From positions 1,831 through 65,830 of the forward strand of contig CAZKCH010000001.1 in the NCBI GenBank assembly GCA_964551525.1: 64,000 nucleotides of DNA. Reading direction: 5' to 3'. Source of the stretch: an uncultured Candidatus Saccharibacteria bacterium. GTDB taxonomy: Bacteria; Patescibacteriota; Minisyncoccia; Minisyncoccales; GWA2-46-15. The notes below the pieces were generated by a model. That model had not been told where the DNA came from and searched no databases. It was given only the letters and a program-made list of their open reading frames with translations. The translations under genes and the position numbers were made by a program. Positions 1 through 64,000 of this stretch are shown here, piece by piece (positions within the stretch are counted from its first letter, which is position 1; each line of letters opens with the position of its first letter).

Positions 1-252
1 CAATTTTCTCGATTTTGCCCAATCAGCCACTTTAGTGATCGCCGCTTCGGCCTTCCTGGCTGAACCGGCTAATTCCAACAACTGCTTGGCCGGCCGGACA
101 AACCGCGAATAAACAATTTTCTTTTTCCGGGCGTCTTTTTTTATCTGTTCCAAAGACAGCCCCTTGGTATAAAAGTAGTGGTTAACGATCCGCTGAATCG
201 CGGTTTCTTCCTGCTGTTTCTTTTTTAACTTATCTTTTTTCGTTTTTATCAT
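1..252 (-). CDS. hypothetical protein, N-terminal 84 aa only (continues beyond window start)
   Basis: ATG at 250-252 on the minus strand. Open frame with no stops back to position 1 (MIKTKKDKLKKKQQEETAIQRIVNHYFYTKGLSLEQIKK...). Not in the ORF track because it is truncated. Confidence 0.3.
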   Translation of the reverse strand, partial: MIKTKKDKLKKKQQEETAIQRIVNHYFYTKGLSLEQIKKDARKKKIVYSRFVRPAKQLLELAGSARKAEAAITKVADWAKSRKL

Positions 253-257
253 TGAAA

Positions 258-1064
258 TTATTCCGCTTTCTCAAATTTTATCTTATCAACAATCATTGCC
301 ATTATTTCTTTTAGCATAATTTGGCTGCCAAAGGCAGTGGCATGAATGCCGTCCGAGGCCCGGGCCAAACGTCTCTGCCCGCTTTCATCAGTCAAATAAG
401 CGGCGTATTTGCCCTCGGCAGTGGCCAAAATATCCCAAGTATCAAGATAAAGGCAATTGAGATATTCTCGGCAAACGCTTTGATAAACCGAATTAAGGTT
501 AGCCATTTTGTCAGCGTAGTATTGGTCGCGGGCAATGGGATTGCCGATCCAAAAAACAAAAATCTGGTTGTTCTCCAAAATTCTCAGAAACCGGCCCACG
601 CGCCGGCCGTATTCCGGATTCCATTCTTCATCGCCGTAATGAATGACTGTTTTATCAAAGCTGGTTTGATCTTGACCGTCATTGGCGCCGAACATCACAA
701 AAGCAATGTTGGGCTTTTTCTCTAAAATGAGCTTATTAATTTCATCCTCCCAATTGAAATAATCGGGCCGGGAAAACCCGGTGGAATAAATGCCGCGGCG
801 GAAAACTTGGGCATCTTTAAAAGAAAATAATTCTTTCTCCAAAGCCGGTCCGAATGACTCGGCAATGAAAGAATCGCCGACAATCAAAATATTGTAAGGC
901 GGGCTGATAATTGAAAACGGGGCAGGGGATTCGTGACTGATGATTGGCTCAATGATCATTTCCGACCTGTCTAAAAACGGCTTCAGCTCCAATTTGTAAA
1001 AAGAGACAATCAGCATGGTTGAAATAATAGCGATCACGGCTTTGGCGGGACTTGATAGTTTCAT
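258..1064 (-). CDS. SGNH/GDSL-like hydrolase domain protein, probable partner of the adjacent MBOAT (AlgJ/DltD-like)
   Basis: N-terminal TM helix, then a GDS-like block (ILIVGDSFIAESFG) and NDG/DxxH-like C-terminal blocks. Transcribed with, and 1 nt from, the MBOAT gene. Confidence 0.5.
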   Translation of the reverse strand: MKLSSPAKAVIAIISTMLIVSFYKLELKPFLDRSEMIIEPIISHESPAPFSIISPPYNILIVGDSFIAESFGPALEKELFSFKDAQVFRRGIYSTGFSRPDYFNWEDEINKLILEKKPNIAFVMFGANDGQDQTSFDKTVIHYGDEEWNPEYGRRVGRFLRILENNQIFVFWIGNPIARDQYYADKMANLNSVYQSVCREYLNCLYLDTWDILATAEGKYAAYLTDESGQRRLARASDGIHATAFGSQIMLKEIMAMIVDKIKFEKAE

Positions 1065-1065
1065 C

Positions 1066-2484
1066 TCAGAATTTAAAATAAATAAAAGGAGGAACGATAT
1101 CCGGGCCCAGTTCGATTATCAAAATGACAACAATGGCCAAAAACAGAATTAAAAAAGGCAAAGACAGACGTTTTTGGACAGAAACCAGCAACTCTTTGGT
1201 TTTCTGCTCAAAAGCAAATCCCAAAAAACTCAACAAAATCAAGCCGACGACATAAATATTAACCGGTTCGCCCGCGCTTTGCCAGTTAAAAAGCTGTTTG
1301 ATGACATCAAAAGCATTTTGCAGATTTTGGGCTCTGAAAAAAATCCAGAGAAAACAGACAGCGTTAAGAGTGATAAACCAGGAAAGAATTTTCTCCAGGC
1401 GCGCCAATTGATTTTTCCCTTGCGCCATTACCTCGGCCTTAATCCGGCTGAAAGCCAATCCCAACCCGTGCAGCAAGCCCCAGGCAATAAACTGGATGCC
1501 GTTGCCGTGCCAAAGGCCGCTGACAAACATAGTGGCCATTAAGTTTAAATAAGTTCTGGCTTTGCCCTGACGATTGCCGCCCAAGGGGATGTAAACATAA
1601 TCCCTTAACCAGTTGGAAAGGGTGATGTGCCAGCGTCGCCAAAAATCCTGAAAATCAACTGAAAAATAAGGGGAAATAAAGTTAACCGGCGATTTAAACC
1701 CCATTAAGCCGGCAATGCCAATCGCCATGTCGCTGTAACCACTGAAATCGCAATAAATAACAATAGCAAAAGCATAAACCGCCAGCAAAACCGCCATTTG
1801 AGAATGGTTTTGGGGAACGGCAAAAACATCGTCAACAACATTAACCGTGAGGTAACTAGCAATGACAATTTTTTTAAAAAGGCCAACCAGGATTAAGGTG
1901 AAGTTTTCTTCCAAATTTTCCATAGTTTTCTGGCCGCCGTTTTTAAGCTGGATTAAAAAATCCTGGGCTCTTAAAATCGGGCCGGACAAAAGCTGGGGAA
2001 AAAACGAAATGTAAATCGCCAAATCCAAAAAGGATTTTTCCAATGGAATTTTCTTGTGGAAGACATCAACGCTGTAAGAAATCGCCCGCAGAATATAGAA
2101 AGAAAGGCCGATGGGCAAAATAACGTGCAAGAGCAGGGCATTGCTGGAAAAACCAATTTTATTCAAAAGCAGATCCGCGCCCTCGCGGAAGAAATTAAAA
2201 TACTTGAAAAAAGCCAGGACTAAAACATCGGCGCCGACAACTAAGGCCAACCAGAATTTCCGGTACTTTTCAGTATTGGCCCGATCAATAAAAACAGCGC
2301 CCAGATAATTAAAAACAGAAACAAGAAAAATCAGTGCCAAGAAACGGATATCCCAAACGGCATAAAAGAAATAACTAACGGCTAATAGAAAAATCCGCCA
2401 AAGCAAAGGTCTTTTTTTCAAAAACCAGTTAAAAGCCAAGACGATTGAAAAAAAGATAAAAAATGAAAAAGTCGGGAAAAGCAT
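1066..2484 (-). CDS. membrane-bound O-acyltransferase (MBOAT family, AlgI/DltB-like)
   Basis: About 10 TM helices. Conserved MBOAT His region (FWRRWHITLSNWLRDYVYIPLGGNR, then W-H-G). Confidence 0.75.
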   Translation of the reverse strand: MLFPTFSFFIFFSIVLAFNWFLKKRPLLWRIFLLAVSYFFYAVWDIRFLALIFLVSVFNYLGAVFIDRANTEKYRKFWLALVVGADVLVLAFFKYFNFFREGADLLLNKIGFSSNALLLHVILPIGLSFYILRAISYSVDVFHKKIPLEKSFLDLAIYISFFPQLLSGPILRAQDFLIQLKNGGQKTMENLEENFTLILVGLFKKIVIASYLTVNVVDDVFAVPQNHSQMAVLLAVYAFAIVIYCDFSGYSDMAIGIAGLMGFKSPVNFISPYFSVDFQDFWRRWHITLSNWLRDYVYIPLGGNRQGKARTYLNLMATMFVSGLWHGNGIQFIAWGLLHGLGLAFSRIKAEVMAQGKNQLARLEKILSWFITLNAVCFLWIFFRAQNLQNAFDVIKQLFNWQSAGEPVNIYVVGLILLSFLGFAFEQKTKELLVSVQKRLSLPFLILFLAIVVILIIELGPDIVPPFIYFKF

Positions 2485-2521
2485 GATTTAATTTTAACCT
2501 TAATAATGATATAATTCAACC

Positions 2522-3073
2522 ATGAATCACCGCGTTTTCATTGCCATTAATCTGCCCGAAAGCGCAAAAAAGGAGCTTTATTTGTGCCGCGATCGGTATT
2601 TTGACTTGCCGGCCAGATGGACAAAGAAAGAGAGTTTGCACGTCACCCTCTTATTTTTAGGTTATGTTTCTGACGAAGAGCTGCCGGAAGTATGCGGCAT
2701 CTGCCGGGAAATCGCCAAGAAACACCCTGCTTTTTCTTTGGAATTAAATAAAATCACCTATGGGCCGCCGGACAGAAAAATACCACGCATGATCTGGGCT
2801 CAAGGCGAGGCAGTGCCGGAATTAATCGAACTTCAAAAGGATTTGGAAAACGCGCTTTTTGAAAACGTTAGCGAAAAACCCAGCAAAGATTTTCATATTA
2901 CCTTGGCGCGGCTGAAGCAATGGGAATTTCAGAAAATAGAGCCGGAAGAAATCCCGGACGTGAATCAGGAAATCTCGATTAAGTTTCCCGCTAATTCAAT
3001 TGAAGTGATGGAGAGCGAATTAAAGCGCGAAGGGCCGGAATATACGATCCTTGAATCAGCACCGTTAAAATAA
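2522..3073 (+). CDS. thpR: RNA 2',3'-cyclic phosphodiesterase / 2'-5' RNA ligase family (2H phosphoesterase)
   Basis: Two H-x-T-x motifs (HVTLLFLG and HITLARL), about 180 aa. Confidence 0.7.
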   Translation: MNHRVFIAINLPESAKKELYLCRDRYFDLPARWTKKESLHVTLLFLGYVSDEELPEVCGICREIAKKHPAFSLELNKITYGPPDRKIPRMIWAQGEAVPELIELQKDLENALFENVSEKPSKDFHITLARLKQWEFQKIEPEEIPDVNQEISIKFPANSIEVMESELKREGPEYTILESAPLK

Positions 3074-3202
3074 TTCAAAAATCCAAATCCCAATTCCAAT
3101 ACTACCAATAATACCAATGACCAATCTCCAAAGTTTTGATTATTGGAATTTGGATATTGGAAATTGGAGTTGGACATTGGTTTTTTGATAGTCATTGATG
3201 TT

Positions 3203-4663
3203 ATGCGTATTCATCTAATCGGCATCGGCGGCATCGGCGTTTCCGCCTTGGCGCGGCACTATTTGGCGCAAGGCGATTTTGTCACTGGCTCGGATCTGAC
3301 CAGGTCGGAGATTACCGATGGCTTGAAAAAAGCAGGGGCAAGGGTCTTTATCGGTCCGCATAAAACCGCCAATTTATCTTGTGCTAAGCTAAGCCTAGCA
3401 CAACCGAATTTAGTGATTTACAGCCCAGCGATCGAAAAAAATAATCCCGAATTAAAACAAGCATACAAAATATCCTCCTTCGCTAAAGCTTCGAAGGACA
3501 GGCAAAATACAAAAGTAAAAAGTTATCCTGAGGCACTTGGCGAGCTGACGAAAAAATACTTTACCATTGCCGTTTGCGGCACTCACGGTAAGGGCACCAC
3601 TACTGCCATGATCGCTCTTATCCTGATTAAAGCCGGCCTCGACCCAACCATTATCATCGGCACGAAACTTAAAGAATTTAACGACAGTAACTATCGACAT
3701 GGGCAGTCAAAATATTTATTAATCGAAGCAGATGAATATAAATCATCTTTTTTGAGTTATTGGCCAAAAGCGATTGTCATCACCACTATTGATGCGGATC
3801 ACCTTGATTACTTTAAAAATTTAGGAAACATTATTAAAACATTTGGAAAGTTTGTTAGTCAACTGCCCAATGATGGTATTTTAATAACAAATAAAAACGA
3901 CGAGAACACTCAAAAAGTAATTACCAAGTACCAAGTACCAAGTACCAATAAATTTTCAATTACCAATTTTCAATTAATAAAATCGAAAGACGTCGAAAAA
4001 CTTAAGCAAGTTTTAAAACTGCCGGGCGAGCACATTCTCGCTGACGCTCTGGCAGCGTTGACACTGGCCCGCGTCCTGAAAATTCCAGACAGAATCAGTT
4101 TCAAGGCATTAAGCGAATATCGCGGCGCCTGGCGCAGGTTCGAAGAAAAAACAATGTTTCATGTTTCAGGTTTTAAGTTTCATGTTATTTCTGACTACGC
4201 CCACCATCCGACCGAAATCAAAGTCACTCTGGACGCGGTTAGACAAAAATATTCTGATAACCGAATTTGGTGCGTTTTCCAACCTCATCAATACCAAAGA
4301 ACTTTTTATTTATTCAAGGATTTCATCGATGTCTTGGCCAAGGCGCCCATCGATAAGCTCATTTTAGCCCCGATCTACAGCGTGGCCGGCCGCGAAAGCC
4401 AAACCATAAAAAATAAAGTGAATTCGCAAGAACTTGCTCGGGCTATCCAAAATAAATACCCTCCTTCGTCCCGCTTCGCGGGACTTCGGCGGGCAGGCAA
4501 AATACTAAATACTAAATACAAGATACAAAATACAGAAACCATTTATATTGCGTCTATACCGAAAATAGCTAAATACCTGAGAAAAAATCTGCAAGGCAAT
4601 GACATCCTCGTCATCATGGGCGCTGGGGATATTTACAATCTGTTAAAATTGATGGAAAATTAG
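3203..4663 (+). CDS. murC: UDP-N-acetylmuramate--L-alanine ligase
   Basis: MRIHLIGIGGIGVSALA N-terminal Rossmann motif and a GTHGKGTTT P-loop (Mur ligase). The ATG at 3203 is the likely true start (the track ORF begins at 3143). Contains low-complexity in-frame inserts. Confidence 0.8.
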   Translation: MRIHLIGIGGIGVSALARHYLAQGDFVTGSDLTRSEITDGLKKAGARVFIGPHKTANLSCAKLSLAQPNLVIYSPAIEKNNPELKQAYKISSFAKASKDRQNTKVKSYPEALGELTKKYFTIAVCGTHGKGTTTAMIALILIKAGLDPTIIIGTKLKEFNDSNYRHGQSKYLLIEADEYKSSFLSYWPKAIVITTIDADHLDYFKNLGNIIKTFGKFVSQLPNDGILITNKNDENTQKVITKYQVPSTNKFSITNFQLIKSKDVEKLKQVLKLPGEHILADALAALTLARVLKIPDRISFKALSEYRGAWRRFEEKTMFHVSGFKFHVISDYAHHPTEIKVTLDAVRQKYSDNRIWCVFQPHQYQRTFYLFKDFIDVLAKAPIDKLILAPIYSVAGRESQTIKNKVNSQELARAIQNKYPPSSRFAGLRRAGKILNTKYKIQNTETIYIASIPKIAKYLRKNLQGNDILVIMGAGDIYNLLKLMEN

Positions 4664-4668
4664 ATAAC

Positions 4669-4899
4669 ATGACTCTTTTCTTTATTATTCTCTTCGTCAT
4701 CTGCTTGGGCCTTTATCCTTTTTTGAATTGCCGGAGAAACAAAAAACCCCGGTCTTTAATAAAACTCTCTTTACCCGCCATACCGACAGTCAGGCCGAAA
4801 ACCGAAAAAACATTGGCAAAAACAGAGCCGAAACTGACCATCACCATCCTGCCGCCGCCGGGCCCGGAGCCGCCCCCGATCGGCAAATTAAGGATTTAA
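4669..4899 (+). CDS. small hypothetical membrane/Pro-rich protein
   Basis: ORF with an N-terminal hydrophobic helix and a proline-rich tail. No homology recognised. Confidence 0.2.
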   Translation: MTLFFIILFVICLGLYPFLNCRRNKKPRSLIKLSLPAIPTVRPKTEKTLAKTEPKLTITILPPPGPEPPPIGKLRI

Positions 4900-4909
4900 A
4901 AAATCATAC

Positions 4910-5593
4910 ATGATGTCTTTTTGGAACCTATACGCCCGCGTTTACGATGTGATTAACCAAAACGTCCCGTATCTTAAAATGCTCGCCGACGTAGAGCGCG
5001 AATTAGACGCTAAAGAAGGGGATAGGATTTTAGACGCCGGCTGCGGCACCGGCAATTTCAGCAACAGAATGCAAAAATCTCATTCTCGTATAGAAATTTT
5101 TGCCGTTGATTCATCTTTGGCAATGCTCGCCCGGGCAAAAAATAAATTAGCCGGCACCGGCATAATTGTTAAAGAAATCAATTTGGAAGGAAGGTTTAAT
5201 CTGGCTGACAATTATTTTGACCGGATTGCCACTATTAATGCGCTTTACACTATTAAGGATCAGGCCAATTGTTTAAAAGAATTTTACCGGATATTAAAAA
5301 GCGACGGGCAACTGGTAATCTCTAATCCCGACAATAAATACAGATTGGGAGCAATTTTTATCGCTCAATTAAAAGAACTGGGCTGGCTGAAATTCATCAT
5401 CAAATTCCTGCAAAACTTACCGGCGCTGTTGATTATAATTTTCGTTAATGTTTTTTTTATCAAAAAAAGCAGGTTCAATTTTCTAAGCGGGGGAGCGCTG
5501 GCCGGATTATTGACCGCAGCCGGTTTCCAAATCATAAAGAGTCAACGAACCTACACCGATCAAAACTTATTAATTACAGTGATAAAAAAATAA
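4910..5593 (+). CDS. class I SAM-dependent methyltransferase
   Basis: ILDAGCGTGNFS motif I and a downstream acidic motif II. Confidence 0.65.
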   Translation: MMSFWNLYARVYDVINQNVPYLKMLADVERELDAKEGDRILDAGCGTGNFSNRMQKSHSRIEIFAVDSSLAMLARAKNKLAGTGIIVKEINLEGRFNLADNYFDRIATINALYTIKDQANCLKEFYRILKSDGQLVISNPDNKYRLGAIFIAQLKELGWLKFIIKFLQNLPALLIIIFVNVFFIKKSRFNFLSGGALAGLLTAAGFQIIKSQRTYTDQNLLITVIKK

Positions 5594-5628
5594 ATAACTG
5601 AATCGTTGCTGATGGCAACGCCAAAAAC

Positions 5629-7143
5629 ATGTCTTTTAAATCTTTTGTCTTGCGCCATCGTCGCTTAGCCACATCATTTATGTCTTCTCGCGGCGCCACG
5701 TCTTGGGAAAAATCAGGCGCAAAAAAAGCATTAAAGAGATTTTTAATAGTAGCGAAAACCGTTCCCGCTTATCAAAAATTTCTAAAAGAAAAGGGGATTG
5801 ATCCGGAGAAAATAAAAACAATTGATGATTTCAAAAATCTGCCTATTTTAGATAAGAACAACTATTTAAGAAAATACGAGATTGAGGACTTATGTCTCGA
5901 TGGAAAACTGCATGATAAATATCTGATTGACAGAAGCTCGGGATATTCTGGAGCATCTTTTTTCTGGCCCAGAACCGCCTCAGAGGACCAGAATTACCCG
6001 CTCTATATGAAATTGGCTTATGAACAATTCTATCAAATCCATAAGAAAAAAACTTTGATGATTATTTCTTTGGCCTTAGGAAGCTGGGTTGGAGGAGAAA
6101 AAATCTCTTGGGCAACTAGGGAAATTGCCATAAATAATAAAATCCCTTTCACCGTTATCACGCCCGGTTTAAATTTAGAAGAAATCCTTGAAATCATCAC
6201 TTTCTTCAAAGGCAAATACGATCAATTCGTTTTAGTGGGCTATCCGCCATTCATAAAAAAAGTAATCGACGAAGGGGAAAAACAAGGTATTGATTGGAAG
6301 AAAATCAACATGAAGATCGGTCTTGGAGGAGAAGGATATTCTGAGGAATGGCGGGAATACATAAAAAACAAAGTGGGCTTACCCGAAAACGATCTTATGG
6401 GAGTTGCGGGCGGTTATGGCGCTGCCGATTTGGGCATGAGTGTCGGCCGAGAATACCCTATTTCTGTTCTTATCAGAAAACTTGCCCACCAAGATAAAAA
6501 TTTAGCTGTTGAGCTTTTCAAAGACGAAAACCTGCCTTCCTTATGCCAATACGACCCTAGCGCATTCTATATAGAAGAAGTCAACAAGGAATTAATCTTT
6601 TCTTGCGCGCCTGGAATTCCTTTGATCCGCTATAATATTCGGGATCGAGGCGGAGTACTTCCGTTCGCTAAGGCGATAAGCGTTTTAAACGCCCACGGAT
6701 ATGATCCGATCGCCCTGTTAAAAGAAAAAGGTTACAGCCAAAAAGATATCTGGCAATTGCCGTTCTTTTATGTTTTCGGCAGAAGCGATGGAACAATACC
6801 GGTCTGCGGCGGAAAAATATATGTTGAAAATATTAAAATGGCCTTAGAAAATTCCGAATTGGCCGAAACCAATACTGGAAAGTTTAATATGAAAATCGAT
6901 TTTGATCAAAAACAAAACCAAAAACTTATTATTAATATAGAGCTTTCAAACGGAATCGTGCCGAATGAACAATCAAACACGTTATATCAAAATGTCATTG
7001 TTGATACTTTAAGAAAAGTTAATTCGGAGTATAATATTCTTTATCAAACAAACAAAGAAGGAGTAACGCCGATAATCAATCTATTTTCCTTCAACGACAA
7101 AAAGAATTTCCCCGATGATCCGATTAAAATAAAATACATTTAA
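5629..7143 (+). CDS. adenylate-forming enzyme, PaaK/CapK/coenzyme-F390-synthetase-like
   Basis: Domain architecture and blocks resemble phenylacetate-CoA ligase family proteins (LPILDKNNY..., GGEG, YNIRD). Substrate unknown. Confidence 0.45.
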   Translation: MSFKSFVLRHRRLATSFMSSRGATSWEKSGAKKALKRFLIVAKTVPAYQKFLKEKGIDPEKIKTIDDFKNLPILDKNNYLRKYEIEDLCLDGKLHDKYLIDRSSGYSGASFFWPRTASEDQNYPLYMKLAYEQFYQIHKKKTLMIISLALGSWVGGEKISWATREIAINNKIPFTVITPGLNLEEILEIITFFKGKYDQFVLVGYPPFIKKVIDEGEKQGIDWKKINMKIGLGGEGYSEEWREYIKNKVGLPENDLMGVAGGYGAADLGMSVGREYPISVLIRKLAHQDKNLAVELFKDENLPSLCQYDPSAFYIEEVNKELIFSCAPGIPLIRYNIRDRGGVLPFAKAISVLNAHGYDPIALLKEKGYSQKDIWQLPFFYVFGRSDGTIPVCGGKIYVENIKMALENSELAETNTGKFNMKIDFDQKQNQKLIINIELSNGIVPNEQSNTLYQNVIVDTLRKVNSEYNILYQTNKEGVTPIINLFSFNDKKNFPDDPIKIKYI

Positions 7144-9330
7144 ATGAGCTCTGGCCAAATAATCTCTCTGCTCATAGCGGGCATCAACACTCTTTTAGCT
7201 ATTTTTGTATTGGGGAAAAATCCAAAAAGCATATCTAATCGCTATTTTTCTCTTTTTACTTTTTCGGTTACTTTTTGGGGAATAGGATTATTAATGACGC
7301 AAATGACCGGAAAGATGATATGGGCAGAAATAACTTTCGCTTTTGGAATCTTAATGGGGCTCAGTTTTGTTTTATTTTCTTATGTTTTCCCTCGGACGGA
7401 TAAAAAAATTCCTCTTTATGTTTATATTATCTTTTTAATCCCCGCCGTCTTGTTTTTAGGACTACTGCCATCCGGTTCTATCATTAAAGGATTCCAGATT
7501 ATCGGAGACAGCTTGAAGCCAGAATTAGGACCTCTCTACGGATTCTTTATGAGCTATGTTGTCCTTTCCGTAATTTACGGCATCGGTCTGCTCATAATAA
7601 GGTGGCGCCGCGCCACAGGGATAACAAAAATGCAATTTCGTTATTTGGGCGCCGGGTTTGCCTTATTCTCTATGGGAGCAGTCTTAACAAATATTATCTT
7701 ACCGGCAATTGGAATTTATCAATTCAATAACCTTGGCCCTTCTTTATCAATAACGGTTGTTATTTTCACGGCTTATTCTATTACCAGATATCGTCTAATG
7801 AATCTCCGTTTGGTTTTAGGGAAAAGCGCCGTTTATCTTTTATCTTTCTGCGCTACCATCGTTTTGATTTTTATATTCACTTACTTTTTAGACATATCTA
7901 AAGAACTTTTTGTTTTAAATACCACCAGCGTCAGTATACTAATTTTAAGCATGATTTTATTGCAATTTATCCTTGGAATCGGAAGGAAATTTGCCGCCAA
8001 ATATTTCTATTCCTCTTTCTACAATTATCAAGGAACATTAACAGAATTAGGGAGAAAACTAACTCAAGTTTTGGACATAGATCTTTTAAGTGATTTGTTT
8101 TCGGATACTCTTTCGCAAACAATGAAACTGGATCGAATCGTTGTCCTTTTAAAAGACGCTGGTGGAAATTATCGAATCCAAAAAAACATCGGTTTCGATG
8201 GAAAAAACGGAATTTCTCTTGTTAGAAACAACTTTTTGACAGATTACTTAGAAGCCACACAAAACCTTCTATCTTATGAAGAACTGTCTTTGATTATTAA
8301 GGAGGTTACTGATTTAAAGAAAAAAAATGACCTTCAGGTAATAAAAACGAATATGGAAAGAATAGAAGCCATGGTTTGCCTACCCCTCTTAATAGAGAAG
8401 AAAATGATTGGTATGATTGTCTTGGGAAATAAGGCATCTAGAGATCCTTATTCCAAAGAAGATTTCGATCTTTTAACTAATCTGATGAATCAAGCATCGG
8501 TAGCATTACAGAATGCAAAACTTTTCTCGCAAGTTAAAGATCTTTCACAAAATCTCCAGGAAAAAGTGGATGAACAAACCAAAGAGTTGAAAGACGCTTA
8601 TGACGAATTAAAACGCTTAGATCAAGCCAAGTCGGAATTTATTTCCATTGCCTCGCACCAGTTGAGAACGCCTTTGGCGGCCATCAAGGGTTATATTTCA
8701 ATGATATTGGACGGCTCCTATGGCGTCATTGAAACCACCACTAAAAATACGCTGATAAAAGTTTCCCAAGCCAATGAACGGCTGGTGAAAATAGTCAACG
8801 ATCTTTTAAACTTGTCCCGCATTGAAGGCGGCCGGATGAAATTCGAACCGCAACTGATCTCTTTGGAAAAACTGATTGAGGGAGCGATCAATATCTTTAA
8901 GATCGAGGCGCAGAAAAAAGGCCTCACTCTAAAATTCCAAAAACCAAAAATACCATTACCGAAAATAATGGTTGACCAGGAAAAATTAGACCAGGCGATT
9001 TTCAATCTGATCGATAATGCCATCCATTATACCGAAAATGGTAGCATCGCCATAAGCGCGGAGGTGATTAAAAATAAAGATAAAGAATCCGGAAGCAAAG
9101 CGCTGATAAGAGTTCAGGACACCGGCCGAGGGATGGAAACGAAAGAATTAGGCGCGCTTTTTGAAAAATTCTCCCGCGGTAAAGAAGCGGGCCGATTTTG
9201 GACCGAGGGCACGGGCTTAGGGCTTTTTGTGGCAAGAAAGTTTGTGGAAATTCATCGAGGCCGGATTTGGGCGGAATCAGAAGGAGAAGGCAAGGGATCA
9301 ACGTTTATAATCGAATTACCAATTAATTAA
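7144..9330 (+). CDS. sensor histidine kinase (multi-TM sensor, GAF-like, HisKA, HATPase_c)
   Basis: About 8 N-terminal TM helices, a coiled coil, an H-box (ASHQLRTPLAAIKGYI), an N-box (NLIDNAIHYT) and G1/G2 boxes (DTGRGM, GTGLGL). Confidence 0.8.
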   Translation: MSSGQIISLLIAGINTLLAIFVLGKNPKSISNRYFSLFTFSVTFWGIGLLMTQMTGKMIWAEITFAFGILMGLSFVLFSYVFPRTDKKIPLYVYIIFLIPAVLFLGLLPSGSIIKGFQIIGDSLKPELGPLYGFFMSYVVLSVIYGIGLLIIRWRRATGITKMQFRYLGAGFALFSMGAVLTNIILPAIGIYQFNNLGPSLSITVVIFTAYSITRYRLMNLRLVLGKSAVYLLSFCATIVLIFIFTYFLDISKELFVLNTTSVSILILSMILLQFILGIGRKFAAKYFYSSFYNYQGTLTELGRKLTQVLDIDLLSDLFSDTLSQTMKLDRIVVLLKDAGGNYRIQKNIGFDGKNGISLVRNNFLTDYLEATQNLLSYEELSLIIKEVTDLKKKNDLQVIKTNMERIEAMVCLPLLIEKKMIGMIVLGNKASRDPYSKEDFDLLTNLMNQASVALQNAKLFSQVKDLSQNLQEKVDEQTKELKDAYDELKRLDQAKSEFISIASHQLRTPLAAIKGYISMILDGSYGVIETTTKNTLIKVSQANERLVKIVNDLLNLSRIEGGRMKFEPQLISLEKLIEGAINIFKIEAQKKGLTLKFQKPKIPLPKIMVDQEKLDQAIFNLIDNAIHYTENGSIAISAEVIKNKDKESGSKALIRVQDTGRGMETKELGALFEKFSRGKEAGRFWTEGTGLGLFVARKFVEIHRGRIWAESEGEGKGSTFIIELPIN

Positions 9331-9336
9331 TCTGAA

Positions 9337-10014
9337 ATGGCGAAATTATTTTTATTAAGGCACATTAAGTCCCAGTGGAATGAAGAAAATCGATTCACCG
9401 GTTGGGTGGATGTGCCGTTAGCCAAGGACGCAAGCAATAAAGCCAAAGAATTGGCTGATAAAATATTCCAATTAAAAATTGATAGGATTTATTCCTCGCC
9501 GCTGTTCAGGAATGAAGACACGGTTTCCAAGCTGTTCGATTTCAGCAACGAAAAGTACCCGGTTTTCGTTCATCTTGATGGGGGAAAAATGGAAAATTGG
9601 AGCCGCTTCACCAGCGCAAACAGAAACGAAGTTCCGGTCTTTGTCACCGAGAACCTAAATGAAAGGCATTATGGCAAGCTACAGGGGGTGAATAAAACCG
9701 AAGCAATGAAAAAATACGGAGAAGATATGATCCGCCTTTGGCGCCGGAGTTATAAAGCCGCGCCGCCGGGAGGGGAAAGCTTAGCCACGGTCTGCAAAAG
9801 AACAAATCTTTTTTATCGCCGATACGTTGAAAAAGATCTTCGGGAAGGAAGAAATGTCCTAATTGTTGCCAGTCATAATTCTTTAAGGTCGATTGTCAAA
9901 TATATTGAGAAAATCTCTGATAGTGATATCATTAACACGGAAATCCCTTATGCCGGTTTAAGAGAATATGAATTTGATAATTCATTAATAATAAAAAACA
10001 AAAAAGAATTATAA
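9337..10014 (+). CDS. histidine phosphatase family protein (phosphoglycerate mutase-like)
   Basis: LLRHIKSQWN matches the RHG catalytic motif of the PGAM family. Confidence 0.6.
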   Translation: MAKLFLLRHIKSQWNEENRFTGWVDVPLAKDASNKAKELADKIFQLKIDRIYSSPLFRNEDTVSKLFDFSNEKYPVFVHLDGGKMENWSRFTSANRNEVPVFVTENLNERHYGKLQGVNKTEAMKKYGEDMIRLWRRSYKAAPPGGESLATVCKRTNLFYRRYVEKDLREGRNVLIVASHNSLRSIVKYIEKISDSDIINTEIPYAGLREYEFDNSLIIKNKKEL

Positions 10015-10015
10015 T

Positions 10016-10978
10016 ATGAAGAAGAAATTAATTATCGGGATCGCTGTTTTAGCCGTTATCGTAGCCGTTGTTTTACTAATCAAAGATAACCGCCTTCCTC
10101 TTGGTTGGCTTTCTATTAAATCAAGGGCGGAACGAGTCGGAGAAGAAGCGCTCAGTTTTATCAACGAAAATCTTCTTAGCCAGCAAGGCATCACTGCTTC
10201 TTTAAATAAGGCCTCTGACGACGGCAGTGTTTACAAGCTGGAAATAAAAATCGGCGATCGGGACACGATTGTTTACGTTTCCAAAGACGGCCGGTATCTT
10301 TTCCCAGAGGGCATTGAATTGAAACCAAGCCCGTCTCCGTCTGCCAGTCCCTCAGCGCCGCCCGTCAGCGCCAAACCAGAGATAAAACTTTTTGTGATGA
10401 GTTATTGTCCTTTTGGTTTGCAGGCGGAAAAGGCCTATTTGCCGGTTTACGAATTACTGAAGGATAAAGCGGACTTCGGCATTTATTTCGTTGATTACAT
10501 TATGCACGGCAAGCAAGAAATCGATGAAAATCTAAGGCAATACTGCATTCAGAAAGAACAAACAGCGAAATTCAGCGCCTATCTTGACTGCTTTACCAAA
10601 AGCGGGGAATCGGCCTCGTGTTTAACCCAAACGGGAGTCAATCAACAAACCATGGCCAATTGCGTGGCAGAAACCGATTCTGCTTTTAAAATCACCGAAC
10701 TCTATAACGATGAAACCACTTGGTTGAGCGGCACTTATCCGCAATTCAATGTCCAGAAAGAACTTAACGACCAATATAATGTTGGCGGTTCGCCAACCAT
10801 TGTTATTAATGGCCAAGAAATGTCTTTAGCCAAGCGCTCGCCGGAAGCGTTTAAAAATCTTGTTTGCCAGGCATTTGAAACAAGGCCAGCAGAATGCGAC
10901 CAGGAACTTTCCACGGCCGTTAGCGAATCGGGATTCGGCAGCGGCAGCGGCAATAGCTCGGGAGGGGAATGCCAATAG
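10016..10978 (+). CDS. membrane-anchored thioredoxin-fold (DsbA-like) protein with Ser/Pro linker
   Basis: N-terminal TM helix, a PSPSPSASPSAPP linker, and a thioredoxin-like segment with CPFG plus several more Cys residues. The redox motif is atypical. Confidence 0.35.
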   Translation: MKKKLIIGIAVLAVIVAVVLLIKDNRLPLGWLSIKSRAERVGEEALSFINENLLSQQGITASLNKASDDGSVYKLEIKIGDRDTIVYVSKDGRYLFPEGIELKPSPSPSASPSAPPVSAKPEIKLFVMSYCPFGLQAEKAYLPVYELLKDKADFGIYFVDYIMHGKQEIDENLRQYCIQKEQTAKFSAYLDCFTKSGESASCLTQTGVNQQTMANCVAETDSAFKITELYNDETTWLSGTYPQFNVQKELNDQYNVGGSPTIVINGQEMSLAKRSPEAFKNLVCQAFETRPAECDQELSTAVSESGFGSGSGNSSGGECQ

Positions 10979-11027
10979 ATCTAAATCCTAAATCCTAATT
11001 TCTAATTTCTAAACACGTTTAAATTTT

Positions 11028-11279
11028 ATGGAAGAAATAAAACCGAAAATCAGGGTTTTCAGTACGCCGACGTGCCCTTACTGCGTTACCTTAAAAGAAT
11101 TTCTCAAAGAGAAAGGTTTTGAGTTTGCCGACATTGATGTTTCCCAAGACCAAGGCGCGCTTGAGGAAATGGTAGGCAGAACAAAGCAAATGGGCGTACC
11201 GGTAATTGACATTAACGATGAGTTTATTATCGGATTTGATAAGGAAAAAATAAGTAAATTGCTCAACATTAATGACTAA
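11028..11279 (+). CDS. glutaredoxin-like protein (YruB/NrdH-like)
   Basis: CPYC active site (STPTCPYCVTLKEFL), 83 aa. Confidence 0.7.
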   Translation: MEEIKPKIRVFSTPTCPYCVTLKEFLKEKGFEFADIDVSQDQGALEEMVGRTKQMGVPVIDINDEFIIGFDKEKISKLLNIND

Positions 11280-12312
11280 AATTGCGGTCAACGGATTTGG
11301 CAGGATTGGCCGGTTGACATTGCGCCGAATTCTTGAAAATCACCCGGATTTGGAAGTAACAGCAGTTAATGATTTGATGGATGCGGAAACGGCAGCTTAT
11401 CTTTTAAAACACGATTCGGTTTATGGCCAGTTATCGCCATCAATAGCAATAAAAAACGGGGAAAAAGGCGCCAACGGCAAATTACTAATAGGCGATCGGG
11501 AAGTCCTATTTTTCAGTGAGCCGGATCCGCTCAATCTGCCCTGGGATAAACTCGGTGTCGAGCTTGTCATTGAAGCAAGCGGCCAATTCACCAGCCGTAG
11601 TAAAGCGATCAAACATTTGGAAGCGGGCGCTAAAAGAGTGATTATTTCCGCCAATAGCGACGACGCTGATTTAGCCATTATTTTCGGCGTTAACCACGAA
11701 GAATATTCTCCGAAAAAACATCAAATCATTGCTAATAACTCTTGCACTACTAATTGCGCTGTGCCGGTTTTCCTTGTTATTGATAAAAACTTCGGCGTGG
11801 AAAAGGCCCTGTTCACCACGGTTCATGCCGTTACCGCCAGCCAAAGTCTGATTGACCAACCCAAAAAAAACTTGAGAGAAAGCCGGGCGGCTTTTAGTAA
11901 TATTATTCCTTCTGATACGGGCGCGGATAAGGCCGTGGCCCAGGTTCTGCCTTGGTTAAGCGGGAAAATTTCCGGCACAGCTTTTCGGGTGCCGGTTTTG
12001 TCCGGATCAATCTTAGAAATCAATATCCAGACAAAAAAAGAAACTTCAGTTGAAGAAATAAATAAGGCCCTTGAAAAAGCCGCCACAGAAGAATTAAAAG
12101 GCGTCTTGGCTGTTTCCCGCGAACCATTGGTTTCCAGCGACATTGTCGGCTCAAGTTTTGCCGCCATCGTTGATTTAAATTTGACTAAGGTAATTAACTT
12201 GCCGAACGCCAAAGACCAAAATCTGATTAAAGTCGTGGCCTGGTACGACAACGAATACGGTTATTGCTGCCAGCTGGCAAAATTAGCGGAATATATTTCA
12301 AAACAAAATTAA
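11272..12312 (+). CDS. gap: glyceraldehyde-3-phosphate dehydrogenase
   Basis: NGFGRIGR NAD-binding motif and SCTTNC active-site motif. Confidence 0.9.
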   Translation: MTKIAVNGFGRIGRLTLRRILENHPDLEVTAVNDLMDAETAAYLLKHDSVYGQLSPSIAIKNGEKGANGKLLIGDREVLFFSEPDPLNLPWDKLGVELVIEASGQFTSRSKAIKHLEAGAKRVIISANSDDADLAIIFGVNHEEYSPKKHQIIANNSCTTNCAVPVFLVIDKNFGVEKALFTTVHAVTASQSLIDQPKKNLRESRAAFSNIIPSDTGADKAVAQVLPWLSGKISGTAFRVPVLSGSILEINIQTKKETSVEEINKALEKAATEELKGVLAVSREPLVSSDIVGSSFAAIVDLNLTKVINLPNAKDQNLIKVVAWYDNEYGYCCQLAKLAEYISKQN

Positions 12313-12332
12313 TTTTAAAACCAGGTGAAAAA

Positions 12333-12356
12333 GCGCCCGCTGGGCGTCTTTTTTGT
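12333..12356 (+). terminator. rho-independent terminator after gap
   Basis: GC-rich hairpin gcgccc-gct-gggcgt followed by a T-run. Confidence 0.5.
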
Positions 12357-12390
12357 TTTAAGCTATAATGAAATTACTAACAAAATTACT

Positions 12391-14292
12391 ATGGAAAAAA
12401 ACAAAGAGGTTTATCAAATCGCCAGCCAAGATCCGATCAAGTTTTGGGGCGAGATAGCCAAACAGGAAATCGTTTGGAAGAGGCCCTGGAAAAAGACATT
12501 TGTTCATAAACCGCCTTATTTCCAATGGTTTTGCCGCGGCGAACTCAACATCACGGAAAATTGCCTTGATTTGAATGCGAAAAGCAATCCGGACAAAATC
12601 GCTTTGATCTGGGAACCGGAACCAGTCGACGAAAAACCCAAAATCATAACCTATGGAGAACTGTTCTCCGCCACTTGCCGGTTTGCCAATGCCTTGAAAA
12701 AACTGGGCGTCAGAAAAGGGGATCGGGTGGCAATTTACTTGCCCATGATTTCCGAAGGAGTGATCTCTATGCTCGCTTGCGCTCGTATCGGCGCCGTCCA
12801 CTCAATTGTTTTTTCTGCTTTTTCCAGCGCCGCCCTTAATGCCCGGCTTCAAGATGCCGGCGCTAAGATTTTAATTACTGCTGACGGTTATTTCCGGCGC
12901 GGCCAGATCATTAATCTCAAGGCGAGTGCCGATGCCGCCCTGGAAAACGTGAGAGTTAAGAAAATCATTGTCGTTAAAAGAGCGGGTAATCAAATTGCCT
13001 GGAATCCAAAAACTGATCTTTGGTATCACGATTTAATTAAAAACGAAAAGGACACTTGTCCTGCCGCGGCGATGGACAGCGAAGATCCGATGTTCATTCT
13101 TTACACTTCAGGCAGCACGGGCAAGCCCAAGGGCTGTTTGCACGCCTGCGGCGGCTATGCCGTCCAGACCAAAATCACGGGCAAATGGATTTTTGATTTC
13201 AAAAACAATGATGTTTTCTGGTGTACCGCTGATATCGGCTGGATTACCGGCCATACTTATGCTGTTTATTCGCCCTTGCTCAATGGCATCACTACGGTTA
13301 TGTTCGAAGGCGCGCCTGATTGGCCAAATCCTGACCGCTGGGCAAAAACCGTTGAAAAACACAAAATCACGATTTTCTATACAGCGCCGACGGCAATCAG
13401 GATGTTTCAAAAATACGGCATTGAACAAATTAAAAAAGAGGATTTAACCACTTTGCGGTTGTTGGGATCAGTAGGCGAGCCGATCGATGAAGCGGCTTGG
13501 CAATGGTATTTTGAAAATGTCGGTCAAAACAGATGCGAAATTGTTGATACCTGGTGGCAAACAGAAACCGGCGGCATTTTAATATCTTCTTTGCCGGGAA
13601 TCGGACCAATCAAGCCCTGTTTTACCGGCCTGCCTTTTCCGGGAATAAAAGCAGAAATCTTTGATGATAAGGGCGAAATTTGCGCCCCTGATAAAACCGG
13701 CAACCTTGTCATTTTGCCGCCGTTCTCGCCGGGTATGTTCCGAGGAATATATAAAAACCCGAAAAAGTATCTGGAAACCTATTGGTCGCAATACGGTAAA
13801 AAAACATATTTCACCTCTGACGCCGCCCTCAAAAACGAAAATGGCTTGATTAGGATTTTGGGCCGAGTTGATGATGTTTTAAAAGTGGCCGGTCACCGCA
13901 TTGCCACGGGCGAACTGGAAAACGCTGTGAATAAACACGCTTTTATCGGCGAATGCGCCGTCGTGGGCATACCCGATGCCATCAAGGGAGAAGCGATCGT
14001 TATTTTTGCAGTCAGAGAACATAGCCCGTTTTTTGACGCCGCCGACGCTAAAGATAAACCAAACCCAAATAAGGACGAATTAAAACAAGCAGTGGTCGAC
14101 CAGATTAAAAAAGAAATCGGCCCAATCGCCCTGCCCAAACAAATTTATATTGTTGAAGATCTGCCCAAAACCAGATCGGGCAAAATTATGCGCCGGGTCT
14201 TGAAAAAACTGCTTGCCAATGAAGATCCGGGCGACCTTTCCACTTTAGCCAACCCCGAAATCGTCTCCAAAATTAAATCCCAAATAGAATAA
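12391..14292 (+). CDS. acs: acetyl-CoA synthetase (acetate--CoA ligase)
   Basis: YTSGSTGKPKG AMP-binding motif, Acs-like N-terminus (WKRPW) and a conserved C-terminus. The track ORF starts at 12325 but overlaps a terminator hairpin. The ATG at 12391 is the likely start. Confidence 0.85.
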   Translation: MEKNKEVYQIASQDPIKFWGEIAKQEIVWKRPWKKTFVHKPPYFQWFCRGELNITENCLDLNAKSNPDKIALIWEPEPVDEKPKIITYGELFSATCRFANALKKLGVRKGDRVAIYLPMISEGVISMLACARIGAVHSIVFSAFSSAALNARLQDAGAKILITADGYFRRGQIINLKASADAALENVRVKKIIVVKRAGNQIAWNPKTDLWYHDLIKNEKDTCPAAAMDSEDPMFILYTSGSTGKPKGCLHACGGYAVQTKITGKWIFDFKNNDVFWCTADIGWITGHTYAVYSPLLNGITTVMFEGAPDWPNPDRWAKTVEKHKITIFYTAPTAIRMFQKYGIEQIKKEDLTTLRLLGSVGEPIDEAAWQWYFENVGQNRCEIVDTWWQTETGGILISSLPGIGPIKPCFTGLPFPGIKAEIFDDKGEICAPDKTGNLVILPPFSPGMFRGIYKNPKKYLETYWSQYGKKTYFTSDAALKNENGLIRILGRVDDVLKVAGHRIATGELENAVNKHAFIGECAVVGIPDAIKGEAIVIFAVREHSPFFDAADAKDKPNPNKDELKQAVVDQIKKEIGPIALPKQIYIVEDLPKTRSGKIMRRVLKKLLANEDPGDLSTLANPEIVSKIKSQIE

Positions 14293-14296
14293 ATCC

Positions 14297-14899
14297 ATGT
14301 CTAAAAAACAAAACATCAAAAATCTGGCGTCTTTCTTCTTTGAGATCGGGAACATGAGGAAAATTCCCCGAGCCCACCAACAGACTCTTTTAACTCAGGA
14401 CTTGAGCGATAATATCGCCAGCCATTCTTTTCGCACAACTATTATTGGCTATTTTTTAGCTAAAGAGTTAAAGGCTGATGCCGACAAAGTAATAAAAATG
14501 TGCCTTTTACACGACACAGAAGAAACTCGTTGCGGTGATCAAAACTGGGTACACAAAAAATACATTAAGGTTTTCGAGAATGAAATCAGACAAGAACAAC
14601 TCGGTTCGTTGCCAAACAATAAGGAATTATTGGAATTATCCAAAGAATATGACGAAAGAAAAACCTTGGAGGCAAAAATCGCTAAAGATGCCGATCTATT
14701 AGATCAAATACTAATCTTAAAAGAATATTGCCAACAAGGAAACCAAGAAGCAGGACATTGGCTGAAAATAGAAGAAAAGACAGAATGCCAGCAGGAAAAA
14801 CTACTTTTTAACCAGTTATCAAAACAAATCTCTAAGGAAATTAAGAAGCAGGAACCAAGCGACTGGTGGGCCAACGCCTGGACACCCAAACGCCGTTAA
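14297..14899 (+). CDS. HD-domain hydrolase (YfbR-like 5'-deoxynucleotidase family)
   Basis: H...HD metal-binding pattern (ASHSFR, LLHDTEE). Confidence 0.55.
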   Translation: MSKKQNIKNLASFFFEIGNMRKIPRAHQQTLLTQDLSDNIASHSFRTTIIGYFLAKELKADADKVIKMCLLHDTEETRCGDQNWVHKKYIKVFENEIRQEQLGSLPNNKELLELSKEYDERKTLEAKIAKDADLLDQILILKEYCQQGNQEAGHWLKIEEKTECQQEKLLFNQLSKQISKEIKKQEPSDWWANAWTPKRR

Positions 14900-14900
14900 A

Positions 14901-14930
14901 AATAAGCTCGCAGAGACCCGTTCTCTGCAA
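14901..14930 (+). repeat. REP element (hairpin cagaga-cccgt-tctctg) with conserved aagctcg prefix
   Basis: The same about 25 nt unit recurs at 15671-15692 and 59252-59312. It sits immediately after a stop codon. Confidence 0.7.
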
Positions 14931-14938
14931 ATCTATAT

Positions 14939-15664
14939 ATGCCGTATAGAAAAGAAGTATTCGCTAACGAGGAAATTTATCATATCGCCATAAGAAGCAT
15001 TGACGACAATTTACTATTCAAAAATATTGATGATTATTATCGAGGAATTTTTTCTATATACGAGTTCAACACAGATAAATCAGTGGTCATTCGCGAACGT
15101 CGTCATGCACGATTACGAATAAAAGAAATGCTGAAACAAATACCTAAAAACAGCATTTCCGTAATTGATCCTCGAAACAAATTAGTAGGAATCATGGCTT
15201 TCTGTTTTATGCCAAATCATGTCCATTTATTGTTAAGACAAATCAAAGACAACGGTATCACAAAATTCATGAGAAAGCTTGGCGCCGGTTATGGCGGATA
15301 TTTCAACAAAAAATATAGCCGCAAAGGGCATGTTTTCCAAAACAGATTTAATGCAGTCCACGTCAAAACAGATAATCAATTAAGAGCCGTATTAATTTAC
15401 ATTCACACTAATCCTATATCTTTAATAGAACCTGGATGGAAAATGGGAAAAACCAAAAACCTAAAAGAAACAACTAAGTTTTTAAATAATTATAAATGGG
15501 TAAGTCATCGCGACTATCTCGGCATAAGTAATTTTCCGTCAGTCACTGAAAGAGAATTTCTCTTAGAAACAATGGGTGGGATAAATGGTTACCAAAACGC
15601 CATCAAAGATTGGATAAAACACAAAAAAGAAATCAAGGGTTTTAATAACCTCGCCATAGAGTAA
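14939..15664 (+). CDS. REP-associated tyrosine transposase (RAYT; IS200/IS605 TnpA-like HUH Y1 transposase)
   Basis: HUH motif (MPNHVHLLL) and the catalytic Tyr motif YIHTNP typical of RAYTs. Flanked on both sides by REP hairpins. Confidence 0.75.
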   Translation: MPYRKEVFANEEIYHIAIRSIDDNLLFKNIDDYYRGIFSIYEFNTDKSVVIRERRHARLRIKEMLKQIPKNSISVIDPRNKLVGIMAFCFMPNHVHLLLRQIKDNGITKFMRKLGAGYGGYFNKKYSRKGHVFQNRFNAVHVKTDNQLRAVLIYIHTNPISLIEPGWKMGKTKNLKETTKFLNNYKWVSHRDYLGISNFPSVTEREFLLETMGGINGYQNAIKDWIKHKKEIKGFNNLAIE

Positions 15665-15670
15665 AAATAA

Positions 15671-15725
15671 GCTCGCAGAGACCCGTTCTCTGTAAAATCT
15701 ACAAAGAACGGGTCTCTGTTTTTCT
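15671..15725 (+). repeat. REP pair in inverted orientation (BIME-like), also terminator-like
   Basis: cagagacccgttc ... gaacgggtctctg is a perfect 13-bp inverted repeat around a 17-nt loop, followed by ttttt. Confidence 0.7.
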
Positions 15726-15788
15726 CTACTTACTCTTTTTGTTTTGGCTGAATTTAAGCTATAATAAGGTTGGATAACCTTCATCAAA

Positions 15789-18131
15789 ATGGCAAAAACT
15801 ATTCTTTGGTTTAGGGAAATTGGCATTAAGGACGTGCCCTTGGTGGGCGGGAAAAACGCTTCTCTGGGAGAAATGTTTTCCAAACTGACCAAAAAAGGGA
15901 TTAACATCCCGGATGGTTTCGCTTTGACCACTGATTTTTACTGGACCTTTATCAAAGAAAACAAATTAGATAAAAAACTGAAGGAGATTTTTGCTGTTTT
16001 TAATCCCAAAAGCATTGTCAGCTTGCAAAAAACCGGCAAAGCGGCAAGATCTTTATTTTTAAAAGCCGTTATTCCTGACGCTGCCAAAAAAGAAATTCTC
16101 AGGGCCTATCAATTACTCTGCCAAAAATATGGGCAAAACTGCGACGTGGCCGTGCGCACCTCCGGCGTGGCCGAAGACAGCCCCACCACTTCTTTTGCCG
16201 GCCAATTTGAAACATTCTTAAATATCAGTGGCAAAGAAAAACTCTTAGGGGCAATCAAACAAAGTTTAATTTCTACTTTTACCGACCGCGCCATTGCTTA
16301 TCGGGACCAAAACAAAATTCCGCAATTAAAATTCGCTCTTTCTGTCGGCGTCCAAAAGATGATCCGATCGGATTTGGCCAGCTCGGGTATTATCTTCACT
16401 ATCGACACCGAAACCGGATTTTCCAACGCCGTGATCATTAACGGCATCTGGGGCGTGGGCGAAATGATCGTCAAGGGTAGGATTACGCCTGATGAATTTC
16501 AGGTTTTCAAGCCGACCCAAGCCATTGTTGTCAAAAATCTGGGAAGTAAAACAAAAAAACTCATTTTTAACCAAGCAGGCGGATTAAAGGAAGTGAGCGT
16601 GCCTAAAGCGGAACAGGAAAAATTTTGCCTGAACGACGAAGAAGTTTTAACCTTAGCGAAATGGGCAATGGCAATTGAAAAACACTATGGCCTGGCTCAG
16701 GATATTGAATGGGCTAAAGACGGCAAAACCAAAAAATTATTCATTGTCCAATCAAGACCGGAAACAGTCCATCGCCAAGCCAATAAACTTATCGTTCAGG
16801 AATACGAGATAAGAGCAAAGAAACCGGCTCTTTTCCAGGGCATTGCCGTCGGCAATAGCATCAATCACGGCAAAACAAAAATCATTGAAAACGCTTCAAA
16901 AATCAGTCGATTTAAACGGGGCGAGGTTTTGGTCACTAAAATGACTGATCCGGACTGGCTGCCGGCCATGAGACAGGCCTCTGCCATTGTCACTGATGAG
17001 GGCTCAAGAACCTGTCACGCCGCCATTATTTCCAGAGAATTAGGCATACCGGCAGTGGTGGGAACAAAAGTAGCGACAAAGATGTTAAAAACCGGCCAGG
17101 AGATAACCATTGATTGTTCAACCAGCCGCGGCCAAGTTTTTTCCGGCAACATCCCATTCGAGACCAGAACCTACAACCTCAAACAGCTGCCTAAAACCAG
17201 AACCAAGATTATGGTTAACATTGGCGCGCCGGAAATCGCCTACAAAACTTCGTTCCTGCCCGCGGCCGGAGTGGGATTGGCAAGAATGGAATTTATTTTG
17301 GCAGAGAAAATCAAAATACATCCATTGGCCTTGTATCATTTTAACGAATTAAAAATTAAAAATTTAAAATTAAAAATTGAGGGATTAACCATCGGTTACA
17401 AGGACAAGAAACAATATTTTATAGATGAATTAGCAGAAGGGATTTCGCAGATTGCCGCTGCTTTTTGGCCCCGGCCGGTGATTTTGCGGCTTTCCGATTT
17501 GAAATCAAATGAGTATCGCGCCTTAATCGGCGGCGAACTGTTTGAACCACAGGAGGAAAATCCGATGATGGGCTTGAGGGGCGCTTCAAGGTATTACCAT
17601 GAAAAATTCCAACCGGCTTTTGTTATGGAATGCCAAGCAATCAAAAAAGTCAGAGACGAATTCGGATTAAGAAATATCTGGCTGATGGTGCCTTTTTGTC
17701 GAACAGTAGAAGAAGGACAAAAGGTCTTGGGCCTGCTTAAAGAAAATGGCTTGGAGAATGACCGAGAGTTAAAAGTCATCGTCATGGCGGAGATTCCTTC
17801 TAACATAATCTTGGCGAGTGAGTTTTTGAAAATCTTTGACGGCATGTCCATCGGCTCGAATGACCTCACTCAATTAGTCCTGGGATTAGACCGGGATTCA
17901 AGCGCTATGGCTGAAGTTGACAACGAGAAAAACAAAGCGGTTCAAACCATGATCGCCAAAGTGATAAATGAATGCAAAAAACAAAAGAAATACATTGGCA
18001 TTTGCGGCCAGGCGCCGAGCGACTTTCCCGACTTCACTGAATTTTTGGTCAAAGAGGGGATTGAGTCAATTTCCGTCAATCCGGATGCTTTAATAAAAAC
18101 AATTTTAACTGTTAAAAAAGCGGAAAAATAA
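15789..18131 (+). CDS. ppsA: phosphoenolpyruvate synthase (pyruvate, water dikinase)
   Basis: PEP-utilising phospho-His motif GSRTCHAAIISRELGIPAVVG, ATP-grasp N-terminus and a PEP-utilising C-terminal TIM domain. Confidence 0.9.
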   Translation: MAKTILWFREIGIKDVPLVGGKNASLGEMFSKLTKKGINIPDGFALTTDFYWTFIKENKLDKKLKEIFAVFNPKSIVSLQKTGKAARSLFLKAVIPDAAKKEILRAYQLLCQKYGQNCDVAVRTSGVAEDSPTTSFAGQFETFLNISGKEKLLGAIKQSLISTFTDRAIAYRDQNKIPQLKFALSVGVQKMIRSDLASSGIIFTIDTETGFSNAVIINGIWGVGEMIVKGRITPDEFQVFKPTQAIVVKNLGSKTKKLIFNQAGGLKEVSVPKAEQEKFCLNDEEVLTLAKWAMAIEKHYGLAQDIEWAKDGKTKKLFIVQSRPETVHRQANKLIVQEYEIRAKKPALFQGIAVGNSINHGKTKIIENASKISRFKRGEVLVTKMTDPDWLPAMRQASAIVTDEGSRTCHAAIISRELGIPAVVGTKVATKMLKTGQEITIDCSTSRGQVFSGNIPFETRTYNLKQLPKTRTKIMVNIGAPEIAYKTSFLPAAGVGLARMEFILAEKIKIHPLALYHFNELKIKNLKLKIEGLTIGYKDKKQYFIDELAEGISQIAAAFWPRPVILRLSDLKSNEYRALIGGELFEPQEENPMMGLRGASRYYHEKFQPAFVMECQAIKKVRDEFGLRNIWLMVPFCRTVEEGQKVLGLLKENGLENDRELKVIVMAEIPSNIILASEFLKIFDGMSIGSNDLTQLVLGLDRDSSAMAEVDNEKNKAVQTMIAKVINECKKQKKYIGICGQAPSDFPDFTEFLVKEGIESISVNPDALIKTILTVKKAEK

Positions 18132-18132
18132 C

Positions 18133-19107
18133 ATGCTGAACATCATTACTATCGGCTCAGCCACTAAAGATATTTTCCTTGACGCCTCGAAATCGAAAAA
18201 AGGGCAAGGTTTTTACTTCCCTCTGGGGGGGAAGATCGAATTAGAAAACATTAAAACCTTTATTGGCGGCGGGGGAGTCAACACGGCAATAACTTTTAGC
18301 CAACAAGGCCTTAAAACCGGCTTTTGCGGCGTGGTGGGCCAGGACTTAGCCGGCCAGACCATCTTAGACGAACTCAATGAAGCCGGGATCGAAACCACTC
18401 TGGCCAAAGTGAAAAACAATCGGCAAACCGATCTGGGCATAATTTTTCATGCCAAGTCAGAAAGAACAATCTTGCTTCATCACGATGCTTCCCGAAGCTT
18501 TAATGAAAACGACGTTGACTGGCCGACGCTAAAAGATACTTCATGGCTTTATCTCGCGCCTCTTTGGAGCAAAACAACTGGTTTAACCTTAAAAATAATT
18601 GATTTTGCGGAAAAGAATAAAATTAAAATCGCCATTAACCCGAGCCAAGAACAACTGGCTTTGTCTGCTTTTAAAAAAACGATTGGAAAAATTGATGTTT
18701 TACTTTTAAATAACGATGAGGCAAGTTTTTTAACCGGCATTAAACCCTATAATGAAAAAGCTATTTTCTCCTCAATTTATTCTTGTGCTAGGCTTAGCCT
18801 AACACAAGATAAACGATTGATAACGGTGATAACTAAGGGCAAAGAAGGGGCGATTTGCTTCGATGGTAAATATCTTTACAAGATTTCCGCTCCGCCGGTC
18901 AAAGTGGTGGACGCTACGGGCGCGGGTGATTCGTTCGGCTCCGGTTTTGTCGCCGGACTGATGCAAAAGAAAAATATCGAATCGTCATTGCAATTAGCCA
19001 TGGCCAATGCCATTTCTAATATTCAAGTTTTCGGGGCAAATAAAGGATTATTATCTAAAAACAGCAAACTGCCGGAAATAAAAATCATTAAAATCAAAAA
19101 TGATTAA
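18133..19107 (+). CDS. PfkB-family carbohydrate/nucleoside kinase
   Basis: DATGAGDSFGSGFVAGL ribokinase-family signature 2 and an N-terminal GG motif. Confidence 0.65.
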   Translation: MLNIITIGSATKDIFLDASKSKKGQGFYFPLGGKIELENIKTFIGGGGVNTAITFSQQGLKTGFCGVVGQDLAGQTILDELNEAGIETTLAKVKNNRQTDLGIIFHAKSERTILLHHDASRSFNENDVDWPTLKDTSWLYLAPLWSKTTGLTLKIIDFAEKNKIKIAINPSQEQLALSAFKKTIGKIDVLLLNNDEASFLTGIKPYNEKAIFSSIYSCARLSLTQDKRLITVITKGKEGAICFDGKYLYKISAPPVKVVDATGAGDSFGSGFVAGLMQKKNIESSLQLAMANAISNIQVFGANKGLLSKNSKLPEIKIIKIKND

Positions 19108-19846
19108 TCTGGACAAACTCACCACTAACGGCAAGGCCTTGTTTCTTGCTTACGATCAGGGCCTGGAACTAGGGCCTGATGATTTAGGCGATCAAGCCGT
19201 TAATCCGGAGTTTGTCTTGCAAATCGCCATTAAAGGCGGTTATAATGCCATTGTTCTCCAAAAAGGTCTGGCGGAAAAATATCAAGAACTGCAAGTAAAA
19301 ATACCATTAATCCTGAAACTCAATGGCAAAACCGAACTGAGCGGGGGAGACCCAATTTCCCGGCAAATTTGCTCAGTGGAAGAGGCCATTGCCTTGGGCG
19401 CCGAAGCAGTCGGCTATACCATTTATCCGGGAAGCGAGCACGAATCAATCATGATGGCTGAGTTCGGCCGCATCGCCGAACAAGCCCATCAAAAAAATCT
19501 GCCCGTTATTGCTTGGGTTTACCCACGAGGGAAAAGCATTCAAGACGAAACCGCGCCGGAAAATATCATTTATGCCGCCCGCGTCGGCTTAGAGATCGGC
19601 GCTGATATTGTTAAAATAAAATATTGCGGATCAGAGGAATGTTTCCGCGAAGCGGTCAAAGCCGCCGGCAAAGCCAAAGTCATGCTGGCGGGCGGGCCGG
19701 AAATAAGTGAAACCGATTTTTTAAGCAAGGTTGAGGCGGCAATGACGGCTGGCGCCATGGGCACCGTCGTAGGCAGAAACGTTTGGCTCAATGAAAATCC
19801 GCTGGCAATAACCGAGAAAATAAAAAAGATTATATTTAAAACATGA
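19100..19846 (+). CDS. class I aldolase, DhnA/FbaB-type (fructose-bisphosphate aldolase or ADH synthase-like)
   Basis: About 250 aa TIM-barrel aldolase blocks (VKIKY Lys region). Overlaps the PfkB kinase gene, as in archaeal-type glycolytic pairs. Ends with TGA. Confidence 0.55.
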   Translation: MINLDKLTTNGKALFLAYDQGLELGPDDLGDQAVNPEFVLQIAIKGGYNAIVLQKGLAEKYQELQVKIPLILKLNGKTELSGGDPISRQICSVEEAIALGAEAVGYTIYPGSEHESIMMAEFGRIAEQAHQKNLPVIAWVYPRGKSIQDETAPENIIYAARVGLEIGADIVKIKYCGSEECFREAVKAAGKAKVMLAGGPEISETDFLSKVEAAMTAGAMGTVVGRNVWLNENPLAITEKIKKIIFKT

Positions 19847-20028
19847 AGATAATTTTAGATAAAAACGTGTGCATCGGCTGCGGCGCTTGCGCTGCCATTT
19901 GCCCTCGCTATTTCGAAATGGGCAAAGACGGCAAATCAAGTGTTAAAAAATTGACATTTAAAGAAATTGACTGTATTAAAGAAGCAGCCGACAGTTGCCC
20001 CGTAAAGGCAATTTCTATCAATAAATAA
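19843..20028 (+). CDS. 4Fe-4S ferredoxin
   Basis: CIGCGACAAICP plus a second Cys cluster (CPVKA), 61 aa. Confidence 0.7.
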   Translation: MKIILDKNVCIGCGACAAICPRYFEMGKDGKSSVKKLTFKEIDCIKEAADSCPVKAISINK

Positions 20029-20064
20029 ATTTTACTTTTTCATTTTTAATTTTTAAATCGAAAC

Positions 20065-20772
20065 ATGTTAACCTTAAAAGCAAAAATCCGTTCTGTTTTT
20101 GGGAAAGAGGTAGAGCAATTGAGAAGCCGGGGAGAACTGCCCGCGGTGCTTTATGGTCCGGGAATTAAAGAAAGCTTGAATCTTCAGGTCGGCGCCAAGG
20201 ATTTCATTAGAGTGTTTCAAGAAACGGGCCGGACTTCTTTTCTCCAACTCGAAGTGGAAAGCGAAAGCGGCAAAGCCAAATCATTTTTGGTCATGGTCAA
20301 GGATTTACAAAAAGACCCGATCAAGCTGTCAATCTCTCATATTGATTTTTACCAGCCCGCTACCGACAAAGAAATTAAGGTAATGGTGCCCTTAGTATTT
20401 ACGGGCGAGTCAAACGCGGTCAAAAATCTTAACGGCAACCTTTTAAAGAATATCCAGCAAATTCAAGTCCAGGCCCTGCCGCAAAACCTGCCTCATCAGA
20501 TAGAAATTGATCTGACGCCCTTGGATGAAATCGGCAAGATGATTTTGGTAAAGGACTTAAAAATTCCCGAAGGCGTCAAGGTTTTGAAACACGCGGAAGA
20601 AATTGTCGTCCAAGTGACAGAACAGCAGAAGATTGAAGAAGAACTGGAAAAACCGGTTGAAGAAAAGGTAGAAGAGGTGGAAAAGGTGGAAAAGGAAAAG
20701 AAAGAAGAAGAAATTCCGGAAGAAGAAACAAAGACAACTGCTCCTCCCAAAGCAACCCCAAAAAAGGAATAG
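20065..20772 (+). CDS. rplY: 50S ribosomal protein L25 / general stress protein Ctc, with acidic K/E-rich C-terminal tail
   Basis: N-terminal RSVFGKEVEQLRSRGELPAVLYGPG matches L25. The C-terminal EEKVEEVEKVEKEKKEEE tail is low-complexity. Confidence 0.7.
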   Translation: MLTLKAKIRSVFGKEVEQLRSRGELPAVLYGPGIKESLNLQVGAKDFIRVFQETGRTSFLQLEVESESGKAKSFLVMVKDLQKDPIKLSISHIDFYQPATDKEIKVMVPLVFTGESNAVKNLNGNLLKNIQQIQVQALPQNLPHQIEIDLTPLDEIGKMILVKDLKIPEGVKVLKHAEEIVVQVTEQQKIEEELEKPVEEKVEEVEKVEKEKKEEEIPEEETKTTAPPKATPKKE

Positions 20773-20784
20773 CGTTCTATTTAA

Positions 20785-22137
20785 ATGAAGACGCCAGTAA
20801 GCACTCAAAGGAATAAAAACGGTTTTGTGCTTTTAATCGTTGTTTTTGCTTTTTCTCTTTTCTTTTTTAATTTAACGACGGCACAGACTCCCGAAGAGGA
20901 AAGGAGCGCTCTGGAAAAGGAATTACAGGCGCTGGAGGAAAAGATAACCCAATACGAATCGGATATCGGCAGCGTCCAAAAAGAGAAAAAAACGCTCCAA
21001 AACCAGATCACGATTCTTCAACAGAAAATCAAGAAACTCGATACTCAAGTCCAGCAAGGGACGCTGATGATTAAAGATCTGAAAATCCAAATAACGGAAA
21101 CGGGCGAGGCCATTGATAAAACCGATGACCAGCTGCTCAGAAATAAAGAGAAACTGAAAGAGTCATTAAGAGCCATTTACCAGGAAGAACGGAAAACCGG
21201 TTTAGAAACGATTTTAGCCAATCAACGGCTTTCTGATTTTTTCAATGATTTATCTAATCTGGAGACCTTAAGCACAAAACTAGCCCAGGTCTTAGACAAT
21301 ATTAAAACCGCCAAGGTTCTTCTGGAAGGAGAAAAGGAAAGTTTGGACAAACAGAAGAATGACCTCCAGAAAACCATTAACGTCCAAACGCTGCAAAAGC
21401 AGTCGAGCGTAGAGACCAAAAAACTGCAGGAAACCATTTTGGAACAGACCAAGGGCAAAGAAGCCCTTTATCAGCAATATTTGGAAGAAACAAAAAAAAG
21501 AGCGGCGGAAATCCGCTCGCGCATTTTTGAGATCATCGGCGTGGCCCAAGCGCCGACTTTCGGCCAGGCGTACGAAATTGCCAAAATTGTTTCCAAGGCC
21601 ACGGGCGTGAGAGCGGCCTTTTTGCTCGCTGTCCTCACTCAAGAATCAAACATCGGCAAAAATGTCGGCCAGTGCTATATCGATACCAGCAACACTGGCG
21701 ATGGCACAAGAATTTCCAACGGCCAAAAAATCGCCAAAGTGATGAGCAAAACAAACGTTCCGCTTTTCCTCCAGATCACCAGAGAACTTGGCCGCGACTC
21801 ATACCACACGCCCATTTCTTGCCCGATCCCCAGCGTAGGCGGCTATGGCGGCGCCATGGGACCGGCTCAATTTATTCCTTCCACTTGGATGGCCTATAAA
21901 AACAAAATCCAAGGCCAAACCAGCCGGACCGCTGATCCTTGGAATATTAATGACGCTTTTATGGCGGCCGGGCTCTATCTGGGAGATTTAGGCGCCACTA
22001 ACGCCTCTTCTGAATTTCGGGCGGCAATGAAATATTTTTCCGGCTCGACCTGGACTAAATATGAGGAGTTTTACGGCAATAACGTCTTAGCCATTGCCGC
22101 TGATTACGAAAACGACATCAAAGCAATCAACGACTAA
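20785..22137 (+). CDS. secreted coiled-coil protein with C-terminal lytic transglycosylase (SLT/lysozyme-like) domain
   Basis: Signal/TM helix, a long heptad-rich region, then AVLTQESN (catalytic Glu-Ser) and GPAQFIPSTW blocks typical of the SLT fold. Confidence 0.5.
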   Translation: MKTPVSTQRNKNGFVLLIVVFAFSLFFFNLTTAQTPEEERSALEKELQALEEKITQYESDIGSVQKEKKTLQNQITILQQKIKKLDTQVQQGTLMIKDLKIQITETGEAIDKTDDQLLRNKEKLKESLRAIYQEERKTGLETILANQRLSDFFNDLSNLETLSTKLAQVLDNIKTAKVLLEGEKESLDKQKNDLQKTINVQTLQKQSSVETKKLQETILEQTKGKEALYQQYLEETKKRAAEIRSRIFEIIGVAQAPTFGQAYEIAKIVSKATGVRAAFLLAVLTQESNIGKNVGQCYIDTSNTGDGTRISNGQKIAKVMSKTNVPLFLQITRELGRDSYHTPISCPIPSVGGYGGAMGPAQFIPSTWMAYKNKIQGQTSRTADPWNINDAFMAAGLYLGDLGATNASSEFRAAMKYFSGSTWTKYEEFYGNNVLAIAADYENDIKAIND

Positions 22138-22588
22138 TCACTTTGATCTCTTTTTCACAAAGGCGATTATTGCCGTTTTGATCAACAATAAGCATTTTTA
22201 AACGATAATCGCCGGGATTTTGGAAAATGAATTCTTGGGGCTCCTTACTGACGCCGGTATCCCAGGCACCATCGCCGGTAAAATCCCATTGGAAACCGAG
22301 AATATCGTATTGTGTTTTCCTGGCCGTGCCGACAACCGTTACTTTGAAAGGGGCAAAACCCTGAAAAGAAGGAATGGGCAAGATCTCGCCGCATAAGGGC
22401 GAGTTTTCGTTTTCATTGATTTGACTGATCGGATTACCAAGAGGAATATTTTCTGCTTTTTTAACAACTTGAGGCAGAGCGGCTGCCATAATAAAAAGAA
22501 TGCCCCCAATCAAAAGAAACCCCTCTAATCTGCCTTGGCCGCGATTACTTGTTTTTCGCCAATTGTTTTTCCAGTTCTTCAATGACAT
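22127..22588 (-). CDS. membrane-anchored PKD-like domain protein
   Basis: TM helix and a WDFTGDGAWD motif (PKD-like). Overlaps the prfA 3' end by 44 nt. Confidence 0.3.
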   Translation of the reverse strand: MSLKNWKNNWRKTSNRGQGRLEGFLLIGGILFIMAAALPQVVKKAENIPLGNPISQINENENSPLCGEILPIPSFQGFAPFKVTVVGTARKTQYDILGFQWDFTGDGAWDTGVSKEPQEFIFQNPGDYRLKMLIVDQNGNNRLCEKEIKVISR

Positions 22589-23627
22589 GGCTTAATTTGC
22601 CTTTTATGATTTCTTGAAGGTTTTTCCAGCTTTTTTTGATGCGATGGTCAGTCAGCCGGTCTTGGGGAAAATTATAAGTCCTGATTTTTTCCGCTCTTTT
22701 CGCCTGACCGATTTGCTGCCGCCGCTCGCTCAAGACTTCTTCTTTTGAAACCGAGCTGGAATTTTCCTCTAATTTCGCCACCAAAATCGCCAAAGCGCTT
22801 TCCTTGTTCTGTAATTGGCTTCTTTCAGTCCGGCAGGTGACCACGATGCCCGTGGGAATGTGCAAAACCCTGACCGCGGTTTTTCTTTTATTAACGTTCT
22901 GGCCGCCCGGTCCGGAAGCATTGGAGAATTCGATCTGGACTTCATTCGGATTAATTTTAACCGCGCTCGTTTCTTTAGGTTTTTTCAAAACCGCCACGGT
23001 TGCTGTTGAAGTATGGACGCGACCGGATTTTTCCGTATCCGGAATCCGCTGGACACGATGGACGCCTGCTTCATAAAACATTTTAGAAAAGACATCGCGA
23101 TCTGGACCGGCGCTCGTCCCCGGCTTTATTTCAAAAACAACTTCTTTCAAACCACCGATGGATGTATCAGAACTGTCCAAAACATTAATCTGCCAATTCT
23201 GAAACTTAGCGAAACCAACATATATATCAAATAAATTCCTAGCCCAAAGAGCGGCTTCATCGCCGCCCACGCCGGCTCTGATTTCAATAATTGCAGCGCT
23301 ACTCACTTGGCTGGGTTTTATTGCCGGCATAACTGATAAGATCTCCATCTCTGCCAATAATGATTTTTCTCGTTCGCCCAGGGATTTGATCTCTTCGTGG
23401 GCCAGAACGGTTAAATCCTGGTCTTCGGCAGCGGAGATAATGGCCTCGTTTTCCGCCTTTTGTTTTTTAACTTCATCTAAACCGGCGAGTTTTTCCAAGA
23501 TCGTTTCCAAACGCGCCTTTTGAGCAAGCAAATGAGAAAAATGTTCGCGATCAGAAACCACCTCGGGATCAGCGAGTTCTGTTAAAAGAGAATTATATTC
23601 CTGTTTTATTTGTTCTCTATCAAACAT
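22545..23627 (-). CDS. prfA: peptide chain release factor 1
   Basis: GGQ motif (SGPGGQNVNK) and an RF1-type PxT-like tripeptide region (RIPDTE). 360 aa. No SPF motif as in RF2. Confidence 0.75.
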   Translation of the reverse strand: MFDREQIKQEYNSLLTELADPEVVSDREHFSHLLAQKARLETILEKLAGLDEVKKQKAENEAIISAAEDQDLTVLAHEEIKSLGEREKSLLAEMEILSVMPAIKPSQVSSAAIIEIRAGVGGDEAALWARNLFDIYVGFAKFQNWQINVLDSSDTSIGGLKEVVFEIKPGTSAGPDRDVFSKMFYEAGVHRVQRIPDTEKSGRVHTSTATVAVLKKPKETSAVKINPNEVQIEFSNASGPGGQNVNKRKTAVRVLHIPTGIVVTCRTERSQLQNKESALAILVAKLEENSSSVSKEEVLSERRQQIGQAKRAEKIRTYNFPQDRLTDHRIKKSWKNLQEIIKGKLSHVIEELEKQLAKNK

Positions 23628-23629
23628 GC

Positions 23630-23839
23630 CTATTTTCGCTTTTTGGCCAGCCGCTCTTTGAACTTCTGCACTCGGCCGGCCTTATCAACGAGTTTTTCCC
23701 GGCCCGTATAAAAAGGATGGCACTTGGAACAGATTTCCACTTCCACCAATTCTTTGGTTGAGCCGATCTGAAAACGGTTGCCGCACGTGCACTGTACCTG
23801 CGCTTCAGGATAATATTTCGGATGGATGTTCTTTTTCAT
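23630..23839 (-). CDS. rpmE: 50S ribosomal protein L31
   Basis: [10 protein letters not shown] plus a CxxC...CxxH zinc-ribbon L31 signature. Confidence 0.85.
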
Positions 23840-24015
23840 TTGTTGTCGTTATTTTATTAAATATCCTCTAACCGCGAAGAAAATCATCGCCAAAAGCCCG
23901 AGAATGAAGATGATATCGAGTATTTTGTTCATATTATAGTATTCTAAACAAATCTTGAAAAAAATCAACACCCCATCTTGTCTTGATTTAAATGATATGA
24001 TATATTCAATCTCAT

Positions 24016-24744
24016 ATGGCAAAAGAAGATATTAAAACCGATGTTAATGTCAGTCCGGACGAGATGGTCAAAGCGGGTACGCATTTCGGCCACCGGATTT
24101 CCGCTTCTCACCCGAAGATGAAGCCGTTTTTGTTTGGCACGCGGAACACTATCCAAATCATTGACGCGGAAAAATCAGCCGCCAAACTCCAAGAAGCCCT
24201 GGCCTATATCCAAGAAATAATCAAAGAGGGCAGTGTTTTGCTTTTTGTCGGCACCAAAATCCAAGTCAAAAAAACCCTGGAAGAAACCGCTAAAGAATGC
24301 GGTTTGCCCTGGGTTTCAGAAAGATGGCTGGGCGGCACTTTTACCAATTTTGAGATCATTAAAAAAAGGGTTGATTATTTGAAAAACCTGAAAATTCAAA
24401 AAGCAGCTGGCGATTTGGAAAAATACACTAAGAAAGAACAGCTGAAAATCGAGAAAATAATCCAGGGCCTGCAATTGCGGCTCGGCGGCATCGAATCCAT
24501 GGACGTCCTGCCTAAAGCGATTTTCGCCTGCGATCTTCGCAAAGACCTTTTGGCAATAAAGGAAGCGAAAAAGAAAGGCATAAAGATTATCGCCATTGCC
24601 GACACCAATACTGATCCCGGCTTAGCTGATTATCCCATCCCGGCCAATGACGACGCCGCTTCTTCGGTAAAATACATTTTAGATAAAGTTAAAGAAACAA
24701 TTCTGTCAGTTAAAACCCAACCGATTAAAGAATTAAAGGATTAA
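24016..24744 (+). CDS. rpsB: 30S ribosomal protein S2
   Basis: MVKAGTHFGHRISASHPKMKPFLFG matches the S2 signature. Confidence 0.9.
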   Translation: MAKEDIKTDVNVSPDEMVKAGTHFGHRISASHPKMKPFLFGTRNTIQIIDAEKSAAKLQEALAYIQEIIKEGSVLLFVGTKIQVKKTLEETAKECGLPWVSERWLGGTFTNFEIIKKRVDYLKNLKIQKAAGDLEKYTKKEQLKIEKIIQGLQLRLGGIESMDVLPKAIFACDLRKDLLAIKEAKKKGIKIIAIADTNTDPGLADYPIPANDDAASSVKYILDKVKETILSVKTQPIKELKD

Positions 24745-24748
24745 CGAA

Positions 24749-25345
24749 TTGAATAATTCAATGGATACTGATTTATTAAAACAACTCCGCGAGGAAACCC
24801 AGGCGCCTTTTCAAGAGTGCCAAAAAGCCCTGGAAGAGGCAAAGGGGGACTTGGTCAAAGCCAAAGAAACCTTGCGGAAATGGGGGAAAACATTAGCGGA
24901 AAAAAAAGTGGAAAGAGAAGCAAAGGAGGGGATTATTGAGACCTATCTTCATCCCAATAAAAAGGTGGGGGTTATCCTTGATTTGCGCTGCGAGTCGGAT
25001 TTTGTCGCCAAGAATGAGGACTTTCTGAAATTAGCCCATGAAATTTGTCTGCAAATTGCCGCCACCAACCCCTTGTTCGTGAACGAAGAAAGCGTACCCG
25101 CTGATTTCCTCGCTAAGGAGAAGGAGATTTTTCAAGAACAAGCGAAAAATACCGGTAAAGATCAAAAATTCGTCGGACAGATTTTGGAGGGCAAATGGAA
25201 GAAAAGAAAGGAAGAAATCTGTCTTTTAGACCAACCCTGGATTAAAGACGAAACTAAAAAAATCAGGGACTTGATCACTGAAACCATTGCCAAACTCGGG
25301 GAAAACATCGTTATCAAAAACTTTTCCCGCTTAAGTATCAGATAA
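24749..25345 (+). CDS. tsf: elongation factor Ts
   Basis: LLKQLREETQAPFQECQKALEEAKGDLVKA UBA-like N-terminus of EF-Ts. Synteny with rpsB. Confidence 0.85.
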   Translation: MNNSMDTDLLKQLREETQAPFQECQKALEEAKGDLVKAKETLRKWGKTLAEKKVEREAKEGIIETYLHPNKKVGVILDLRCESDFVAKNEDFLKLAHEICLQIAATNPLFVNEESVPADFLAKEKEIFQEQAKNTGKDQKFVGQILEGKWKKRKEEICLLDQPWIKDETKKIRDLITETIAKLGENIVIKNFSRLSIR

Positions 25346-25347
25346 AA

Positions 25348-25755
25348 ATGTCTCTCTTGGAAATTATCTTCCTCTGTTTTTTTGCCGCCAGTTTCGCGGG
25401 CCTGGTTGCCTTTTTTATGAAAAAAGCGCCGTTATTAGCCGCCTTGCCTAAAACAACTCATGTTTTTGAAAAGAAAGAAAACCAGCCCTTGGTTGTTTTA
25501 ATGAAAATCAAGGAAAAGGCGGAAAACTTACCGGCCCTGAAGAATTTTTCCATTGAGATTCTTCTGCAAAGAATCCTTTCTAAAATCAGGATTTTGGCAT
25601 TAAAGTTCGAAAATAAAACCGGCGGCTGGCTGGAATCATTGCGCCGAAAAGCGCAAAACGATCGCAATAAAAGCGATAAAAACGCCTTAAAACAAGCGGA
25701 TAATTATTGGGAAAACCTGCAAAAAAAAGACGATAACACTAACTTGCCTGAGTAG
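25348..25755 (+). CDS. hypothetical membrane protein
   Basis: One N-terminal TM helix. No recognisable domain. The 3' end overlaps tRNA-Thr. Confidence 0.25.
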   Translation: MSLLEIIFLCFFAASFAGLVAFFMKKAPLLAALPKTTHVFEKKENQPLVVLMKIKEKAENLPALKNFSIEILLQRILSKIRILALKFENKTGGWLESLRRKAQNDRNKSDKNALKQADNYWENLQKKDDNTNLPE

Positions 25756-25818
25756 CTCAGTTGGTAGAGCACCAGTTTTGTAAACTGGTTGTCGTCGGTT
25801 CGATCCCGACCTCAGGCT
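25746..25818 (+). tRNA. tRNA-Thr (anticodon UGU)
   Basis: Manual cloverleaf: acceptor gcctgag/ctcaggc, D-arm gctc-agttggta-gagc, anticodon stem ccagt/actgg with loop tttgtaa, T-arm gtcgg-ttcgatc-ccgac. No encoded CCA. Confidence 0.8.
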
Positions 25819-26013
25819 CTTAGGCTCAGGCTTTGGCAGGCGGGTAAACCACTTACGTCAGTTCGATTCTGGCAGGCGGCTCAAAATCATCGCGGCATTT
25901 ACGGGCTAAACAAGTAGGTTGGGGGCCCGCCCCGTATACACGCCACCATGAGGCAAGAACGTAGATCTTGCGAATGGAAAGTGTTATACGGGGTTCAAAT
26001 CCCTCTGCCGGCT
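25819..26013 (+). ncRNA. unassigned GC-rich structured RNA candidate with tRNA-like T-arm motifs (tmRNA-like? unconfirmed)
   Basis: A 195-nt GC-rich block in AT-rich surroundings. It has a duplicated tggcaggcgg, gtcag-ttcgatt-ctggc and cgggg-ttcaaat-ccctc T-arm-like elements, and stable hairpins. No ORF. Confidence 0.25.
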
Positions 26014-26041
26014 TAAATAAACAATATAAACATTTGAACCC

Positions 26042-26641
26042 ATGATAATGGATAAATTAAGCGTGTGGTTCTGTAACACTCCTCCGCGAAGATGGATTTT
26101 AGATTTTATAACAAAGAAGTACTATACGGAATATTTTGATACTTTGGCGAATAAAGAAGTGTTAGAAATAGGATGTGGCAGTGGCTTGGGAACAAAAATA
26201 ATTTTAAAATATTTTACGCCTTCAAAAATAATCGCCACCGATCTTGATGAAAGGCAAATCACATTAGCCAAAAAAAACGTAAAAGATGTCAATATTATTT
26301 TTGAGATAGCAGATGCCGCGCGGTTAAACTACCCGGACAATAGCTTTGACGCCGTATTTGAGTATGGCGCGATTCATCATATACCTTCGCCTGATTGGCA
26401 AAAATGTCTTCAGGAGGTATTAAGGGTATTAAAACCGAACGGAAAACTATTTGTGTATGATGTTAGTATTGAATCGTTCAGCAAAGGAATATATGGTAGA
26501 TTCATAAAATATACTTCAGTTCATCCATACGACAAAATGTATAAAAAAGAGGAGTTCATAGATTATGTAAAATCTATTGGTTTCCGGATTTTAAAAAGAA
26601 AAGACGGAGTAAGATACTTTAATATTATTGCGGAAAAATGA
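26042..26641 (+). CDS. class I SAM-dependent methyltransferase
   Basis: VLEIGCGSGLGT motif I and a LKPNGKLFV motif. Confidence 0.6.
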   Translation: MIMDKLSVWFCNTPPRRWILDFITKKYYTEYFDTLANKEVLEIGCGSGLGTKIILKYFTPSKIIATDLDERQITLAKKNVKDVNIIFEIADAARLNYPDNSFDAVFEYGAIHHIPSPDWQKCLQEVLRVLKPNGKLFVYDVSIESFSKGIYGRFIKYTSVHPYDKMYKKEEFIDYVKSIGFRILKRKDGVRYFNIIAEK

Positions 26642-27045
26642 TTAACTTTTTCCATTTTTAAAACAACTAACAATTGAAGCGGTCGCAATAAATGTTAGTT
26701 GTTAAGAATTCTGTTAATAAAACAGCGAGCGTATCATATGTCATGAACCAGTACATATCCTTGACAAAAGCAATGGAATTTTCAATAATGGGTACAGATA
26801 AGAAATGACGATTAAAAACATGATTGGACTCGAGACCGGCGGAAAAAAATAAAGAATACGCGATACAAAAGATCTGACAGAAAATACAGGGCTGTCCGCC
26901 TGTTTTTTATTCCGAAGAGAAAGATCTTTGAAAATTAAATAATTAGTAATTAGTAAATAGTATTGGTAAGGATTAAGGATCAGTAAAAGCAACGCCCTCG
27001 CGATGAAAAATTATTAAATTTTTCATTTTGCGGGGTTCTCAGAGT

Positions 27046-27067
27046 TGCTCCGCTCTTATTTTTTCCC
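27046..27067 (+). promoter_or_regulatory. 16S leader half of rRNA processing stem
   Basis: ggttctcagagttgctccg is the reverse complement of cggagcaactctgagaa at 30413-30431. Confidence 0.6.
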
Positions 27068-27611
27068 TTCGGGGAAGAATTATTTTTGAGGATTTGATCC
27101 TGGTCCAGGATGAACGCTGGCGGCGTGGATAAGGCATGCAAGTTGAACGCTCACCTGATTTTTCGCAAGAAAAGTTGGGTGGGAGTGGCAGATTGGTTAG
27201 TAACACGTGGGTAACTTACTCCGAGGACAGGAATAGTCCGCCGAAAGGCGGGGTAATTCCTGATAGAAATGAGGGGTCGCAAGACATTCTCATTTAAAAC
27301 CCGTCCCGCAAGGGATAGGGGCCACGGAAAAGGCCTGCGGCCTATCAGCTAGTTGGTGAGGTAACGGCCCACCAAGGCAATGACGGGTAGGGGAAGTGAG
27401 AGCTTGTTCCCCAACAAAGACACTGAAACATGGGTCTTACTCCTACGGGAGGCAGCAGTCGAGAATATTCGGCAATGGGGGAAACCCTGACCGAGCGACG
27501 CCGCGTGAGTGAAGAAGGCCTTCGGGCTGTAAAACTCTTTTTTGAGGGAAGAATCCCGAGCGCAAGCGAGGGATGACGGTACCTCAAGAATAAGGGGATG
27601 CAAATTCTGTG

Positions 27612-28481
27612 GTCGATCCGCTCAAAATCGTAAGCGAAGATCGACGGGCGCAGAATAGTCGTGGTAACACGGCTTAAGTAAACTTGGCTCATATGCTGGA
27701 AGCTATTTAAGAAGCGGCATTAGCCATCGGGCTAATTTTCTTAATAGTAATCAGCAGGGAAGTTCGATATAATGGAGAAATGAACAAAAAACAAAGAGAC
27801 ATAATTCTCGGAACATTATTGGGAGACGGGTGGATCGAAAAACAAGGGTCCATTCGTTTCAAACAATGTCTAAAGCATAAAGAATATATCTTTTGGCTAT
27901 ACGGGGAATTAAAAAATCTTTGTCGTAGTTCTCCCACACAAAGACGAGACAATAAACAATGGTATTTCCAAACCAGAAGCAATGACGAAACGCGCTTTTA
28001 TCGATCTATTTTTTATCGGGGTGTTAAAAAACGAGTCCCGAAAAATATAGGAAAATTGATAAAATCTGCACTAAGTTTGGCTATCTGGTTCATGGATGAT
28101 GGAACAATAGATTGGAGAGAAAAAAGTCATTATGCTTTCCGTCTAACTACAAATTGTTTCTCGATGAGCGATAACCGACTATTAATTGAAATGCTGAAAA
28201 AGAGATTTGGCGTTAAAACAACGCTCCAAACAACATTGATTAGAGGAAAAAGATATCCAAGGATATATATCGGCAAAGATGGAAGAGGAAAATTCGCAAA
28301 TCTAATAGAACCATTCGTATTAAATTGTTTTCGTTATAAATTACCTCCATTTCTTCGTAACCCCTCAGAGACTGTTCGGTGATGAACCGACGTTAACGGT
28401 GAAACATATTATCCGTTAAAATACGCCGAGCCCCGTTTCAAAAAAACGGGTGATGGTATAGTCCAATAAAATTATTTATTA
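27612..28481 (+). mobile_element. 16S intron 1 (probable group I) inserted just upstream of the GCCAGCAGCCGCGG block
   Basis: About 870 nt with no 16S homology, between ...gcaaattctgtg and gccagcagccgcgg. Contains an HE ORF and the shared aacggtgaaa motif. Confidence 0.6.
27780..28382 (+). CDS. LAGLIDADG homing endonuclease (two-motif)
   Basis: ILGTLLGDGWIEK and IWFMDDGTID LAGLIDADG motifs. Located entirely within the 16S insertion. Confidence 0.75.
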   Translation: MNKKQRDIILGTLLGDGWIEKQGSIRFKQCLKHKEYIFWLYGELKNLCRSSPTQRRDNKQWYFQTRSNDETRFYRSIFYRGVKKRVPKNIGKLIKSALSLAIWFMDDGTIDWREKSHYAFRLTTNCFSMSDNRLLIEMLKKRFGVKTTLQTTLIRGKRYPRIYIGKDGRGKFANLIEPFVLNCFRYKLPPFLRNPSETVR

Positions 28482-29032
28482 GCCAGCAGCCGCGGTAAGA
28501 CAGAATCCCCAAGCGTTATCCGGATTTACTGGGCGTAAAGCGTCTGTAGGCGCCTTGTTGCATCTTTGGTTAAATTTTCGGGGCTCAACCCTGAAGCTGC
28601 CAAAGACATGGACAGGGTAGAGGGCGTTAGGAGTTGACGGAACGGTCGGTGTAGGGGTGAAATCCATTGATATCGACCGGAACACCAAAAGCGAAGGCAG
28701 TCAACTAAGACGACCCTGACGCTGAAAGACGAAAGCGTGGGCATAAAAAAGGATTAGATACCCTTGTATTCCACGCCCTAAACCATGGAGACTGGCTTCT
28801 TGAAGTGTCGACCCTTCAGGTGGCGAAGCTAACGCGTTAAGTCTCCCGCCTGGGAAGTACGATGGCAACATTAAAACTCAAAGGAATAGACGGGGACTCA
28901 CACAAGCGGTGGATCATGTGGCTCAATTCGACAACAAACGAGGAACCTTACCAGGGCTAGAAACCGTAGCGGACAGCTTACTGAAAAGCGAGCTTTCTCA
29001 CAAGGACCGCTATGGCAGGTACTGCATGGTTG

Positions 29033-29857
29033 ATCCCTAAGCTATTGCTGCTTGGGATACGACCCTTTTCGCCGTAAGGCGAATCGAAAAACCAGCTCAT
29101 AACGGCGAACCCCTAACCAAAAACTTATGGTAAAATGAACTATAAGAACTAAGGCGGGCAATGCCGTGGGAAGTACGAACACTAATTTTTGCAATTTCTT
29201 TAAGGGAGAAGAGAATGCTTATATTCTCGGCCTTTGGTGCGCTGATAGTTATTGGTGGTCAAGTTCAGTAGGATTAAGCAATACCAATCCATATCTGATC
29301 GAAAGAACTAAAAAGTTTTTAAGAAACTTTTTCCCGGAAGTAAGAATAAAATTTAACAGAAACCATATTTTTGTTAATAGCAGGCCATTATTAAGAGACT
29401 TCGTTATTGCTAAAAACAATCTTGATCGTCTTAAAAAACCAGGTATGATTAAGGCCTATTTCGCCGGCCGTTTTGACGGCGATGGTTCTGTAGACAAGGA
29501 TTTCAGAAAAGATTGCCGAATAGTTTATGGCAAGCTGAACGAAGCAGAAATGGATAAAAAGCTATTAAGAAGAATGGGAATCAGAAAAACAAAAATATAC
29601 TATTACAAAAGCGCAAAAACATTTTGCTTATATATATCTCGTTACGAAACGAAAAAATTCTAGACAATATTTATATTCATTCTACAAAGTTGCAAAAATT
29701 AGTGTCCGTACCCCGTAGAGACTTAACTCTCGCCAAGGACCAATTAAGAGAGTTAGATGGCGGAAAAACCAAAAACCGTCATAAAACGCTGGCCTCCGCA
29801 TAATTATATGCGGAAGATGGCATAGTCCATACTACAAGTAATTGTAAGAAAATATGG
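29033..29857 (+). mobile_element. 16S intron 2 (probable group I) inserted in the CATGGTTG|TCGTCAGC region (near E. coli position 1050)
   Basis: Exon sequence catggttg ... tcgtcagcaggtcccgtgagg is restored after removing about 825 nt. Contains an HE ORF and ccgtgggaag / aacggcgaa motifs. Confidence 0.6.
29166..29663 (+). CDS. LAGLIDADG-type homing endonuclease
   Basis: YFAGRFDGDGSV motif and a degenerate first motif YILGLWCADS. Located within the 16S insertion. Confidence 0.6.
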   Translation: MGSTNTNFCNFFKGEENAYILGLWCADSYWWSSSVGLSNTNPYLIERTKKFLRNFFPEVRIKFNRNHIFVNSRPLLRDFVIAKNNLDRLKKPGMIKAYFAGRFDGDGSVDKDFRKDCRIVYGKLNEAEMDKKLLRRMGIRKTKIYYYKSAKTFCLYISRYETKKF

Positions 29858-30412
29858 TCGTCAGCAGGTCCCGTGAGGGTCTCCCTTAAATGGGGAAACC
29901 TGCGCAACCCTTACTCTGTGTTTTAAATGTCACAGGGAACTGCCCGGGATAACTGGGAGGAAGATGAGGATGACGCCAAATCAGCATGGTCCTTGATGCC
30001 CTGGGCCGCACACGTGATACAATGGAGCCGACAATGGGTTTGCCAAGCCGTAAGGCGGAGCTAACCCCATCAAACGACTCCTTAGTTCGGATTGAGGGCT
30101 GAAACTCGCCCTCATGAAGCCGGAATCGCTAGTAATCGGGAATCAGCTATGTCCCGATGAATATGTTCCTGAGTCTTGTACTCACCGCCCGTCACGTGAG
30201 ACGAGCCGGGAGTGGCCGAAGGCGCCTGTAAGGGCGACTAAGCCAAACTCGGTGAGAAGCACGAAGTCGTAACAAGGCACGCGTAGCGGAAGCTGTGCGT
30301 GGATCATTACTTTTTTTCTAGACTTTTTGTCTAGGAGCGTCGATCATAGTTGAAAATTGAGAATTCTATTTTCAACTGCGGACAATTGACTGGAATGTCT
30401 TTAAACTACAGT

Positions 30413-30431
30413 CCGGAGCAACTCTGAGAAG
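30413..30431 (+). promoter_or_regulatory. 16S trailer half of rRNA processing stem
   Basis: Complementary to 27046-27067. Additional local hairpins (ctagac-ttttt-gtctag; gttgaaaat...attttcaac) at 30320-30395. Confidence 0.55.
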
Positions 30432-30481
30432 TTTCCCCTCCAATACTAAAACCCGGAGCAAAGCGCAGCGGGTGATTTTGG

Positions 30482-31837
30482 TTAATGAAAAAGCTTAATT
30501 ATGGCTTGGTAAATATTGCTAATCTCCGCGGGCATGACCAAACCGTAACTGATGGGCACGATTAAAATAAAAACAATCAGGGTTATCATTAAAAAGCCGT
30601 AAAAAATCCAAGGTCGCTTTTCCCATAGCTTTTCTCCGGCCAAAGCCAAAAGCAAAATAGCAAAACCCAAGGCGGGCAAATAGTGGTATAGAAAAGCAAT
30701 GCGGCTGACAAAAATAAAAGGCAAAAGATTGGCAAAATAGCCCAGCAATAGGATGCCTTTGTGTTTAAGCTTTCGGAAAATGCTCAATAAAACCGCCAAT
30801 CCTGACAGCCACCAGATTAAAGGATTACCCCAGAGATAAATATTGGCTGTTTCGCTCGGGCCCGTCGAACGGGCCCAATACCAAACCGGCTTTTTGTCTA
30901 TTGGCCATTCGGTCCAGGCACTGGCGTCAGGATGGGTCTTTGCTAAACCGGAATTATAAGACCACATCATTTTATTCAGCTCGACGAACTTCTGTAAAAA
31001 GGGCATGGTGGTTATTTTTTCTTTGGAAAAAACATTGCCTTTCAGTGTTGTCTGGAAACTACGACTCATAAAGGCATCGCCGGGCCCGGATTGGTCAAGA
31101 AGCTTAAAATGAGCCGCAAAAGGAAGGGCATAAATAATCGCGACCAGAAATAAAGAAATGACAACTTCAACGGAAAACTTTAGGAATCGTTTAAAATTAA
31201 TGTTTTTGAGAAAATTAATAAAGGACAAGAAGAGATTGATGCCGAGAAAGGCCAGGCCGGTCCATTTAATAGAGAAAGCCAGCCCCGCCAAGGCCATGGC
31301 AAGAAAGTAAAGCAAATGCTTTTTTAGCCGGTTTTCCTGCTTTTGAGAAATCAGAAAAACAAGTATCGATAAAAAACCAAAAAGAAACAGAAAGCTGTCA
31401 ACTAAAATAAATTTTGATTCGATTAAAAAAGCATTGTCGAAAATGACCAGAAACCCGGCCAGAAAAGCCGCTTTCTTCGATCCGCCCAAGACCCGGATAA
31501 TGCCGTAAAAAATCAAAGGCAATAAGGCGCCGAAAAGAGCGGACAGAAAGCGCAAAACAAAAAGCGTTTTGGCGTCCATGGCTTCCCCAATTTGAGCAAA
31601 CCCGCCAAAATTTACTGGCGTAAAATTTAGGCGGGCAAGCCCGCTAATCATCAATTTCCCCAAGGGCGGATGAATATCAAAATAATATTGATGGGTGGAA
31701 TAGGCGGAAACGAACTTGCCGAAATGAACCTCGTCAAAGACCACCTCGGCCGGATAGGCCAAAAAAATAAACCTCGTTGCTAAAGCAAGGATTAGTAAAA
31801 TGATTAGGGGCAGTTTTTCTTTCATCGCTAAGGACAA
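30482..31837 (-). CDS. GT39/PMT-family glycosyltransferase (dolichyl-phosphate-mannose protein mannosyltransferase-like, GT-C fold)
   Basis: VVFDEVHFGKF (DE motif) and HPPLGKLM motif in the first extracytoplasmic loop. About 11 TM helices. Confidence 0.7.
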   Translation of the reverse strand: MSLAMKEKLPLIILLILALATRFIFLAYPAEVVFDEVHFGKFVSAYSTHQYYFDIHPPLGKLMISGLARLNFTPVNFGGFAQIGEAMDAKTLFVLRFLSALFGALLPLIFYGIIRVLGGSKKAAFLAGFLVIFDNAFLIESKFILVDSFLFLFGFLSILVFLISQKQENRLKKHLLYFLAMALAGLAFSIKWTGLAFLGINLFLSFINFLKNINFKRFLKFSVEVVISLFLVAIIYALPFAAHFKLLDQSGPGDAFMSRSFQTTLKGNVFSKEKITTMPFLQKFVELNKMMWSYNSGLAKTHPDASAWTEWPIDKKPVWYWARSTGPSETANIYLWGNPLIWWLSGLAVLLSIFRKLKHKGILLLGYFANLLPFIFVSRIAFLYHYLPALGFAILLLALAGEKLWEKRPWIFYGFLMITLIVFILIVPISYGLVMPAEISNIYQAIIKLFH

Positions 31838-33798
31838 ATTACTTTTAATATTTTCCGCGGCCCGGCCGGCGTTTCTTGGCTAAAAACAATCTCAACATGG
31901 TCTGAAACTGAAAGATTATCGCTGCCGGGAAAACTCTTTCTTGAATCATCGTCTAAGATAATATAATCAATTTTTTCAACGCAAGCCAAGCCCAAGTCGT
32001 TGTTAAATATCTTTTTCGCATTAGATTGGTGCTGGCTAATGTCCAAACCCTCGGTGATAAGCCAGCTTTCATAACCGAGATAAATTGGCCGGCCAGCCAG
32101 AAACAACGGCATCGGGTCCACTAAGGCCGGCGTCAAAAACAAAGAATCGGGTAAAGTATTTTCTTTTATCCATTGGCCGGCTCGAACTTTTTCTTGATCA
32201 GAGTCAGAATAGCCGAAATAATGGCGATAGAGCAATCTTGCGGAAAAATCAATGGCGCCCGCCAAAGTGCCGAAAAACACAATGGCGATAATGACCAATA
32301 AACCGATAACTTTTTTCTTTGAAAGAAAAACCAAAATCGGGCCGATGCCAAAAATAATTGCCAGAATCCACCAGTAAAAAAGGATTTTGCCGTTATCAAA
32401 GGGCCAGACCTGAAAGAGAAATAAGTTGGGAAGAATAAACAAAACCATTGAGGCAATAAGAAACTCCGATTTAAAACCGAGGTCAAGCTTTTTCCGAAAA
32501 CGAGAAAGAATAAAAAGAAAAAGAGCCGCCAGCCAAAACCAGAAAACAACACCGAAATTCTTTGACCAAAATACGAAAACATTGCTATCAGTGCCGGCTA
32601 ACGTCAGCCAGCCGAGCCACGGCCTAATATTATCGCCCAAACCGTTGGCCGAATTGAAATACAATAACTGGGGAAGAGCCAAAATAGCGGCCAGCCCGGC
32701 AAAAATCAGCCAGGACTTTTTGTTTTTCAAGTTAAACCAAAACAAAGCCGCCATCAGTAAAAACAAAGCTAAAAAGCTATGAATATGAATAAAGGGTAAA
32801 AGTCCGGCAAAAATGCCAAATCGCCAGAAATCCTTGTCCCTACCGTAATGGTAAATACCCAAAAGAATAAGGCAGAAAACAGCCAAACCAAGAGAAAAAG
32901 TCCGCTGGTGCGATAAAAAAGAAATAATCGGCACAATCCAAACAATATTATCGGCGGCTTCTTTCTCAATTGGTTTGCCGCCGGTCCGATTGTCCAAATG
33001 AGTGTATTCGTGCGGCGGATTAGTGAAAAAAGTGCCAAGCGCGGAAAAACCATTTTGCTGCACGAAACCGGAAACATCTTTGAAAAAAGTAATGAATCCC
33101 AAACCGGCGCCGAAAAGAATCAAAACCAAAACCAGAATAGCAACGCCCCTTGAACCGAGAAATCTTCCGGTAAGAGAAAACAATAAAACAATCGCGGACA
33201 GGCCGGAAATCAAAAGAGGCAAGGCGTAAGCGAAAACGCGGCTGGCGCCGAGAAAACGATAGATGGCGGAAATAAAATTAAGCAGAAACGGATAGGTAAG
33301 CGGTGCGCCGGCCATTAAGGGGTGCTGTAAGATAAAATGCTTAGCCGTGGCGAATCTTTCAATAATACTCAAATGCAGGGCGGTGTCGCCCCAGCTGAGA
33401 AAAGAAGTTCGCAACGTGTTATCGGGCGCCTCGAAAAGCACAGTTTTAATCAAAAGAAAATAAAGAACCAAGATTGCCAATAAGGGCAAAAGCCAAAAAA
33501 TTTGCCGCCAGTCCTGTTTTTGCAATTCCGTGGCTATTTCAATAAAAAAACATCGCAATGATTTAATCCGCAAGGCAAGAACGACCAAGGCCAAGGCGCT
33601 GAAAAGGATAATGGCCAAAAACAACGAGCCGGTGGCCAAGGCGGCCAAAAGGATCAAAAAACCGCTGACAATTAAACCCGTAATCAGGCTGGCAAAAAAT
33701 CTTTCGAAACAAGACAATTTTTCCTGCCGGTCAAAAAAACCGAAAACCGCCAGGCCGAAAAGAAATTGGAAAATAAGAAAAATTAAAGGGATGATCAT
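31828..33798 (-). CDS. large polytopic membrane protein, putative GT-C-like glycosyltransferase
   Basis: More than 14 TM helices plus a C-terminal soluble domain. Overlaps the downstream PMT-like gene by 10 nt (operon). No firm family assignment. Confidence 0.3.
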   Translation of the reverse strand: MIIPLIFLIFQFLFGLAVFGFFDRQEKLSCFERFFASLITGLIVSGFLILLAALATGSLFLAIILFSALALVVLALRIKSLRCFFIEIATELQKQDWRQIFWLLPLLAILVLYFLLIKTVLFEAPDNTLRTSFLSWGDTALHLSIIERFATAKHFILQHPLMAGAPLTYPFLLNFISAIYRFLGASRVFAYALPLLISGLSAIVLLFSLTGRFLGSRGVAILVLVLILFGAGLGFITFFKDVSGFVQQNGFSALGTFFTNPPHEYTHLDNRTGGKPIEKEAADNIVWIVPIISFLSHQRTFSLGLAVFCLILLGIYHYGRDKDFWRFGIFAGLLPFIHIHSFLALFLLMAALFWFNLKNKKSWLIFAGLAAILALPQLLYFNSANGLGDNIRPWLGWLTLAGTDSNVFVFWSKNFGVVFWFWLAALFLFILSRFRKKLDLGFKSEFLIASMVLFILPNLFLFQVWPFDNGKILFYWWILAIIFGIGPILVFLSKKKVIGLLVIIAIVFFGTLAGAIDFSARLLYRHYFGYSDSDQEKVRAGQWIKENTLPDSLFLTPALVDPMPLFLAGRPIYLGYESWLITEGLDISQHQSNAKKIFNNDLGLACVEKIDYIILDDDSRKSFPGSDNLSVSDHVEIVFSQETPAGPRKILKVICP

Positions 33799-33904
33799 CT
33801 TGCTCTATTTTAGCATGGGGAAATCGCAATTTAAACCAATGGAATTCTTGCTGTCGCCTAAATTTTTTGCTATCCTAAAACCAGTTAAAAATTAACTTAA
33901 ATAT

Positions 33905-34468
33905 ATGCCTATTTCTGCCAAATTAGCCAAGTTTTTGAGCCAAAACGAAATTAAATTTGAGGAAATTGAACATCGCACCGTTTATACTGGGCTGGACAAA
34001 GCCGCCACTTTAAGGGTAAAACCAAGCTTGATTGCCAAAACCATTGTTGTAAAATCAGGCAAGGAGTTGGCAATGGGAATACTGGCCGCTAATAGAAATG
34101 TGAATAAAAAGAAATTGGCCAAGGTCAGTAAATTAAAGAATCTTGATTTCATTTCCGAAAAGCTGATGAAATCCAAATTCGTTGGATTCAAAGTCGGCGC
34201 CCTGCCGCCTTTCGGCTTGCTTTTCAAAGTAACGTCGTTTATTGATAGGGGACTGGCTAAGGAAAAATTCGTTTACGCCAGTTCGGGCAACTACGAGATT
34301 TCTTTGAAAATATCGCCGAAAATCCTGGAAAAATTAGGGGCAGCGAAAGCAGATTTCTCTGTCGCAAAGAAAATAAACAAATTTAGCCTTCCGAAGAAGG
34401 TTGCAAAACCAAAACCAAAGAAGAATCCGCCTCGTCGGCAGGCGTCGTTTCCGCGCGCCCGCCGATGA
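33905..34468 (+). CDS. YbaK/ProX-family aminoacyl-tRNA deacylase domain protein with basic C-terminal tail
   Basis: GALPPFG motif and the YbaK fold length. Lys/Arg-rich tail. Confidence 0.6.
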   Translation: MPISAKLAKFLSQNEIKFEEIEHRTVYTGLDKAATLRVKPSLIAKTIVVKSGKELAMGILAANRNVNKKKLAKVSKLKNLDFISEKLMKSKFVGFKVGALPPFGLLFKVTSFIDRGLAKEKFVYASSGNYEISLKISPKILEKLGAAKADFSVAKKINKFSLPKKVAKPKPKKNPPRRQASFPRARR

Positions 34469-34478
34469 GGCGCAAAAC

Positions 34479-34550
34479 GGGCGTGTGGCTCAACGGTAGA
34501 GCGCGTTCCTGATAAGAACGAGGCCGAAGGTCCGACTCCTTCCACGCCCA
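34479..34550 (+). tRNA. tRNA-Ile (anticodon GAU)
   Basis: Acceptor gggcgtg/cacgccc, D-arm gctc-aacggta-gagc, anticodon loop ctgataa, T-arm gaagg-tccgact-ccttc. Confidence 0.85.
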
Positions 34551-34603
34551 TAACACGAGTATTTAGGATTTAGAAGTTAGAAGATAGAAAACGCCTGATT
34601 TCC

Positions 34604-34676
34604 GGGCCGTTGGCGCAGTTGGTAGCGCGCTTCATTTGCAATGAAGAGGTCGCCGGTCCGAATCCGGCACGGTCCA
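34604..34676 (+). tRNA. tRNA-Ala (anticodon UGC)
   Basis: Acceptor gggccgt/acggtcc with G3:U70, anticodon loop tttgcaa, T-arm gccgg-tccgaat-ccggc. Confidence 0.85.
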
Positions 34677-34830
34677 CAGTAGTAGTTTTTTAGAATTTAG
34701 AGTTTAGTATTTAGAGTTTCATTTCCCAGGGGTGCCGGATCACCGCAGAGCGGGATCCCGTCTTACGGGATCACCGCGAAGCGGGACTCCGCTACGCGGA
34801 GGTGGCCAATCGGGACAAAAAATACAAAAA

Positions 34831-35079
34831 ATGTATACTGTTTATATCTTAAGAAGTTTAAAATCTAAAAGGTTCTATATTGGACAAACAAATAATATCG
34901 CGGATAGATTAAGAAGACATAATCGAGGATTGGTCAAATCAACAAAATGGTTTATACCTTGGGAAATAGTCATAACAGAAAACTTTAATAATAGAAGCGA
35001 CGCATATAAACGCGAACAAGAGATCAAAAAATTTAAGTCCGGAATATTGTTTAAAAAAATAATTACCAGGGATGGCTGA
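34831..35079 (+). CDS. GIY-YIG nuclease domain protein (small, standalone)
   Basis: YTVYILRS...KRFYIGQTNNIADRLRRHN is the GIY-YIG core. Likely start is the ATG at 34831 (the track ORF starts at 34732 inside a direct-repeat region). The 3' end overlaps tRNA-Tyr by 14 nt. Confidence 0.55.
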   Translation: MYTVYILRSLKSKRFYIGQTNNIADRLRRHNRGLVKSTKWFIPWEIVITENFNNRSDAYKREQEIKKFKSGILFKKIITRDG

Positions 35080-35138
35080 GCGGTTAAGGCGCTGGTCTGT
35101 AAAACCAGTCTAGGTAGGTTCAACTCCTACTCCCTGGA
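35066..35138 (+). tRNA. tRNA-Tyr (anticodon GUA), type I (short variable arm), C1:G72
   Basis: Acceptor ccaggga/tccctgg, D-arm with GG, anticodon stem ctggt/accag with loop ctgtaaa, 5-nt variable loop, T-arm gtagg-ttcaact-cctac. Confidence 0.65.
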
Positions 35139-35167
35139 TCAACTACTACCAAACAAAAGATCGCCAA
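35136..35167 (+). repeat. direct repeat copy 1 (att-like) at tRNA-Tyr 3' end
   Basis: ggatcaactactaccaaacaaaagatcgccaa. A near-identical copy lies at 37752-37783. Confidence 0.55.
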
Positions 35168-35282
35168 GAAGGCGATTTTTTGATATGCAACATCATTAAA
35201 TTAGTTCGCTAGACTTAGTTGGTTATCTGTGCTAATTTTCTTATAGTAAACCTTCGATGTTTCACGGTTCAAGGAGGACCAT

Positions 35283-35912
35283 ATGAAACTCAAACTTTCC
35301 GACCTGATCGCTCTTTTGTACTTTGCGGCTATAACCGCATTCATCTTCCTGGCCAAGGACACTTTCATCTATCTGACCAAGACCTATCCTTACCCGATGG
35401 GTTTTATCAAGGTCGGGCTACTGGCCACCTTCGGCGAATGCCTGAAATACAGACTGACCAATCACAAATGGATCCCGTACAAGATCTGTCTTCGTTTCCT
35501 TGTCTGGGGGCTCTTTGGCATCTGGTTCGCCGCTGCCTTCCCGTATTCTGACGGAGGCGTTGTCGCCCTCGACAACGGCGGGCTATGGCCTGGCGCCTCG
35601 GCGCTATCCAAAAGCGCCTGGATCAACATCCTCGGCGGTTACGCCTTCTTCATGATGTTCATCCACTACTGGATGGATACGATGATTGCCGAAGGACCGT
35701 GCTGGCCATGGAAGATTTTCGGGACACCACAGTCGGTAAAGTGGGCGAAGATTGTCTTCATCGCCATGTTCGTCTGGTGGTTGCCGGCCCATACCTTCAC
35801 CTTTTCCCAACCGCCGGAATGGCGAGTCGTGATCGCCGCCTATCTTTCGGTCAGCCTCGGCCTGATCCTAGCCTTTGCATCAGGTTTCGAGGTGAGGAAA
35901 ACTATCACCTAA
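35283..35912 (+). CDS. polytopic membrane protein, foreign (high-GC) origin
   Basis: By eye about 52-55% GC versus about 40% around it, with GC-rich codon usage. Preceded by a canonical SD (aaggagg, 5-nt spacer), unlike other genes here. 5-6 TM helices. Confidence 0.5.
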   Translation: MKLKLSDLIALLYFAAITAFIFLAKDTFIYLTKTYPYPMGFIKVGLLATFGECLKYRLTNHKWIPYKICLRFLVWGLFGIWFAAAFPYSDGGVVALDNGGLWPGASALSKSAWINILGGYAFFMMFIHYWMDTMIAEGPCWPWKIFGTPQSVKWAKIVFIAMFVWWLPAHTFTFSQPPEWRVVIAAYLSVSLGLILAFASGFEVRKTIT

Positions 35913-36189
35913 ACAAGTAAGAGACGCATCGTAACGGTGCGTCTCTTTACTTACTTAAATTCTAAACAGGTTCTAACGTCGTCCCGTAGGCAGGACCAAA
36001 AAACTTTATTAGCGACTAAGTGATTGAGTGATTAGGACAATCGCCTCTATGCCGTTTCTCAGGCTGGGCAGTTTTTTTGACCAAAAATATGATATAATTA
36101 ATTTAATAAAAGAGTTGATGAACACGTTCGTGAAATTAAGGGCATTTTAACATAACACTTGACGATCACTACTTGACAACATATCATCT

Positions 36190-36567
36190 ATGATATATAC
36201 TGATAACATAGATTATAAAGTAAATTTTTACAGAAACTCTCAAACCAGTAAAAGTCCTGTTTTAGAGTATATAAACAATCTAAGTCATAAAGAAAGGGCA
36301 AAAATCTTAAAATACGTTGAATTCCTAAGGGAACACAAGGGGTATCTAGACGAACCATATTCAAAACACGTCAAGGGAAAAATTAGAGAATTAAGGATAG
36401 ATTTTGGCAAAAACAGATTCAGAATCTTCTACTTTACATTCATCAAGAAAACGATAGTTCTGCTTCACGCGTTCTTGAAGAGAACCGAAAAAACGCCAAT
36501 TAAAGAAATCAAGAAAGCTGAAGAAAATTATTACGACGTCTTAAATAATCCGAAATTATATGAATAG
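36190..36567 (+). CDS. type II toxin, HigB/RelE-like (phage Gp49-like addiction module killer)
   Basis: About 125 aa. Gp49/HigB-like blocks (KIRELRIDFGKNRFRIFYF...IVLLHAFLK). Overlaps the downstream HTH gene by 8 nt. Confidence 0.6.
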   Translation: MIYTDNIDYKVNFYRNSQTSKSPVLEYINNLSHKERAKILKYVEFLREHKGYLDEPYSKHVKGKIRELRIDFGKNRFRIFYFTFIKKTIVLLHAFLKRTEKTPIKEIKKAEENYYDVLNNPKLYE

Positions 36568-36874
36568 AACAAAGAAAATACAAAAAGCAGTTGATTTTCA
36601 AGAATACTTGAAAAGTCAATTGAAAAATCCCGAGGTCAAGAAACACTATGACGAATATGGTAAACGCCTGGAAATCGCTTACCAGATTTTAAGGTTGCGC
36701 AAACAGAAAAAAATGTCGCAAGTGGAATTGGCCAAGAGAATCGGCACCAAACAAAGCAACATCGCCCGCCTAGAAACGGGCCAGCAAAATTTTACTACCG
36801 AAACCCTGCAGAAAATAGCTTTGGTCTTTAACCGCGATCTCAGAATAGAATTCTGCTCGCCAAACAAGTTCTAA
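36560..36874 (+). CDS. HTH XRE-family antitoxin (HigA-like)
   Basis: MSQVELAKRIGTKQSNIARLETGQQNFT is a classic Cro/C1-type HTH. Confidence 0.7.
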   Translation: MNRTKKIQKAVDFQEYLKSQLKNPEVKKHYDEYGKRLEIAYQILRLRKQKKMSQVELAKRIGTKQSNIARLETGQQNFTTETLQKIALVFNRDLRIEFCSPNKF

Positions 36875-36909
36875 CCCATTCGTCGTTTCCTAACTCCTCA
36901 GGGCAAGCT

Positions 36910-36958
36910 GTCGTCCCGTAGGCAGGATACGAGTTTATTAGCAATTAGTTATTAGTTT
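36910..36958 (+). repeat. intergenic repeat unit (gtcgtcccgtaggcagga ... tttattagcaattagttattag)
   Basis: Same unit at 35978-36036. Related copies at 37737-37754 and 38600-38625. Confidence 0.5.
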
Positions 36959-36970
36959 TTAGCACTGACG

Positions 36971-37010
36971 AAACCGCCTTTTTATTAGGGCGGTTTTTTG
37001 GTATAATTTA
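36971..37010 (+). promoter_or_regulatory. hairpin/T-run terminator fused to extended -10 promoter (TGGTATAAT), leaderless start
   Basis: aaccgcc...ggcggtt stem, tttttt, tggtataat, then ATG 6 nt later. The same architecture (GGTTTTTTGGTAnAGT) recurs at 37821-37877, 38896-38937 and 39402-39437. Confidence 0.55.
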
Positions 37011-37013
37011 GAT

Positions 37014-37643
37014 ATGAGAACATATACTTTTATTGATGCCTCCAATTTATTTTACGGCGGGGAAAAGAATTTAGGATGGAAAATCGACTATCAAAAGCTT
37101 TTGTATTATTTAAAAGAAAAATATGGAGTTTCTCGGGTCTTATATTTTGGCGGTATAGAATTGCATGGTTTTAAGTTTGATTATCTCAAAGAGGAAACTG
37201 TGCCGGTTGAAAAAGCGGAAAACTATCTTTCCTCATTAGTCAAAGAGAAGGGTGATAAATTTACTGAAGCAATATTGTTATTAATTAACCGACATCTACA
37301 ACGAGCTCGTTTTTACTCAAAACTACAGAAATTCGGCTATGATCTCCATCTGAAGCCGGTTAAACTTTATGAACAGGAAGATGGCACGACTAAAAGAAAA
37401 GCGAACTGCGATGTCGATATGACATTCCATCTAATGAAGGAAAAAGATAATTTTGACAGAGCGCTTATTCTTTCCGGCGACGGAGACTTTTTACCAGTTT
37501 TGAAATTCCTAAAACAAAATGGTAAAGAGATAATCGTTCTGGCTCGTGGTTCGCGAACCGCCAAAGAAATCAGGCAATTTGCTGGTAGTAATTTTCGAGA
37601 TTTTGAATATCTAAAATATCTTCTAAAAATGGACTTGAAATAA
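37014..37643 (+). CDS. NYN-domain (LabA/PIN-like) predicted ribonuclease
   Basis: FIDASNL N-terminal Asp block and a LSGDGDFLPVL block typical of NYN/LabA-like proteins. Confidence 0.6.
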   Translation: MRTYTFIDASNLFYGGEKNLGWKIDYQKLLYYLKEKYGVSRVLYFGGIELHGFKFDYLKEETVPVEKAENYLSSLVKEKGDKFTEAILLLINRHLQRARFYSKLQKFGYDLHLKPVKLYEQEDGTTKRKANCDVDMTFHLMKEKDNFDRALILSGDGDFLPVLKFLKQNGKEIIVLARGSRTAKEIRQFAGSNFRDFEYLKYLLKMDLK

Positions 37644-37751
37644 AAACGAAGCGGACTCGTATAGAATCCGCTCCACGTTTAGTAGTTTCATTATACCTCG
37701 ACTGGCAACAGTGTCAACCTCCTAAAAAGGTCTAATGTCGTCTCGTAGAGA

Positions 37752-37783
37752 GGATCAACTACTACCAAACAAAGAATCGCCAA
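37752..37783 (+). repeat. direct repeat copy 2 (att-like)
   Basis: ggatcaactactaccaaacaaagaatcgccaa matches the tRNA-Tyr 3' flank (35136-35167) at 30 of 32 positions. Confidence 0.55.
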
Positions 37784-37820
37784 ACCCGCCCGCAACACTT
37801 CGTGTAGCGATGTGGGTAGG

Positions 37821-37877
37821 GGGGCGGCCTGCCCCGTAGTGAACTTGTTCTACTACAGGGTTTTTTGGTAGAGTACA
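37821..37877 (+). promoter_or_regulatory. hairpin/T-run + extended -10 (TGGTAGAGT) module
   Basis: ggggcggcctgcccc and gtagtgaac..gttctactac hairpins, tttttt, ggtagagt, then ATG 7 nt later. Confidence 0.5.
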
Positions 37878-37881
37878 ATAT

Positions 37882-38508
37882 ATGACTAGAAAAATTCATA
37901 AGAACTATTTTGATATAGTAATACTGCCAACAAAAGAAATTGGAGATTATTCTATTGCTCTAAGTAAACGGCTGCATAAATATGGATCAAATTCAATTTT
38001 AGGCAGAAAATCCTTTTTGCCCCATATTTCTCTTTATCACATTTCGATAAAAAAGAGGGATTTCGGGAATTTTATTGCTGAAATAGAGAAGATAACAAAT
38101 GATTTTAAGACGGGGCAGCTGGAAATCAAAGACCTGATATTATGGAAAGGCCATCGTTCGGTTCTTCTAATGACGAACAAACCGAAGTGGCTAAAAAATC
38201 TACACCTAAAAATAATAAAAGGGACATTAAAATATTTTAACTGGGATTACGGTATAGAGAAACTATGGAATCTTGATCACTGGTCTAAACTTATGCAGAA
38301 AAACATAAAACAATACGGAACGCCATTGGTAGGGAGATATTTTATGCCACACATCACATTAGGTGTATTAAATGATAAGAAGGGAGTAGTAAAGTTTTTT
38401 AACAAACTGAAGCTTAAAAAATATAAATTCAATCCTGTTTGTATCTACGTTTGCGAAATTGGCGAAGATCATACTTGTCAAAAAATAGTAAGAAAGATTC
38501 GTTTTTAA
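37882..38508 (+). CDS. 2H phosphoesterase superfamily protein (LigT/CPDase-like)
   Basis: Two H-x-S/T-x motifs (PHISLYH, PHITLGV) with appropriate spacing. Confidence 0.6.
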   Translation: MTRKIHKNYFDIVILPTKEIGDYSIALSKRLHKYGSNSILGRKSFLPHISLYHISIKKRDFGNFIAEIEKITNDFKTGQLEIKDLILWKGHRSVLLMTNKPKWLKNLHLKIIKGTLKYFNWDYGIEKLWNLDHWSKLMQKNIKQYGTPLVGRYFMPHITLGVLNDKKGVVKFFNKLKLKKYKFNPVCIYVCEIGEDHTCQKIVRKIRF

Positions 38509-38640
38509 CTTAGATTGTTCTTAAACGGGTCAACCCTTCAGTGTGATTCAGGGCCGGCTCTTTGATATGACTCAGGGCAAGTAGAGAAGGTCATGAAAGT
38601 GGCTAAGTGATTAAGTGGTTGAGTGGCCAAAACCAGAGAT

Positions 38641-38669
38641 TTGACAGCGATTATCTAAAGAATATAATG
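38641..38669 (+). promoter_or_regulatory. canonical sigma70-type promoter (TTGACA-17-TATAAT)
   Basis: ttgacagcgattatctaaagaatataat, 8 nt upstream of the Zn-ribbon ORF ATG. Confidence 0.5.
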
Positions 38670-38676
38670 GAAACGT

Positions 38677-38850
38677 ATGATGATAATTAAGTGCAATATA
38701 TGTAAAAAGACGATAAAGGGCAATGATCCCGTAACGGCAAGCGGGGGATTTGCCTCGAGAGTTGAATTATGCGAAAAATGCGGTTTGCCGATAATCAAAT
38801 TCTTGAAAAAACATAAATTTATAGCGGGCGGGACGCCCGATATATCGTAA
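38677..38850 (+). CDS. small zinc-ribbon protein (57 aa), not in ORF track
   Basis: MMIIKCNICKKT...VELCEKCGLP carries two CxxC pairs. Consensus promoter immediately upstream. Confidence 0.4.
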   Translation: MMIIKCNICKKTIKGNDPVTASGGFASRVELCEKCGLPIIKFLKKHKFIAGGTPDIS

Positions 38851-38895
38851 TCGCTATTAAAGAAAAACGATAGAGATTTCATCGCGGAATTTATC

Positions 38896-38937
38896 TCGTA
38901 TAAACCCTGTATTTACGCGGGGTTTTTTGGTAGAGTA
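38896..38937 (+). promoter_or_regulatory. hairpin/T-run + extended -10 (TGGTAGAGT) module
   Basis: Stem around ccctgtatttacgcgggg followed by ttttttggtagagt. Confidence 0.45.
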
Positions 38938-38954
38938 AAAAATAGAAATAAACC

Positions 38955-39368
38955 ATGAATATTAAACTAGCGACAGAAATAATTTTTCTACTCTGCATCA
39001 CGACTTTAGTTGTGACCATAATATTATCCAAATTATTTAGAGTAGAGCTTAAAAACACCGACCCCTCGGATATACCACCGGCGATGTGGTATATCGCAAT
39101 AATATCCGTAGTTTTGTTAGCTGCCGAAGGTACGGCGTGGTATTTTGAATCGCCAGAAACGGTTCCTAATGCGAAAAACGGTTTTCTGTTTGGACTTATG
39201 GCTGCCACCGTTGGTTTTATTAGCGACATACTTCTTTTAATTCCGCATAAGAATGGATCTAATATTTTGTTGGGCTATTATACTAAACCATGGTATTGGG
39301 CGGCATTTATCCTAATTTTAATCGTCTGCACCTTAGTTGGTTTTATAATGGCCAAAAGGGGCATATAA
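38955..39368 (+). CDS. hypothetical 4-TM membrane protein
   Basis: Four hydrophobic helices. No recognisable domain. Confidence 0.35.
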   Translation: MNIKLATEIIFLLCITTLVVTIILSKLFRVELKNTDPSDIPPAMWYIAIISVVLLAAEGTAWYFESPETVPNAKNGFLFGLMAATVGFISDILLLIPHKNGSNILLGYYTKPWYWAAFILILIVCTLVGFIMAKRGI

Positions 39369-39401
39369 TCCTTCGATGAAGTTTATGGTGAGCTTGTCGA
39401 A

Positions 39402-39437
39402 CCGCTCAGGACAAAAAGGCGGTTTTTTGGTAAAGTA
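39402..39437 (+). promoter_or_regulatory. hairpin/T-run + extended -10 (TGGTAAAGT) module
   Basis: ccgc..gcgg stem, tttttt, ggtaaagt, then ATG 7 nt later. Confidence 0.45.
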
Positions 39438-39443
39438 AGCAAT

Positions 39444-40040
39444 ATGATAAAGGCAGCGATATTCGACCTTAACGGAATATTTATTCAAGGCCCAAGATTG
39501 AGCGATAGATTCAAGGAGATTTTTGGTATTGAAACAAAAGATTTCTTGCCCGTGTTAAAAGAGATCATGGCAAAGATAAGAAAACCAAATGCGGGGAGTG
39601 CTTTTAGCCATTGGAAACCATATTTGGAGAGATGGAATGTCAGTCTGACGGAAGAACAGTTCCTTGATTTTTGGTTCGGTGCTGAAAAAGAAATTCCAGA
39701 ATTAATTGAATTGGCAAAACAGATAAAAACGAAAGGTGTTAAAGTGTTTATCCTGTCAAATAATTTTGCCGAAAGAGCCGATTATTATAAAAAGAGTTCT
39801 CCGTTCTTAACAGAAATTCCTGATAAAGTTTATTATTCTTGGCAAACGGGTTTCGTCAAACCGGACCCACAAGCATTCAAGAATCTGTTAACCGAGAACA
39901 ATCTTGAACCCGAGGAATGTATTTATTTTGATGATTTAGAAGAAAATATTAAAGTGGCAAACGACTTAGGAATGAAGGCCTTCCTTTATAATAACGTTAT
40001 CGGCTTAGAGGAAGCCCTGAGGAACAATCGGGTAATCTAA
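39444..40040 (+). CDS. HAD-superfamily hydrolase (subfamily IA-like phosphatase)
   Basis: AIFDLNGIF (motif I variant DxN), ILSNN (motif II-like) and YFDDLEENI (motif IV). Confidence 0.55.
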   Translation: MIKAAIFDLNGIFIQGPRLSDRFKEIFGIETKDFLPVLKEIMAKIRKPNAGSAFSHWKPYLERWNVSLTEEQFLDFWFGAEKEIPELIELAKQIKTKGVKVFILSNNFAERADYYKKSSPFLTEIPDKVYYSWQTGFVKPDPQAFKNLLTENNLEPEECIYFDDLEENIKVANDLGMKAFLYNNVIGLEEALRNNRVI

Positions 40041-40141
40041 TTCATCAAACAGGTTTCCAGCCTACGGCTGGTCAACCGAAGCAAGGGGCGAGCTGTCAAT
40101 CCCGTATTCAAAGCTTTAATATAAAGAAACAAACCGTATTT

Positions 40142-40906
40142 ATGAAATACTATCCAACTTTATTGCACGAGAAAGCCGCAAATAAAATGGTGGAGATTTT
40201 CAGTAGAGATAAATCGGTAATGAGCATCTTACTGACTTGTTCTTGCGCTAGGGGAAAGGCGTCGAAGGACTCCTGTCTGGACATATGCTTAATTGTAAAA
40301 AACAAGAATGATATTAAAAATATCAAAAGCAAATTTAATAAAGTTTATGGCCGAGATAAAATATTAAAGGGGCTTTCGAGGGCAGGGAAATACTCTCACA
40401 TAGATATAGAAATAACTGACGGAAAGATTATTCCCGTCGAAAGGGGATGGACCTCCGGTCCCGATGAATACGAATTAGAGATCGGAAACGTTTTCATCTA
40501 TTCAATGGTTTTATTCGACAGAAATAATCATTTTAAGAGACTAAGAAAGAACTATACCCCTTATTATTACGAGGGCCTGAGAAGAAAAAGATTAAAAGAA
40601 GTGAAGGAATTCATGTTTAACAACCTGGGCCACGTCCCTCTGCTCGTTAAAAGAAAACTATACTTCCAGGCCTTTAAAAGGTTTTATGATGCCACCAGGG
40701 AATTCTTGCAGGCGCTCTTTATAGAGAACAAAAAATACCCGATTGCTTATGATAAATGGGTAAAAGACCAACTAACAGAAATACTCGATAAGCCCGAACT
40801 TTACAAGGAATTCGTGGCCTTGTATGAGATTAAAAAACTGGAAAGCAACGAACTGGCCCTAAAAGCCGATAAGCTTAAAAAATTAGCAAAAAGATATTTA
40901 CCTTAA
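40142..40906 (+). CDS. pol-beta-superfamily nucleotidyltransferase, kanamycin nucleotidyltransferase (ANT(4')/KNTase)-like
   Basis: CSCARGKASKDSCLDICLIV matches the GS...SD.D minimal NTase signature. The 254-aa length and helical C-terminal domain resemble KNTase. Confidence 0.5.
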   Translation: MKYYPTLLHEKAANKMVEIFSRDKSVMSILLTCSCARGKASKDSCLDICLIVKNKNDIKNIKSKFNKVYGRDKILKGLSRAGKYSHIDIEITDGKIIPVERGWTSGPDEYELEIGNVFIYSMVLFDRNNHFKRLRKNYTPYYYEGLRRKRLKEVKEFMFNNLGHVPLLVKRKLYFQAFKRFYDATREFLQALFIENKKYPIAYDKWVKDQLTEILDKPELYKEFVALYEIKKLESNELALKADKLKKLAKRYLP

Positions 40907-40957
40907 GTTATATCGAAGGACTTGCCCTGAGCCGGGTCGAAGGGATAGAATAATACA

Positions 40958-42073
40958 ATGACTACTGAAGAACGGCTTGATCTCGTCAAACAAGTAGGGG
41001 AGGAGATTACCACCGAAGAAGAGCTGCGGCGGCTTTTAGAAACCGAAAAGAACTTGGTTGCCTATGACGGCTTTGAGCCCTCGGGCCAGATTCACATTGC
41101 CCAAGGTCTTTTACGCGCCATCAATGTCAACAAAATGATTAAGGCCGGCATCAAGTTTAAAATGCTGGTGGCTGACTGGCATGCGATGTGTAATGACAAA
41201 ATGGGCGGCGATCTGGAAAAAATTAAAATCGTGGGCCAATATTTCATTGAGGTTTGGCGGGCTTACGGCATGGATTTGAAAAACGTGGAGTTTGTTTGGG
41301 CTTCGGACTTAGTTAAAAACAGCAAATATTGGGAATTAGTTTTAAAGGTGGGCCGGACTAATAAACTGGCGCGCTTTATCAGAACCGCGGAATTCATGGG
41401 CCGAGAAGCAGCCGCGGAAACCTTGTCAGCGGCTCAGTTGTTTTATCCCTGCATGCAAATTGCTGATATTTTTACTCTGGGCGCCAAGATCACTCAATTA
41501 GGCATGGACCAGCGCAAAGTTAATATGTTGGCCCGGGAGATCGGATCCCAGCTCGGTTTTTGGAAACCAATAGTAATTTCACACCACATGCTCATGGGTT
41601 TGGATCAACCCCCCTCCGCCAATGCTTCGGAGGGCGAGGCCGCCATTGATAAAACCGCCAGGACCATAGCCCTCAAGATGTCTAAATCGAATCCTGATAA
41701 TGCGATTTTTATGACTGATTCAAAAGAAGAGATTGAAAGAAAAATTAACAAGGCCTGGTGCCCGGAAGGGGAGAGCCAAGAAAACCCGATTCTGGAATAC
41801 TGCCGTTATATAATTTTTGAATCCCTGGACCGACTTGGAACCAAAGAGATAAAAATTGAAAGACCGGAAAAATTCGGCGGCACCATTACGGTCAAATCCT
41901 ATGCTAAATTAGAAACGCTTTTCAGCCAGAAACAAATCCATCCCCAAGATCTGAAAAAAACAGTCGCCGAACTCTTAAACAAACTAATAGCGCCGGTCAG
42001 AGAACACTTTATCAAGGACAAGAGAGCGAAAAAACTGCTTGAACAAGTGACAGGTTTTGCCGTAACAAGATAA
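40958..42073 (+). CDS. tyrS: tyrosine--tRNA ligase, archaeal/eukaryotic type
   Basis: Strong collinear similarity to Methanocaldococcus-type TyrRS: YDGFEPSGQIHIAQG (HIGH), KMSKS, IERPEKFGGTITVKSYAKLETLFSQKQIHPQDLKKTVAELLNKLIAPVRE. Confidence 0.85.
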   Translation: MTTEERLDLVKQVGEEITTEEELRRLLETEKNLVAYDGFEPSGQIHIAQGLLRAINVNKMIKAGIKFKMLVADWHAMCNDKMGGDLEKIKIVGQYFIEVWRAYGMDLKNVEFVWASDLVKNSKYWELVLKVGRTNKLARFIRTAEFMGREAAAETLSAAQLFYPCMQIADIFTLGAKITQLGMDQRKVNMLAREIGSQLGFWKPIVISHHMLMGLDQPPSANASEGEAAIDKTARTIALKMSKSNPDNAIFMTDSKEEIERKINKAWCPEGESQENPILEYCRYIIFESLDRLGTKEIKIERPEKFGGTITVKSYAKLETLFSQKQIHPQDLKKTVAELLNKLIAPVREHFIKDKRAKKLLEQVTGFAVTR

Positions 42074-42154
42074 GTGGTATAATATTTTAATACCCAAAGG
42101 TCGACAATAATAGTGATTAGTTATTAGAAATTAGTTTTTTAACTTTTTACAAAT

Positions 42155-42835
42155 ATGCCTCAAGATTGGTTATCAGTAACCGTTGGCGCCCTCCAAGACC
42201 TTTGGCTTGGATTCTTGTATTTTATCCCGAATCTGATCGGCGCCGTAGTTGTTTTCGTTGTCGGCTGGCTCGCTTCTTCGTGGGTCGGCTGGGGAGTATC
42301 GAAAGTATTAAATCTTGCTAAATTGAACCAGCTTTTTGCCCGCGGCCAGTGGGATGAGGCCTTAGAAAAGGCCGGCATCAAAGCTGATGTCGCCGGTTTC
42401 ATCGGCCAGATTTGCCGCTGGATTCTGGTTTTGGTTTTCTTATCCGCCGCAGTGGAGATTCTCGGCCTGACGCAATTTGCTTCTCTTTTCGGACAAATAA
42501 TCGCCTGGCTGCCTAATGTGGTGGTGGTTGTTTTGATTATGGTCGTCGCCGTGATTGTCGCTGACATCTTAGAAAAATTAGCTGTCGCTTCAGTAGCGAG
42601 AGCAAAAATAAAATCCACTCAAGCCGTGGCTTTAGTGGTCAGATGGTCAATTTATATCTTCACTGTTCTAGTTGTTCTGATGCAATTGAAAATCGCTTCG
42701 CCCTTAGTCCAAACCGTGCTCACCGGCGTGATCGCCCTATTGGTGATTGCCGGCGGCTTGGCCATTGGCTTAGGTGGAAAGGATTTGGCAAAAGAAATCC
42801 TGGAAGACATTTACCGAAAGCTTAAGAACGAATAA
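42155..42835 (+). CDS. membrane protein with repeated conserved TM-helix units (MscS-N-terminal-like)
   Basis: Internally repeated hydrophobic helix plus amphipathic segments. No catalytic motif. Confidence 0.35.
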   Translation: MPQDWLSVTVGALQDLWLGFLYFIPNLIGAVVVFVVGWLASSWVGWGVSKVLNLAKLNQLFARGQWDEALEKAGIKADVAGFIGQICRWILVLVFLSAAVEILGLTQFASLFGQIIAWLPNVVVVVLIMVVAVIVADILEKLAVASVARAKIKSTQAVALVVRWSIYIFTVLVVLMQLKIASPLVQTVLTGVIALLVIAGGLAIGLGGKDLAKEILEDIYRKLKNE

Positions 42836-42867
42836 TTACCCGGGTTTTGACGTTAATTGGATCTCGC

Positions 42868-42892
42868 TTCGCCCCGGCTTTCAGCCGGGGCG
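42868..42892 (+). terminator. rho-independent terminator
   Basis: ccccggctttcagccgggg hairpin. A second hairpin/T-run (gcttcgaagcggtttttt) lies at 43022-43045. Confidence 0.5.
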
Positions 42893-42896
42893 GGCT

Positions 42897-42925
42897 ATTG
42901 ACAAACATATTCGTATTTAATACAA
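42897..42925 (+). promoter_or_regulatory. candidate rRNA promoter (TTGACA-17-TACAAT)
   Basis: ttgacaaacatattcgtatttaatacaat. A second TTGACA lies at 43133, upstream of the 23S leader. Confidence 0.4.
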
Positions 42926-43805
42926 TCAAAAATACTCTTAGATTTAAACATTCCTATGAATACCATTCTTTATACTCTCACCAAAAGAAGCGGCTAATTC
43001 CTTAGGATTTTTTATTGCCTAAGCGACCGCTTCGAAGCGGTTTTTTCTTTTCTCGCGCCGGCATTGACGCTGAATAAAAAATTGGCGGTAAAACCGGATT
43101 GAGAACCAAAAAACGAAAGAAAAAGAACGGACTTTGACAACTTAATAAAATTCTAGCTAATTAAGTAAAAACTCCTTAAATTTACAGACGAATCTGGTGA
43201 ATCTAAGGAGGGTAAGAAATTGTGGTTACAACAGGTTGATGGCGGATGCCTTGGAAAGTCGAGGCGACGAAGGACGTGGCGTGACTGCGATAAGCTCCGG
43301 GGAGGTGTCAAGCAACCCGTGAACCGGAGATGTCCGAATCTGGAAACAGGGCCGCGCAAAACGCGGTCGACCCCGAGCGCAAGTGAGGGGTAGCGTACCT
43401 GGGGAAGTAAAACCTTTCAGTACCCAGAGGAAAATAAAACAATGTTTCGTGTTTTACACGAGATGATTCCCTTAGTAGCGGCGAGTGAAAAGGGAAATAG
43501 CCTAGAGTTCTAAGCTTCGCAAGAAGCTTGGAGCAGTTAAAAGAGAGCGACGCCTGAAGTTTTCCCCTTTATCCCGAGAGAAATCGAGGGACAAGGAGAA
43601 AACTTTGGAAAGAGTAAAAAAATTGATTGTTAGCCAAAGTCCCCTGGAAAGGAACACCAAAGAGGGTAATAGTCCCGTAGGCGAAAACGATCAATCTCTT
43701 AGTCTCTTAGTCCCGCAAGGGACAAATCTTAAGTACTATAGGGCATGATAAATCTATAGGAAGTCGGCTGAACTACTTTCAAGCCAAGGCTAAATACTCG
43801 ACTTT

Positions 43806-43844
<39 letters not shown>

Positions 43845-45279
43845 CAGCCCGGCGAGGGCGATGAAATAGTACCTGAAACCATCTAACCTACAAAGAGTCG
43901 GAGCCCCACAGAGCGCAAGCTTTTGCGGGGTGACGGCGTACTTTTTGGAGAACGAGCCAACGAGTTGTTGTGCATAGTTGTCTAACCCCGTTAAACGGGG
44001 GAAGGCAAAGCGAAAGCAAGCGTTAATAGCGCGACTAAAACTGTGCACCCCAGACCCGAAGCCAAGCGAGCTTGCCAGCGTCAGGGTGAATCCCGCCGAA
44101 GGGCGAGAAGAAGCCCGTACCTGTGAGCCGTGCAATACTCTAGGACGAACGGTGGCACGAAGAGAAAACCTAAACGAGCTTGGTAATAGCTGGTTCTTCC
44201 CGAAATAGCTTTTGGACTAGCTCCGCCGTATTATATTTTTCAGGGGTAGAGCACTGAAAAGAATATCGTGGCTTTTAGCCAGGTATTCTTATCAAACTCC
44301 GAATACTGAAAAATTCAGGCGGAAGTAAGAACCCGGGCGCTAAGGTCCGGGCTCAAAAGGGAAACAGCCCAGACCTTCATCTAAGGCCCCCAAGTTTAAA
44401 CTAAGTGCTAGGAAGGAAGTGATTTTCCTATGATAGTCAGGAGGTGAGCTTAGAAGCAGCTACCCTTTAAAAAGTGCGTAACAGCTTACTGATTAAGGAA
44501 TTTCGCACCAAAGATTAACGGGGCTCAAGTTTAACGCCGAAGATAAGGGCCCGCCCACATCTGCAAAGTTGTGGCGGGCGGTAGGGAAGCGTCCTTTGTT
44601 CAGCGAAGCCCCTCCGTAAGGTCGGGGTGGAGAACAAGGGAGTGAGAATGTTGGCATGAGTAACCGCAATCCGGGTGAGATCCTCGGACACCGAAAGCCC
44701 AAGATTTCCTTGGCAATGATTTTCAGCCAGGGGTTAGGCGGCCCTAACACTGCGACCAAATGGCCTCAGTGGATGGACAGCCGGTTAATATTCCGGCCCT
44801 TCGGTTGTTTTTCAAAAGGGTGACGCAATCAAAGTTCTTGATAGGATTATTGGATTTCCGAGAGTCGAGATTTATCTCGACCGTTTCAAGAATCAGATTG
44901 CCAAGAAAAACCCTGAGATTTAAAACAACCGGATCCGTATCGCAAACCGACACAGGCAGGCAGGTCGAGTAGACCAAGGTGAACGGGTGAAAGCTCCTGA
45001 AGGAACTCGGCAAAAAAGCTACCCGTAAGTTCGCAAGATGGGTTGCCCCGACCCGCAAGGGTTATGGGGCCGCAGCTAACGATTCCTTAGCGACTGTTTA
45101 TCAAAAACACAGGCTCCTGCTTAACTCGTAAGAGGAAATATAGGAGCCGAGACCTGACCAGTGCTGGAACGTCAAACTCGACGATTTTACCGCAAGGTAA
45201 AACTGATCGAGCTAAGCGCCAGTGAACGTCCGCTCTAACTCTGAGAGTGTTAAAGTAGCGTAACCCCTTGTCAGGTAAG

Positions 45280-46035
45280 AGATTTGCCTGTGCTCACAGC
45301 AGTGAGCAATAAATCCGGCTAATAACGGTGAAATCCTCGTTAGAGTCCCGCATCAAGGGCGGGACGTTGAAAACAAGATAATACCGTGGGAAGTCCCGTT
45401 AAACGGGACCCCGTAACGACTGACGTCGCCGATAGCTATTGGCGACCGAGATAGTAGATGCTATGATGAAATAACATTTACGGATTTAATGAAAAAAATA
45501 CTATCATATGCCGGCACTAAACAATTCTAAATCAAAGAAAAATCTACCAGTATATATTTCTGGTTATGTAGACGGGGAAGGATGCTTTAGTGTTTCCTTC
45601 TCAAAAAGAGAAAAACTGTCAGTGGGATGGGAAACAAAACCAAGTTTTGCCGTAGGGCAAAACTATGACCGATCAGAAGTAATTAAATTACTAAAGCTTT
45701 ATTTAAATTGCGGAAGTATAAGACGTGATTATTCTGACAAAACATTGAAATTCGAGGTCCGTAGTTTAAATGACCTGGTAGAAAAAGTAATTCCTCATTT
45801 TCGTCAGTACCCTTTATTATCAAATAAGCGAAAAGATTTCGATTTGTTTGTAAAAATATGCGGGCTGATGAAAAAAGAAAAACACCTTCAAAGAAGGGGA
45901 TTAAAAAAGATTGTCAATTTCGCGTATCAAATGAACGCAAGCGGTAAACGAAAATACAAAAAAGAGGAAATTACAAAAGAATTGTCTATTTGAAGATATA
46001 GTCTGCACCATAAGAAATTATGAGACAATGTGAAG
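45280..46035 (+). mobile_element. 23S intron (probable group I) in domain IV, GGGTAAG|TTCCGACC site (about E. coli 1917-1923)
   Basis: About 756 nt with no 23S homology restore the universal sequence when removed. Contains ctaataacggtgaaa and taataccgtgggaag motifs, shared with the other introns. Confidence 0.6.
45508..45993 (+). CDS. LAGLIDADG homing endonuclease
   Basis: LPVYISGYVDGEGCFSVSF is a classic LAGLIDADG motif. 161 aa, within the 23S insertion. Confidence 0.8.
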   Translation: MPALNNSKSKKNLPVYISGYVDGEGCFSVSFSKREKLSVGWETKPSFAVGQNYDRSEVIKLLKLYLNCGSIRRDYSDKTLKFEVRSLNDLVEKVIPHFRQYPLLSNKRKDFDLFVKICGLMKKEKHLQRRGLKKIVNFAYQMNASGKRKYKKEEITKELSI

Positions 46036-46568
46036 TTCTGACCCGCATGAAAGGTTTCACGACTAAGGAACTGTCTCCAGGAGTTGCCCGGTGAAAATGC
46101 AGTAGGGGTGAAGATGCCCCTTACCTGCGGCTAGACGGAAAGACCCCGAGAGCTTCACTGTAAGGTGGTATTGGATTTTGGGTTTGGATGCGTAGCGTAG
46201 TAGGGAGGATTTGAAGTCCCGTTTTTGGACGGGATGGATCCGACAATGAAACACCTATCTTTTAAACTCTCAATTCTAATTCCGCTGATGAAGCGGATAA
46301 CAGTGCCACCCCGGCAGTTTAAGTGGGGCACTTGCCTCCCAAAAAGTACTGGAGGCGTTTAAAGGTCGGCTAGCTCCGGATGGAAATCGGAGCGATAGGG
46401 CAAAGCCATAAGCCGGCTTTACTGCAAGGCGGATATGCCGCGCAGTTGGGAAACCAGAACTTAGTGAACCGATGCGTCATAGTAGAAGGCGCAAAGATCA
46501 ACAGACAAAAGTTACCTCGGGGATAACAGGCTAGTAGGGCCCGCGAGTCCACATCTACGGCCCTGTTC

Positions 46569-46601
<33 letters not shown>

Positions 46602-46730
46602 GTGAAGCAGCTCCCAAGGGTCTGGCTGTTCGCCAGTTAAAGTGGTACGTGAGCTGGGTTCAAACCGTCGCGAGACAGGTTGGTCCCTATCTACCGCAGG
46701 CGTTGAGTCTTGAGGAGAGTCTCGGACAGT

Positions 46731-47527
46731 AAATAAAATTGCTGCTTCAGAGAGTAATCTCTGATGACAAATTGGCTAATAACGGTGAAACCTTCATTGG
46801 AATTATGCGGAAAGCGTATTTTTCCGCTTGTAGGTCCAACGGAAAAATGATATGATTTTCTTGAGGACCGCATAATTTTAAATAAGGTAATACCGTGGGA
46901 AGACAAACAAAAATACCCAAAACAGATTTAGCTTATATCGCTGGTTTTTTGGACGGTGACGGAAGTGTTATAGTCCAAATGAAAAACAGAAGGCACAATC
47001 CAAGAGGATGGCGATTAATGTTCACAATCTGCTTTTATCAGGATACGCGTCATGAAAAACCGCTATCCTGGATAAAAAAGACATTAGGAATAGGTTATAT
47101 TTCTCGCCGGAAAGATGGAATTACCGAACTAAGAATTAATGGTTTTGGAAGAACCAAAGAGATTCTGGAAAATTTATCACCATATATCAAGTTTAAGAAA
47201 AAACAGGTAAACATTTTACTAACGATCTTAAAAAAGATCGTAGGCAAGAATTTTCCTGATTTGACCAGAAAACAGCGGTTAAAAATAGCAGATATGATTT
47301 ATGAATCAAGACAGTTAACCTATCAATCTGGTTGGAAAAAATTCTCTAAGTCAAAAAGGGAATTAAGAGAAAGATTGGGTTTTTAATTAAAGTTTGTCCC
47401 CGTAACGACTTTCCGCATTAATGCGGAGGATGGCATAGTTTTATACGCCATAATACGCCAACCACGCGTTCAATTTATGAACGCGCGGAAGATATAGTCT
47501 AAGCTTGTAGAAATACAAGGCAACTTG
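46731..47527 (+). mobile_element. 23S intron (probable group I) inserted in the sarcin-ricin loop (AGU|ACGAGAGGACC)
   Basis: Removing about 797 nt restores ggacagtacgagaggacc. Same conserved core motifs (ggctaataacggtgaaa, aataccgtgggaag). Confidence 0.6.
46895..47386 (+). CDS. LAGLIDADG homing endonuclease
   Basis: LAYIAGFLDGDGSVIVQ motif. 163 aa, within the 23S insertion. Confidence 0.8.
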   Translation: MGRQTKIPKTDLAYIAGFLDGDGSVIVQMKNRRHNPRGWRLMFTICFYQDTRHEKPLSWIKKTLGIGYISRRKDGITELRINGFGRTKEILENLSPYIKFKKKQVNILLTILKKIVGKNFPDLTRKQRLKIADMIYESRQLTYQSGWKKFSKSKRELRERLGF

Positions 47528-47852
47528 ACGAGAGGACCTCTGAGAACTGACCTCTGGTGTACCAGTTGTCCTGCCAAGGGCATTGCTGGGTAGCTATGTC
47601 GGGCATGGATAAGTGTTGAAAGCATCTAAACACGAAGCCAACTCCAAGATTAGGACTCATAGATTCCTTGAAGACCACAAGGTTAATAGGCTGCAGGCGT
47701 AAGGCCCGCAAGGGTTTAAACCGAGCAGTACTAATAAATCATCAACCATAATTTTCTTACCTTCCTTAGCTTTGCCAGATATTCATTATATCCTGGCGTT
47801 TTGGCAAAAAAATGAAGCTCCCTTCTCTCATCTTGAGATAAAATTAAACACA

Positions 47853-47966
47853 GAGGTGGGGACTATACCGAGGTTGTCCCACTCGTTCCCATTCCGAACA
47901 CGACCGTGAAATACCTCATGGCTGATGATAGTCCTTCCGGGCGAAAGTAGGTAGTCCCCACCCCTT
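47853..47966 (+). rRNA. rrf: 5S rRNA
   Basis: ccgaacacgaccgtgaaatacc and gggcgaaagtaggtagtccccaccc blocks. Helix I pairing ggtgggga/tccccacc. 100 nt downstream of the 23S. Confidence 0.75.
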
Positions 47967-48038
47967 TGTTTAATCTGACGATGTCCGTTATCAAAAACGC
48001 GCTTTTAAAATTGGCCCAAAAGGGGATATAATAGGTAA

Positions 48039-48872
48039 ATGGATAAATACTTTTTCAAAACCAAAAAGAGGCCCTTGCCACCGGCAATTTTAATTGCCTT
48101 GGTTTTTCTTTCATCCTTGCTGGCAATTAAATTCTTGGGCTTAGAGAAAAAAGTCCAAAACGTTTTTCTTCTGGCTTCTTCGCCCGTCGAAACATTTCTC
48201 TGGCAAAGCGGGCAAAAAACCAGCCAGTTTTTTGATAACTTTATTCAAAAAAAACTCTTGGCCAAAGAAAACACCACTCTCCGGCTCGAAAACCTGTCTT
48301 TAAAGAGAAAAATTAGCCAGCTCCAAGAATTGAAACAGGAAAACCAATCCCTGCGGGAAGCCCTAAACTTGGAATTAGAAAAAGACTTTGATTTATTAGC
48401 CGCCCAGATTATAAGCAAAGATCCTTTTAACGACGCTATTTTTATCGATAAGGGCAATGCCGACGGCTTAAAAAACGGTTGGGCCTTGATCAGCCCGCAA
48501 AGAATTCTTCTGGGAAAAATAACCGAGGTCTTTGAAAACTTCTCGCGGGTGGTGCTTATTTCCGATAAAAGCGTTTCTTTTGATGCGGAGGTTAAAAAAA
48601 TCAGCGCGGAAAACAGCGAAAAAATAAGGGGCGTGGCCAAAGGAGAGGGGAATAACCGGCTTTCTTTTGATTTAATTCCTCAAGAAGCAGTGATCGAAAT
48701 AGGGGACAAGGTTATTACCAGTTCTCCTTCTAATGCTTTTCCCGGCGGCATTTTAGCCGGAGAAATCGAAGGGATAAACTTTTCCGATGTCAGACCATTC
48801 CGCAGCGCCAAAATCAAGCCCTTGTTCAAAATCAGCGAATTAAAAACTATCTTCATAATCAAAAACTATTGA
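48039..48872 (+). CDS. mreC: rod shape-determining protein MreC
   Basis: N-terminal TM helix, coiled coil, C-terminal GDKVITSSPSNAFPGGILAGEI block typical of MreC. Confidence 0.75.
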   Translation: MDKYFFKTKKRPLPPAILIALVFLSSLLAIKFLGLEKKVQNVFLLASSPVETFLWQSGQKTSQFFDNFIQKKLLAKENTTLRLENLSLKRKISQLQELKQENQSLREALNLELEKDFDLLAAQIISKDPFNDAIFIDKGNADGLKNGWALISPQRILLGKITEVFENFSRVVLISDKSVSFDAEVKKISAENSEKIRGVAKGEGNNRLSFDLIPQEAVIEIGDKVITSSPSNAFPGGILAGEIEGINFSDVRPFRSAKIKPLFKISELKTIFIIKNY

Positions 48873-49168
48873 TGCTTTTAAAAACCGCTGTCTTTTCTCT
48901 AATCGGCTACTTTCTGATTGTTTTTCAAACCAGCTTCCTGGCGGCTTTAGAAATCAATTTTTTTCTGCCCAACTTGGCGATTATTTTTATTCTCGTCGCC
49001 GGTCTTTTTGAAAAACAAGAAGAAACCCCTTCTTTAATGGCGGCTTTTATCGTCGGTTTATTCTTGAGCTGGAAATCAAAACCAATGGCCATGCCTTTAT
49101 GGCTGATCCTGCCAACCATGGTTTTATTCATAAAATTAGTGGTTAAAAAATATGTCCGTTTTGTTTAG
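48869..49168 (+). CDS. mreD: rod shape-determining protein MreD-like small membrane protein
   Basis: Three TM helices. Position between mreC and the PBP2 gene. Confidence 0.45.
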   Translation: MMLLKTAVFSLIGYFLIVFQTSFLAALEINFFLPNLAIIFILVAGLFEKQEETPSLMAAFIVGLFLSWKSKPMAMPLWLILPTMVLFIKLVVKKYVRFV

Positions 49169-51086
49169 AAATTATTCGGTCAAAAGATTAAAGCAAGAAC
49201 TCGAACCCCATGAGATTTTTCTTGATAAACTGACGGAGAAAAAACAGAAAGAATCAGGCATTAAAGAGCTGAAATTCGAGGTGCCGCCGCCGAAAAAAGC
49301 GATTATCGGACTTTTAATTTTTTCCTTGCTGGGGTTAGGAGCGCTTTTCTTGAAAACCGGTCAGTTAACTATTTTTCAGGGAAAAACATTGGCTGAAACG
49401 GCAGATCAAAACCTTTCCCGGCTTTCGCCTATCAGGGCAAATCGGGGCATTATCTATGACCAAAATTTTGAAAAATTAGTGACTAATTCTCCCAGCTTTG
49501 ATTTAGTTTTGGAAAAAAGGGACCTGCCAGAAAATAGCGCCAGCGAAGAAATATTTACCATTGCCAAAATCTTAGACCAAGACCCGAATGGAATCCAGGA
49601 AAAAATTAGCCAGGCGACCGAGAATACACTGATCATTGCCGAAAACCTTAGTCACGAAGCCATTATTTCCTTAGAAACACACCTTAACAACAACGCCTTG
49701 CCCGGGTTCAAAATTGAAGAGAATACCATCCGAAGCTATTTCGAGGGCTCGGTTTTTTCTTCTATTTTGGGCTATACCGGCCGGATCAATGCCTCGGAAT
49801 ATAAATCTTTAAAAGAAAACGATTACTTTATTTCTGACTATATCGGCAAGCAGGGCTTAGAAAAATCTTACGAAGAAATATTGCGAGGCAAGCCAGGAAT
49901 TTATGAAATCAAAAAAGACGCCAACGGCAATAAGATACAAGAAGGGATAAGGAGCGAATCCGAGGCGGGTCAAAGTTTAGTGCTTTGGCTTGATGCTAGC
50001 TTGCAAGAAAAACTTAAAACAGAATTGTCTCGAATTACCGGCGAGATCGGGACGCGCCGCGCCGCCGCCATAGCCATGGATCCCAAAACCGGCGGCATCC
50101 TCGCCATGGTTTCTTTGCCGAGTTTTGACAATAATGATTTCTCCCAGGGTATTTCCCAAAAGGACTTGGAAAAGCTTCTTTCTGACCCGGCCAAGCCGCT
50201 TTTCAACCGCGCCGTTTCCGGCCAGTATGCTTCCGGCTCAACCATCAAACCGCTGATTGCCGCCGCCGCCCTCCAAGAAAAAATTATTTCTCCTGACAAA
50301 CAAATTTATTCCCGGGGTTTTATCAGCGTGCCTAACCAGTACGATCCTGACATCATTTACACTTACCGCGACACCGCCCCTCCCGGCTGGGTGGATATGA
50401 GAAAAGCGATTGCCATTTCCTGCAATGTCTATTTTTATACCATCGGCGGCAGCTATGAAGGCCAGAAAGGCCTTGGTTCCACTAAGATTAAAAACTATCT
50501 CAACCTTTTCAATTGGGGACAATTAACCGGCATTGATTTGCCCCAAGAAAGCCGGGGCTTGATTCCCGATCACCAATGGAAAGAAAAAAATATTGGCGAA
50601 ACCTGGTACACCGGCGATACTTATAACCTTTCTATTGGCCAAGGCTATTTACAAGTCAGCCCGCTTCAGGTCGCCACTGCCTTTTCTGCGATTGCCAATA
50701 ACGGCAAAGTAATGAAACCACAAATGGTGGCGAAAATCATTGAAGGAGATCTCGATAACCAAAAAATCATTAAAGAACTTTCTCCGGAAGTGATCCGCGA
50801 CCTACCTATAGACCAAGAAAATCTGGCCGTGGTCAGGCAAGGGATGAGAGATGCGGTTATTTACGGTTCATCAATAACTCTGGCTGATTTGCCCATCAAA
50901 GTCGCGGCCAAAACCGGCACGGCTCAAACTTCAAAAACCAATTATTACGACAACTGGGTGACGGTTTTTGCTCCCTACGACGACCCCCAAATCGTCCTGA
51001 CAGTTCTGATTGAAGATGTGCCGGGCGTCCGCGCCGCCGCCTTACCGGTGGCGCACGAAACCTTAAAATGGTACTTTTCAAAATAA
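49152..51086 (+). CDS. mrdA: penicillin-binding protein 2 (peptidoglycan D,D-transpeptidase)
   Basis: SGSTIKP (SxxK) and KTGTAQ motifs. N-terminal TM helix and PBP dimerisation domain. Synteny with mreCD. Confidence 0.85.
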   Translation: MSVLFRNYSVKRLKQELEPHEIFLDKLTEKKQKESGIKELKFEVPPPKKAIIGLLIFSLLGLGALFLKTGQLTIFQGKTLAETADQNLSRLSPIRANRGIIYDQNFEKLVTNSPSFDLVLEKRDLPENSASEEIFTIAKILDQDPNGIQEKISQATENTLIIAENLSHEAIISLETHLNNNALPGFKIEENTIRSYFEGSVFSSILGYTGRINASEYKSLKENDYFISDYIGKQGLEKSYEEILRGKPGIYEIKKDANGNKIQEGIRSESEAGQSLVLWLDASLQEKLKTELSRITGEIGTRRAAAIAMDPKTGGILAMVSLPSFDNNDFSQGISQKDLEKLLSDPAKPLFNRAVSGQYASGSTIKPLIAAAALQEKIISPDKQIYSRGFISVPNQYDPDIIYTYRDTAPPGWVDMRKAIAISCNVYFYTIGGSYEGQKGLGSTKIKNYLNLFNWGQLTGIDLPQESRGLIPDHQWKEKNIGETWYTGDTYNLSIGQGYLQVSPLQVATAFSAIANNGKVMKPQMVAKIIEGDLDNQKIIKELSPEVIRDLPIDQENLAVVRQGMRDAVIYGSSITLADLPIKVAAKTGTAQTSKTNYYDNWVTVFAPYDDPQIVLTVLIEDVPGVRAAALPVAHETLKWYFSK

Positions 51087-51087
51087 T

Positions 51088-51534
51088 ATGGATATTACCG
51101 CTGAGGGTTTGGAAAAATTAAAACAGGAACTGGAATACCTGAAAACGACCAAGAGAAAAGAAATGGCCCAACGGCTCAAAGAGGCGATTGCTTTTGGCGA
51201 TCTTTCAGAAAACTTCGCCTACCACGAGGCCAAGGAAGCCCAGGGATTCTTGGAGGGCAGGATTATAGAATTACAAAGAGCCATCAAAAGCGCCCGAATT
51301 ATCCAGAAAAAACAAAGTGATTGCGTCGCTTTAGGGTGCCGTATTATTGTAGAGCTCGATGGCGAAAAAAACGAATTCGAGATTGTCGGTCCCAATGAAA
51401 CCGACCCCGCTCACGGCCGGCTCTCAAATCAATCGCCGTTAGGCGCTTGCCTTTGCGGCAAAAAGCCCGGCCAGAACGGCATCTTCGAAATTAACGGCAA
51501 CAAAATGAAATTCAAAATTATATCCGTATCATAA
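51088..51534 (+). CDS. greA: transcription elongation factor GreA
   Basis: N-terminal coiled-coil with acidic tip (AFGDLSENFAYHEAKE) and a C-terminal FKBP-like domain. Confidence 0.85.
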   Translation: MDITAEGLEKLKQELEYLKTTKRKEMAQRLKEAIAFGDLSENFAYHEAKEAQGFLEGRIIELQRAIKSARIIQKKQSDCVALGCRIIVELDGEKNEFEIVGPNETDPAHGRLSNQSPLGACLCGKKPGQNGIFEINGNKMKFKIISVS

Positions 51535-51641
51535 TATTACCGCATCCTTGTTAACACTCCGTACGGATAATTAACAAGTATGAGGATTCAAATGATTTTA
51601 GAATATTTGAATTAGAAATGTTTTTCCTCTATAATTAGAGC

Positions 51642-53108
51642 ATGGAAAAGACGCTTGAAGAAATCAGAAAAACGAGAATCCAGAAATTAAAGGCCTTGGA
51701 AATGGCTGGTTTTTCCGGTTATCCGGCAAAAACACGACGCACTCACCGGATAGGCGATGCGCTGACTGATTTCGAAAAACTAAAAAAAACCGAAAAAACA
51801 ATTACCTTGGCGGGCCGGGTTAGGTCTTTGCGCCAGCACGGCAAGATTACCTTTTTGCAATTGGAAGATGGCTCAGGAAAAATTCAGGGCATGCTCAGGG
51901 AGAATCGGCTCGGTGAAAAAGGTTATCAGTTTTTCACTGACTATTTCGACATCGGCGACTTCATTGAGCTAAAAGGAGAGCTGATCGAAAGCAAAACCAA
52001 CGAAAAAACCATTGACGCAATTGATTTCAGAATCCTGACAAAATCAATCAGGCCTCTACCGGAAAAATGGCACGGCTTACAAGATGAAGAAGAAAAACTG
52101 CGCAAACGATATTTAGACATCCTTTTTAATCCCGAGGCGAAATCAATGGTGGAAAAACGATCGGTTTTCTGGCAAACCATGCGCGACTTCCTTTTAAAAC
52201 GCGGTTTTTTGGAAGTGGAAACTCCGGTCTTGGAAACCACGCCGGGCGGCGCTGACGCCAAAGCCTTTGCCACTCACCATAACGCTCTTGATATGGAAGT
52301 TTTCTTAAGGATCTCTATGGGCGAGCTCTGGCAAAAACGCCTGATGGTCGCTGGCTTTGAAAAAACCTTTGAACTGGGCCGCCAATTCCGCAACGAAGGC
52401 ATGAGCCCAGAACACTTGCAGGATTATACCCAAATGGAATTTTATTGGGGCTACGCTGATTTTGAACAAGGCATGGAATTAGTAGAAGAAATGTACAAGG
52501 AAACAGCAAAGAAAACCTTTGGCACGCTTAAATTTAATATCCGCGGCTTTGAAATTGATCTTGGTAAAAAGTGGGAAAAATACGACTATCGCGAGATAAT
52601 CCAGAAAAACACCGGCATTGACGTTTTAGACACCGGCATCAAAGAAATCGAAACCAAACTTAAAAAATTAAACATCGATTACGATAAAGAAGGGTTTAAT
52701 TTCGGCCGCGCCATGGATAATCTTTGGAAATACTGCCGCAAACAGATTGCCGGCCCGGGATTCTTGATTAATGTGCCGGTGGCGGTTTCGCCCTTGGCCA
52801 AAAGATTGGATAAGAATCCGGAGCTGACCCAGCGCTTCCAAGTCATTATCGCCGGCAGTGAAATGGGCAATGGTTATAGCGAATTAAATAACCCCATTGA
52901 CCAAGCGGAACGATTTGAAGAACAGCAAAAACTACGCGAGCAAGGCGATCAAGAAGCGCAAATGGACGACAAGGACTTTGTCGAAGCCCTGGAATACGGC
53001 ATGCCGCCGACCTGCGGCTTTGGCGTTTCGGAACGGCTCTTCAGTTTTCTTATGGACAAACCAGGCCGCGAATGCCAGATTTTCCCCTTAATGAAACCCA
53101 AGCAATAG
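51642..53108 (+). CDS. lysS: lysine--tRNA ligase (class II)
   Basis: OB-fold N-terminus and class II motifs (FLEVETP, GNGYSELNNP, TCGFGVSERL). Confidence 0.9.
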   Translation: MEKTLEEIRKTRIQKLKALEMAGFSGYPAKTRRTHRIGDALTDFEKLKKTEKTITLAGRVRSLRQHGKITFLQLEDGSGKIQGMLRENRLGEKGYQFFTDYFDIGDFIELKGELIESKTNEKTIDAIDFRILTKSIRPLPEKWHGLQDEEEKLRKRYLDILFNPEAKSMVEKRSVFWQTMRDFLLKRGFLEVETPVLETTPGGADAKAFATHHNALDMEVFLRISMGELWQKRLMVAGFEKTFELGRQFRNEGMSPEHLQDYTQMEFYWGYADFEQGMELVEEMYKETAKKTFGTLKFNIRGFEIDLGKKWEKYDYREIIQKNTGIDVLDTGIKEIETKLKKLNIDYDKEGFNFGRAMDNLWKYCRKQIAGPGFLINVPVAVSPLAKRLDKNPELTQRFQVIIAGSEMGNGYSELNNPIDQAERFEEQQKLREQGDQEAQMDDKDFVEALEYGMPPTCGFGVSERLFSFLMDKPGRECQIFPLMKPKQ

Positions 53109-53109
53109 G

Positions 53110-53619
53110 ATGTTTACCTTTACTCATCTGGGTCCTTCGCTTTTTCTGTTATCCCTCAAGCCAAAATCGCTCAACTGGTGGGCTTTGCTATTAGGCAGTG
53201 TGGTCATGGACGGCGAAAACGCCTATTTGTCCCTCGCTAATATTTTTGCTGGTTGCCCTAAATGTCCTCATCACGGCTTCTTCCATTCAATTATTGGCGC
53301 CCTCATCGGCTCTTTTGTCCTGGCTTTTTTTCTTTTTGAAATTAAAAAACTACTTTTAAAAACCTGCTCTAAACAGCCGATCTGCTTTCCCGTTTTGTTT
53401 TTCAGCGCCCTGATCGGTTGGCTAAGCCATATTTTCGCCGACGCCCTAGTCCATAAAGACGTTTTTCTTTTCTGGCCATTGGAAATCACACCGCTTTTAA
53501 TCAGCTGGAGTCTTTACTGGCCCGTCAGCTACTGGCTGACCGGTTTAGGCGTTATTAGTGCCATTGTTTTAATCACCAGATCAAAGTGCCAAAAATTCAA
53601 ACAAACACCCCAAAATTAA
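53110..53619 (+). CDS. membrane-bound metal-dependent hydrolase-like protein (YdjM/DUF457-like)
   Basis: Multi-TM protein with conserved His residues (HHGFFHS, SHIFADALVH). Confidence 0.45.
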   Translation: MFTFTHLGPSLFLLSLKPKSLNWWALLLGSVVMDGENAYLSLANIFAGCPKCPHHGFFHSIIGALIGSFVLAFFLFEIKKLLLKTCSKQPICFPVLFFSALIGWLSHIFADALVHKDVFLFWPLEITPLLISWSLYWPVSYWLTGLGVISAIVLITRSKCQKFKQTPQN

Positions 53620-53629
53620 GCTTAATCTT

Positions 53630-54196
53630 GTGGAATATATGAATCGAGACGAGGCGTTAAATTTAGTCAGACAACATGTCAAAAGCGAAAACAGCATCAA
53701 ACACATGCTCGCCACCGAAGCGATCATGACTGCCTTGGCTAAACATTTCGGCGAAAACGAAGAAACTTGGGGCTTGGCCGGGCTATTGCACGACATGGAT
53801 ATGGAAATCGTTGATTGGAAAAACCACCCCGAACAACAAGGCGCAATCGGAGCGGATATGCTTGAAAAAATGGGTGTTGATCCTATCATCACTAATGCTA
53901 TTCGCGCCCATAATGAAGCAACCGGAAAAACCCGCGATAATCTGATTGAAAAAGCGATTTACGCCGCTGACTGCCTGACCGGCTTAATTGTCGCCTCGAC
54001 TTTGGTTCTGCCCAGCAGGAAAATAGGGGATTTAATGCCGGAAAATGTTCTTAATCGCTTCAAAGAAAAATCATTTGCCAAGGGCGCCCGGCGCGACGCC
54101 ATCGCCACCTGTGCAAAAATCGGCCTTTCCCTCGAAGAATTCGCCGCCCTCGGCCTCAAGGCAATGCAAAGCATCAGCGTCGCGTTAGGGTTATAA
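53630..54196 (+). CDS. HD-domain phosphohydrolase
   Basis: H...HD pattern (KHMLATE, LLHDMDM), 188 aa. Confidence 0.65.
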   Translation: MEYMNRDEALNLVRQHVKSENSIKHMLATEAIMTALAKHFGENEETWGLAGLLHDMDMEIVDWKNHPEQQGAIGADMLEKMGVDPIITNAIRAHNEATGKTRDNLIEKAIYAADCLTGLIVASTLVLPSRKIGDLMPENVLNRFKEKSFAKGARRDAIATCAKIGLSLEEFAALGLKAMQSISVALGL

Positions 54197-54211
54197 TGTC
54201 ATAATGTCAAA

Positions 54212-54250
54212 AAGTGTGGGAGGTCCGACCTCCCACACTTTTCTTTTTAT
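54212..54250 (+). terminator. strong rho-independent terminator
   Basis: 14-bp perfect stem aagtgtgggaggtc/gacctcccacactt followed by a T-run. Confidence 0.75.
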
Positions 54251-54340
54251 CAAGGCCCGGTCGCGGAAAAACCAGGCCCTTAATTTCTAACAAAGGCAAA
54301 AAATGCTATTATATAGGATTAAAAACTTATTCTTATCAAT

Positions 54341-55606
54341 ATGCTTGATTTAAAATTCATCAGGAACAATCCCGACAAAATAAAGGAGGGTTGCCGGAAA
54401 AAGCAGGTTAAAGTTGATATTGACCGGCTTTTAGAGATCGATAAAAAACGCAGGGAATTGATGCTCGCCCTTGAAGACACGCGGGCGAAAAAAAACAAAG
54501 CCAATGAAGAGATAAAATCGGCCCACGACCAGCAGGAAAAAGAAAGCATTGTTTTAAGGATGCGCGAATTAGATAAAAACGATGACCGCATCGAGACCGA
54601 GTTTAAAGACATTGACGCCGAATTCCAAGGCCTAATGTCTATCATCCCCAACCCGCCCTTGGATAGCGTTCCCGAGGGGAGAAACGACAGCGAAAATATA
54701 GAAATTAAAAAATGGGGACAAATTCCGCAGTTTTCTTTTCCCGTAAAAAGCCATTTTGAATTGGGAGAATCATTGGATATTATTGACACCCAACGCGCCG
54801 GCAAGGTCTCGGGTTCCAGATTCGGTTACCTTAAAAACCAAGGGGTAATATTAGAACTCGCCCTTCTTGATTTCGGCTTCAAAACCCTTATCAAAAAGGG
54901 ATTTATTCCGATTTTGCCGCCGGTCATGATTCAAAAAGATGTTCTTTCTGGATTAGGATACAACAACCACGGCTTTGAAGAAACATATTGTTTAGATCAA
55001 GACAATCTTTGTTTGGTCGCCACTGCCGAACACGCCATCGTTCCTTATTTCAAAGACGAAATATTGCCGGAAAACGAACTCCCCAAAAGATTTGTCGGTT
55101 TTTCTACGGCTTTTCGCCGCGAAGCCGGCTCTTATGGCAAAGACACCAGGGGCATCTTGCGAGTCCATCAGTTTAATAAGTTGGAAATGGTTTCTTTCGT
55201 TAAGCCCGAGGATTCGGAAAAAGAGCACTCTTTTTTAATGGCCATAGAAGAAGAACTAATGCAGGCCTTAAAACTTCCTTATCATATACTACAAATGTGC
55301 ACTGGCGACTTGGGCGACCCGGCCGCGGCCAAATACGACATTGAGGCCTGGTTCCCGTCAGAAAATAAATACCGGGAAACCCACTCCGCTTCCAATTGCA
55401 CTGATTATCAATCAAGACGATTAAATACTCGCCTCAAGCGCAGATCAGGAGAGATGGGATTTGTCCATATTCTCAACGGCACGGTTTTTTCCGAAAGGCC
55501 AATTTTGGCAATCTTGGAAAATTACCAGCAGAAAGACGGGTCAGTCAAAGTACCTGACGTCTTACAAAAATACTGCGGCTTCAAAATGATTAAAAACAAG
55601 AAATAA
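54341..55606 (+). CDS. serS: serine--tRNA ligase
   Basis: N-terminal coiled-coil arm and class II core (FRREAGSYGKDTRGILRVHQFNKLE). Confidence 0.9.
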   Translation: MLDLKFIRNNPDKIKEGCRKKQVKVDIDRLLEIDKKRRELMLALEDTRAKKNKANEEIKSAHDQQEKESIVLRMRELDKNDDRIETEFKDIDAEFQGLMSIIPNPPLDSVPEGRNDSENIEIKKWGQIPQFSFPVKSHFELGESLDIIDTQRAGKVSGSRFGYLKNQGVILELALLDFGFKTLIKKGFIPILPPVMIQKDVLSGLGYNNHGFEETYCLDQDNLCLVATAEHAIVPYFKDEILPENELPKRFVGFSTAFRREAGSYGKDTRGILRVHQFNKLEMVSFVKPEDSEKEHSFLMAIEEELMQALKLPYHILQMCTGDLGDPAAAKYDIEAWFPSENKYRETHSASNCTDYQSRRLNTRLKRRSGEMGFVHILNGTVFSERPILAILENYQQKDGSVKVPDVLQKYCGFKMIKNKK

Positions 55607-55648
55607 AAAAGTGGAATATACAGGCGATCGCCTTCATATTCCACAAAA

Positions 55649-56380
55649 TTGAGCTTATTTTTGACAATGGAAAACCGAAAAACCATACTCATCCTTCACG
55701 GCTGGCAGAGCTCCAAAGAGAAATGGCAAAAGGTAAAAGAAGGACTGGAAAAACAGGGAATGAAAGTCATTTTACCCGATCTGCCCGGTTTCAAGTTGGA
55801 AAATAAACTGGATACGGCTTGGAATCTCGATGACTATGTCAGGTGGACCAGAAATTTCGTTGACAGAGAAATGCCCAAAGAAAAGTTTTTTCTCCTCGGT
55901 CAATCCTTTGGCGGCAGAGTCGCCATAAAATTCGCCGTCCAGCACCCGGAAAAACTCGAAGGATTAATTTTGGTTTCCGCGGCAGGCATCAAAACCAAGT
56001 TCCATCTGATTGCCGGCTGGAAACTACTTGGTTTTCTTAAAACTCTGTCTTTTTTGCCTGGCTATAATTTTTTAAGAAAAGTTTTTTACTTTAAAGTCCT
56101 TAAAAGAACTGACTATTACATGGCCGAGGGAACGATGAAAGACGTCTTTCTTAAAGCCATCAACGAAGACCTTTCTCTTTTGTTGCCGGAAATAAAAATC
56201 CCAACCGCTATCATTTGGGGTAAAAAAGATTTTACCACCCCCTTAAGAGACGCTTATTTTATGAAAGGAAAAATCAGTCATTCCCGATTATTTCTACTCG
56301 AGAACATTGGCCATACACCCCATTTAGAAAATCCAGAGTTATTAGCGCAAAAGATAATTGAATTCATCAAGACCAATTAA
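55649..56380 (+). CDS. alpha/beta hydrolase fold protein
   Basis: GQSFGG nucleophile elbow (GxSxG) and a C-terminal His. Confidence 0.65.
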   Translation: MSLFLTMENRKTILILHGWQSSKEKWQKVKEGLEKQGMKVILPDLPGFKLENKLDTAWNLDDYVRWTRNFVDREMPKEKFFLLGQSFGGRVAIKFAVQHPEKLEGLILVSAAGIKTKFHLIAGWKLLGFLKTLSFLPGYNFLRKVFYFKVLKRTDYYMAEGTMKDVFLKAINEDLSLLLPEIKIPTAIIWGKKDFTTPLRDAYFMKGKISHSRLFLLENIGHTPHLENPELLAQKIIEFIKTN

Positions 56381-56381
56381 T

Positions 56382-57962
56382 ATGTCAGCCGAAGCCCTTT
56401 TACCGGTTCTAATCATTCTTTGGTCGGTCCAGGCGGCGAAATCCGTTCTTTTTTGGCTTTATTTATGGCAGCTTAAAGAATACCACACGGGCCGTTTTCT
56501 TGATCACTTCCGCACTGACAAGGGCAAAAAGATTATTTTCAACCTTTTCCGATTGATTAAGATTCCGGTCTTACTTTCCGCCATAATTTTACCGATCTTT
56601 TGGCCCTTGTTTTTGATCTACGCTTTAGAAACGATTTTCTTCTTTGCCAAGAAAGAAGTGAAAATGCCGGTTTTCACTGCCAAAATCGTGTTTTTATTGG
56701 TAGCGAATTTGGCTGTTTTGCCTCTCGTTGCCAGCCAATTCAATGTCTGGCTTTCAAATCGCACCCCTCTGGCCTTATTAATTACTGATATTCTTCTACC
56801 GATTATTGTTTCAATCATAATCTTGGCTCTCCAGCCATTAGCGGTTATGTTCCGCTGTCAAATCATTAACAAAGCCAAGGCGAAAAGGGCGCGCTTTAAG
56901 GGACTGAAAACCATTGGCATTACCGGCAGTTATGGCAAGACCTCAACTAAAGAAATCTTGAAAATAATCCTGGAACAAAGGTTTAATGTTTTGGCCACCA
57001 AGGAAAATCAGAACTCGGAAATCGGCATTGCCAAATGCGTTTTAAATCAATTGAAGGCAAGCCATCAAATTTTCATCTGTGAAATGGGCGCTTATGATAA
57101 AGGGAAAATAAAAGAAGTGGCCCGTATTGCCAAACCGGAAATCGGCATTGTCACCGGCATTAATGAACAGCATTTGGCGCTTTTCGGCTCCATGGCCAAC
57201 CTTATTTCCGCTGAAGGAGGATTAGAGCTTAGTGAAAATTTGCCCCAAAACGGAGTATTAATTTTAAACGGCAACAACGAAATAATACTAAATACTAAAT
57301 ACCAGACACTAAATACTAAATACTGTTCAACTAAAGAAAAATTAGATTTGTGGGCAGAAGACATCAGAGTAGAGAAAGACTTGCTTTTCTTCAAGGTTTG
57401 CAGTAAAGCGGGGGAGAGTGCTGATTTTAAAATCAATTTAATCGGCAGGCATAATATAGAAAATGTTTTATTGGCTGTTGCTGCTGCCAATGAATTAGGC
57501 ATGTCTTTAGTGGAAATCGCCGCGGCCTGCGGAAAAATCACGCCCCGGCAAGGCGCCATGCAACTTGTGCTTGGCCGGGCCAAGCACGAAACCGATGTGC
57601 TTGATTCAAGTTATTCTGCTAATCCGGATGGCGTTTTGACTGCTTTAGAACACTTAAAACTATGGCCGGGAAACAAAATCATTGTTATGCCTTGCTTGAT
57701 CGAGCTCGGGCCGACGGCCAAAGAAATTCACCAAAAAATCGGTAGAAAGATCGGCGAAATCTGCGATCTGTCTGTCATTACCACCAAGGACTGGTTTGAG
57801 GAAATAAAAACCGCCGCGTTAAACGCGGGGATGAAACCGGAAAACATTATTTTTTCCGAAAACCGCAAAAAAATTATTGAAAAAATAAAACCATTTTACC
57901 AGGCGGAAAGCGTTGTTCTTTTGGAGGGCAGGGGACCGATTAAACCAAGTGATTTATTTTAA
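56382..57962 (+). CDS. murF: Mur ligase (UDP-MurNAc-tripeptide--D-Ala-D-Ala ligase-like, MurF) with N-terminal 4-TM extension
   Basis: ITGSYGKTSTKEIL P-loop with Mur ligase middle and C-terminal domains. About 130 aa of N-terminal TM helices. Low-complexity in-frame insert NTKYQTLNTKY. Confidence 0.7.
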   Translation: MSAEALLPVLIILWSVQAAKSVLFWLYLWQLKEYHTGRFLDHFRTDKGKKIIFNLFRLIKIPVLLSAIILPIFWPLFLIYALETIFFFAKKEVKMPVFTAKIVFLLVANLAVLPLVASQFNVWLSNRTPLALLITDILLPIIVSIIILALQPLAVMFRCQIINKAKAKRARFKGLKTIGITGSYGKTSTKEILKIILEQRFNVLATKENQNSEIGIAKCVLNQLKASHQIFICEMGAYDKGKIKEVARIAKPEIGIVTGINEQHLALFGSMANLISAEGGLELSENLPQNGVLILNGNNEIILNTKYQTLNTKYCSTKEKLDLWAEDIRVEKDLLFFKVCSKAGESADFKINLIGRHNIENVLLAVAAANELGMSLVEIAAACGKITPRQGAMQLVLGRAKHETDVLDSSYSANPDGVLTALEHLKLWPGNKIIVMPCLIELGPTAKEIHQKIGRKIGEICDLSVITTKDWFEEIKTAALNAGMKPENIIFSENRKKIIEKIKPFYQAESVVLLEGRGPIKPSDLF

Positions 57963-57964
57963 AC

Positions 57965-59278
57965 ATGTTGTCTAAATTTTGCCGAAAACCGATTTTCACC
58001 TCGCTTTCGCCCAATACCGAAAAGGACGACATCGCCTTAGCATTTAAACTAATTTCCCAGCCACGGAAATGGATCAATGACGAAAAACCCACGATCGTAG
58101 AAAATCCGTCGTTGATGTTAGAGAATAAATTTAAGGAATACTTATCAGTAAAACACGCCTGTGCCTTCAACTCTGGCCGGACGGCCTTCTTGGCAATTCT
58201 GAAGTGTTTGAATTTTGAGCCCAATAGTGAGGTTTTAATTCAGGGATTTACCTGTAACGCCGTGGTCAATCCGATTTTAGCCGCTGGCCTGAAACCGGTT
58301 TTTGTTGATATTGATGAAAACACGCTCAATATCAGCCCGCTCGACTTGGAAAAGAAACTGACTGATAAAAGCCGCGCTGTTATTATCCAACACACCTTCG
58401 GTCTGCCTGCCGACATAGAAAAAATCCAGGAGATTTGCCAGAAATATAATTTAATTTTGATAGAGGATTGCGCTCACTCGCTTGGTGCCCTTCACGCCTA
58501 CGGCGCTCAGGGCAAGCTGCTCGACACATTCGGCCAAGCCGCCTTCTTTAGTTTTGGCCGCGACAAAGTTATTTCTTCTGTCAGCGGCGGCATGGCTGTT
58601 ACCAACGACGATCAACTAGCGCAAAAATTAAAAGAGTTTCAAGATAATTTGCCCGAACCCTCTTGTTGCTGGATTTTTCAACAATTATTGCATCCGATCT
58701 TAACTAATTTTCTAGTCATGCCTTTATATAATTTCTGCTGTCTGGGCAAATGGACTTTGATATGCCTTCAAAAAATCGGCCTGCTCTCTAAGGCGGTTTC
58801 TAATCAGGAAAAACAAGGAAAATTGCCGAGAAATTTTGCCCGAAAAATGCCTGCGGTTTTGGCAATAATAACTCTGCGCCAGATGGAAAAACTGAAAAAA
58901 TTTATCAGCCACCAGCGCCAGATCGCCAAACTTTACGATCAAAACCTGGCCGGTCTTGATTTAACGCTGCCGTCAAACACGAATAACCGGATTTATCTAC
59001 GCTATCCGCTTTTGCTCAAAAACATTGATACCGATAAGATATTAGATAAGGCGCGCAAAGAAAAAATCTTCCTTGATGATGGCTGGCGTAAAGCCGTGAT
59101 TGTGCCGCCGGACACAAATCAGGAAAAAATGGGCTATCAAGCAGGGGATTGCCCGATCGCGGAAAAAGTCGCCAGAAATATCATCAATTTACCGACCCAC
59201 ATCAACATTTCCGAGCAAAAAGCCCAAAGAATCATCAATTTCCTCAAGAATAAGCTCGCAGAGACCCGTTCTCTGTAA
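57965..59278 (+). CDS. DegT/DnrJ/EryC1/StrS-family PLP-dependent aminotransferase with extended C-terminal domain
   Basis: Collinear DegT blocks (FTCNAVVNPI, EDCAHSLGA, FSFGRDKVISSVSGG with the PLP Lys). The last 7 codons (LAETRSL) are encoded by a REP element. Confidence 0.7.
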   Translation: MLSKFCRKPIFTSLSPNTEKDDIALAFKLISQPRKWINDEKPTIVENPSLMLENKFKEYLSVKHACAFNSGRTAFLAILKCLNFEPNSEVLIQGFTCNAVVNPILAAGLKPVFVDIDENTLNISPLDLEKKLTDKSRAVIIQHTFGLPADIEKIQEICQKYNLILIEDCAHSLGALHAYGAQGKLLDTFGQAAFFSFGRDKVISSVSGGMAVTNDDQLAQKLKEFQDNLPEPSCCWIFQQLLHPILTNFLVMPLYNFCCLGKWTLICLQKIGLLSKAVSNQEKQGKLPRNFARKMPAVLAIITLRQMEKLKKFISHQRQIAKLYDQNLAGLDLTLPSNTNNRIYLRYPLLLKNIDTDKILDKARKEKIFLDDGWRKAVIVPPDTNQEKMGYQAGDCPIAEKVARNIINLPTHINISEQKAQRIINFLKNKLAETRSL

Positions 59279-59315
59279 AATTAAGCAGAACCCTACAGAG
59301 ACCCGTTCTCTGTAA
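59252..59315 (+). repeat. two tandem direct REP copies (hairpin cagagacccgttctctg x2)
   Basis: Same unit as at 14901 and 15671 (aagctcgcagagacccgttctctg). The first copy overlaps the stop of the preceding gene. Confidence 0.7.
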
Positions 59316-59320
59316 ATTAT

Positions 59321-60364
59321 ATGGAAATTAGAGAAATACGAGACAAAGAAATATGGGAGGATTTTCTCGGACAATGCCAAGAAAAAACGTTTTTGCAATC
59401 CTGGAATTGGAGCGAGTTCCAGCAGAAAATGGGCCACCAGATCTGGCGCTTCGGTATTTTTGACAATGAGGAATTAATAATGATTGCCTTGGTTTCTAAA
59501 ATCACGGCCAAGCGGGGAACCTTTTTGTTGATACAGCACGGCCCCGCCTTCGTCCCGCTCTGCGGGACTACGGCGGGCAAGCCCGTTATAGCGATAGAAA
59601 CGCTTATTAATAGACTAAAAGAAATTGCTAAACAAGAAAAGGCGGTTTTTGTCAGAATAAGCCCCTTATGGGAAAATAACCAAGAAAATCAAGACCTTTT
59701 GAAAGAATCTGGCTTGAGAGAAGCGCCCATGCACGCCAATGCCTATGAAGCCACTTGGCAACTGGATCTCCAACCGGCCGAAACCGAACTTCTAGCGCAA
59801 ATGAGAAAGACCACGCGTTATTTAATCCGCCAAGCGCAGAAAAATCAGGATATCGTCGTCGAAAAAAGCCAGGACCTAAAAGACATTGAGGCCTACCAAG
59901 CGCTCAATAAACAAACTGCCAAAAGGCAAAAATTCACGCCTTTTTCCTCTGAACACATTAAAAACGAATACGAAATATTTCTTAAAGATAACCAAGCTAC
60001 TCTGTTTTTCGGCAAATATAAGGGTGAAATTATCTGCGGCGCTTTGATTATTTTCTGGTCCGGCATTGGCTTTTACCATCAGGCCGCCTCATCGGGTGAA
60101 CAAACAAAACTGCCGATCCCATATTTAGTACAATGGGAAGCAATCAAAGAAGCAAAAAACCGGGGCTGCCGGCTTTATGATTTCTGGGGCTATACTGACC
60201 CGCAAAAATATCCGAAACATCCTTGGGCCGGCCCGACTTTATTCAAAATGGGCTTTGGCGGCCAGGCCAAAGAATACGTCAAAACCCAGGATTTGGTCTT
60301 TTCGCCCCAATATTGGTTAACCTATATTTTTGAAAAGGCGCGGAAATTAAAAAGAGGATTTTAA
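59321..60364 (+). CDS. FemAB-family peptidyltransferase (aminoacyl-tRNA-dependent peptidoglycan bridge formation)
   Basis: FemX-like architecture and blocks (YHQAASSGEQTKLPIPYLVQWEAIKEAKNRGCRLYDFWG). Confidence 0.65.
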   Translation: MEIREIRDKEIWEDFLGQCQEKTFLQSWNWSEFQQKMGHQIWRFGIFDNEELIMIALVSKITAKRGTFLLIQHGPAFVPLCGTTAGKPVIAIETLINRLKEIAKQEKAVFVRISPLWENNQENQDLLKESGLREAPMHANAYEATWQLDLQPAETELLAQMRKTTRYLIRQAQKNQDIVVEKSQDLKDIEAYQALNKQTAKRQKFTPFSSEHIKNEYEIFLKDNQATLFFGKYKGEIICGALIIFWSGIGFYHQAASSGEQTKLPIPYLVQWEAIKEAKNRGCRLYDFWGYTDPQKYPKHPWAGPTLFKMGFGGQAKEYVKTQDLVFSPQYWLTYIFEKARKLKRGF

Positions 60365-60365
60365 A

Positions 60366-61172
60366 ATGAAATTCCGGAAATACCGCTTAAAAAAGAAAAA
60401 AACAATTATTAAAAGCCGGATTTTTTGGCCGGCATTATTGGCTTTGACGGCAATGAGCGGTTTATTCTATTTGATCGTGCTGGCGCCTTTTTTCCAGATT
60501 AAGGACATTTTTGTTTCCGGCCAGGAAAGGATTCTCACCGAAGAGATTAAAGACCCGGCCTGGCAAATGATTAACCGGAAAGTCTTGTTTTTCAACAGTA
60601 AAAGCATTTTCTTGGCTAGGACAAAAACGCTAAAAACCATGCTTTTGAAAAGCGTTCCTACTATTAAAGAAATAAAAATCGAACGGCTTTGGCCCAACCT
60701 GCTCAGCATTGAGATTAAAGAAAGGCAGATGGTCGGCTCTTGGAAAAATAATGACAGTTATGATTCTTTCCGTTTTGATGAAACCGGAATTGCCTTTGCC
60801 TTTGATAGTTTCTTGATGCCGAATGATTTAAGGATTGTCTCTAAGCAATCTTCTCAGGCCGCCGATGAAACCGCTTTGGGGAAAAAAGTGATTGAAGAAA
60901 AAACTCTCAATCAAATCCGCAATATCAAAAAAACCGTAGCGGAAAAAACAGGGATTTTAATGTATGATTTTGTCCTTTTTGAACAAGAGGGCCGATTAAA
61001 CGCGGAAACGCTCAAAGAGAGCTGGTCGGCCTACTTTGACCTTAATGGCGACCTTAACTGGCAGATACTGGAGTTGGAATTGGTTTTGGAAAAAAGCTTG
61101 CCTTTGGAAAAAAGAAAAGGGTTGGAATACATTGATCTCCGTTTCAGCAAAGTGGCTTATAAATACAAGTAA
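60366..61172 (+). CDS. ftsQ: cell division protein FtsQ/DivIB-like (POTRA domain)
   Basis: N-terminal basic segment, one TM helix, and a POTRA-like IKDIFVSGQERI...IEIKERQ block. Confidence 0.5.
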   Translation: MKFRKYRLKKKKTIIKSRIFWPALLALTAMSGLFYLIVLAPFFQIKDIFVSGQERILTEEIKDPAWQMINRKVLFFNSKSIFLARTKTLKTMLLKSVPTIKEIKIERLWPNLLSIEIKERQMVGSWKNNDSYDSFRFDETGIAFAFDSFLMPNDLRIVSKQSSQAADETALGKKVIEEKTLNQIRNIKKTVAEKTGILMYDFVLFEQEGRLNAETLKESWSAYFDLNGDLNWQILELELVLEKSLPLEKRKGLEYIDLRFSKVAYKYK

Positions 61173-62342
61173 ATGGCAGCGATGAGAAACTGGCTAATTT
61201 TTTTATTAACCGCCGCTCTTGCGGCGGGAGTTGTGATTTACGCCGGCAGCCAGCCCATGCCCGAACAGAAAAACGCGCTCATCGCTCCTCTTACCGATGC
61301 GGCGCTGAAAAAAATGATTGGGCAAATGATTATTATGGGCTTTCGCGGCACCGAAGCCAGTTCTGAATCAGGCACAGGCGAAGCGATCAAGGACTTAAAT
61401 CTTGGCGGCGTGGTTTTGAGCGACTATGACGTGCCTTCGCAAAGTTTTCCTCGGAATATTATCAATCCCGAACAGACAAAAAAACTCATTTCTGAATTAA
61501 AAACGCTTTCACCTTCTTTGTTCGTTGCCGTAGATGTTGAGGGCGGCCAGATTAACCGCTTAAAGCCCGCTTACGGCTTTAGCCAAATCTTATCCGCTGA
61601 AAAAATGGCCCAAGACGCTACTTTGGCCCTCACGAATCAAGAAGCGGAAAAAATCAGCCAAGAACTTCAGCAAGCCGGTTTTAATATGGACTTTGCGCCC
61701 GTGGTTGATTTAAATCTAAACCCGAAAAATCCGATTATCGGCAAGCTGGAACGTTCGTTTTCCAATAATGCTCAAATGGTCACGGCTAATGCAACGGTTT
61801 TTATAGAAAAACTTCATTCTTATAAACTAATTAGCGTGGCCAAACATTTCCCCGGCCATGGCAGTTCATTTACTGATAGTCATCAGGGCTTGGTTGATAT
61901 CACCGATACTTTTCAAGAAAGCGAATTGATCCCTTATTTTGAATTACAAAAACAGGGCTTGCTCGAAGCGGTCATGGTCGGCCACCTGATTAACCGAAAC
62001 ATTGATGAAGAATTGCCGGCAAGCTTGTCTGAAAAGTTTTTACAAGGAATTTTGCGAAAACAAATCGGCTTCGAGGGCGTGATTATTTCAGATGATATAC
62101 AAATGGGCGCGATTATCAACGAATATGGCTTTGAGGAATCCTTAATCAAAGCCATCAACGCTGGTTGTAATATCGTTGCTTTTTCCAACAACAGCCGGAC
62201 AGCGGCCTATGATAAAAACCTGGCTTATAAAGTGGCGGATGCCATTTTTGAGGCAGTCAAAGAGGGGAGAATCTCCCAAGAAAAAATTATTGAATCAGCG
62301 CAAAAGATTCACGATCTCAAAAAGAAATTCGGCCTCATCTGA
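61173..62342 (+). CDS. nagZ: beta-N-acetylhexosaminidase (GH3, NagZ-like), secreted
   Basis: Signal peptide. GH3 N-terminal domain blocks (KHFPGHGSSFTDSHQG, VMVGH). Confidence 0.75.
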   Translation: MAAMRNWLIFLLTAALAAGVVIYAGSQPMPEQKNALIAPLTDAALKKMIGQMIIMGFRGTEASSESGTGEAIKDLNLGGVVLSDYDVPSQSFPRNIINPEQTKKLISELKTLSPSLFVAVDVEGGQINRLKPAYGFSQILSAEKMAQDATLALTNQEAEKISQELQQAGFNMDFAPVVDLNLNPKNPIIGKLERSFSNNAQMVTANATVFIEKLHSYKLISVAKHFPGHGSSFTDSHQGLVDITDTFQESELIPYFELQKQGLLEAVMVGHLINRNIDEELPASLSEKFLQGILRKQIGFEGVIISDDIQMGAIINEYGFEESLIKAINAGCNIVAFSNNSRTAAYDKNLAYKVADAIFEAVKEGRISQEKIIESAQKIHDLKKKFGLI

Positions 62343-64000
62343 TTTTGTAGACGAAAATGGAATAGCCGATTTTGGCCACGGGCTGATACTGGCCCGAAAT
62401 CAACCAGCGATAATGGCCAAACGAACCCTTGATGACTTCACCGGTTTCATTCTGCAAAAAAGTGGCGGAAATCGCTAAATAAGAACTTTCCGAAAGGCCG
62501 ACCGGATCATAAGCGCTATGCCAAAGCATATACTTGTCACCCAAATAGAATATGGCATCTGAACCGCCGAAATAATCAAGATAAACCTTATCGATTTTAT
62601 TTTCCTCCAGCCATTGGTTGAGCCGTTTTAAATCCTGGCCCCAGTCAAGATTGGAATCAACCACGTATTTGTAGCCCTGATCCGGCCCGCCGACAAATTC
62701 ATTAAAATAGGCCAAGAAAGAAGGAAAAACGCGCAAAACCGAAAAGGCCTGAAAACAAATCAAAGCCGCTAAAAACGCGGTTTTTAATTTCAAGAACGGC
62801 GGTTTTAACAGGCCGGCAATAGCGATGGCGATCAAAACAATGGTAAAAGGAAACACGGGCAACAAATGTCTGACGCCGATATTTAAGTTACCGGAAATGC
62901 TGATAAACCAGTAAAAAGCAATGAAAATGAGCATGGCGATCTCCCGAAACCGGCTAACTACCAATGTCTTCAATCCGGGGAAAAAGCCCTTAGAAACTGC
63001 TTTTATAGCGCTAAAAAGGGCTAAAATAAGGGCCATGGCGCTCAGGGCGTGGAAAACAATGGTCTCCTTTAAAAGGTAGACAATGGGGAAATAGGTTTTC
63101 CAGCCGCTGGTGGACACTTCACCTAAAAAGTAAGTGGTGTTGCCGGAAACCCCGCGGTGAAAAACCATGGCCAGGCCCAAAAGATACTGGGCCAAAGGCC
63201 GCAATAAATCAATGCTTGCCATTTTCAAAGCCAAGACCCTGACATAAGGAAGGGGATTAGGAGTAAGAAGAATATCAATATCACTGATTTGCCGCTCTTG
63301 GGGATAGTTCCAAACGTGATAAATATAAACAAGCCAAATTAACACTACAGCAATAATAAGAATAATGATAAATTTCAAGCAGTAAGCAAAAAAGGACTTA
63401 AAGCGGGAGCGCCAATCAGGATTTTTAATCATTGCCCAGAAAATGATAAACAGGCCGAAAAGCGGCAAGAGAATAAAAGTGGAGAATTTCAAAAGCAAAG
63501 CGATGCCCAAAAACACGCCGGCAAGAATCGTCTTTTTCCAATCGGGCTTGGCTAAGAATTTCAGAAAATAATAAGTGGCGGTGAAAAAACCAAAGGCGGC
63601 GGCCACGTCAGTGGTGACCAGCCGGCCGTGCGCCAAAAGAGTGGGGGAGAGGGAAAATAATAATAAAGACAAAATCCCGGCTTTATTGCCACCGAACTCC
63701 CTTGCCCATTTAAAAACATAAAAACCGAGAAGAACCAAGAGCAAAATCATGGGAATGCGGCCCCAGAAAATCATTTTTTCCGTCGGATTATCCGACCAGA
63801 ATAAAAACTTATTACCAAAAACCCATTGGCCATTGAGGTCGGTCTGCCAGCTCGCGTCCTGCGAAGGAAAGCTGATAAGTGGTGAGCTTGCCGAACCATT
63901 AATAAAGAGCAGGGGAATAGCAGATAAGTCCTTAATTAGGGGCGGATGCTCGGGATTCAAGCGCATGTCTTTTTGCGTCAGATAGGAATAGCCGGCCGGC
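62335..64000 (-). CDS. GT39/PMT-family (ArnT-like) glycosyltransferase, N-terminus beyond window end
   Basis: EHPPLIKDL (HPPLxK motif) near the apparent N-terminus. Many TM helices. The real start (with the DE motif) is probably upstream of position 64000. Confidence 0.55.
   Translation of the reverse strand, partial: PAGYSYLTQKDMRLNPEHPPLIKDLSAIPLLFINGSASSPLISFPSQDASWQTDLNGQWVFGNKFLFWSDNPTEKMIFWGRIPMILLLVLLGFYVFKWAREFGGNKAGILSLLLFSLSPTLLAHGRLVTTDVAAAFGFFTATYYFLKFLAKPDWKKTILAGVFLGIALLLKFSTFILLPLFGLFIIFWAMIKNPDWRSRFKSFFAYCLKFIIILIIAVVLIWLVYIYHVWNYPQERQISDIDILLTPNPLPYVRVLALKMASIDLLRPLAQYLLGLAMVFHRGVSGNTTYFLGEVSTSGWKTYFPIVYLLKETIVFHALSAMALILALFSAIKAVSKGFFPGLKTLVVSRFREIAMLIFIAFYWFISISGNLNIGVRHLLPVFPFTIVLIAIAIAGLLKPPFLKLKTAFLAALICFQAFSVLRVFPSFLAYFNEFVGGPDQGYKYVVDSNLDWGQDLKRLNQWLEENKIDKVYLDYFGGSDAIFYLGDKYMLWHSAYDPVGLSESSYLAISATFLQNETGEVIKGSFGHYRWLISGQYQPVAKIGYSIFVYKIR

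Follow-up and report, generated by a model that had tools for sequence, protein, structure and literature searches.

A domesticated Y1 HUH enzyme gene and its cognate hairpin form a recurrent cassette in CPR bacteria

Within the window, by which is meant the whole 64-kb stretch of DNA that was analysed, a gene for a Y1 HUH enzyme is bracketed by copies of one short hairpin, and the same cassette of gene and hairpin is found in many CPR bacteria, usually with a third, in-frame hairpin within the coding sequence. The gene is domesticated and vertically inherited, and is not an active insertion sequence (IS), since it is single-copy, under purifying selection and syntenic in relatives. The cassette is likely to unite an enzyme of the RAYT/TIRYT kind, a Y1 HUH protein that has been domesticated, is passed on vertically and acts on single-stranded DNA (ssDNA), with its own cognate hairpin. 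It does not represent classical REPs; rather, it is a variant of the RAYT/TIRYT kind. Neither the conservation of the cassette throughout the family nor the internal hairpin was part of the preliminary description of this DNA.

What do hosts gain from such enzymes? To our knowledge, the host role of domesticated RAYT-type transposases is an open question. RAYTs have been studied mostly in Proteobacteria, whose hundreds of REPs make the question harder to read. In the CPR genomes, which are tiny and have almost no dispersed repeats, strong purifying selection retains this class of enzyme at fixed loci. With the gene retained where dispersed repeats are nearly absent, it is plausible, and testable, that its host function does not depend on the proliferation of repeats. 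The CPR-like character that had been proposed for the genome is supported by a split 16S, a 23S that carries an insert, 16S and 23S unlinked, and relatives of the gene that come from Patescibacteria MAGs. The cassette seems not to have been described in CPR bacteria before: a literature search, of incomplete coverage, found no paper tying RAYT, REPtron or TnpAREP to CPR/Patescibacteria, and the CPR lineage is absent from the surveys of Di Nocera 2013, Bertels 2017 and Quentin 2018.

The gene and the hairpins of the window

The gene occupies 14939–15664 on the + strand, as judged by open reading frame, profile, motif and structure-model evidence, and encodes 241 aa with the motifs originally noted, HVHLL (residues 94–98) and YIHTNP (residues 154–159). 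The HUH motif is H94-V-H96, F133-Q134 stands in place of the usual WQ, the catalytic tyrosine motif reads Y154-IHT-N158-P159, and a tail motif is found at W187-V-S189. The spacing from H94/H96 to Y154, at 58–60 residues, lies within the range of about 58–67 that is characteristic of the superfamily. H94, H96 and Y154 are invariant across 101 relatives, down to 28% identity, an indication that catalysis is retained; within the close family (A1), N158 does not vary and P159 hardly does. The pattern Y---NP places the protein in TnpAY1 class 2 (TnpAREP-like), class 1 having Y---Q (Quentin 2018).

Profile searches agree with this placement. The Pfam Y1_Tnp profile (PF01797), proposed at the outset as a check, matches residues 53–157 with 40.6 bits (cut-off 23, E = 3.1e-10); it is the only Pfam domain found, and neither an HTH nor a DnaA_C-like C-terminal domain was detected in the same scan. 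The companion check against RAYT profiles gave a divided answer: the NCBIfam RAYT equivalog NF047646 (REP_Tyr_transpos) is the best NCBIfam match, but its 42.6 bits fall well short of the cut-off of 80. The same model is the top NCBIfam match in 37/37 close and 96/101 wider relatives, the strongest match among the 101 relatives scanned having E = 6e-15. The transpos_IS200 model, on the other hand, gave 13.4 bits against a cut-off of 55.

The relationship to known structures was settled by hhalign and Foldseek. The former aligns HxH, (W/F)Q.RF and YI..NP with E. coli RayT (E = 6e-4). An AlphaFold model of the window protein (pLDDT 91.8; an earlier model built from 37 close relatives, with pLDDT 54.8, was set aside) has as its best Foldseek match in the PDB 4er8_A, the E. 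coli TnpAREP with its REP hairpin (E = 4e-6), followed by the IS608, ISDra2 and IS200 TnpA proteins, the top matches all having probability 1.0. Identity to these solved relatives is only about 12–24%; a PDB sequence search with the single window protein returned nothing relevant, and a profile search of the PDB gave weak matches only, to ISDra2 TnpA and 4ER8 (E about 0.15–0.2). The protein is thus a Y1 HUH enzyme, nearest to TnpAREP.

Upstream lies an HD-domain gene whose stop codon has its last base at 14899. The 39-nt gap from there to the ATG (14939) is occupied by a 36-nt unit (14898–14933, + strand) that consists of a 5' tail, AAAAATAAGCTCG, the hairpin GCAGAGA-CCCGT-TCTCTGC (14910–14928) and a 3' tail, so that the hairpin ends about 10–11 nt before the ATG. 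On the other side of the gene, a second unit in the same orientation (15663–15698, + strand) begins within the stop codon and has its hairpin at 15676–15692. It is followed by an inverted partial copy (15705–15723, − strand; AGAACGGGTCTCTG on the + strand), which pairs with 15676–15689. The two arms (15676–15689 and 15705–15718) match perfectly over 14 bp, one more than first reported, and run into TTTTT at 15719–15723, a terminator-like arrangement that may end transcription of the gene. Folded as ssDNA, the downstream pair reaches −17.9 kcal/mol (z = −7.9) and the upstream hairpin −6.5 kcal/mol (z = −4.1). A GT[AG]G foot is lacking from the 5' tail of the window hairpin, AATAAGCTCG, and the hairpins belong to no Rfam family.

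Copies of the hairpin beyond the gene, the absence of which would have spoken against the original proposal, are found in the window at a second locus (59246–59318). Copy 1 of this locus (59246–59281, + strand; 97% identity to the reference unit) encodes the final 8 codons (KLAETRSL) and the stop of a DegT-type aminotransferase ORF (57965–59278). Copy 2 (59283–59318, + strand; 78% identity) repeats copy 1 in the same orientation, 37 nt further on, and has the hairpin TACAGAGA-CCCGT-TCTCTGTA at 59294–59314, 6 nt 5' of the ATG of a FemAB-family ORF at 59321. Two direct copies constitute neither a REPIN nor a BIME. At 54210–54242 (+ strand), an intergenic hairpin with a 14-bp stem, the core GGGAGG-TCCGA-CCTCCC and a following T-run fits the family consensus GAGR-YCCGN-YCTC; it is a candidate variant member of the family, but may be no more than an ordinary terminator.

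The repeats are far in excess of chance in the 64-kb window. The 24-mer AAGCTCGCAGAGACCCGTTCTCTG has exact matches at 14904, 15669 and 59252 (chance expectation 0), which bears out the earlier statement that one hairpin family brackets the gene. The 14-nt core has 5 occurrences (14911+, 15676+, 15705−, 59259+ and 59296+) against 0.11 expected, and a general search for any stem of 6 bp or more that closes a YCCGN loop found 6 against 0.16 expected. A repeat search recovered a single 36-nt family, with copies at 14898, 15663, 59246 and 59283. The intact copies (4/4) all lie on the + strand, which also carries most of the genes and has the positive AT skew; with n = 4 and gene orientation as a confounder, this says nothing firm about strand bias relative to replication.

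Conservation of the cassette

Among 81 non-redundant relatives' genes, a hairpin lies 5' of the gene in 61 and 3' in 63. From the end of the upstream hairpin to the ATG the median distance is about 10 nt, and in 47/61 this hairpin has the orientation of the gene; the downstream one usually starts 0–16 nt past the stop and is inverted in 49/63. Flanking by a cognate palindrome on both sides, typically inverted, is one feature of a RAYT or REPtron in the strict sense, and the window has it in the form +, gene, + then −. Stem pairs that the search had not imposed are paired in 109/117 and 97/117 cases, with 43 and 46 double changes, and the stem covariation score is 0.597, compared with 0.200 in shuffles. 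The core GAG.YCCG..CTC is retained across the family hairpins. No 5' guide tetranucleotide like GTAG is conserved across the 126 flanking hairpins (AGCT stands 5' in 25/126). T-runs follow only 5/61 upstream and 11/63 downstream hairpins, and an interpretation of the flanking hairpins as plain terminators throughout the family was rejected on these counts.

Hairpin copies at one locus evolve in concert. In the 19-nt cores, 17.6–17.8 of 19 positions are shared within a locus, compared with 13.1 between loci (permutation 0/5000). Two paralogues on one contig (L185) have their own hairpin each, and two relatives (L205, 38% identity; L206, 31%) have the same layout with different hairpins.

The third hairpin, inside the gene at +186 to +217 nt, is present in 48/81 non-redundant relatives. 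It lies in a single reading frame in 47/48, where it encodes R-G/D-P-x-S or R-G/D-R-A/V-S, and at a fixed codon position (about 65–72), N-terminal of HuH, and it is kept down to about 31% identity. There are also relatives in which homology begins only just past this hairpin. The window has a probable decayed counterpart at 15150–15170 (+ strand), aacagcattTCCGTaattg, at codons about 71–77 (KNSISV), recognised weakly, from position and residual similarity only: just the start of the 5' arm and the loop TCCGT survive, and the stretch does not fold. The internal copy has thus probably decayed in the window's clade, and since it was lost there it is not essential.

The earlier view that the gene is domesticated rather than an active IS is well borne out. 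It is single-copy in the 64-kb window, between genes for an HD hydrolase and a PEP synthase. The order ACS–HD–gene–PEP synthase is maintained in an 84% identical relative; in relatives of 77% and 74% identity, the PEP synthase gene is kept downstream and the ACS gene lies directly upstream. At dS 1–2, dN/dS is about 0.1 (0.07–0.11), and despite this divergence the 17-nt flank hairpin is identical or differs by one base. The context ligA–gene–rodA/ftsW is repeated in about 20 diverged lineages, and no close relatives were found on plasmids or phages. This is the low-copy, vertically inherited, housekeeping-like evolution expected of a RAYT or REPtron.

Classical REP palindromes usually have more than 100 copies per genome. 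In the DNA covered here, the hairpin of the cassette is scarce: 5 copies at 2 loci in the 64-kb window and, in 453 kb of related contigs, 8 copies of cognate cores away from the gene, which fall in 4 places, one of them an array beside its own gene. The density of dispersed sites is about 1 per 150 kb. Cognate cores are nevertheless enriched about 47-fold over non-cognate ones (0.09 compared with 0.002 per test). With so few dispersed copies, repeat proliferation is unlikely to be the main activity.

Relation to known systems

The E. coli TnpAREP/RayT REPtron (subclass 2.2, Bertels group 2; PDB 4ER8) is the nearest structural relative. In both systems the Y1 HUH gene is chromosomal, present once, inherited vertically and flanked by its cognate palindromes, and they share the Y...NP motif, the fold, the alignment of all catalytic motifs and the co-evolution of protein and hairpin. 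However, the E. coli protein has 165 aa and WE in place of FQ, whereas the window protein has a helix and a loop added ahead of beta2, as well as a C-terminal helical tail of roughly 80 aa, and, unlike TnpAREP, falls below the NCBIfam RAYT cut-off. The hairpins also differ: those of the window family have a short perfect 6–8-bp stem and a 5-nt loop, with no bulge or GTAG foot, and dispersed copies are estimated at a few per genome at most, compared with hundreds of REPs in E. coli. The REP/RAYT architecture initially proposed therefore stands as regards the TnpAREP-nearest enzyme and its cognate bracketing, but not as regards the GT[AG]G foot, which is lacking, or dispersal, which is rare in the DNA covered.

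By its motifs, the protein resembles TnpAY1 subclass 2.1 (Quentin 2018), here taken as equivalent to TIRYT/TIRtron (Di Nocera 2013) and RAYT group 1 (Bertels 2017). The signature of that subclass is NHVH or NH[YF]H, FQ or W[EQ], Y[IV]HLNP, an SS tail motif and a median length of 238 aa; by inspection, rather than by the authors' HMMs, the window protein has NHVH, FQ, YIHTNP, W-V-S (WSS in relatives) and 241 aa, and the wider family consensus is NHFH...FQG...YIH.NP...WSS. In both groups, inverted repeats lie at a fixed short distance from the gene, and repeats elsewhere are absent or at most moderately abundant; some TIRs are self-complementary. On the other hand, no REP-like hairpins were found beside subclass 2.1 genes (Quentin 2018), whereas the window family has a clear covarying hairpin at each flank and an in-frame internal copy. 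Its flanks are GAGR-YCCGN-YCTC hairpins in place of the GGGGWSAS of TIRs, and the C-terminal HTH or Bac_DnaA_C-like domain of subclass 2.1 was not found by Pfam in the window protein. In subclass 2.4 (RAYT group 4), REPs are inserted in tnpAREP itself, and a frame-preserving palindrome within the coding sequence, in a surface loop, is common to both; those insertions vary in length and lie between HuH and Y, unlike the one hairpin at a fixed position N-terminal of HuH seen here, and the subclass has WQ, YIxNNP and no tail, the window protein having FQ, YIHTNP and a tail with SS. The family thus bridges categories, being subclass 2.1-like yet with REPtron-like cognate hairpins and a subclass 2.4-like intragenic copy. 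With its short perfect hairpin, invariant core and natural paralogue-specific variants, it offers a small model for hairpin recognition by HUH enzymes, and a possible source of orthogonal ssDNA-tagging enzymes.

Predicted activity and alternative explanations

If the cassette is of the RAYT/TIRYT kind, the protein would recognise the folded hairpin CAGAGACCCGTTCTCTG, its putative target, on ssDNA. The likely determinants are the conserved stem GAGR/YCTC and the loop YCCGN; in group 3 TnpAREP, loop bases are determinants for small perfect REPs. Tyr154, together with the metal site at H94/H96, would then cut and rejoin the DNA beside the hairpin. That the window family binds, cleaves and transfers strands is predicted from homology to E. 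coli TnpAREP, the biochemistry of strand-specific binding and cleavage of a cognate ssDNA hairpin having been done on the E. coli, S. maltophilia and Marinomonas systems. The likeness of the copies at one locus might be due to strand transfer by the enzyme, to gene conversion or to selection, and the unit may occasionally be copied to another intergenic site, as at 59246–59318 and perhaps 54210. Such dispersed units would land at gene boundaries, where a minority could serve as terminators. We infer a substrate of DNA rather than RNA, as we do the route of homogenisation and a benefit to the cell.

Could the hairpins instead act mainly at the RNA level? They might control the gene as a 5' UTR structure, a terminator or a means of autoregulation (through its own mRNA or promoter DNA), with no DNA cleavage or mobility, and dispersed copies would then be terminators that share sequence by descent. 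The tight fit of the hairpins against start and stop codons, the TTTTT after the window's downstream pair, the very low dispersal and the position of the 59294 hairpin, just 5' of a start codon with the spacing seen upstream of family genes, are all in keeping with this. So is a scan of contigs with a degenerate pattern, which also matches by chance in high-GC genomes: among the matches listed (at least 120), 38% of those in low-GC, mostly CPR loci have an adjacent T- or A-run, compared with 5% of high-GC chance matches. We nevertheless regard RNA-level control as an unlikely main role. Few family hairpins have the T-run (5/61 upstream, 11/63 downstream), terminators have no need of the invariant GAG.YCCG..CTC core, the third copy, in frame within the gene, changes in step with the flanking ones, no change of the catalytic His and Tyr is seen down to 28% identity, and all solved relatives work on ssDNA hairpins.

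An active, autonomous IS of the IS200/IS605 type is far less probable still. The fold and catalytic residues are those of the IS608 and ISDra2 TnpA proteins, whose ssDNA targets are short subterminal hairpins; at about 830 bp the cassette is compact, and the window gene has a same-strand hairpin on each side, as in IS608, so that the two flanking copies could be left and right subterminal hairpins. The preliminary description had argued for domestication from a lack of IS200 subterminal structures, but that argument is invalid, the flanking hairpins themselves being their analogue. What weighs against an active IS is that such elements come as several near-identical copies at variable positions, often with tnpB, whereas there is one copy in 64 kb, with no tnpB, at a chromosomal position constant over dS 1–2, the ligA–rodA site being common to about 20 diverged lineages. 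The protein is about 90 aa longer and has Y...NP, not Y...Q, with a transpos_IS200 score far below cut-off; the downstream hairpin is inverted family-wide; and neither the low dN/dS nor the failure to find close relatives on plasmids or phages is what would be expected. A chance association of a common CPR intergenic palindrome with a transposase-like gene deserves hardly any credence. Among the matches listed, the core CAGAGRCCCGYYCTCTG does occur in many Patescibacteria MAG contigs with no such gene within the 8 kb examined; that dozens of lineages have a hairpin at either flank and within the gene, with a sequence specific to locus and paralogue (permutation 0/5000), contradicts a chance association.

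Going beyond the RAYT/TIRYT assignment itself, we tentatively entertain, as a doubtful but possible further reading, that the cassette is an ancient, self-contained CPR housekeeping module and not a spreader of repeats. The enzyme would act on three hairpins (the 5' flank, the in-frame internal copy and the inverted 3' flank), and its strand transfer would keep the copies alike. The module might be a programmed switch by which the enzyme acts at the DNA level on its own gene, or it might process ssDNA in connection with lagging-strand replication and repair. If true, this would account for the retention of the gene, under strong purifying selection, in streamlined genomes of about 1 Mb, and for the hairpin having almost never spread. 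The recurrence of ligA, fpg, holA, rodA/ftsW and ftsZ among the neighbours of the gene points in this direction.

An HUH enzyme and the hairpin that brackets it

The open reading frame at 14939-15664 on the forward strand encodes a 241-residue protein with the motifs HVHLL and YIHTNP. It scores 40.6 bits against Pfam Y1_Tnp, above the threshold of 23, so that its preliminary assignment to the Y1 transposases holds. The top NCBIfam model is REP_Tyr_transpos, with 42.6 bits and thus under the cut-off of 80, while transpos_IS200 reaches 13.4 bits (cut-off 55); 37 close relatives and 96/101 wider relatives gave the same picture. In a profile alignment of the family with E. coli RayT (hhalign, E = 6e-4), HxH, (W/F)Q.RF and YI..NP all aligned, and residues H15, H94, H96, Y154 and S189 show no variation in the family alignment down to 28% identity. 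The AlphaFold model (pLDDT 91.8, from a 101-sequence alignment) had as its first Foldseek match 4ER8, TnpAREP with bound REP hairpin (E = 4e-6), followed by the IS608, ISDra2 and IS200 transposases. The system belongs to the Y1 HUH superfamily and to TnpAY1 class 2.

A 36-nt unit, AAAAATAAGCTCG-CAGAGA-CCCGT-TCTCTG-TAAAAT, occurs at four positions in the window: at 14898, within the 39-nt gap 3' of an HD-domain gene; at 15663, its first bases lying inside the stop codon of the Y1 gene; and at 59246 and 59283, two copies in direct orientation spaced by 37 nt, which supply the copies elsewhere that were to be looked for. A shortened inverted copy at 15705-15718, with TTTTT after it, pairs with 15676-15689 through arms of 14 bp, rather than the 13 bp of the preliminary description, and the computed folding of this pair as single-stranded DNA yields -17.9 kcal/mol (z = -7.9). 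The 14-nt core is present five times in the window, against 0.11 expected by chance. The distant pair sits between a DegT-type aminotransferase gene, for which it provides the last 8 codons and the stop, and a FemAB-family gene, whose ATG is 6 nt past the second hairpin. Another intergenic hairpin, aaaagtgtgggaggTCCGAcctcccacactttt at 54210-54242 (14-bp stem, -16.6 kcal/mol, T-run after it), has the core GGGAGG-TCCGA-CCTCCC, which fits the consensus of other lineages (GAGG-TCCGA-CCTC) rather than the type of this genome; the hairpin may be a variant family member or just a terminator.

The cassette and its cognate hairpins across the family

Relatives of the protein are numerous: a word-index search returned 1731 proteins, and a full search 428 clusters at 50% identity (E 1e-30 or better). 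Layout was examined for a non-redundant set of 81 genes, taken from contigs of metagenomes and genomes, counting hairpins with a perfect stem and a YCCGN loop within 150 nt upstream or 200 nt downstream. Such a hairpin lies upstream of 61/81 genes, on the gene strand in 47 of the 61 and with a median distance of about 10 nt between its end and the ATG, and downstream of 63/81, where it is inverted in 49 and mostly starts 0-16 nt past the stop. Unexpectedly, 48/81 genes carry a third hairpin inside the coding sequence, at +186 to +217 nt. This internal copy occurs in either orientation and keeps a single reading frame in 47/48, coding for R-G/D-P-x-S or R-G/D-R-A/V-S; it maps to a loop of lower confidence (residues about 63-80) that links helix 51-67 to strand 83-90 in the AlphaFold model. 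It has decayed in the clade made up of the window gene and loci L001, L002 and L123, and the probable remnant in the window, only aacagcattTCCGTaattg at 15150-15170, has lost its folding. Some relatives (P0155, P0158, P0160 and P0174) have unrelated N-termini, the family-profile match starting only at about residue 61-74, at or just past the internal-hairpin position; possible causes are a break or a recombination event at this hairpin, pseudogene formation, and gene miscalling.

Several observations indicate that the hairpin is under selection and cognate to its gene. GAG.YCCG..CTC shows little or no variation among the 117 distinct hairpins compared, and there is covariation in the outer stem: of the two base pairs that the search did not impose, one is formed in 109/117 (43 double changes) and the other in 97/117 (46), and the covariation score is 0.597 versus 0.200 in shuffles, with slid controls collapsing. 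Copies at the same locus agree at 17.6-17.8 of 19 positions, versus 13.1/19 between loci (permutation 0/5000). Loci L185 and L151 have two diverged paralogues apiece (sharing 49% and 41% identity with the query); those of L185, 9 kb apart at 10001-10720 and 19215-19937, each have a hairpin type of their own, present within the gene as well as on both flanks, and the second gene of L151 has its own hairpins upstream only. The layout is the same at L205 (38% identity) and L206 (31%), with hairpins ggaagTCCGActtcc and aacggggTCAGAccccgtt.

Dispersal of the hairpin is real but slight, with a site every 150 kb or so, a density far under that of classical REPs. In 453 kb of related contigs, eight cognate copies were found at four places that lie over 400 nt away from every family gene, one of these places being an array adjoining a gene, and cognate cores numbered 0.09 per test versus 0.002 for non-cognate ones. 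Among the matches listed, the core is present in many Patescibacteria MAG contigs, and 38% of its copies at low-GC loci have a T- or A-run beside them. A BIME-like tandem array of at least six cognate hairpins lies just 3' of the gene at locus L173 (8143-8525).

Domestication, possible function and known systems

Is this an active insertion sequence? That is unlikely, because the window has a single gene copy, synteny is conserved, dN/dS is 0.07-0.11 (at dS 1-2, among the window gene, L001, L002 and L123), and a search of plasmids and phages yielded no close relative; the domesticated state proposed earlier is thereby upheld. L001 (84% identical) shares the order ACS-HD-gene-PEP synthase with the window, and L002 (77%) and L123 (74%) still have PEP synthase downstream, with the ACS gene directly upstream. 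Despite dS of 1-2, the 17-nt flank hairpin is unchanged or differs by one base in these relatives, and one L001 copy bears compensatory changes (CAGAGG-CCCGC-CCTCTG). In the wider family, about 20 diverged lineages have the gene between ligA(BRCT) and rodA/ftsW; it lies between fpg and holA at 4-5 loci, and between an unknown gene and ftsZ, ahead of the latter, at four. These few recurrent fixed contexts (among L124-L201, e.g., L126, L127, L139) adjoin replication, repair and division genes.

What might the enzyme do with its hairpins? Homology with TnpAREP, by which small perfect REPs are recognised largely via loop bases, suggests that it would bind the folded single-stranded hairpin via its conserved parts, the GAGR/YCTC stem and the YCCG loop, and cleave and rejoin DNA near it via Tyr154 and a His94/His96 metal site. 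Concerted evolution of the two to three copies per locus may come from the enzyme's own strand transfer, from gene conversion, or from selection for one cognate sequence, and occasional copying to other intergenic sites would have produced the pair at 59246-59318. The chief alternative, a role at the RNA level or in autoregulation, would suit hairpins set against start and stop codons; however, a T-run follows just 5/61 upstream and 11/63 downstream hairpins, the core sequence and the catalytic residues are invariant, and a third copy lies in frame inside the gene.

By inspection, rather than by the authors' HMMs, the family has the motif signature tabulated by Quentin et al. 2018 for TnpAY1 subclass 2.1 (Bertels group 1): NHVH/NH[YF]H, FQ, Y[IV]H.NP and an SS tail in about 238 aa. 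That subclass, equated with the TIR-flanked TIRYTs of Di Nocera et al., was reported without nearby REP-like sequences, whereas the present family has cognate hairpins. An intragenic copy was known so far only in subclass 2.4; here it is at another protein position. The system probably works like a REPtron or TIRtron. Of the REP/RAYT architecture in the preliminary description, the bracketing by cognate hairpins and the kinship of the enzyme with TnpAREP stand, but as a strict RAYT the system fails on the NCBIfam cut-off and the GTAG foot, and probably on high copy number too. Our literature search retrieved no paper linking RAYT-type systems to CPR. We consider the case of moderate to good interest because its setting is poor in repeats, one in which to ask what domesticated Y1 enzymes do.

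The host genome and other repeats

The CPR-like character first noted is borne out by a split 16S, an enlarged 23S, the unlinking of the two, and the derivation of the protein's relatives from Patescibacteria MAGs. The rRNA regions are 27090-30314, 43219-46735 and 47855-47963. The 16S pieces (27090-27642 and 28362-30314) have interruption ORFs at 27780-28382 and 29166-29663, and the 3517-nt 23S gene, about 13 kb away with tRNA and protein genes between, contains an ORF at 45508-45993; insertions of this kind are typical of CPR rRNA genes.

A second palindromic repeat, rich in GC (CCCxCCTTCGTCCCGCTxxGCGGGACTxCGGCGGGCAxGC) lies at 4459-4498 and 59543-59582, in frame within the Mur-ligase-like ORF 3143-4663 ('PPSSRFAGLRRAGK') and the FemAB-family ORF 59321-60364 ('PAFVPLCGTTAGKP'); it resembles a family of palindromic insertions within genes, one with no apparent relation to the RAYT hairpin. 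AAATACT-type heptamers form short arrays at 4501-4533, directly beside the palindrome at 4459, at 57284-57316, in frame within the Mur ligase ORF 56358-57962, and at 34676-34719. The 31-nt palindromic sequence TTGTGCTAGGCTTAGCCTARCACAAGATAAA is found at 3373-3403 and 18783-18813 in opposite orientation (94% complementary). Finally, a 25-nt repeat, GGGTTTTTTGGTAGAGTAnAAnATA, occurs at 37858-37882, 38920-38944 and 39420-39444, two copies lying directly 5' of similar-sized ORFs of about 200 aa (37882-38508 and 39444-40040), and is possibly a common promoter or leader.

Follow-up and report, generated by a model that had tools for sequence, protein, structure and literature searches.

Two Probable Group I Introns with LAGLIDADG Genes in the 16S rRNA Gene of a Saccharibacteria Bacterium, and the Splice Register at Position 516/517

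Introduction

The single 16S rRNA gene in a stretch of 64,000 nucleotides from an uncultured Candidatus Saccharibacteria bacterium (the whole stretch is referred to here as the window) is broken into three parts by two long inserts. What are these inserts, and at which bases would they be removed? Brown et al. reportedly described, in 2015, LAGLIDADG-bearing group I introns in rRNA genes of the candidate phyla radiation (CPR). We conclude that the window's 16S gene is very probably interrupted by two mobile introns of this kind, each with its LAGLIDADG gene in the P6 loop. The second intron has ordinary group I boundaries. The first, together with its relatives at the same site, displays a discrepancy in splice register, which is analyzed below.

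The Interrupted 16S rRNA Gene

The gene extends from bp 27090 to 30314 of the window on the + strand, as do all features described here. It is about 3225 nt long unspliced and 1529 nt spliced. RF00177, the Rfam bacterial SSU model, matches it in two pieces: 27090–27642 (384 bits, model positions 9–546) and 28362–30314 (729 bits), the latter with an 826-nt gap within helix 34. RF00177, sequence reading and BLAST together define three exons. Exon 1 (27090–27611, 522 nt) ends in ...AAUUCUGUG, or in a longer form ...GCAAAUUCUGUG; its final GUG corresponds to E. coli positions 515–517, i.e., G515-U516-G517. If the splice site lies after U516, exon 1 ends instead at 27610. Exon 2 (28483–29031, 549 nt, E. 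coli 518–1060) begins with the universal sequence CCAGCAGCCGCGGUAA and ends in ...CUGCAUGGUU, the last base being U1060. Exon 3 (29857–30314, 458 nt) begins with GUCGUCAGC and runs from E. coli 1061 to the 3′ end. The interruption sites are thus the 530 loop for intron 1 and helix 34 for intron 2.

Removal of 871 nt and 825 nt restores conserved 16S sequence. The expected spliced junctions are GUGCCAGC for intron 1 and GGUUGUCGUC for intron 2, and the intron-less target sequence at the intron 1 site is ...AATTCTGTGCCAGCAGCCGCGG.... BLAST aligns the spliced 16S over its whole length with related 16S genes. Apart from the inserts, the exons show no damage when scored on the SSU model, and 23S, 5S and tRNA genes lie near the 16S gene. 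An independent Logan assembly (L160, from run SRR13007705) is identical to window positions 27442–28511, a segment that spans both intron 1 junctions.

A first-pass annotation of this DNA had proposed a gene of about 3.2 kb with two introns in universally conserved 16S sequence, each encoding a LAGLIDADG protein. The length agrees with ours, and the proposal is borne out by the split RF00177 match and by the protein families PF03161 and PF14528 (see below). Its boundaries require correction. The range given for intron 1, 27612–28481, is one base short: taking out 870 nt rather than 871 leaves GUG+GCCAGC (GUGGCCAGC), which has one G too many. The range given for intron 2, 29033–29857, yields the right spliced product, but group I rules place the intron at 29032–29856.

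Group I Structure of the Inserts

The assignment of both inserts to group I is based on a hand-built structure, on covariation and on the RF00028 matches of shorter homologues. The search suggested by the first-pass annotation, with RF00028 itself, was negative: there is no match in window positions 27500–30000, whether at the gathering score or even at E ≤ 10. We attribute the miss to the presence of ORFs of ~500–600 nt within the P6 loop. Each intron is a compact ribozyme of about 250–300 nt plus an inserted ORF.

The two inserts share P1 through P10, the P3/P7 pseudoknot, R and S elements, P7.1 and P7.2, and an ORF in the P6 loop. In both, a guide sequence is complementary to the 5′ exon and forms a U·G pair with it, followed by a GUAA-capped P2 and by P3, P4, P5 and P8. 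The P6 stem reads GGG-AA-GUNCG ... CGNAC-CCC, with the ORF in its loop. P7 includes a G-C guanosine-binding pair and a bulged A. The P7.1 and P7.2 hairpins sit between P7 and P3′ in both introns (in intron 1, this is read from the sequence). By these hairpins, both introns would be subgroup IA-like. A group II intron was considered and rejected, as no Rfam group II match is found in the inserts and a group I core is present.

Intron 2 is the better defined by covariation. Its proposed helixes are P1, 29028–32/29060–64, with the U29031·G29061 wobble, and a P1 extension, 29033–42/29050–58; P2, 29068–73/29078–83; P3, 29092–96/29788–92; P4, 29102–06/29163–67; P5, 29111–13/29156–58; P6, 29168–77/29707–14; P7, 29718–23/29824–28; P7.1, 29724–31/29748–55; P7.2, 29757–63/29776–82; P8, 29795–802/29807–14; P9.0, 29829–30/29854–55; and P9, 29832–37/29842–47, with ωG at 29856. 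The R element is GUAGAGACU and the S element AUAGUCC. The fold was examined in an alignment of 38 distinct homologues from metagenome contigs, from which the ORF had been cut out of the P6 loop. Over 64 pairs in 12 helixes, 93.6% of the cells pair, versus 36–46% when the strands are slid; 45 of the 64 pairs show compensatory change, and none of 500 shuffles does as well. P3 covaries at 5/5 pairs, and P7 is invariant. Every pair of P7.1 (8/8, with 79% of cells paired) and of P7.2 (7/7, 85%) is compensatory. An extended P7 (29715–17 with 29830–32) was also tried and was dropped in favor of P9.0, which covaries.

The boundaries of intron 2 follow from the same alignment. The U·G pair of P1 is found in 38/38 homologues, while the exon pair next to it is C-G instead of U-A in nine. 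P9.0 shows A-U to G-C changes and lies directly 5′ of ωG, G29856. Five homologues read GGUU/A... (the slash marking the splice site), so the 5′ exon cannot supply G1061 and the site is fixed after U1060. Read from sequence, intron 2 is therefore the 825-nt segment 29032–29856, inserted after U1060 in helix 34, with splice sites that appear fully canonical. A 249-nt ORF-less homologue (L004, positions 3778–4026), in which P6 is a simple hairpin, scores 42.3 bits on RF00028 (E = 1e-9; gathering score 50), with the same helix assignments as in the hand model.

Intron 1 (871 nt) lies after E. coli U516 or G517. There is a G on each side of the insert, so two registers are possible: 27612–28482, used in the hand model, and 27611–28481. 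P1 is formed by 27604–27611 and 27649–27656, i.e., by AUUCUGUG paired with CGCAGAAU, with the wobble at U516 (U27610·G27650). The internal guide sequence, GGCGCAGAAU (27647–27656), pairs with ...AUUCUGUG of exon 1 in P1 and with CC of exon 2 in P10. The remaining helixes are P2, 27658–63/27668–73, closed by the GUAA loop; P3, 27683–88/28425–30; P4, 27695–99/27751–55; P6, 27757–66/28356–64; P7, 28368–73/28460–64; P7.1, 28376–80/28386–90; P7.2, 28393–99/28413–19; P8, 28432–37/28445–50; and P9, 28465–70/28475–80. The R element is CAGAGACU, and the S element is again AUAGUCC.

In 16 homologues of intron 1, 97.6% of the cells in the core pair, compared with 28–51% in slid controls, and compensatory change is seen at 8/26 pairs, a count from which P7.2 was excluded as mis-registered by MAFFT. 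P7, including the guanosine-binding pair, is invariant. Exon and guide covary, as UCUGUG/CGCAGA versus CUCGUG/CGCGAG. L142, a 399-nt homologue with only a remnant of the ORF, passes the RF00028 gathering score (50) with 54.2 bits. Two ORF-less introns at the same site, L112 and L134, were set aside as homologues: they lack P7.1 and P7.2 and are of a different structural type. L112 matches RF00028 at 64 bits.

The Homing Endonuclease Genes

ORF1 (27780–28382) is intact and full length, lies in the P6 loop of intron 1, and encodes a LAGLIDADG_2 protein of 200 aa with two motifs. It matches PF03161 at E = 3e-36 (125 bits, with a cut-off of 25) and resembles I-SceI (E = 1e-10). Its last nine codons overlap P6′, P7 and P7.1. 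Homologues of 199–234 aa fall into 97 clusters, mostly from Patescibacteria. The acidic residues of the motifs are retained by nearly all of the clusters: at least 90% of homologues share G15, D16 and D106, and D107 and G108 never vary.

ORF2 (29166–29663), in the P6 loop of intron 2, is an apparently degenerate LAGLIDADG_3 gene of 165 aa as read from a GTG. It matches PF14528 at E = 2.6e-9 (37.6 bits, cut-off 22.5). Its homologues, about 194 aa long and again mostly from Patescibacteria, form at least 600 clusters. In the homologue alignment, at least 90% of sequences have D27, and D104–G107 are invariant. Both ends of the gene are altered. An alignment with 25 homologues places their ATG at window positions 29154–56, where the window has GCG. 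Near 29660, a 1-nt deletion (TTTCTA to TTCTAG) creates a stop and cuts off ~30 C-terminal residues. The usual C-terminal sequence, ...LDNIYIHSTKLQKLVSVPRRDL, can still be read on in a different frame; three-frame translation compared with the homologues places this out-of-frame remnant, LDNIYIHSTKLQKLVSVPRRDLTLA, at 29660–29735. The remnant region still encodes the P6′ and P7 strands of the ribozyme. ORF2 is thus apparently decaying, provided that the deletion did not arise by misassembly of the homopolymer run. With its endonuclease gene truncated, intron 2 has probably lost the ability to move unaided, but selection continues to act on its RNA core.

What was computed comprises the inserts and their positions, the protein families, the RNA fold with its covariation, and the wide occurrence at both sites; splicing, endonuclease activity and homing are inferred from established group I and homing biology. 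The steps would be as follows. The intron RNA would fold after transcription, and exogenous guanosine would attack the 5′ splice site held in P1. The freed 5′ exon would then attack the 3′ splice site, ligating the exons into a mature 16S rRNA of normal sequence. At the DNA level, the endonuclease would cleave the corresponding site in 16S alleles that lack the intron, which would then be copied into them during repair. The only CPR endonuclease that has been assayed is I-ShaI, from a 23S intron.

Occurrence and Relation to Known Introns

Forty-seven related loci could be scored at both sites. Introns occupy both sites in 11 of them, only 1060 in 27, and only 516/517 in 9; many related 16S genes have further introns at other sites. 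The records from which homologues of ORF1 and ORF2 come are overwhelmingly those of Patescibacteria/CPR.

Several known systems resemble the window introns in part. In eukaryotic nuclear small-subunit rDNA, for example that of Naegleria, the S516 group I introns share their insertion point with intron 1, namely the 530 loop, following U516 of GUGCCAGC. The S516 introns are IC1/IE-type, some with His-Cys box endonucleases; by description, intron 1 differs from them in its P7.1/P7.2 hairpins and in the LAGLIDADG_2 gene within its P6 loop. Introns of subgroup IA of the phage T4 td type are found in protein-coding genes and encode GIY-YIG or HNH endonucleases. Like the window introns, they have P7.1/P7.2 between P7 and P3′ and an ORF looped from a peripheral helix of the P4–P6 domain; the two differ in the rRNA host gene and the LAGLIDADG proteins of the window introns, and the likeness is one of hairpins and ORF placement. 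Archaeal rRNA introns, such as those encoding I-DmoI and I-PorI, also encode small two-motif LAGLIDADG proteins at conserved rRNA sites. They have a bulge-helix-bulge structure and are cut by the tRNA splicing endonuclease, in contrast to the window introns, which have a ribozyme core.

The closest comparison is with the CPR rRNA introns surveyed by Tsurumaki et al. (2024, PMC11270868). The survey reports insertions in 48% of 380 CPR 16S genes, with up to 16 per gene; they recur at hot spots in conserved regions, and several recurrent sites have group I introns. The 16S introns there encode LAGLIDADG_2 and LAGLIDADG_3 proteins, and ORF-less or degenerate versions are also found. Its boundaries were drawn by comparison with E. 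coli and may differ from the true splice sites (PMC11270868). Clade, gene, protein families, hot spots and the presence of several introns per gene are the same as here, and there is no essential difference. Given this survey and the recurrence among related loci, the phenomenon, the families and the combination are already known. Both families, both sites and the two-intron combination are common in CPR, with the reservation that the survey's own site numbers, 16IS4–10, are not matched to 516 and 1060. The first-pass annotation was right to call this a known CPR feature. The sites and the combination, which it considered worth cataloguing, are not new either, both sites being occupied in 11 of 47 related loci.

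Alternative Explanations of the Inserts

The inserts might instead be bacterial-type intervening sequences, excised by RNase III without ligation to leave a fragmented 16S rRNA. Sequences of this sort exist in bacterial 23S genes and are suspected at some CPR sites by Tsurumaki et al. (2024, PMC11270868); the silence of RF00028 on the window would also fit. We consider this very unlikely. The inserts interrupt functional regions that are universally conserved, namely the 530 loop and helix 34, and not the tips of variable helixes. Both contain a complete covarying group I core, including a P1 formed with the exon, and homologues of both match RF00028. Yet more improbable is an artifactual or defunct locus, i.e., that the inserts are assembly chimeras or that the gene is a dead rRNA pseudogene. 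The window probably does come from a metagenome assembly, and the ORF2 frameshift adjoins a homopolymer run. Against such an origin, these introns recur at identical sites in over 60 independent contigs, and the independent assembly is identical across intron 1. The exons, at 384 and 729 bits, are otherwise undamaged and have the other rRNA and tRNA genes nearby. The preferred reading remains that of two group I introns.

The Splice Register of Intron 1

In group I introns, a terminal G and a U immediately 5′ of the 5′ splice site are near-universal. No register of intron 1 that satisfies both restores GUGCCAGC. The U·G wobble at U516 points to a 5′ splice site after U516. It follows that exon 2 would start at G28482 and that the last intron base would be A28481. 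A terminal G is nevertheless to be expected in intron 1, since the guanosine-binding pair of P7 is invariant.

The position of the 3′ splice site was addressed through P9.0 in 23 distinct introns of the intron 1 type. The two bases 3′ of AGUCC pair with the third- and fourth-last bases before C518, each in 17/23 introns (A-U in 12, G-C in 5). Shifted by one base, the pairing is found in 0/23, and the observed register is matched by just 30 of 5000 shuffles. This register agrees with the P9.0 geometry of intron 2. It puts the ω slot at 28481, with G28482 one base later. The slot is filled by G in 10 of the introns, by A in 9 and by C in 4. All 13 introns with A or C have both P9.0 pairs, and two more, closer relatives have the same pattern. 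A non-G base in the ω slot is thus found in intron 1 and 14 relatives, at least 15 distinct members, and the next base is always G. L128, a member of the 1060 family, has the same non-G pattern.

The base that follows U516 is G in all but one of the introns with a non-G slot. It covaries with its partner in the guide: the pair is mostly G-C but is A-U in L010, L019 and L041 and G·U in L142 and L152. L010 has A as its first intron base and A in the ω slot. It would favor a non-G ω and is the lone discriminating case, a single contig from a co-assembled MAG. A further comparison was aimed at proving that G517 always comes from the 3′ side. Introns with A as the first base end in GG in 5/6 cases versus 11/23, which is not significant (p ~ 0.14, Fisher test calculated by hand).

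Two arrangements would account for these observations. Either the exons are ligated after a non-G terminal base, the intron being 27611–28481 with A28481 last, or both splice sites are slid one base 3′, the intron being 27612–28482. What would permit the slide is that intron and exon alike begin with G. With the sites slid, the 5′ exon would end in G517, Watson-Crick paired to C27649 and adjoining the wobble, which would then be at position −2. We lean slightly toward the reading that intron 1 is a group I intron with a non-canonical register of one kind or the other. The U27610·G27650 wobble within P1, the P9.0 pairing with its shifted and shuffled controls, the A/C-slot introns that retain both P9.0 pairs, the mixed contents of the ω slot and the invariant guanosine-binding pair of P7 all argue for it, and the window sequence is confirmed by L160. 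On the other side stand the near-universality of the two splice-site rules, the fact that the mature rRNA could differ at position 517 instead, and the origin of the one discriminating case in a co-assembled MAG. For the 516/517 family as a whole, intron 1 included, the tentative suggestion, to which we give somewhat less than even weight, is that in nature it may violate one of the two splice-site rules best conserved among group I introns. The available portion of Tsurumaki et al. (2024, PMC11270868) contains no mention that we found of this P1/P9.0 problem.

Consequences

As a catalogue entry, the locus is of small value: it is a typical case of something already known from CPR, with two intron families that have hundreds of sequenced members. 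Two practical points follow. The warning in the first-pass annotation that amplicon surveys would miss or mis-size the gene holds for amplicons that span 516 or 1060 (V3–V4, V4–V6 and full length), which would be 0.8–1.7 kb too long for this organism. It does not extend to V4 alone (515F/806R), which should be unaffected, as primer 515F keeps 17 contiguous matching bases downstream of intron 1. In addition, the Rfam group I model misses ORF-bearing members, and Rfam-based surveys probably undercount group I introns.

The one point worth following up is the register anomaly of the 516/517 family. Should RNA data bear it out, it would interest ribozyme biochemists, since it would offer a naturally occurring test of the way in which splice sites are chosen by P1, P9.0 and the guanosine-binding site.

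The 23S rRNA Gene and Its Insert

The 16S, 23S, and 5S rRNA genes of the window are unlinked (bp 27090–47963). Downstream of the 16S gene, which ends at 30314, two long minus-strand ORFs of 451 and 656 residues (30482–33798) encode membrane-protein-like products. These are followed by tRNA-Ile and tRNA-Ala (34479–34677), tRNA-Tyr (35066–35138), the 23S gene, which starts at 43219, and the 5S gene (47855–47963).

The 23S gene (43219–46735) is 3517 nt long, versus 2925 nt for the model. Within it lies a segment at 45260–46032, the 5′ end being approximate, with a core resembling that of intron 2, the group I intron after U1060 of the 16S rRNA: ACCGUGGGAAGU...CCCCGUAACGACU...GAUAUAGUC. The exon picks up again at AAGUUCUGACCCGCAUGAAAGG. 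The insert carries an ORF (45508–45993) for a 161-residue, single-domain LAGLIDADG_1 protein (PF00961, E = 1e-24). Matches to the Rfam group I model, RF00028, are weak here, at 25.3 and 14.1 bits. The 23S gene, like the 16S gene, is interrupted by a group I-like intron.

The 16S 3′ End

The window 16S ends in GGAUCAUUACUUUUUUUC (30295–30320), a segment in which the anti-Shine-Dalgarno sequence CCUCC is absent. CCUCC is also missing from most of the related 16S genes fetched; among these, CCTCCTTTC follows GGATCA in only 11 tails, and the other tails vary. Despite the lack of CCUCC in the 16S tail, GGAGA sits 4 nt upstream of the ATG of ORF1, the LAGLIDADG ORF of the 516/517 intron.

Introns in Related 16S Genes

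In other CPR genomes, site 516 is also occupied by group I introns of a second structural type, which lack the P7.1 and P7.2 hairpins. Members are L112:1469–1734, L134:503–769, and those of loci L011, L016, and L017; some are ORF-less and about 270 nt long. The L112 intron scores 64.3 bits against RF00028, in an alignment that mis-assigns P1. In the 1060 family, the intron at L128:369–1164 has A rather than G at the omega position (…AAUAUA-G|UCGUC) and begins with G, which matches the pattern of the 516/517 family.

The 1232-nt contig JAUSIK010000021.1, assigned to a Nanoarchaeota MAG, encodes an ORF1 homologue (51% identity). It holds a bacterial-type 16S fragment with the 516/517 intron and was probably mis-binned.

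Group II intron domains are also found in related 16S genes, as RF01998 matches of 42–54 bits (L010:5378–5457, L134:3859–3972, and L004:4604–4686). In all three, the final 16S match, at about position 1400 of the spliced gene, lies upstream of the domain. Tsurumaki et al. 2024 (PMC11270868) report a group II hot spot at position 1400, and these domains may represent that hot spot.

Follow-up and report, generated by a model that had tools for sequence, protein, structure and literature searches.

The 64-kb window (the whole stretch of DNA analysed here, 64,000 nucleotides) probably comes from a bacterium of the Candidate Phyla Radiation (CPR), of the Parcubacteria type, whose single 16S rRNA has lost the CCUCC core of the anti-Shine-Dalgarno (anti-SD) sequence by point decay, whose genes have lost the Shine-Dalgarno (SD) sequence, and whose translation would start by SD-independent means. 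We give this reading a probability of about 85%. It builds on features that can be observed directly: the missing anti-SD and SD sequences, the geometry of promoters relative to ATG codons, the packing of genes, the weak folding around starts, and the co-variation of 16S tails with SD usage.

The gene organisation of the window, which has a GC content of 42%, is typical of CPR (Patescibacteria) genomes. It encodes functions in cell wall synthesis and division (murC, a second Mur ligase, PBP2, mreC, and an FtsQ-like gene), central metabolism (gap, acs, and ppsA), and translation and transcription (rpsB, tsf, prfA, rplY, tyrS, lysS, serS, and greA). Its rRNA genes are unlinked, since protein-coding genes separate the 16S, the tRNA-Ile and tRNA-Ala (at 34.5 kb, apart from both 16S and 23S), the 23S, and the 5S. 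The only 16S identified with Rfam within the 64 kb is interrupted by two insertions with LAGLIDADG ORFs (27780-28382 and 29166-29663), and LAGLIDADG homing-endonuclease ORFs are found in insertions of the 23S as well. This combination of insertions carrying homing-endonuclease ORFs and unlinked genes is the CPR-type rRNA organisation. The rRNA genes are:

27090..30314, + strand: 16S rRNA gene; Rfam SSU_rRNA_bacteria matches at 27090-27642 (model positions 9-546) and 28362-30314 (to model position 1533)
43219-46735: 23S rRNA gene, 3.5 kb (Rfam)
47855-47963: 5S rRNA gene (Rfam)

The covariance-model alignment of positions 29900-30314 (cmscan, Rfam SSU_rRNA_bacteria) reaches the last model position, 1533, at 30314, with posterior probabilities at their maximum across the 3' alignment. 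It resolves the end of the gene as follows:

30264..30306, + strand: conserved 3' minor domain, all parts intact
30264-30277, + strand: decoding-region block AAGTCGTAACAAGG
30278-30301, + strand: helix 45 (CACGCGUAGC-GGAA-GCUGUGCGUG), with its GGAA loop, intact
30302-30306, + strand: GAUCA
30307..30314, + strand: degenerate tail UUACUUUU at the place of the anti-SD, ungapped against model positions 1526-1533

The tail UUACUUUU is aligned without gaps to the consensus CCUCCUUu, where bacteria usually have CCUCCUUU, and the CCUCC core is absent from 30307-30314 in this alignment. The preliminary description of this DNA had claimed a 16S 3' end without the CCUCC anti-SD, and the alignment bears it out, placing the variant tail right behind an intact helix 45 and GAUCA. 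Anti-SD-less 16S genes are also defined by this arrangement, in which helix 45 and GAUCA are recognisable and the tail behind them is free of CCUCC. The decoding site, helix 44, helix 45, and GAUCA are all conserved with high posterior probability, and the anti-SD core is gone from an otherwise conserved, apparently functional 16S 3' domain.

The sequences flanking the gene contain the elements of a pre-16S leader and trailer:

27032..27052, + strand: 5' leader strand of the putative pre-16S processing stem, GGGGTTCTCAGAGTTGCTCCG, in duplex with 30414-30438
30317..30335, + strand: first trailer hairpin, TCTAGAC-TTTTT-GTCTAGA, directly 3' of the tail (sequence and MFE fold of the trailer)
30339..30380, + strand: GTCGAY motif, then a covarying hairpin with a GAGAAUUC apex, in the pre-16S 3' trailer (RNAalifold with relatives)
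30414..30438, + strand: 3' trailer strand of the putative processing stem, CGGAGCAACTCTGAGAAGTTTCCCC, overlapping a CCTCC at 30437-30441

The GTCGAY motif and the hairpin that follows it are common to the related loci L103, L084, L039, L235, L155, L145, L239, and others, and the RNAalifold analysis of 12 relatives revealed compensatory changes in 11 of the 13 pairs of this hairpin, which is part of the pre-16S 3' trailer and not an anti-SD. The leader and trailer strands pair almost perfectly (core duplex ΔG of about -33 kcal/mol), and an equivalent stem with a different sequence occurs in L039 and L182. The duplex is best read, from this pairing, as the classical pre-16S processing stem.

To place the tail among its relatives, we used two scans. 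The pattern scan of species-representative genomes for the exact end GTCGTAACAAGG-N-GGATCATTAC brought up mainly eukaryotic 18S/ITS sequence contaminating bacterial assemblies, as GGAUCAUUA is also the 3' end of the 18S rRNA. The matches listed nevertheless include at least three true bacterial relatives, GTDB MAGs with an identical GGATCATTAC end, two of them named Candidatus Nealsonbacteria. The named relatives among the matches listed are Candidatus Nealsonbacteria MAGs only. Their identity to the window is 80-84% in the final 400 nt of the 16S (82-84% when stretches of 240-400 nt are compared), which gives a provisional placement. The second scan, of metagenomes, used the lineage-typical signature AAGGCA...TGGATCA with the tail left free and gave 119 usable 16S ends. 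The tail is the canonical CCTCCTTT in 72 of them and lacks CCUCC in the other 47 (40%). These non-canonical tails are very diverse (ATTAAACT, TTTTTTTA, CTACATTT, TCTCATTT, TTACATTT, and TTTCATTT among them), and they predominate near the window: of the 16 loci most similar to it in their final 400 nt, about 15 have a tail of this kind.

Among the relatives, tails of equal length form a graded series, from CCTCCTTT to TCTCATTT and to CTACATTT or TTACATTT, with TTACTTTT in the window. Since these intermediates keep the same length, the series indicates a probable decay by point substitution under relaxed constraint and is compatible with neutral drift, and we rejected a eukaryote-like deletion of CCUCC. 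The recurrence of the trait in related organisms (at least 3 MAGs with an identical end, and 47 of the 119 metagenomic ends) speaks against sequencing error, and the loss of the anti-SD is, to judge from these assemblies, a trait of the clade and not a defect of this 16S copy.

The genes of the window lack the corresponding SD motifs, as the preliminary description had stated. The gene set consists of the approximately 52 ORFs of the window, with starts taken as longest-ORF starts and a subset checked against profiles (profile alignments back the start codons of gap, ppsA, rplY, gpm, thpR, and prfA), so that the SD and -10 frequencies given here are noisy. Across these ORFs there is no upstream GGAGG except at the gene starting at 35283. 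The mean duplex energy between the -25..-1 regions and a canonical tail is -2.98 kcal/mol, close to that of shuffled sequences (-2.62 ± 0.23; coding controls, -4.18). A 4-mer SD core occurs at -18..-4 in 3 of 50 starts (6%), below its frequency at internal ATGs (26 of 213, 12%), a contrast that is not significant in the 52 genes of the window alone (p=0.31). By both measures, we found no SD enrichment upstream of the window genes.

The relatives provide the missing contrast. In those with canonical tails, the 4-mer core is found at 18.3% of the starts versus 10.4% of the internal ATGs (p=0.0016) and clusters at the classical 8-14 nt before the start, whereas in those with non-canonical tails it is found at 8.0% of the starts versus 12.7% of the internal ATGs. 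The odds ratio of SD use between canonical and non-canonical tails is 2.6 (p=0.0014). Hence, SD use tracks the type of tail across relatives. Since even the canonical-tail relatives use SD weakly (18.3%), SD independence may have preceded the loss of the anti-SD instead of following from it.

These data bear on three ways in which rRNA-mRNA pairing could have been kept. The mature 16S might still end in a canonical anti-SD, by splicing of an unrecognised intron near its 3' end or by extension of this end to 30437-30441; the gene already has two large insertions, the CCTCC at this position (the only one nearby) lies 130 nt downstream of GGATCA, and the relative L039 also has a CCTCCTT about 90 nt downstream. 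Such an intron had been named in the preliminary description as something that would refute its claim, and on inspection it fails. The CCTCC is at the distal edge of the processing stem, which would be removed in maturation, and its context, CCCCTCCAATAC, is unlike CACCTCCTT. A CCTCC within 300 nt downstream occurs in 4 of 48 relatives with a non-canonical tail, equal to the background rate at which a second CCTCC occurs in canonical relatives (7 of 68), at positions that are non-homologous among relatives and that differ relative to the conserved trailer elements. The intervening, covarying trailer also occurs in relatives devoid of any CCTCC, and the window genes lack SD regardless. With a CCTCC that lies at the edge of the stem, occurs at a background rate, and is preceded by a conserved covarying trailer, rescue by a 3' intron is unsupported; we rejected it as extremely improbable, and the CCTCC occurs there by chance and is no anti-SD spliced into the mature rRNA. 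The interruption of the 16S by insertions, and the room that a 64-kb window leaves for other rRNA copies elsewhere in the genome, could also be taken to mean that this 16S is decaying, non-functional, or an artefact of assembly or sequencing, and that a canonical copy does the work. This is highly improbable given the conservation of the functional sites of the 3' domain, the intact processing stem and trailer hairpins (which covary with those of relatives), the recurrence of this loss in dozens of related organisms assembled independently, and neighbouring genes without SD, as expected of the 16S of a working ribosome. Furthermore, CPR genomes typically have a single rRNA gene set.

The variant tail could, on the other hand, be a new anti-SD, with UUACUU(U) pairing with a co-evolved, AAGUAA-like or A-rich, upstream motif. 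The tail is indeed U-rich and the upstream regions A-rich, GTAA and AAGTA are more frequent there than in coding sequence, and AAGTAA is found upstream of 4 of 52 genes versus 1.1 in shuffles, an excess (uncorrected P=0.023) that is no longer significant once all five tested patterns are corrected for. However, the four AAGTAA sites are spread from -20 to -1 with no common spacing, and two of them have another explanation, a -10 element (39444) and an upstream stop codon (61173). The duplex energy with the observed tail GAUCAUUACUUUUU (-2.78 kcal/mol) is within the range of shuffles (-2.61 ± 0.24) and identical to that of coding controls (-2.78). The tails differ widely among close relatives, and in a swap test on 25 loci the own tail pairs no better than foreign tails with the own upstream regions (P=0.93). 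Amin et al. also report no variant anti-SD/SD pairs (PMC6107228). Neither the duplex energies, nor the number and spacing of AAGTAA sites, nor the swap test support an upstream motif complementary to the tail, and we rejected this very unlikely pairing.

The starts of genes carry other features, and one of them is conspicuous. In 7 of 52 genes, exactly 6 nt separate the end of a -10-like hexamer from the start codon (0.18 expected per offset), and in 3 further genes the distance is 7-8 nt. In all, a spacing of 6-8 nt between -10 hexamer and ATG, the fixed short distance that is the signature of leaderless usage, applies to some 15-20% of the window genes, and the relatives with non-canonical tails have the same peak at 6-8 nt. 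The genes with such a spacing include thpR, an MBOAT/DltB-like gene, tyrS, mreC, lysS, and three genes of a genomic island. The candidates are:

1066-2484, - strand: candidate leaderless MBOAT/DltB-like gene (-10-to-start spacing)
2510..2524, + strand: candidate leaderless thpR (RNA 2',3'-cyclic phosphodiesterase), TGaTATAAT, 6 nt, ATG at 2522; family match from residue 4
36994..37016, + strand: island cassette TTTTTTGGTATAAT, 6 nt, ATG of the NYN-domain gene (repeated cassette)
40946..40960, + strand: candidate leaderless tyrS, TAGAAT, 6 nt, ATG at 40958 (promoter scan; Pfam tRNA-synt_1b)
48027..48041, + strand: candidate leaderless mreC, TATAAT, 6 nt, ATG at 48039 (-10-to-start spacing)
51630..51644, + strand: candidate leaderless lysS, TATAAT, 6 nt, ATG at 51642 (-10-to-start spacing)

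The TTTTTTGGTAnAnT terminator-promoter cassette of the island recurs at 37861, 38923, and 39423, giving 4 matches versus 0.07 expected, and in 3 of the 4 the ATG is 6-7 nt after the hexamer. The promoter scan identified the tyrS promoter (TTGCCC-18-TAGAAT, ending at 40951) and missed those of the island, because it required a -35 hexamer; tyrS is thus the only candidate that it confirmed. A -10 match at 14297, 4 nt after the stop codon of acs, may be fortuitous. The proposal that several island genes are leaderless is therefore sustained by the enriched geometry and too narrow in its scope, since tyrS, lysS, mreC, and thpR have it too. That these genes are leaderless is what the distance between promoter and ATG suggests.

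Further features of the starts do not involve SD either. In nearly half of the genes (24 of 52, 46%), the start overlaps an upstream stop codon or follows it by no more than 15 nt, a tight packing that is compatible with termination-reinitiation. The folding energy over -30..+30 is much weaker at starts than in internal windows (MFE of -6.0 versus -10.0 kcal/mol, p=1.6e-9), and the sequence upstream of starts is 45% A and 11% G.

The only gene with a textbook SD was described earlier as foreign and high in GC, and both attributes stand up:

35271..35912, + strand: putatively acquired membrane-protein gene with a textbook SD, AAGGAGG at 35271-77, 5-nt spacer, ATG at 35283

The ATG is preceded by AAGGAGGA and 5 nt. 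The GC content of the gene (35283-35912) is 53% versus 39% in its flanks. Its homologue P0002, which is 65% identical and comes from another genome with an unrelated context, keeps the SD gaAGGAGGAcgagcATG. Given its foreign composition and the SD common to both homologues, the gene was probably acquired together with its own ribosome-binding site, and this SD should have no function in the present host. Family searches with the product gave no match, and it remains a hypothetical membrane protein. The gene adjoins tRNA-Tyr at the edge of the island, where we also observed a Gp49/HTH toxin-antitoxin pair and the NYN-domain gene.

These observations suggest the following mechanism. Point-mutational decay from CCUCCUUU to UUACUUUU would have removed the anti-SD core, so that SD pairing could no longer position the 30S subunit, and the genes would correspondingly have lost their SD. 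Initiation could then follow three routes. The first would be leaderless mRNAs, for about 15-20% of the genes, with the ATG 6-8 nt after a (often extended) -10 element; at this distance, transcription would start at the A of the ATG or next to it. The second, re-initiation or translational coupling where genes are tightly packed or stop and start codons overlap, could serve about 46% of the genes. The third route would be direct selection of the start codon on A-rich, G-poor, weakly structured 5' regions. The transcription start sites, the mature 3' end of the 16S, and the share of each route are inferred from the sequence.

One can speculate further that translation in the whole clade dispenses entirely with rRNA-mRNA pairing, with leaderless mRNAs from -35-less extended -10 promoters (the TTTTTTGGTAnAnT cassettes) and re-initiation as the main routes, and with a freed tail that drifts neutrally, here to GGAUCAUUA. 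In a bolder form, the trailer hairpin with the GAGAAUUC apex would be kept on the mature 16S or act as an assembly element. We regard these extensions as unlikely. Should either be true, the clade would be a natural model for the evolution of an SD-free initiation closer to that of eukaryotes or mitochondria. In practical terms, gene finders whose start models depend on SD will place starts wrongly in these genomes, and a horizontally acquired gene that arrives with an SD, like the one at 35283, would gain nothing from it. The case is of use chiefly for the annotation of gene starts in CPR genomes and as a naturally occurring example of bacterial initiation free of SD.

The loss of the anti-SD and the scarcity of SD are already published for Parcubacteria and other CPR lineages (PMC9297842, PMC10783764). 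Tsurumaki et al. (2022, RNA 28:1041, PMC9297842) could detect the anti-SD motif in no more than 48% of Parcubacteria; they noted that those without it overlap the group lacking uL1 and considered that SD helices are presumably not formed in these lineages. The window resembles this subgroup in its rRNA insertions and in a 16S end without CCTCCT, its nearest named GGATCATTAC relatives being Nealsonbacteria, and the fraction of related non-canonical tails in the metagenome sample (40%) is similar to the published 52% of Parcubacteria without the motif (PMC9297842). That study covers motif detection rates and the overlap with uL1, and not SD usage, leaderless geometry, or tail decay. More generally, the leaderless geometry, the tail-decay series, and the co-variation of SD and tail are undescribed for this clade in PMC9297842, PMC10783764, and PMC6107228, and they are expected corollaries, not surprises.

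Leaderless genes are a sizeable minority in Actinobacteria, Deinococcus-Thermus, and the 'group C' of GeneMarkS-2, where the -10 element is also 6-8 nt upstream of the ATG (PMC6028130, PMC3160421). Unlike the window, which has no SD route, these bacteria still have a canonical anti-SD, and their leadered genes use SD. Our literature search on leaderless translation in CPR found nothing relevant. As for the eukaryotes, the GGATCATTAC of the window is letter for letter the 3' end of the 18S rRNA (...GGAUCAUUA-3'). Yet the best Rfam family of the gene is the bacterial SSU, and what lies downstream is a bacterial trailer followed by protein genes, with no sequence of the ITS1/5.8S type, and we rejected homology with the 18S or a eukaryotic SSU. 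The intermediates TCTCATTT, CTACATTT, and TTACATTT of the relatives argue against a shared deletion of CCUCC, and the identity is best understood as convergence by point substitution.

Most Bacteroidetes retain CCUCC and sequester it in the ribosome. This is not the case here, where CCUCC itself is absent. Initiation in Bacteroidetes, including Flavobacterium, is nonetheless reportedly SD-independent, with an A-rich, G-poor, and unstructured upstream context (work attributed to Baez et al. 2019 and Jha et al. 2021). The window is similar in this respect, with little or no use of SD and the same upstream context.

The closest match is with the listed anti-SD-less bacteria, with which the window shares a tail other than CCUCC behind an intact helix 45 (PMC6107228, Lim et al. 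2012), the lack of SD enrichment and of a tail-complementary motif, and the occurrence of the trait in close relatives. Organisms without anti-SD generally also lack SD, with no compensating variant pairs (Amin et al. 2018, PMC6107228). Most of the listed cases are Flavobacteriia, Mycoplasma, and insect endosymbionts, unlike the organism of the window, which is a CPR; the list does already include the CPR lineages Campbellbacteria, Wolfebacteria, SR1, and Peribacter (PMC6107228; Lim et al. 2012). Every testable defining feature of the anti-SD-less class is present in the window, and the loss described here is an additional CPR instance of a documented trait, not a discovery. It refines existing knowledge and overturns nothing, the principle being already published: it confirms in a single genome that some CPR bacteria gave up the SD/anti-SD mechanism, and adds for this clade, at the level of genes, the graded series of tails, the relation between SD use and anti-SD, and the leaderless geometry of housekeeping genes.

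The rRNA genes of the window are unlinked (27090-47963), with protein genes and an island of about 5 kb, adjoining tRNA-Tyr, among the elements that separate them. Four rRNA-associated LAGLIDADG homing-endonuclease ORFs were found in this region, and the 16S, itself interrupted by introns, is enclosed by a long duplex of its leader and trailer:

27-30 kb, 16S
27032-27052 paired with 30414-30438, 16S leader/trailer duplex
27643-28361 and about 29100-29700, LAGLIDADG ORF regions in two 16S insertions
30339-30380, conserved 16S 3' trailer element (GTCGAY motif, then hairpin)
34.5 kb, tRNA-Ile/Ala
43.2-46.7 kb, 23S
45508-45993, LAGLIDADG ORF in a 23S insertion
46895-47386, fourth LAGLIDADG ORF, past the Rfam 23S end and ahead of the 5S
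47.9 kb, 5S

Upstream of the LAGLIDADG ORF at 27780, a TATAAT hexamer is followed by 6 nt (ggagaa) and ATG.

The leader/trailer duplex is presumably a processing stem, and compensatory versions of it occur in L039 and L182, two of the loci retrieved by searching genome assemblies and metagenomes for 16S-end patterns. The trailer element is common to relatives, and comparison of 12 of these revealed compensatory changes in 11 of the 13 pairs of its hairpin, whose apex is in many cases the palindrome GAGAAUUCUC. We identified the motif and hairpin also in L103, L084, L039, L235, L155, L145, L239, L172, L142, L152, and L219, and in some relatives with a canonical, CCUCC-bearing 16S tail (L190, L194). 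No Rfam family matches the element at 30339-30380.

Among the matches listed in the genome search for the 16S end of the window, which is identical to the eukaryotic 18S end, many GTDB species-representative assemblies contain eukaryotic 18S-ITS rDNA contigs (L004, L006, L011, L015, L024, L026, L028, L034, L035, L062, L072, L074, L075, L106, and many more). Among these matches, the rDNA is mostly fungal, with a Fusarium-like ITS1, and the affected assemblies belong mainly to the Streptomyces/actinomycete "NPDC" series, often sharing one identical 7682-bp contig. Such contigs in public bacterial assemblies are contamination.

The island, which lies between tRNA-Tyr and tyrS, carries several features of its own:

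36190-36874, Gp49 (HigB-like) toxin and HTH_3 antitoxin pair
36994-37007, 37861-37874, 38923-38936, and 39423-39436, repeated cassette (GC-rich stem, then TTTTTTGGTAnAnT)
37717-37690, minus strand, perfect 12/12 sigma-70 consensus promoter (TTGACA-16-TATAAT)
38641-38668, plus strand, the same perfect promoter

The toxin and antitoxin genes overlap by stop and start. No obvious ORF lies directly downstream of either promoter, and a strong terminator (37676-37646) lies no more than about 15 nt beyond the minus-strand one. In the cassette, matched four times in the window against 0.07 expected, the terminator T-run merges directly into an extended -10 (TGG-TAnAnT) lacking a -35; the same cassette occurs in L103, 3' of its 16S trailer.

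Finally, a REP-like palindrome occurs five times in the window, against 0.01 expected, and three of the five copies flank a gene resembling the REP-associated tyrosine transposases:

14911-14927, 15676-15692, 15702-15718 (minus strand), 59259-59275, and 59296-59312, palindrome CAGAGACCCGTTCTCTG
14939-15664, RAYT-like gene

Follow-up and report, generated by a model that had tools for sequence, protein, structure and literature searches.

An archaeal/eukaryal-type TyrRS and an arm-less C1:G72 tRNA-Tyr in the 16S–23S interval of a CPR bacterium

Introduction

Canonical bacterial tRNA-Tyr is a class II tRNA with a G1:C72 first pair and a long variable arm, which is bound by the S4-like domain of bacterial TyrRS. 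The TyrRS/tRNA-Tyr pair of Methanocaldococcus jannaschii serves as an orthogonal pair for genetic code expansion. According to the available part of Iraha et al. 2010 (PMC2887954), the TyrRS and tRNA-Tyr of Escherichia coli have been replaced by an archaeal pair, on which alone the bacterium lives. Closest to the present case, the available part of Mukai, Reynolds, Crnkovic and Soll 2017 (Life 7:8; PMC5370408) describes archaeal-type TyrRS near the DPANN enzymes in CPR bacteria, together with C1-G72 tRNA-Tyr genes, with the variable arm present or absent, in OP11/Roizmanbacteria and other CPR groups.

An archaeal-style tyrosine pair in CPR bacteria is already known, and because the same system has been published for CPR, Roizmanbacteria included, the pair that we describe here from 64 kb of contiguous DNA (the whole of which we call the window) is not a discovery. 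That paper probably did not include the window genome. Compared with the published system, shared gene order links the arm-less tRNA-Tyr of the window to arm-bearing counterparts on related contigs; this tRNA-Tyr is fused to a GIY-YIG cassette, and in the window's sub-lineage it lies with its synthetase gene within the 16S–23S interval. The accessible sections of PMC5370408 make no mention of these features. We propose that the bacterial TyrRS of this CPR host was very probably replaced by an archaeal/eukaryal-type enzyme, and that the resident tRNA-Tyr adapted to it stepwise.

The pair lies between bacterial rRNA genes

The host is a CPR/Patescibacteria bacterium, as the preliminary description had it in calling the host bacterial, because tRNA-Tyr and tyrS sit between bacterial 16S and 23S genes and among murC, mreC and PBP2. 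For all of the window's rRNAs, the bacterial SSU, LSU and 5S models win in Rfam, and the same contig encodes MurC, PBP2/MrdA, MreC, a bacterial LysRS and ribosomal protein S2. The genome collection contains many records with placeholder titles; where titles are meaningful, the matches of S2 and TyrRS are Patescibacteria groups, those of S2 being Parcubacteria and Nealsonbacteria and not Roizmanbacteria.

The 16S rRNA gene (27090–30314, plus strand; Rfam RF00177 in two pieces) is interrupted twice, each insertion encoding a LAGLIDADG endonuclease (ORFs 27780–28382 and 29166–29663; Pfam LAGLIDADG_2 and LAGLIDADG_3). Downstream on the same strand lies the 23S and 5S region (43219–47963; RF02541, RF00001 and Pfam), with the 23S gene at 43219–46735, a LAGLIDADG ORF inside it at 45508–45993, a further LAGLIDADG ORF at 46895–47386 and the 5S gene at 47855–47963. 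These coordinates therefore place the tRNA-Tyr/tyrS pair inside a 13-kb 16S–23S interval, which also contains tRNA-Ile(GAT) and tRNA-Ala(TGC) (34479–34550 and 34604–34677, plus strand; ARAGORN, Rfam).

That DNA of DPANN origin was joined to a bacterial contig during assembly or binning has a negligible probability in our view. CPR and DPANN organisms do co-occur, and composite genomes can contaminate each other (PMC5370408, available part), but here bacterial 16S and 23S rRNA genes flank the pair. Over 34009–43682, from tRNA-Ile through the 5′ end of the 23S gene and thus over the junctions, the window is 100% identical to a separate Logan assembly, and the same gene order recurs in assemblies from other samples (loci L082, L086, L087, L092 and L093).

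tyrS encodes an archaeal/eukaryal-type enzyme

The product of tyrS (40958–42073, plus strand; 371 aa) is an archaeal/eukaryal-type tyrosyl-tRNA synthetase. It scores 378.4 bits against NCBIfam NF006330 (PRK08560; cutoff 220), the model that its archaeal/eukaryal-type PDB matches fit, and 106.6 bits against TIGR00234, which is under the cutoff of that model (113.8). Its PDB matches are eukaryal and archaeal TyrRS (best 1e-97; 2cya 3e-79), and it scores better against the eukaryal, 2cya and 2cyc enzymes than against that of M. jannaschii (1j1u, 1.5e-51). The alignment with 1j1u nevertheless spans residues 6–349, bearing out the earlier proposal that tyrS is of archaeal type and that its collinearity with the M. 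jannaschii enzyme extends through the anticodon-binding domain. The two proteins share their architecture and are 43% identical; an insertion before KMSKS and about 20 extra residues at the C-terminus make the window enzyme the longer one. Relative to the canonical bacterial enzymes (T. thermophilus, E. coli), only the class Ic core is distantly related: 1h3e, which we take to be the bacterial-type TyrRS of Thermus thermophilus, matches at only 1.6e-7, with the alignment restricted to the catalytic half. Pfam finds tRNA-synt_1b only (residues 30–343 of 371) and no C-terminal S4-like domain, and the C-terminal end is collinear with the eukaryal and archaeal enzymes in the PDB matches.

The determinants of tyrosine and tRNA recognition are conserved. 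The class I signature motifs read HIAQ and KMSKS, and Y32, Q155, D158 and Q173 (M. jannaschii numbering throughout) are invariant in the TyrRS alignment, Y32 and D158 being presumably tyrosine-binding residues. D286, which we take to read G34, does not vary among the enzymes of the window, CPR, DPANN and M. jannaschii, nor do R132, R174 and K175. The latter three residues of the M. jannaschii enzyme read C1:G72 (PMC1934993).

TyrRS matches that are 63–83% identical to the window enzyme are, where meaningfully named, Roizmanbacteria, Microgenomates or Patescibacteria; records labelled Woesearchaeota or Nanoarchaeota reach 57–61% identity. A phylogeny, which the preliminary description had called for, gave a concordant picture: in a neighbour-joining tree without support values, the window TyrRS falls within a single CPR clade with DPANN adjacent. 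Both this tree and the identity ranking group it with a clade of sequences deposited as Roizmanbacteria and other CPR names.

A class I tRNA-Tyr with a C1:G72 first pair

The tRNA-Tyr(GUA) gene (35066–35138, plus strand) and tyrS share a strand and are 5.8 kb apart, in line with the roughly 6 kb first reported. ARAGORN calls it tRNA-Tyr(gta), the fold and anticodon originally assigned, and it scores 58.9 bits against the Rfam tRNA model (gathering score 29). Its parts read CCAGGGA UG GCUG AGCGGUUA AGGC G CUGGU CUGUAAA ACCAG UCUAG GUAGG UUCAACU CCUAC UCCCUGG A. This is a class I tRNA of 73 nt with C1:G72, A73, a 5-nt variable loop, G13–A22 in the D-stem and no encoded CCA, so the class, loop and first pair given in the preliminary description are upheld, with A73 in addition. 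The archaeal/eukaryal identity set (C1:G72, A73, GUA anticodon and short variable loop) is present in full, as in the M. jannaschii tRNA, and the canonical bacterial class II set (G1:C72 plus long variable arm) is absent. In an alignment of the window gene with seven homologous tRNA-Tyr genes that adjoin related tyrS genes, pairing is kept in 95% of cells and 12 of the 21 pairs are altered on both sides; C1:G72 (8/8) and C2:G71 are invariant while neighbouring pairs covary. We infer that the window TyrRS charges the window tRNA-Tyr.

That the GIY-YIG cassette left this gene behind as a decaying or non-functional by-product, with the working tRNA-Tyr elsewhere, is very unlikely. The gene is fused directly to a mobile-looking cassette with an orphan tRNA 5′ fragment 340 nt upstream, its Rfam score is below those of the neighbouring tRNAs, and its 15–48 pair would by sequence reading be G–G. 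Against decay, all four stems are intact; T-loop, U8, A14, GG and U33 are canonical; and where the gene differs from that of the closest locus, L093 (D-stem, anticodon stem and pair 7:66), pairing is preserved. Moreover, a terminator-like hairpin (ATCGCC-AAGAA-GGCGAT followed by TTTTTT; 35160–35182, plus strand) stands 21 nt 3′ of the gene; the opposite-strand hairpin scan lists the same hairpin.

The tRNA-Tyr appears to be a remodelled bacterial tRNA

Related loci connect the arm-less gene to arm-bearing ones. The order Ile-Ala-Tyr is common to L082, L086, L092 and L093, tRNA-Tyr following the Ile and Ala tRNAs directly in the relatives. In the syntenic L082, L086 and L092, tRNA-Tyr is 83 nt long with C1:G72, A73 and a 14-nt arm, and matches the window gene at 14–15 of 17 positions of the acceptor region, the D-arm GAGCGG..AA also being common to both. 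The tRNA-Tyr of L093 has a 15-nt arm, and its acceptor and T stems are identical to those of the window. With C1:G72 in the arm-bearing syntenic genes and the same stems in L093, the window gene looks like a recent arm deletion. Overall, the tRNA-Tyr genes of the window and L093 are 79% identical, compared with 84–93% for the neighbouring cassette, and the D-stem and anticodon stem diverge far more than the cassette does, which indicates that more than a simple arm deletion happened; patchy gene conversion may have taken place at tRNA-Tyr.

With its GAGCGGYYAA loop and G13–A22, the D-arm of the window tRNA-Tyr belongs to the bacterial class II type, as in canonical bacterial tRNA-Tyr and unlike that of M. 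jannaschii. Because of this D-arm and the arm-bearing syntenic counterparts, we read the gene as a bacterial tRNA-Tyr with its first pair flipped and its arm lost. The initial notion of a coherent non-bacterial pair thus holds for the TyrRS, which on these gene comparisons is alone non-bacterial by descent, and fails for the tRNA, which is by the same comparisons a remodelled bacterial tRNA-Tyr and not an archaeal import. A ready-made pair transferred from an archaeon is highly improbable. It would account for a tRNA that has every archaeal identity mark only 5.8 kb from tyrS, and for the class I tRNA-Tyr genes 0.2–3.2 kb from tyrS in eight related loci; yet the gene occupies the bacterial Ile-Ala-Tyr slot, in which its counterparts retain the long arm, and no tRNA-Tyr adjoins tyrS in any DPANN-labelled locus. 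The D-arm, the Ile-Ala-Tyr slot and the arm-bearing relatives with the same acceptor stem all speak against archaeal descent of the tRNA.

The types of the genes, their conserved determinants, the bacterial context and the arm-bearing counterparts that share the gene order are, with the prior literature, what we base the alternative of enzyme replacement with stepwise tRNA adaptation on. In this scenario, the bacterial TyrRS would have been exchanged for an archaeal/eukaryal-type enzyme whose nearest non-CPR relatives are in DPANN archaea. Lacking the S4-like domain, the new enzyme would have nothing to hold a long variable arm, and it retains the readers of C1:G72 (R132, R174 and K175) and D286. 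As a first step, pair 1:72 of the resident tRNA-Tyr would have been flipped to C1:G72 with the long arm still in place, as in related genomes; in the window lineage the useless arm would then have been deleted, leaving a class I tRNA of archaeal look. The enzyme would thus have been imported and the tRNA remodelled, unlike in the engineered E. coli strain, into which both partners were imported (PMC2887954, available part).

The pair would also be the only tyrosine pair in the cell. We consider it very unlikely that it is auxiliary to a canonical bacterial TyrRS and a G1:C72 long-arm tRNA-Tyr elsewhere in the genome. The visible genome is 64 kb, bacterial and archaeal Trp pairs (TrpRS-A) coexist in some CPR bacteria, and one Roizmanbacteria genome has two tRNA-Tyr genes (PMC5370408, available part); both of those genes, however, have C1-G72 (same source). 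Within the 64-kb window there is neither a second class Ic synthetase (phmmer, maximum sensitivity) nor another tRNA-Tyr (ARAGORN). Furthermore, the tRNA-Tyr of the Ile-Ala-Tyr cluster is already C1:G72 in L082, L086 and L092, and C1 is found in all 13 tRNA-Tyr genes read, whether on a locus with a related tyrS or in the Ile-Ala-Tyr slot.

A GIY-YIG cassette at the 5′ end of tRNA-Tyr

Immediately upstream of tRNA-Tyr is a small ORF of 82 aa (34831–35079, plus strand), a GIY-YIG nuclease as predicted from sequence (Pfam PF01541, 7e-16, 58.7 bits against a gathering score of 22.6). Its TGA stop coincides with nt 12–14 of tRNA-Tyr, so the ORF overlaps the tRNA 5′ end by 14 nt. An orphan copy of tRNA-Tyr nt 1–14 (CCAGGGGTGCCGGA; 34726–34739, plus strand; MAFFT) lies 48 nt 3′ of tRNA-Ala and 340 nt upstream of tRNA-Tyr, a position that corresponds to the tRNA-Tyr slot of three syntenic relatives without the cassette; MAFFT set the fragment against the tRNA-Tyr of L086 and L082. 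The window contains the 9-mer CCAGGGGTG a single time. Between the orphan 5′ end and the ORF is a G+C-rich hairpin region (34737–34810, plus strand; repeat search and folding) in which the 19-nt repeat GGATCACCGCNNAGCGGGA is present twice (0.07 expected); the region has a fold z-score of -3.1 and matches no Rfam family.

The orphan fragment and hairpins are kept at 93% in L093. Because the cassette is 84–93% identical between the window and L093, whereas tRNA-Ala is 68% identical and the spacers are unalignable, the comparison suggests that the whole cassette may travel, or be converted, as one piece among divergent CPR genomes. A tentative and rather doubtful extension is that a selfish GIY-YIG mini-cassette invades tRNA genes and has its working end in tRNA-Tyr here. 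The parts of this mini-cassette would be the orphan tRNA 5′ end, the G+C-rich hairpins, the ORF (about 82 aa) and a complete tRNA that has been regenerated, and it could bring tRNA alleles along, the identity-switched arm-less tRNA-Tyr included. If so, a homing-like element could spread a remodelled tRNA identity horizontally, and what is captured in the window would be the final step in converting a bacterial tRNA-Tyr into one of archaeal kind.

The closest precedent is SegB of phage T4, a free-standing homing endonuclease of the GIY-YIG type that is encoded within a cluster of tRNA genes and drives preferential inheritance of its own tRNA gene region (PMC2330249, available part). Both are GIY-YIG genes amid tRNA genes; compared with SegB as described there, the window ORF is chromosomal, has about 82 aa with the nuclease as its sole Pfam domain, overlaps a tRNA 5′ end and is flanked by partial tRNA duplicates. 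Of 80 metagenome loci with homologous GIY-YIG cassettes, 61 have the cassette next to a tRNA gene, with partial tRNA duplicates in 39 of those 61; together with the overlap and the orphan copy at tRNA-Tyr, this association may be new.

A class I tRNA-Tyr and a TyrRS of archaeal/eukaryal type

ARAGORN identified four tRNAs in the window, one of which is tRNA-Tyr(gta) at 35066–35138 on the plus strand (58.9 bits against the Rfam tRNA model). Its 73 nt read, by parts, CCAGGGA-UG-GCUG-AGCGGUUA-AGGC-G-CUGGU-CUGUAAA-ACCAG-UCUAG-GUAGG-UUCAACU-CCUAC-UCCCUGG-A, with C1:G72, an A73 discriminator, a 5-nt variable loop and no encoded CCA; the class I fold, short variable loop and first pair claimed in the preliminary description are confirmed. 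We aligned this tRNA with seven homologous tRNA-Tyr genes that adjoin related tyrS genes: 95% of the cells in the cloverleaf pair, and 12 of the 21 pairs show two-sided changes. Because C1:G72, like C2:G71, is invariant while nearby acceptor pairs (3:70, 4:69, 5:68 and 7:66) covary, the 1:72 pair is constrained. The gene is followed, after 21 nt, by a hairpin (ATCGCC-AAGAA-GGCGAT) and T6, which makes it probable that tRNA-Tyr and tyrS are transcribed as separate units.

The tyrS ORF (40958–42073, plus strand; 371 amino acids (aa)) starts 5.8 kb from the tRNA, close to the 6 kb first estimated. Its product scores 378 bits against NCBIfam NF006330 (cutoff 220), falls below the TIGR00234 cutoff and has no Pfam domain other than that of the class I W/Y catalytic family; S4 is absent. 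The top PDB matches are eukaryal and archaeal TyrRS (best, 1e-97), and 2cya and 2cyc match at 3e-79 and 7e-78. The Methanocaldococcus jannaschii enzyme (1j1u) aligns across residues 6–349 at 1.5e-51; together with the NF006330 score, this bears out the proposed archaeal type and collinearity with the Methanocaldococcus enzyme. By contrast, 1h3e, which we take to be Thermus thermophilus TyrRS, reaches only 1.6e-7, in the catalytic half. Apart from tyrS, phmmer run at maximum sensitivity on all stop-to-stop ORFs of the window found no further class Ic synthetase (paralogue of TyrRS or TrpRS).

We then compared the window TyrRS with two enzymes from the candidate phyla radiation (CPR), several from DPANN archaea and that of M. 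jannaschii (sequence identical to 1j1u). R132, R174 and K175 are invariant across this alignment, as are D286, the contact for G34, and the tyrosine-pocket residues Y32 and D158. In the M. jannaschii complex, R132, R174 and K175 contact C1:G72 (PMC1934993). We predict that the window TyrRS can read the window tRNA-Tyr.

The pair is anchored between bacterial rRNA genes

The host had been described as a bacterium, and the markers on the contig concur: the bacterial SSU, LSU and 5S covariance models outscored their clan rivals on the window rRNAs, and murC, PBP2/mrdA, mreC, a bacterial class II lysS and rpsB are present. The 16S rRNA gene (27090–30314) carries two insertions with LAGLIDADG ORFs (27780–28382 and 29166–29663); in the 23S region (43219–47386), one such ORF lies within 23S (45508–45993) and another between 23S and 5S (46895–47386). 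CPR bacteria are known for rRNA genes interrupted by LAGLIDADG-encoding insertions. Where S2 homologues are named, they belong to groups of Patescibacteria, Parcubacteria and Nealsonbacteria among them, and named TyrRS homologues belong mostly to Roizmanbacteria and Microgenomates; at group level, the host is a CPR bacterium. CPR rRNA insertions are treated by Tsurumaki et al. 2024 (cited in PMC13011429).

A 13-kb interval (30315–43218) separates 16S from 23S and contains both tRNA-Tyr and tyrS. A chimeric assembly that joined an archaeal fragment to a bacterial contig is very unlikely, because the pair sits between bacterial 16S and 23S genes and the stretch that runs from tRNA-Ile into the 5′ end of 23S (34009–43682) is matched at 100% identity by a Logan assembly of SRR13007705. 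The protein genes of the interval encode a PMT-family glycosyltransferase, tRNA_edit, Gp49-family and HTH-domain ORFs, NYN, LigT-like and HAD proteins, TyrRS and an MS-channel-like protein, and parts of this layout recur in two related loci, L086 and L087. In the 5.8 kb separating tRNA-Tyr from tyrS, the Gp49-family ORF is followed by the HTH-domain ORF, with which it looks like a toxin–antitoxin pair, and by NYN, LigT-like, HAD and nucleotidyltransferase-like genes. These accessory genes (36001–40000) have a G+C content of about 36%, compared with about 43% elsewhere, and may constitute an acquired island. Proximity of tyrS to rRNA is not a general trait of its relatives, as no rRNA was found near tyrS in 10 genome-collection loci; it is limited to the window's own sub-lineage (L086 and L087).

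TyrRS relatives and the system described in 2017

A genome-collection scan for TyrRS relatives returned 80 loci, many with placeholder record titles. The meaningfully named relatives are Roizmanbacteria, Microgenomates or Patescibacteria metagenome-assembled genomes (MAGs) at 63–72% identity and Woesearchaeota or Nanoarchaeota MAGs at 57–61%. The TyrRS phylogeny suggested in the preliminary description, a neighbour-joining tree rooted on M. jannaschii and without support values, places the sampled CPR enzymes, including that of the window, in one clade beside DPANN; L072, deposited merely as 'bacterium', groups among the DPANN sequences. Mukai, Reynolds, Crnkovic and Soll (Life 2017; PMC5370408) start from a Roizmanbacteria protein, describe C1-G72 tRNA-Tyr with archaea/eukarya-type TyrRS in OD1, OP11, WS6 and WWE3, and infer DPANN archaea as the source of CPR TyrRS. 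They also report that many CPR C1-G72 tRNA-Tyr retain the variable arm and that one Roizmanbacteria genome has both arm-bearing and arm-less forms. The archaeal-style tyrosine pair in a bacterium is confirmed as first written, with its interpretation supported, and is thus a further instance of an already known system.

Several relatives differ in gene architecture. In a few (P0035, P0113 and L016:9524–11110), the archaeal-type TyrRS (about 520 aa) has a fused N-terminal YbaK-like domain, an arrangement that does not appear in the available portions of Mukai et al. A free-standing YbaK/ProX-type tRNA_edit ORF (33905–34468 in the window) lies directly upstream of tRNA-Ile in the window, L082 and L086. 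We considered whether this ORF is the free form of the fused domain and rejected it: the two are not the same orthologue, because they share only 28% identity over 104 aa (E = 0.001). In loci deposited as, or resembling, Roizmanbacteria (L016:6141–11110, L054:4344–9317 and L028:4150–6452), the order is class I tRNA-Tyr, an aminotransferase-like ORF, tyrS, and two of these loci have a prephenate dehydrogenase/dehydratase-like ORF upstream. Going by these labels, which are readings of the sequences, the genes together resemble a tyrosine-related cluster. L088 (TyrRS 75% identical) has a T-box leader (6928–7205), scored at 100 bits, 2.2 kb 5′ of its archaeal-type tyrS, and in L084 (GCA_040961635.1) a second tRNA-synt_1b gene (11083–12084; 333 aa), probably trpS, lies directly 3′ of the archaeal-type tyrS.

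Arm-bearing counterparts point to a bacterial origin of the tRNA

Syntenic relatives, which are the closest ones with usable contigs, bear on where the tRNA came from. L086 (TyrRS 78% identical) has, in order, the 16S end, PMT, tRNA_edit, tRNA-Ile, tRNA-Ala and tRNA-Tyr, then tyrS, secA and mreC; L082 and L092 (both 72%) have the same Ile-Ala-Tyr tRNA cluster upstream of tyrS, and L087 (78%) continues from tyrS to the MS-channel gene, 23S and 5S in the window's order. The tRNA-Tyr of L082, L086 and L092 is 83 nt long, with the acceptor CCAGGGG/CCCCUGG (C1:G72), A73, a class II D-arm and a 14-nt variable arm. It shares 14–15 of 17 acceptor-region positions with the window tRNA, as well as the GAGCGG..AA D-arm, which is present in Escherichia coli tRNA-Tyr but not in that of M. 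jannaschii.

The closest locus is L093, a metagenome contig found through its GIY-YIG gene. Its tRNA-Tyr is identical to that of the window in the acceptor (CCAGGGA/UCCCUGG) and T stem and has a 15-nt arm, UGGCUUCACGCCUUC; alignment of the two leaves a 10-nt gap exactly at the variable arm. The D and anticodon stems differ more than the adjacent DNA does, and all these differences preserve pairing; more than one event separates the two tRNAs. Of the proposed non-bacterial tRNA/synthetase pair, the synthetase half stands, whereas the tRNA is bacterial in its D-arm and has arm-bearing counterparts in the same gene order. On sequence grounds, the window tRNA-Tyr is a remodelled bacterial tRNA and looks like one just past the loss of its arm. 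Synthetase replacement and the 1:72 flip would have come early, and the arm would have been lost late and locally, as fits relaxed selection under an S4-less enzyme.

A bacterium can swap its TyrRS for an archaeal-type enzyme if the first pair of the tRNA follows, and tRNA identity rules are not tied to the domain of life, a point already made in 2017. The window is a clean case: physical anchoring between bacterial rRNA genes answers the contamination worry raised in the 2017 paper. It also adds a gene-order-linked series, from C1:G72 with an arm to C1:G72 without one, which indicates that arm loss follows takeover by an S4-less enzyme. Relative to the parts of PMC5370408 that we read, the refinements are the remodelled bacterial tRNA after arm loss and its fusion to a putative tRNA-gene-targeting cassette. 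Natural C1:G72 pairs are, moreover, candidate orthogonal pairs for genetic code expansion.

A GIY-YIG cassette abuts tRNA-Tyr

The 82-aa GIY-YIG ORF of the window (34831–35079; Pfam, 7e-16) ends in a TGA stop that forms nt 12–14 of tRNA-Tyr. The 5′-terminal 14 nt of the tRNA, CCAGGGGTGCCGGA, recur as an orphan copy 340 nt upstream (34726–34739), in the slot that tRNA-Tyr occupies in L082, L086 and L092, and this copy is followed by G+C-rich hairpins with a 19-nt direct repeat. This G+C-rich element (34726–34830) matched no credible Rfam family, and its predicted fold, as we read it, contains no tRNA fold. The window and L093 share 93% identity in the orphan fragment plus hairpins and 84% in the GIY-YIG ORF, compared with 68% in the flanking tRNA-Ala and 33–55% in the spacers; being better conserved than its flanks, the cassette behaves as a unit. 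We rejected it as the carrier of the arm-less tRNA, because the closest cassette (L093; 84% aa identity) precedes an arm-bearing tRNA-Tyr.

Searching metagenomes with the GIY-YIG protein of the window gave 80 loci (L093–L172), of which 61 adjoin a same-strand tRNA (at most 60 nt after the stop or 120 nt before the start): downstream in 29 (21 overlapping the ORF) and upstream in 33, with L096 counted in both. A copy of tRNA nt 1–14 lies 48–121 nt before the ORF in 16 of the 29 downstream-tRNA loci (0.04 expected), and a partial copy, mostly of the 3′ part, directly follows the ORF in 23 of the 32 upstream-only loci (0.03 expected); overall, in 39 of 61 the ORF is flanked by the tRNA on one side and a partial duplicate of it on the other. 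The ORFs encode about 80–100 aa and adjoin many tRNA species. Cassettes comparable to that of the window (34726–35079) also occur at L027:20187–20510 (minus strand), L034:16527–16933 and L011:18436–18850. Other tRNAs show the same arrangement: nt 1–14 of tRNA-Gln in L034 are repeated exactly 326 nt upstream, the match extending to 18 nt, and L027 has a diverged copy of the tRNA-Lys 5′ part 312 nt upstream. From these arrangements, we infer that the cassette is a small, homing-like element that invades tRNA genes but leaves one tRNA copy intact.

In the literature searched, we found no paper describing GIY-YIG cassettes in tRNA genes, and GIY-YIG is absent from a recent survey that covers group I introns in the tRNA genes of Patescibacteria; the nearest precedent is T4 SegB. 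If undescribed, GIY-YIG cassettes nested in tRNA genes would represent a new kind of small mobile element targeting tRNA genes. Separately, tandem tRNA-Gln fragments at L034:16940–17200 and L011:18750–18860 contain a 39-nt G+C-rich insertion (CCCGTCTCGACGAGGCRAG...GTCGAGCCGAGGCGGA) at two positions, 3′ of the D-loop GG and 5′ of the T-loop, with two copies in one fragment; these may be pseudogenes, inserts resembling introns or a miniature mobile element.
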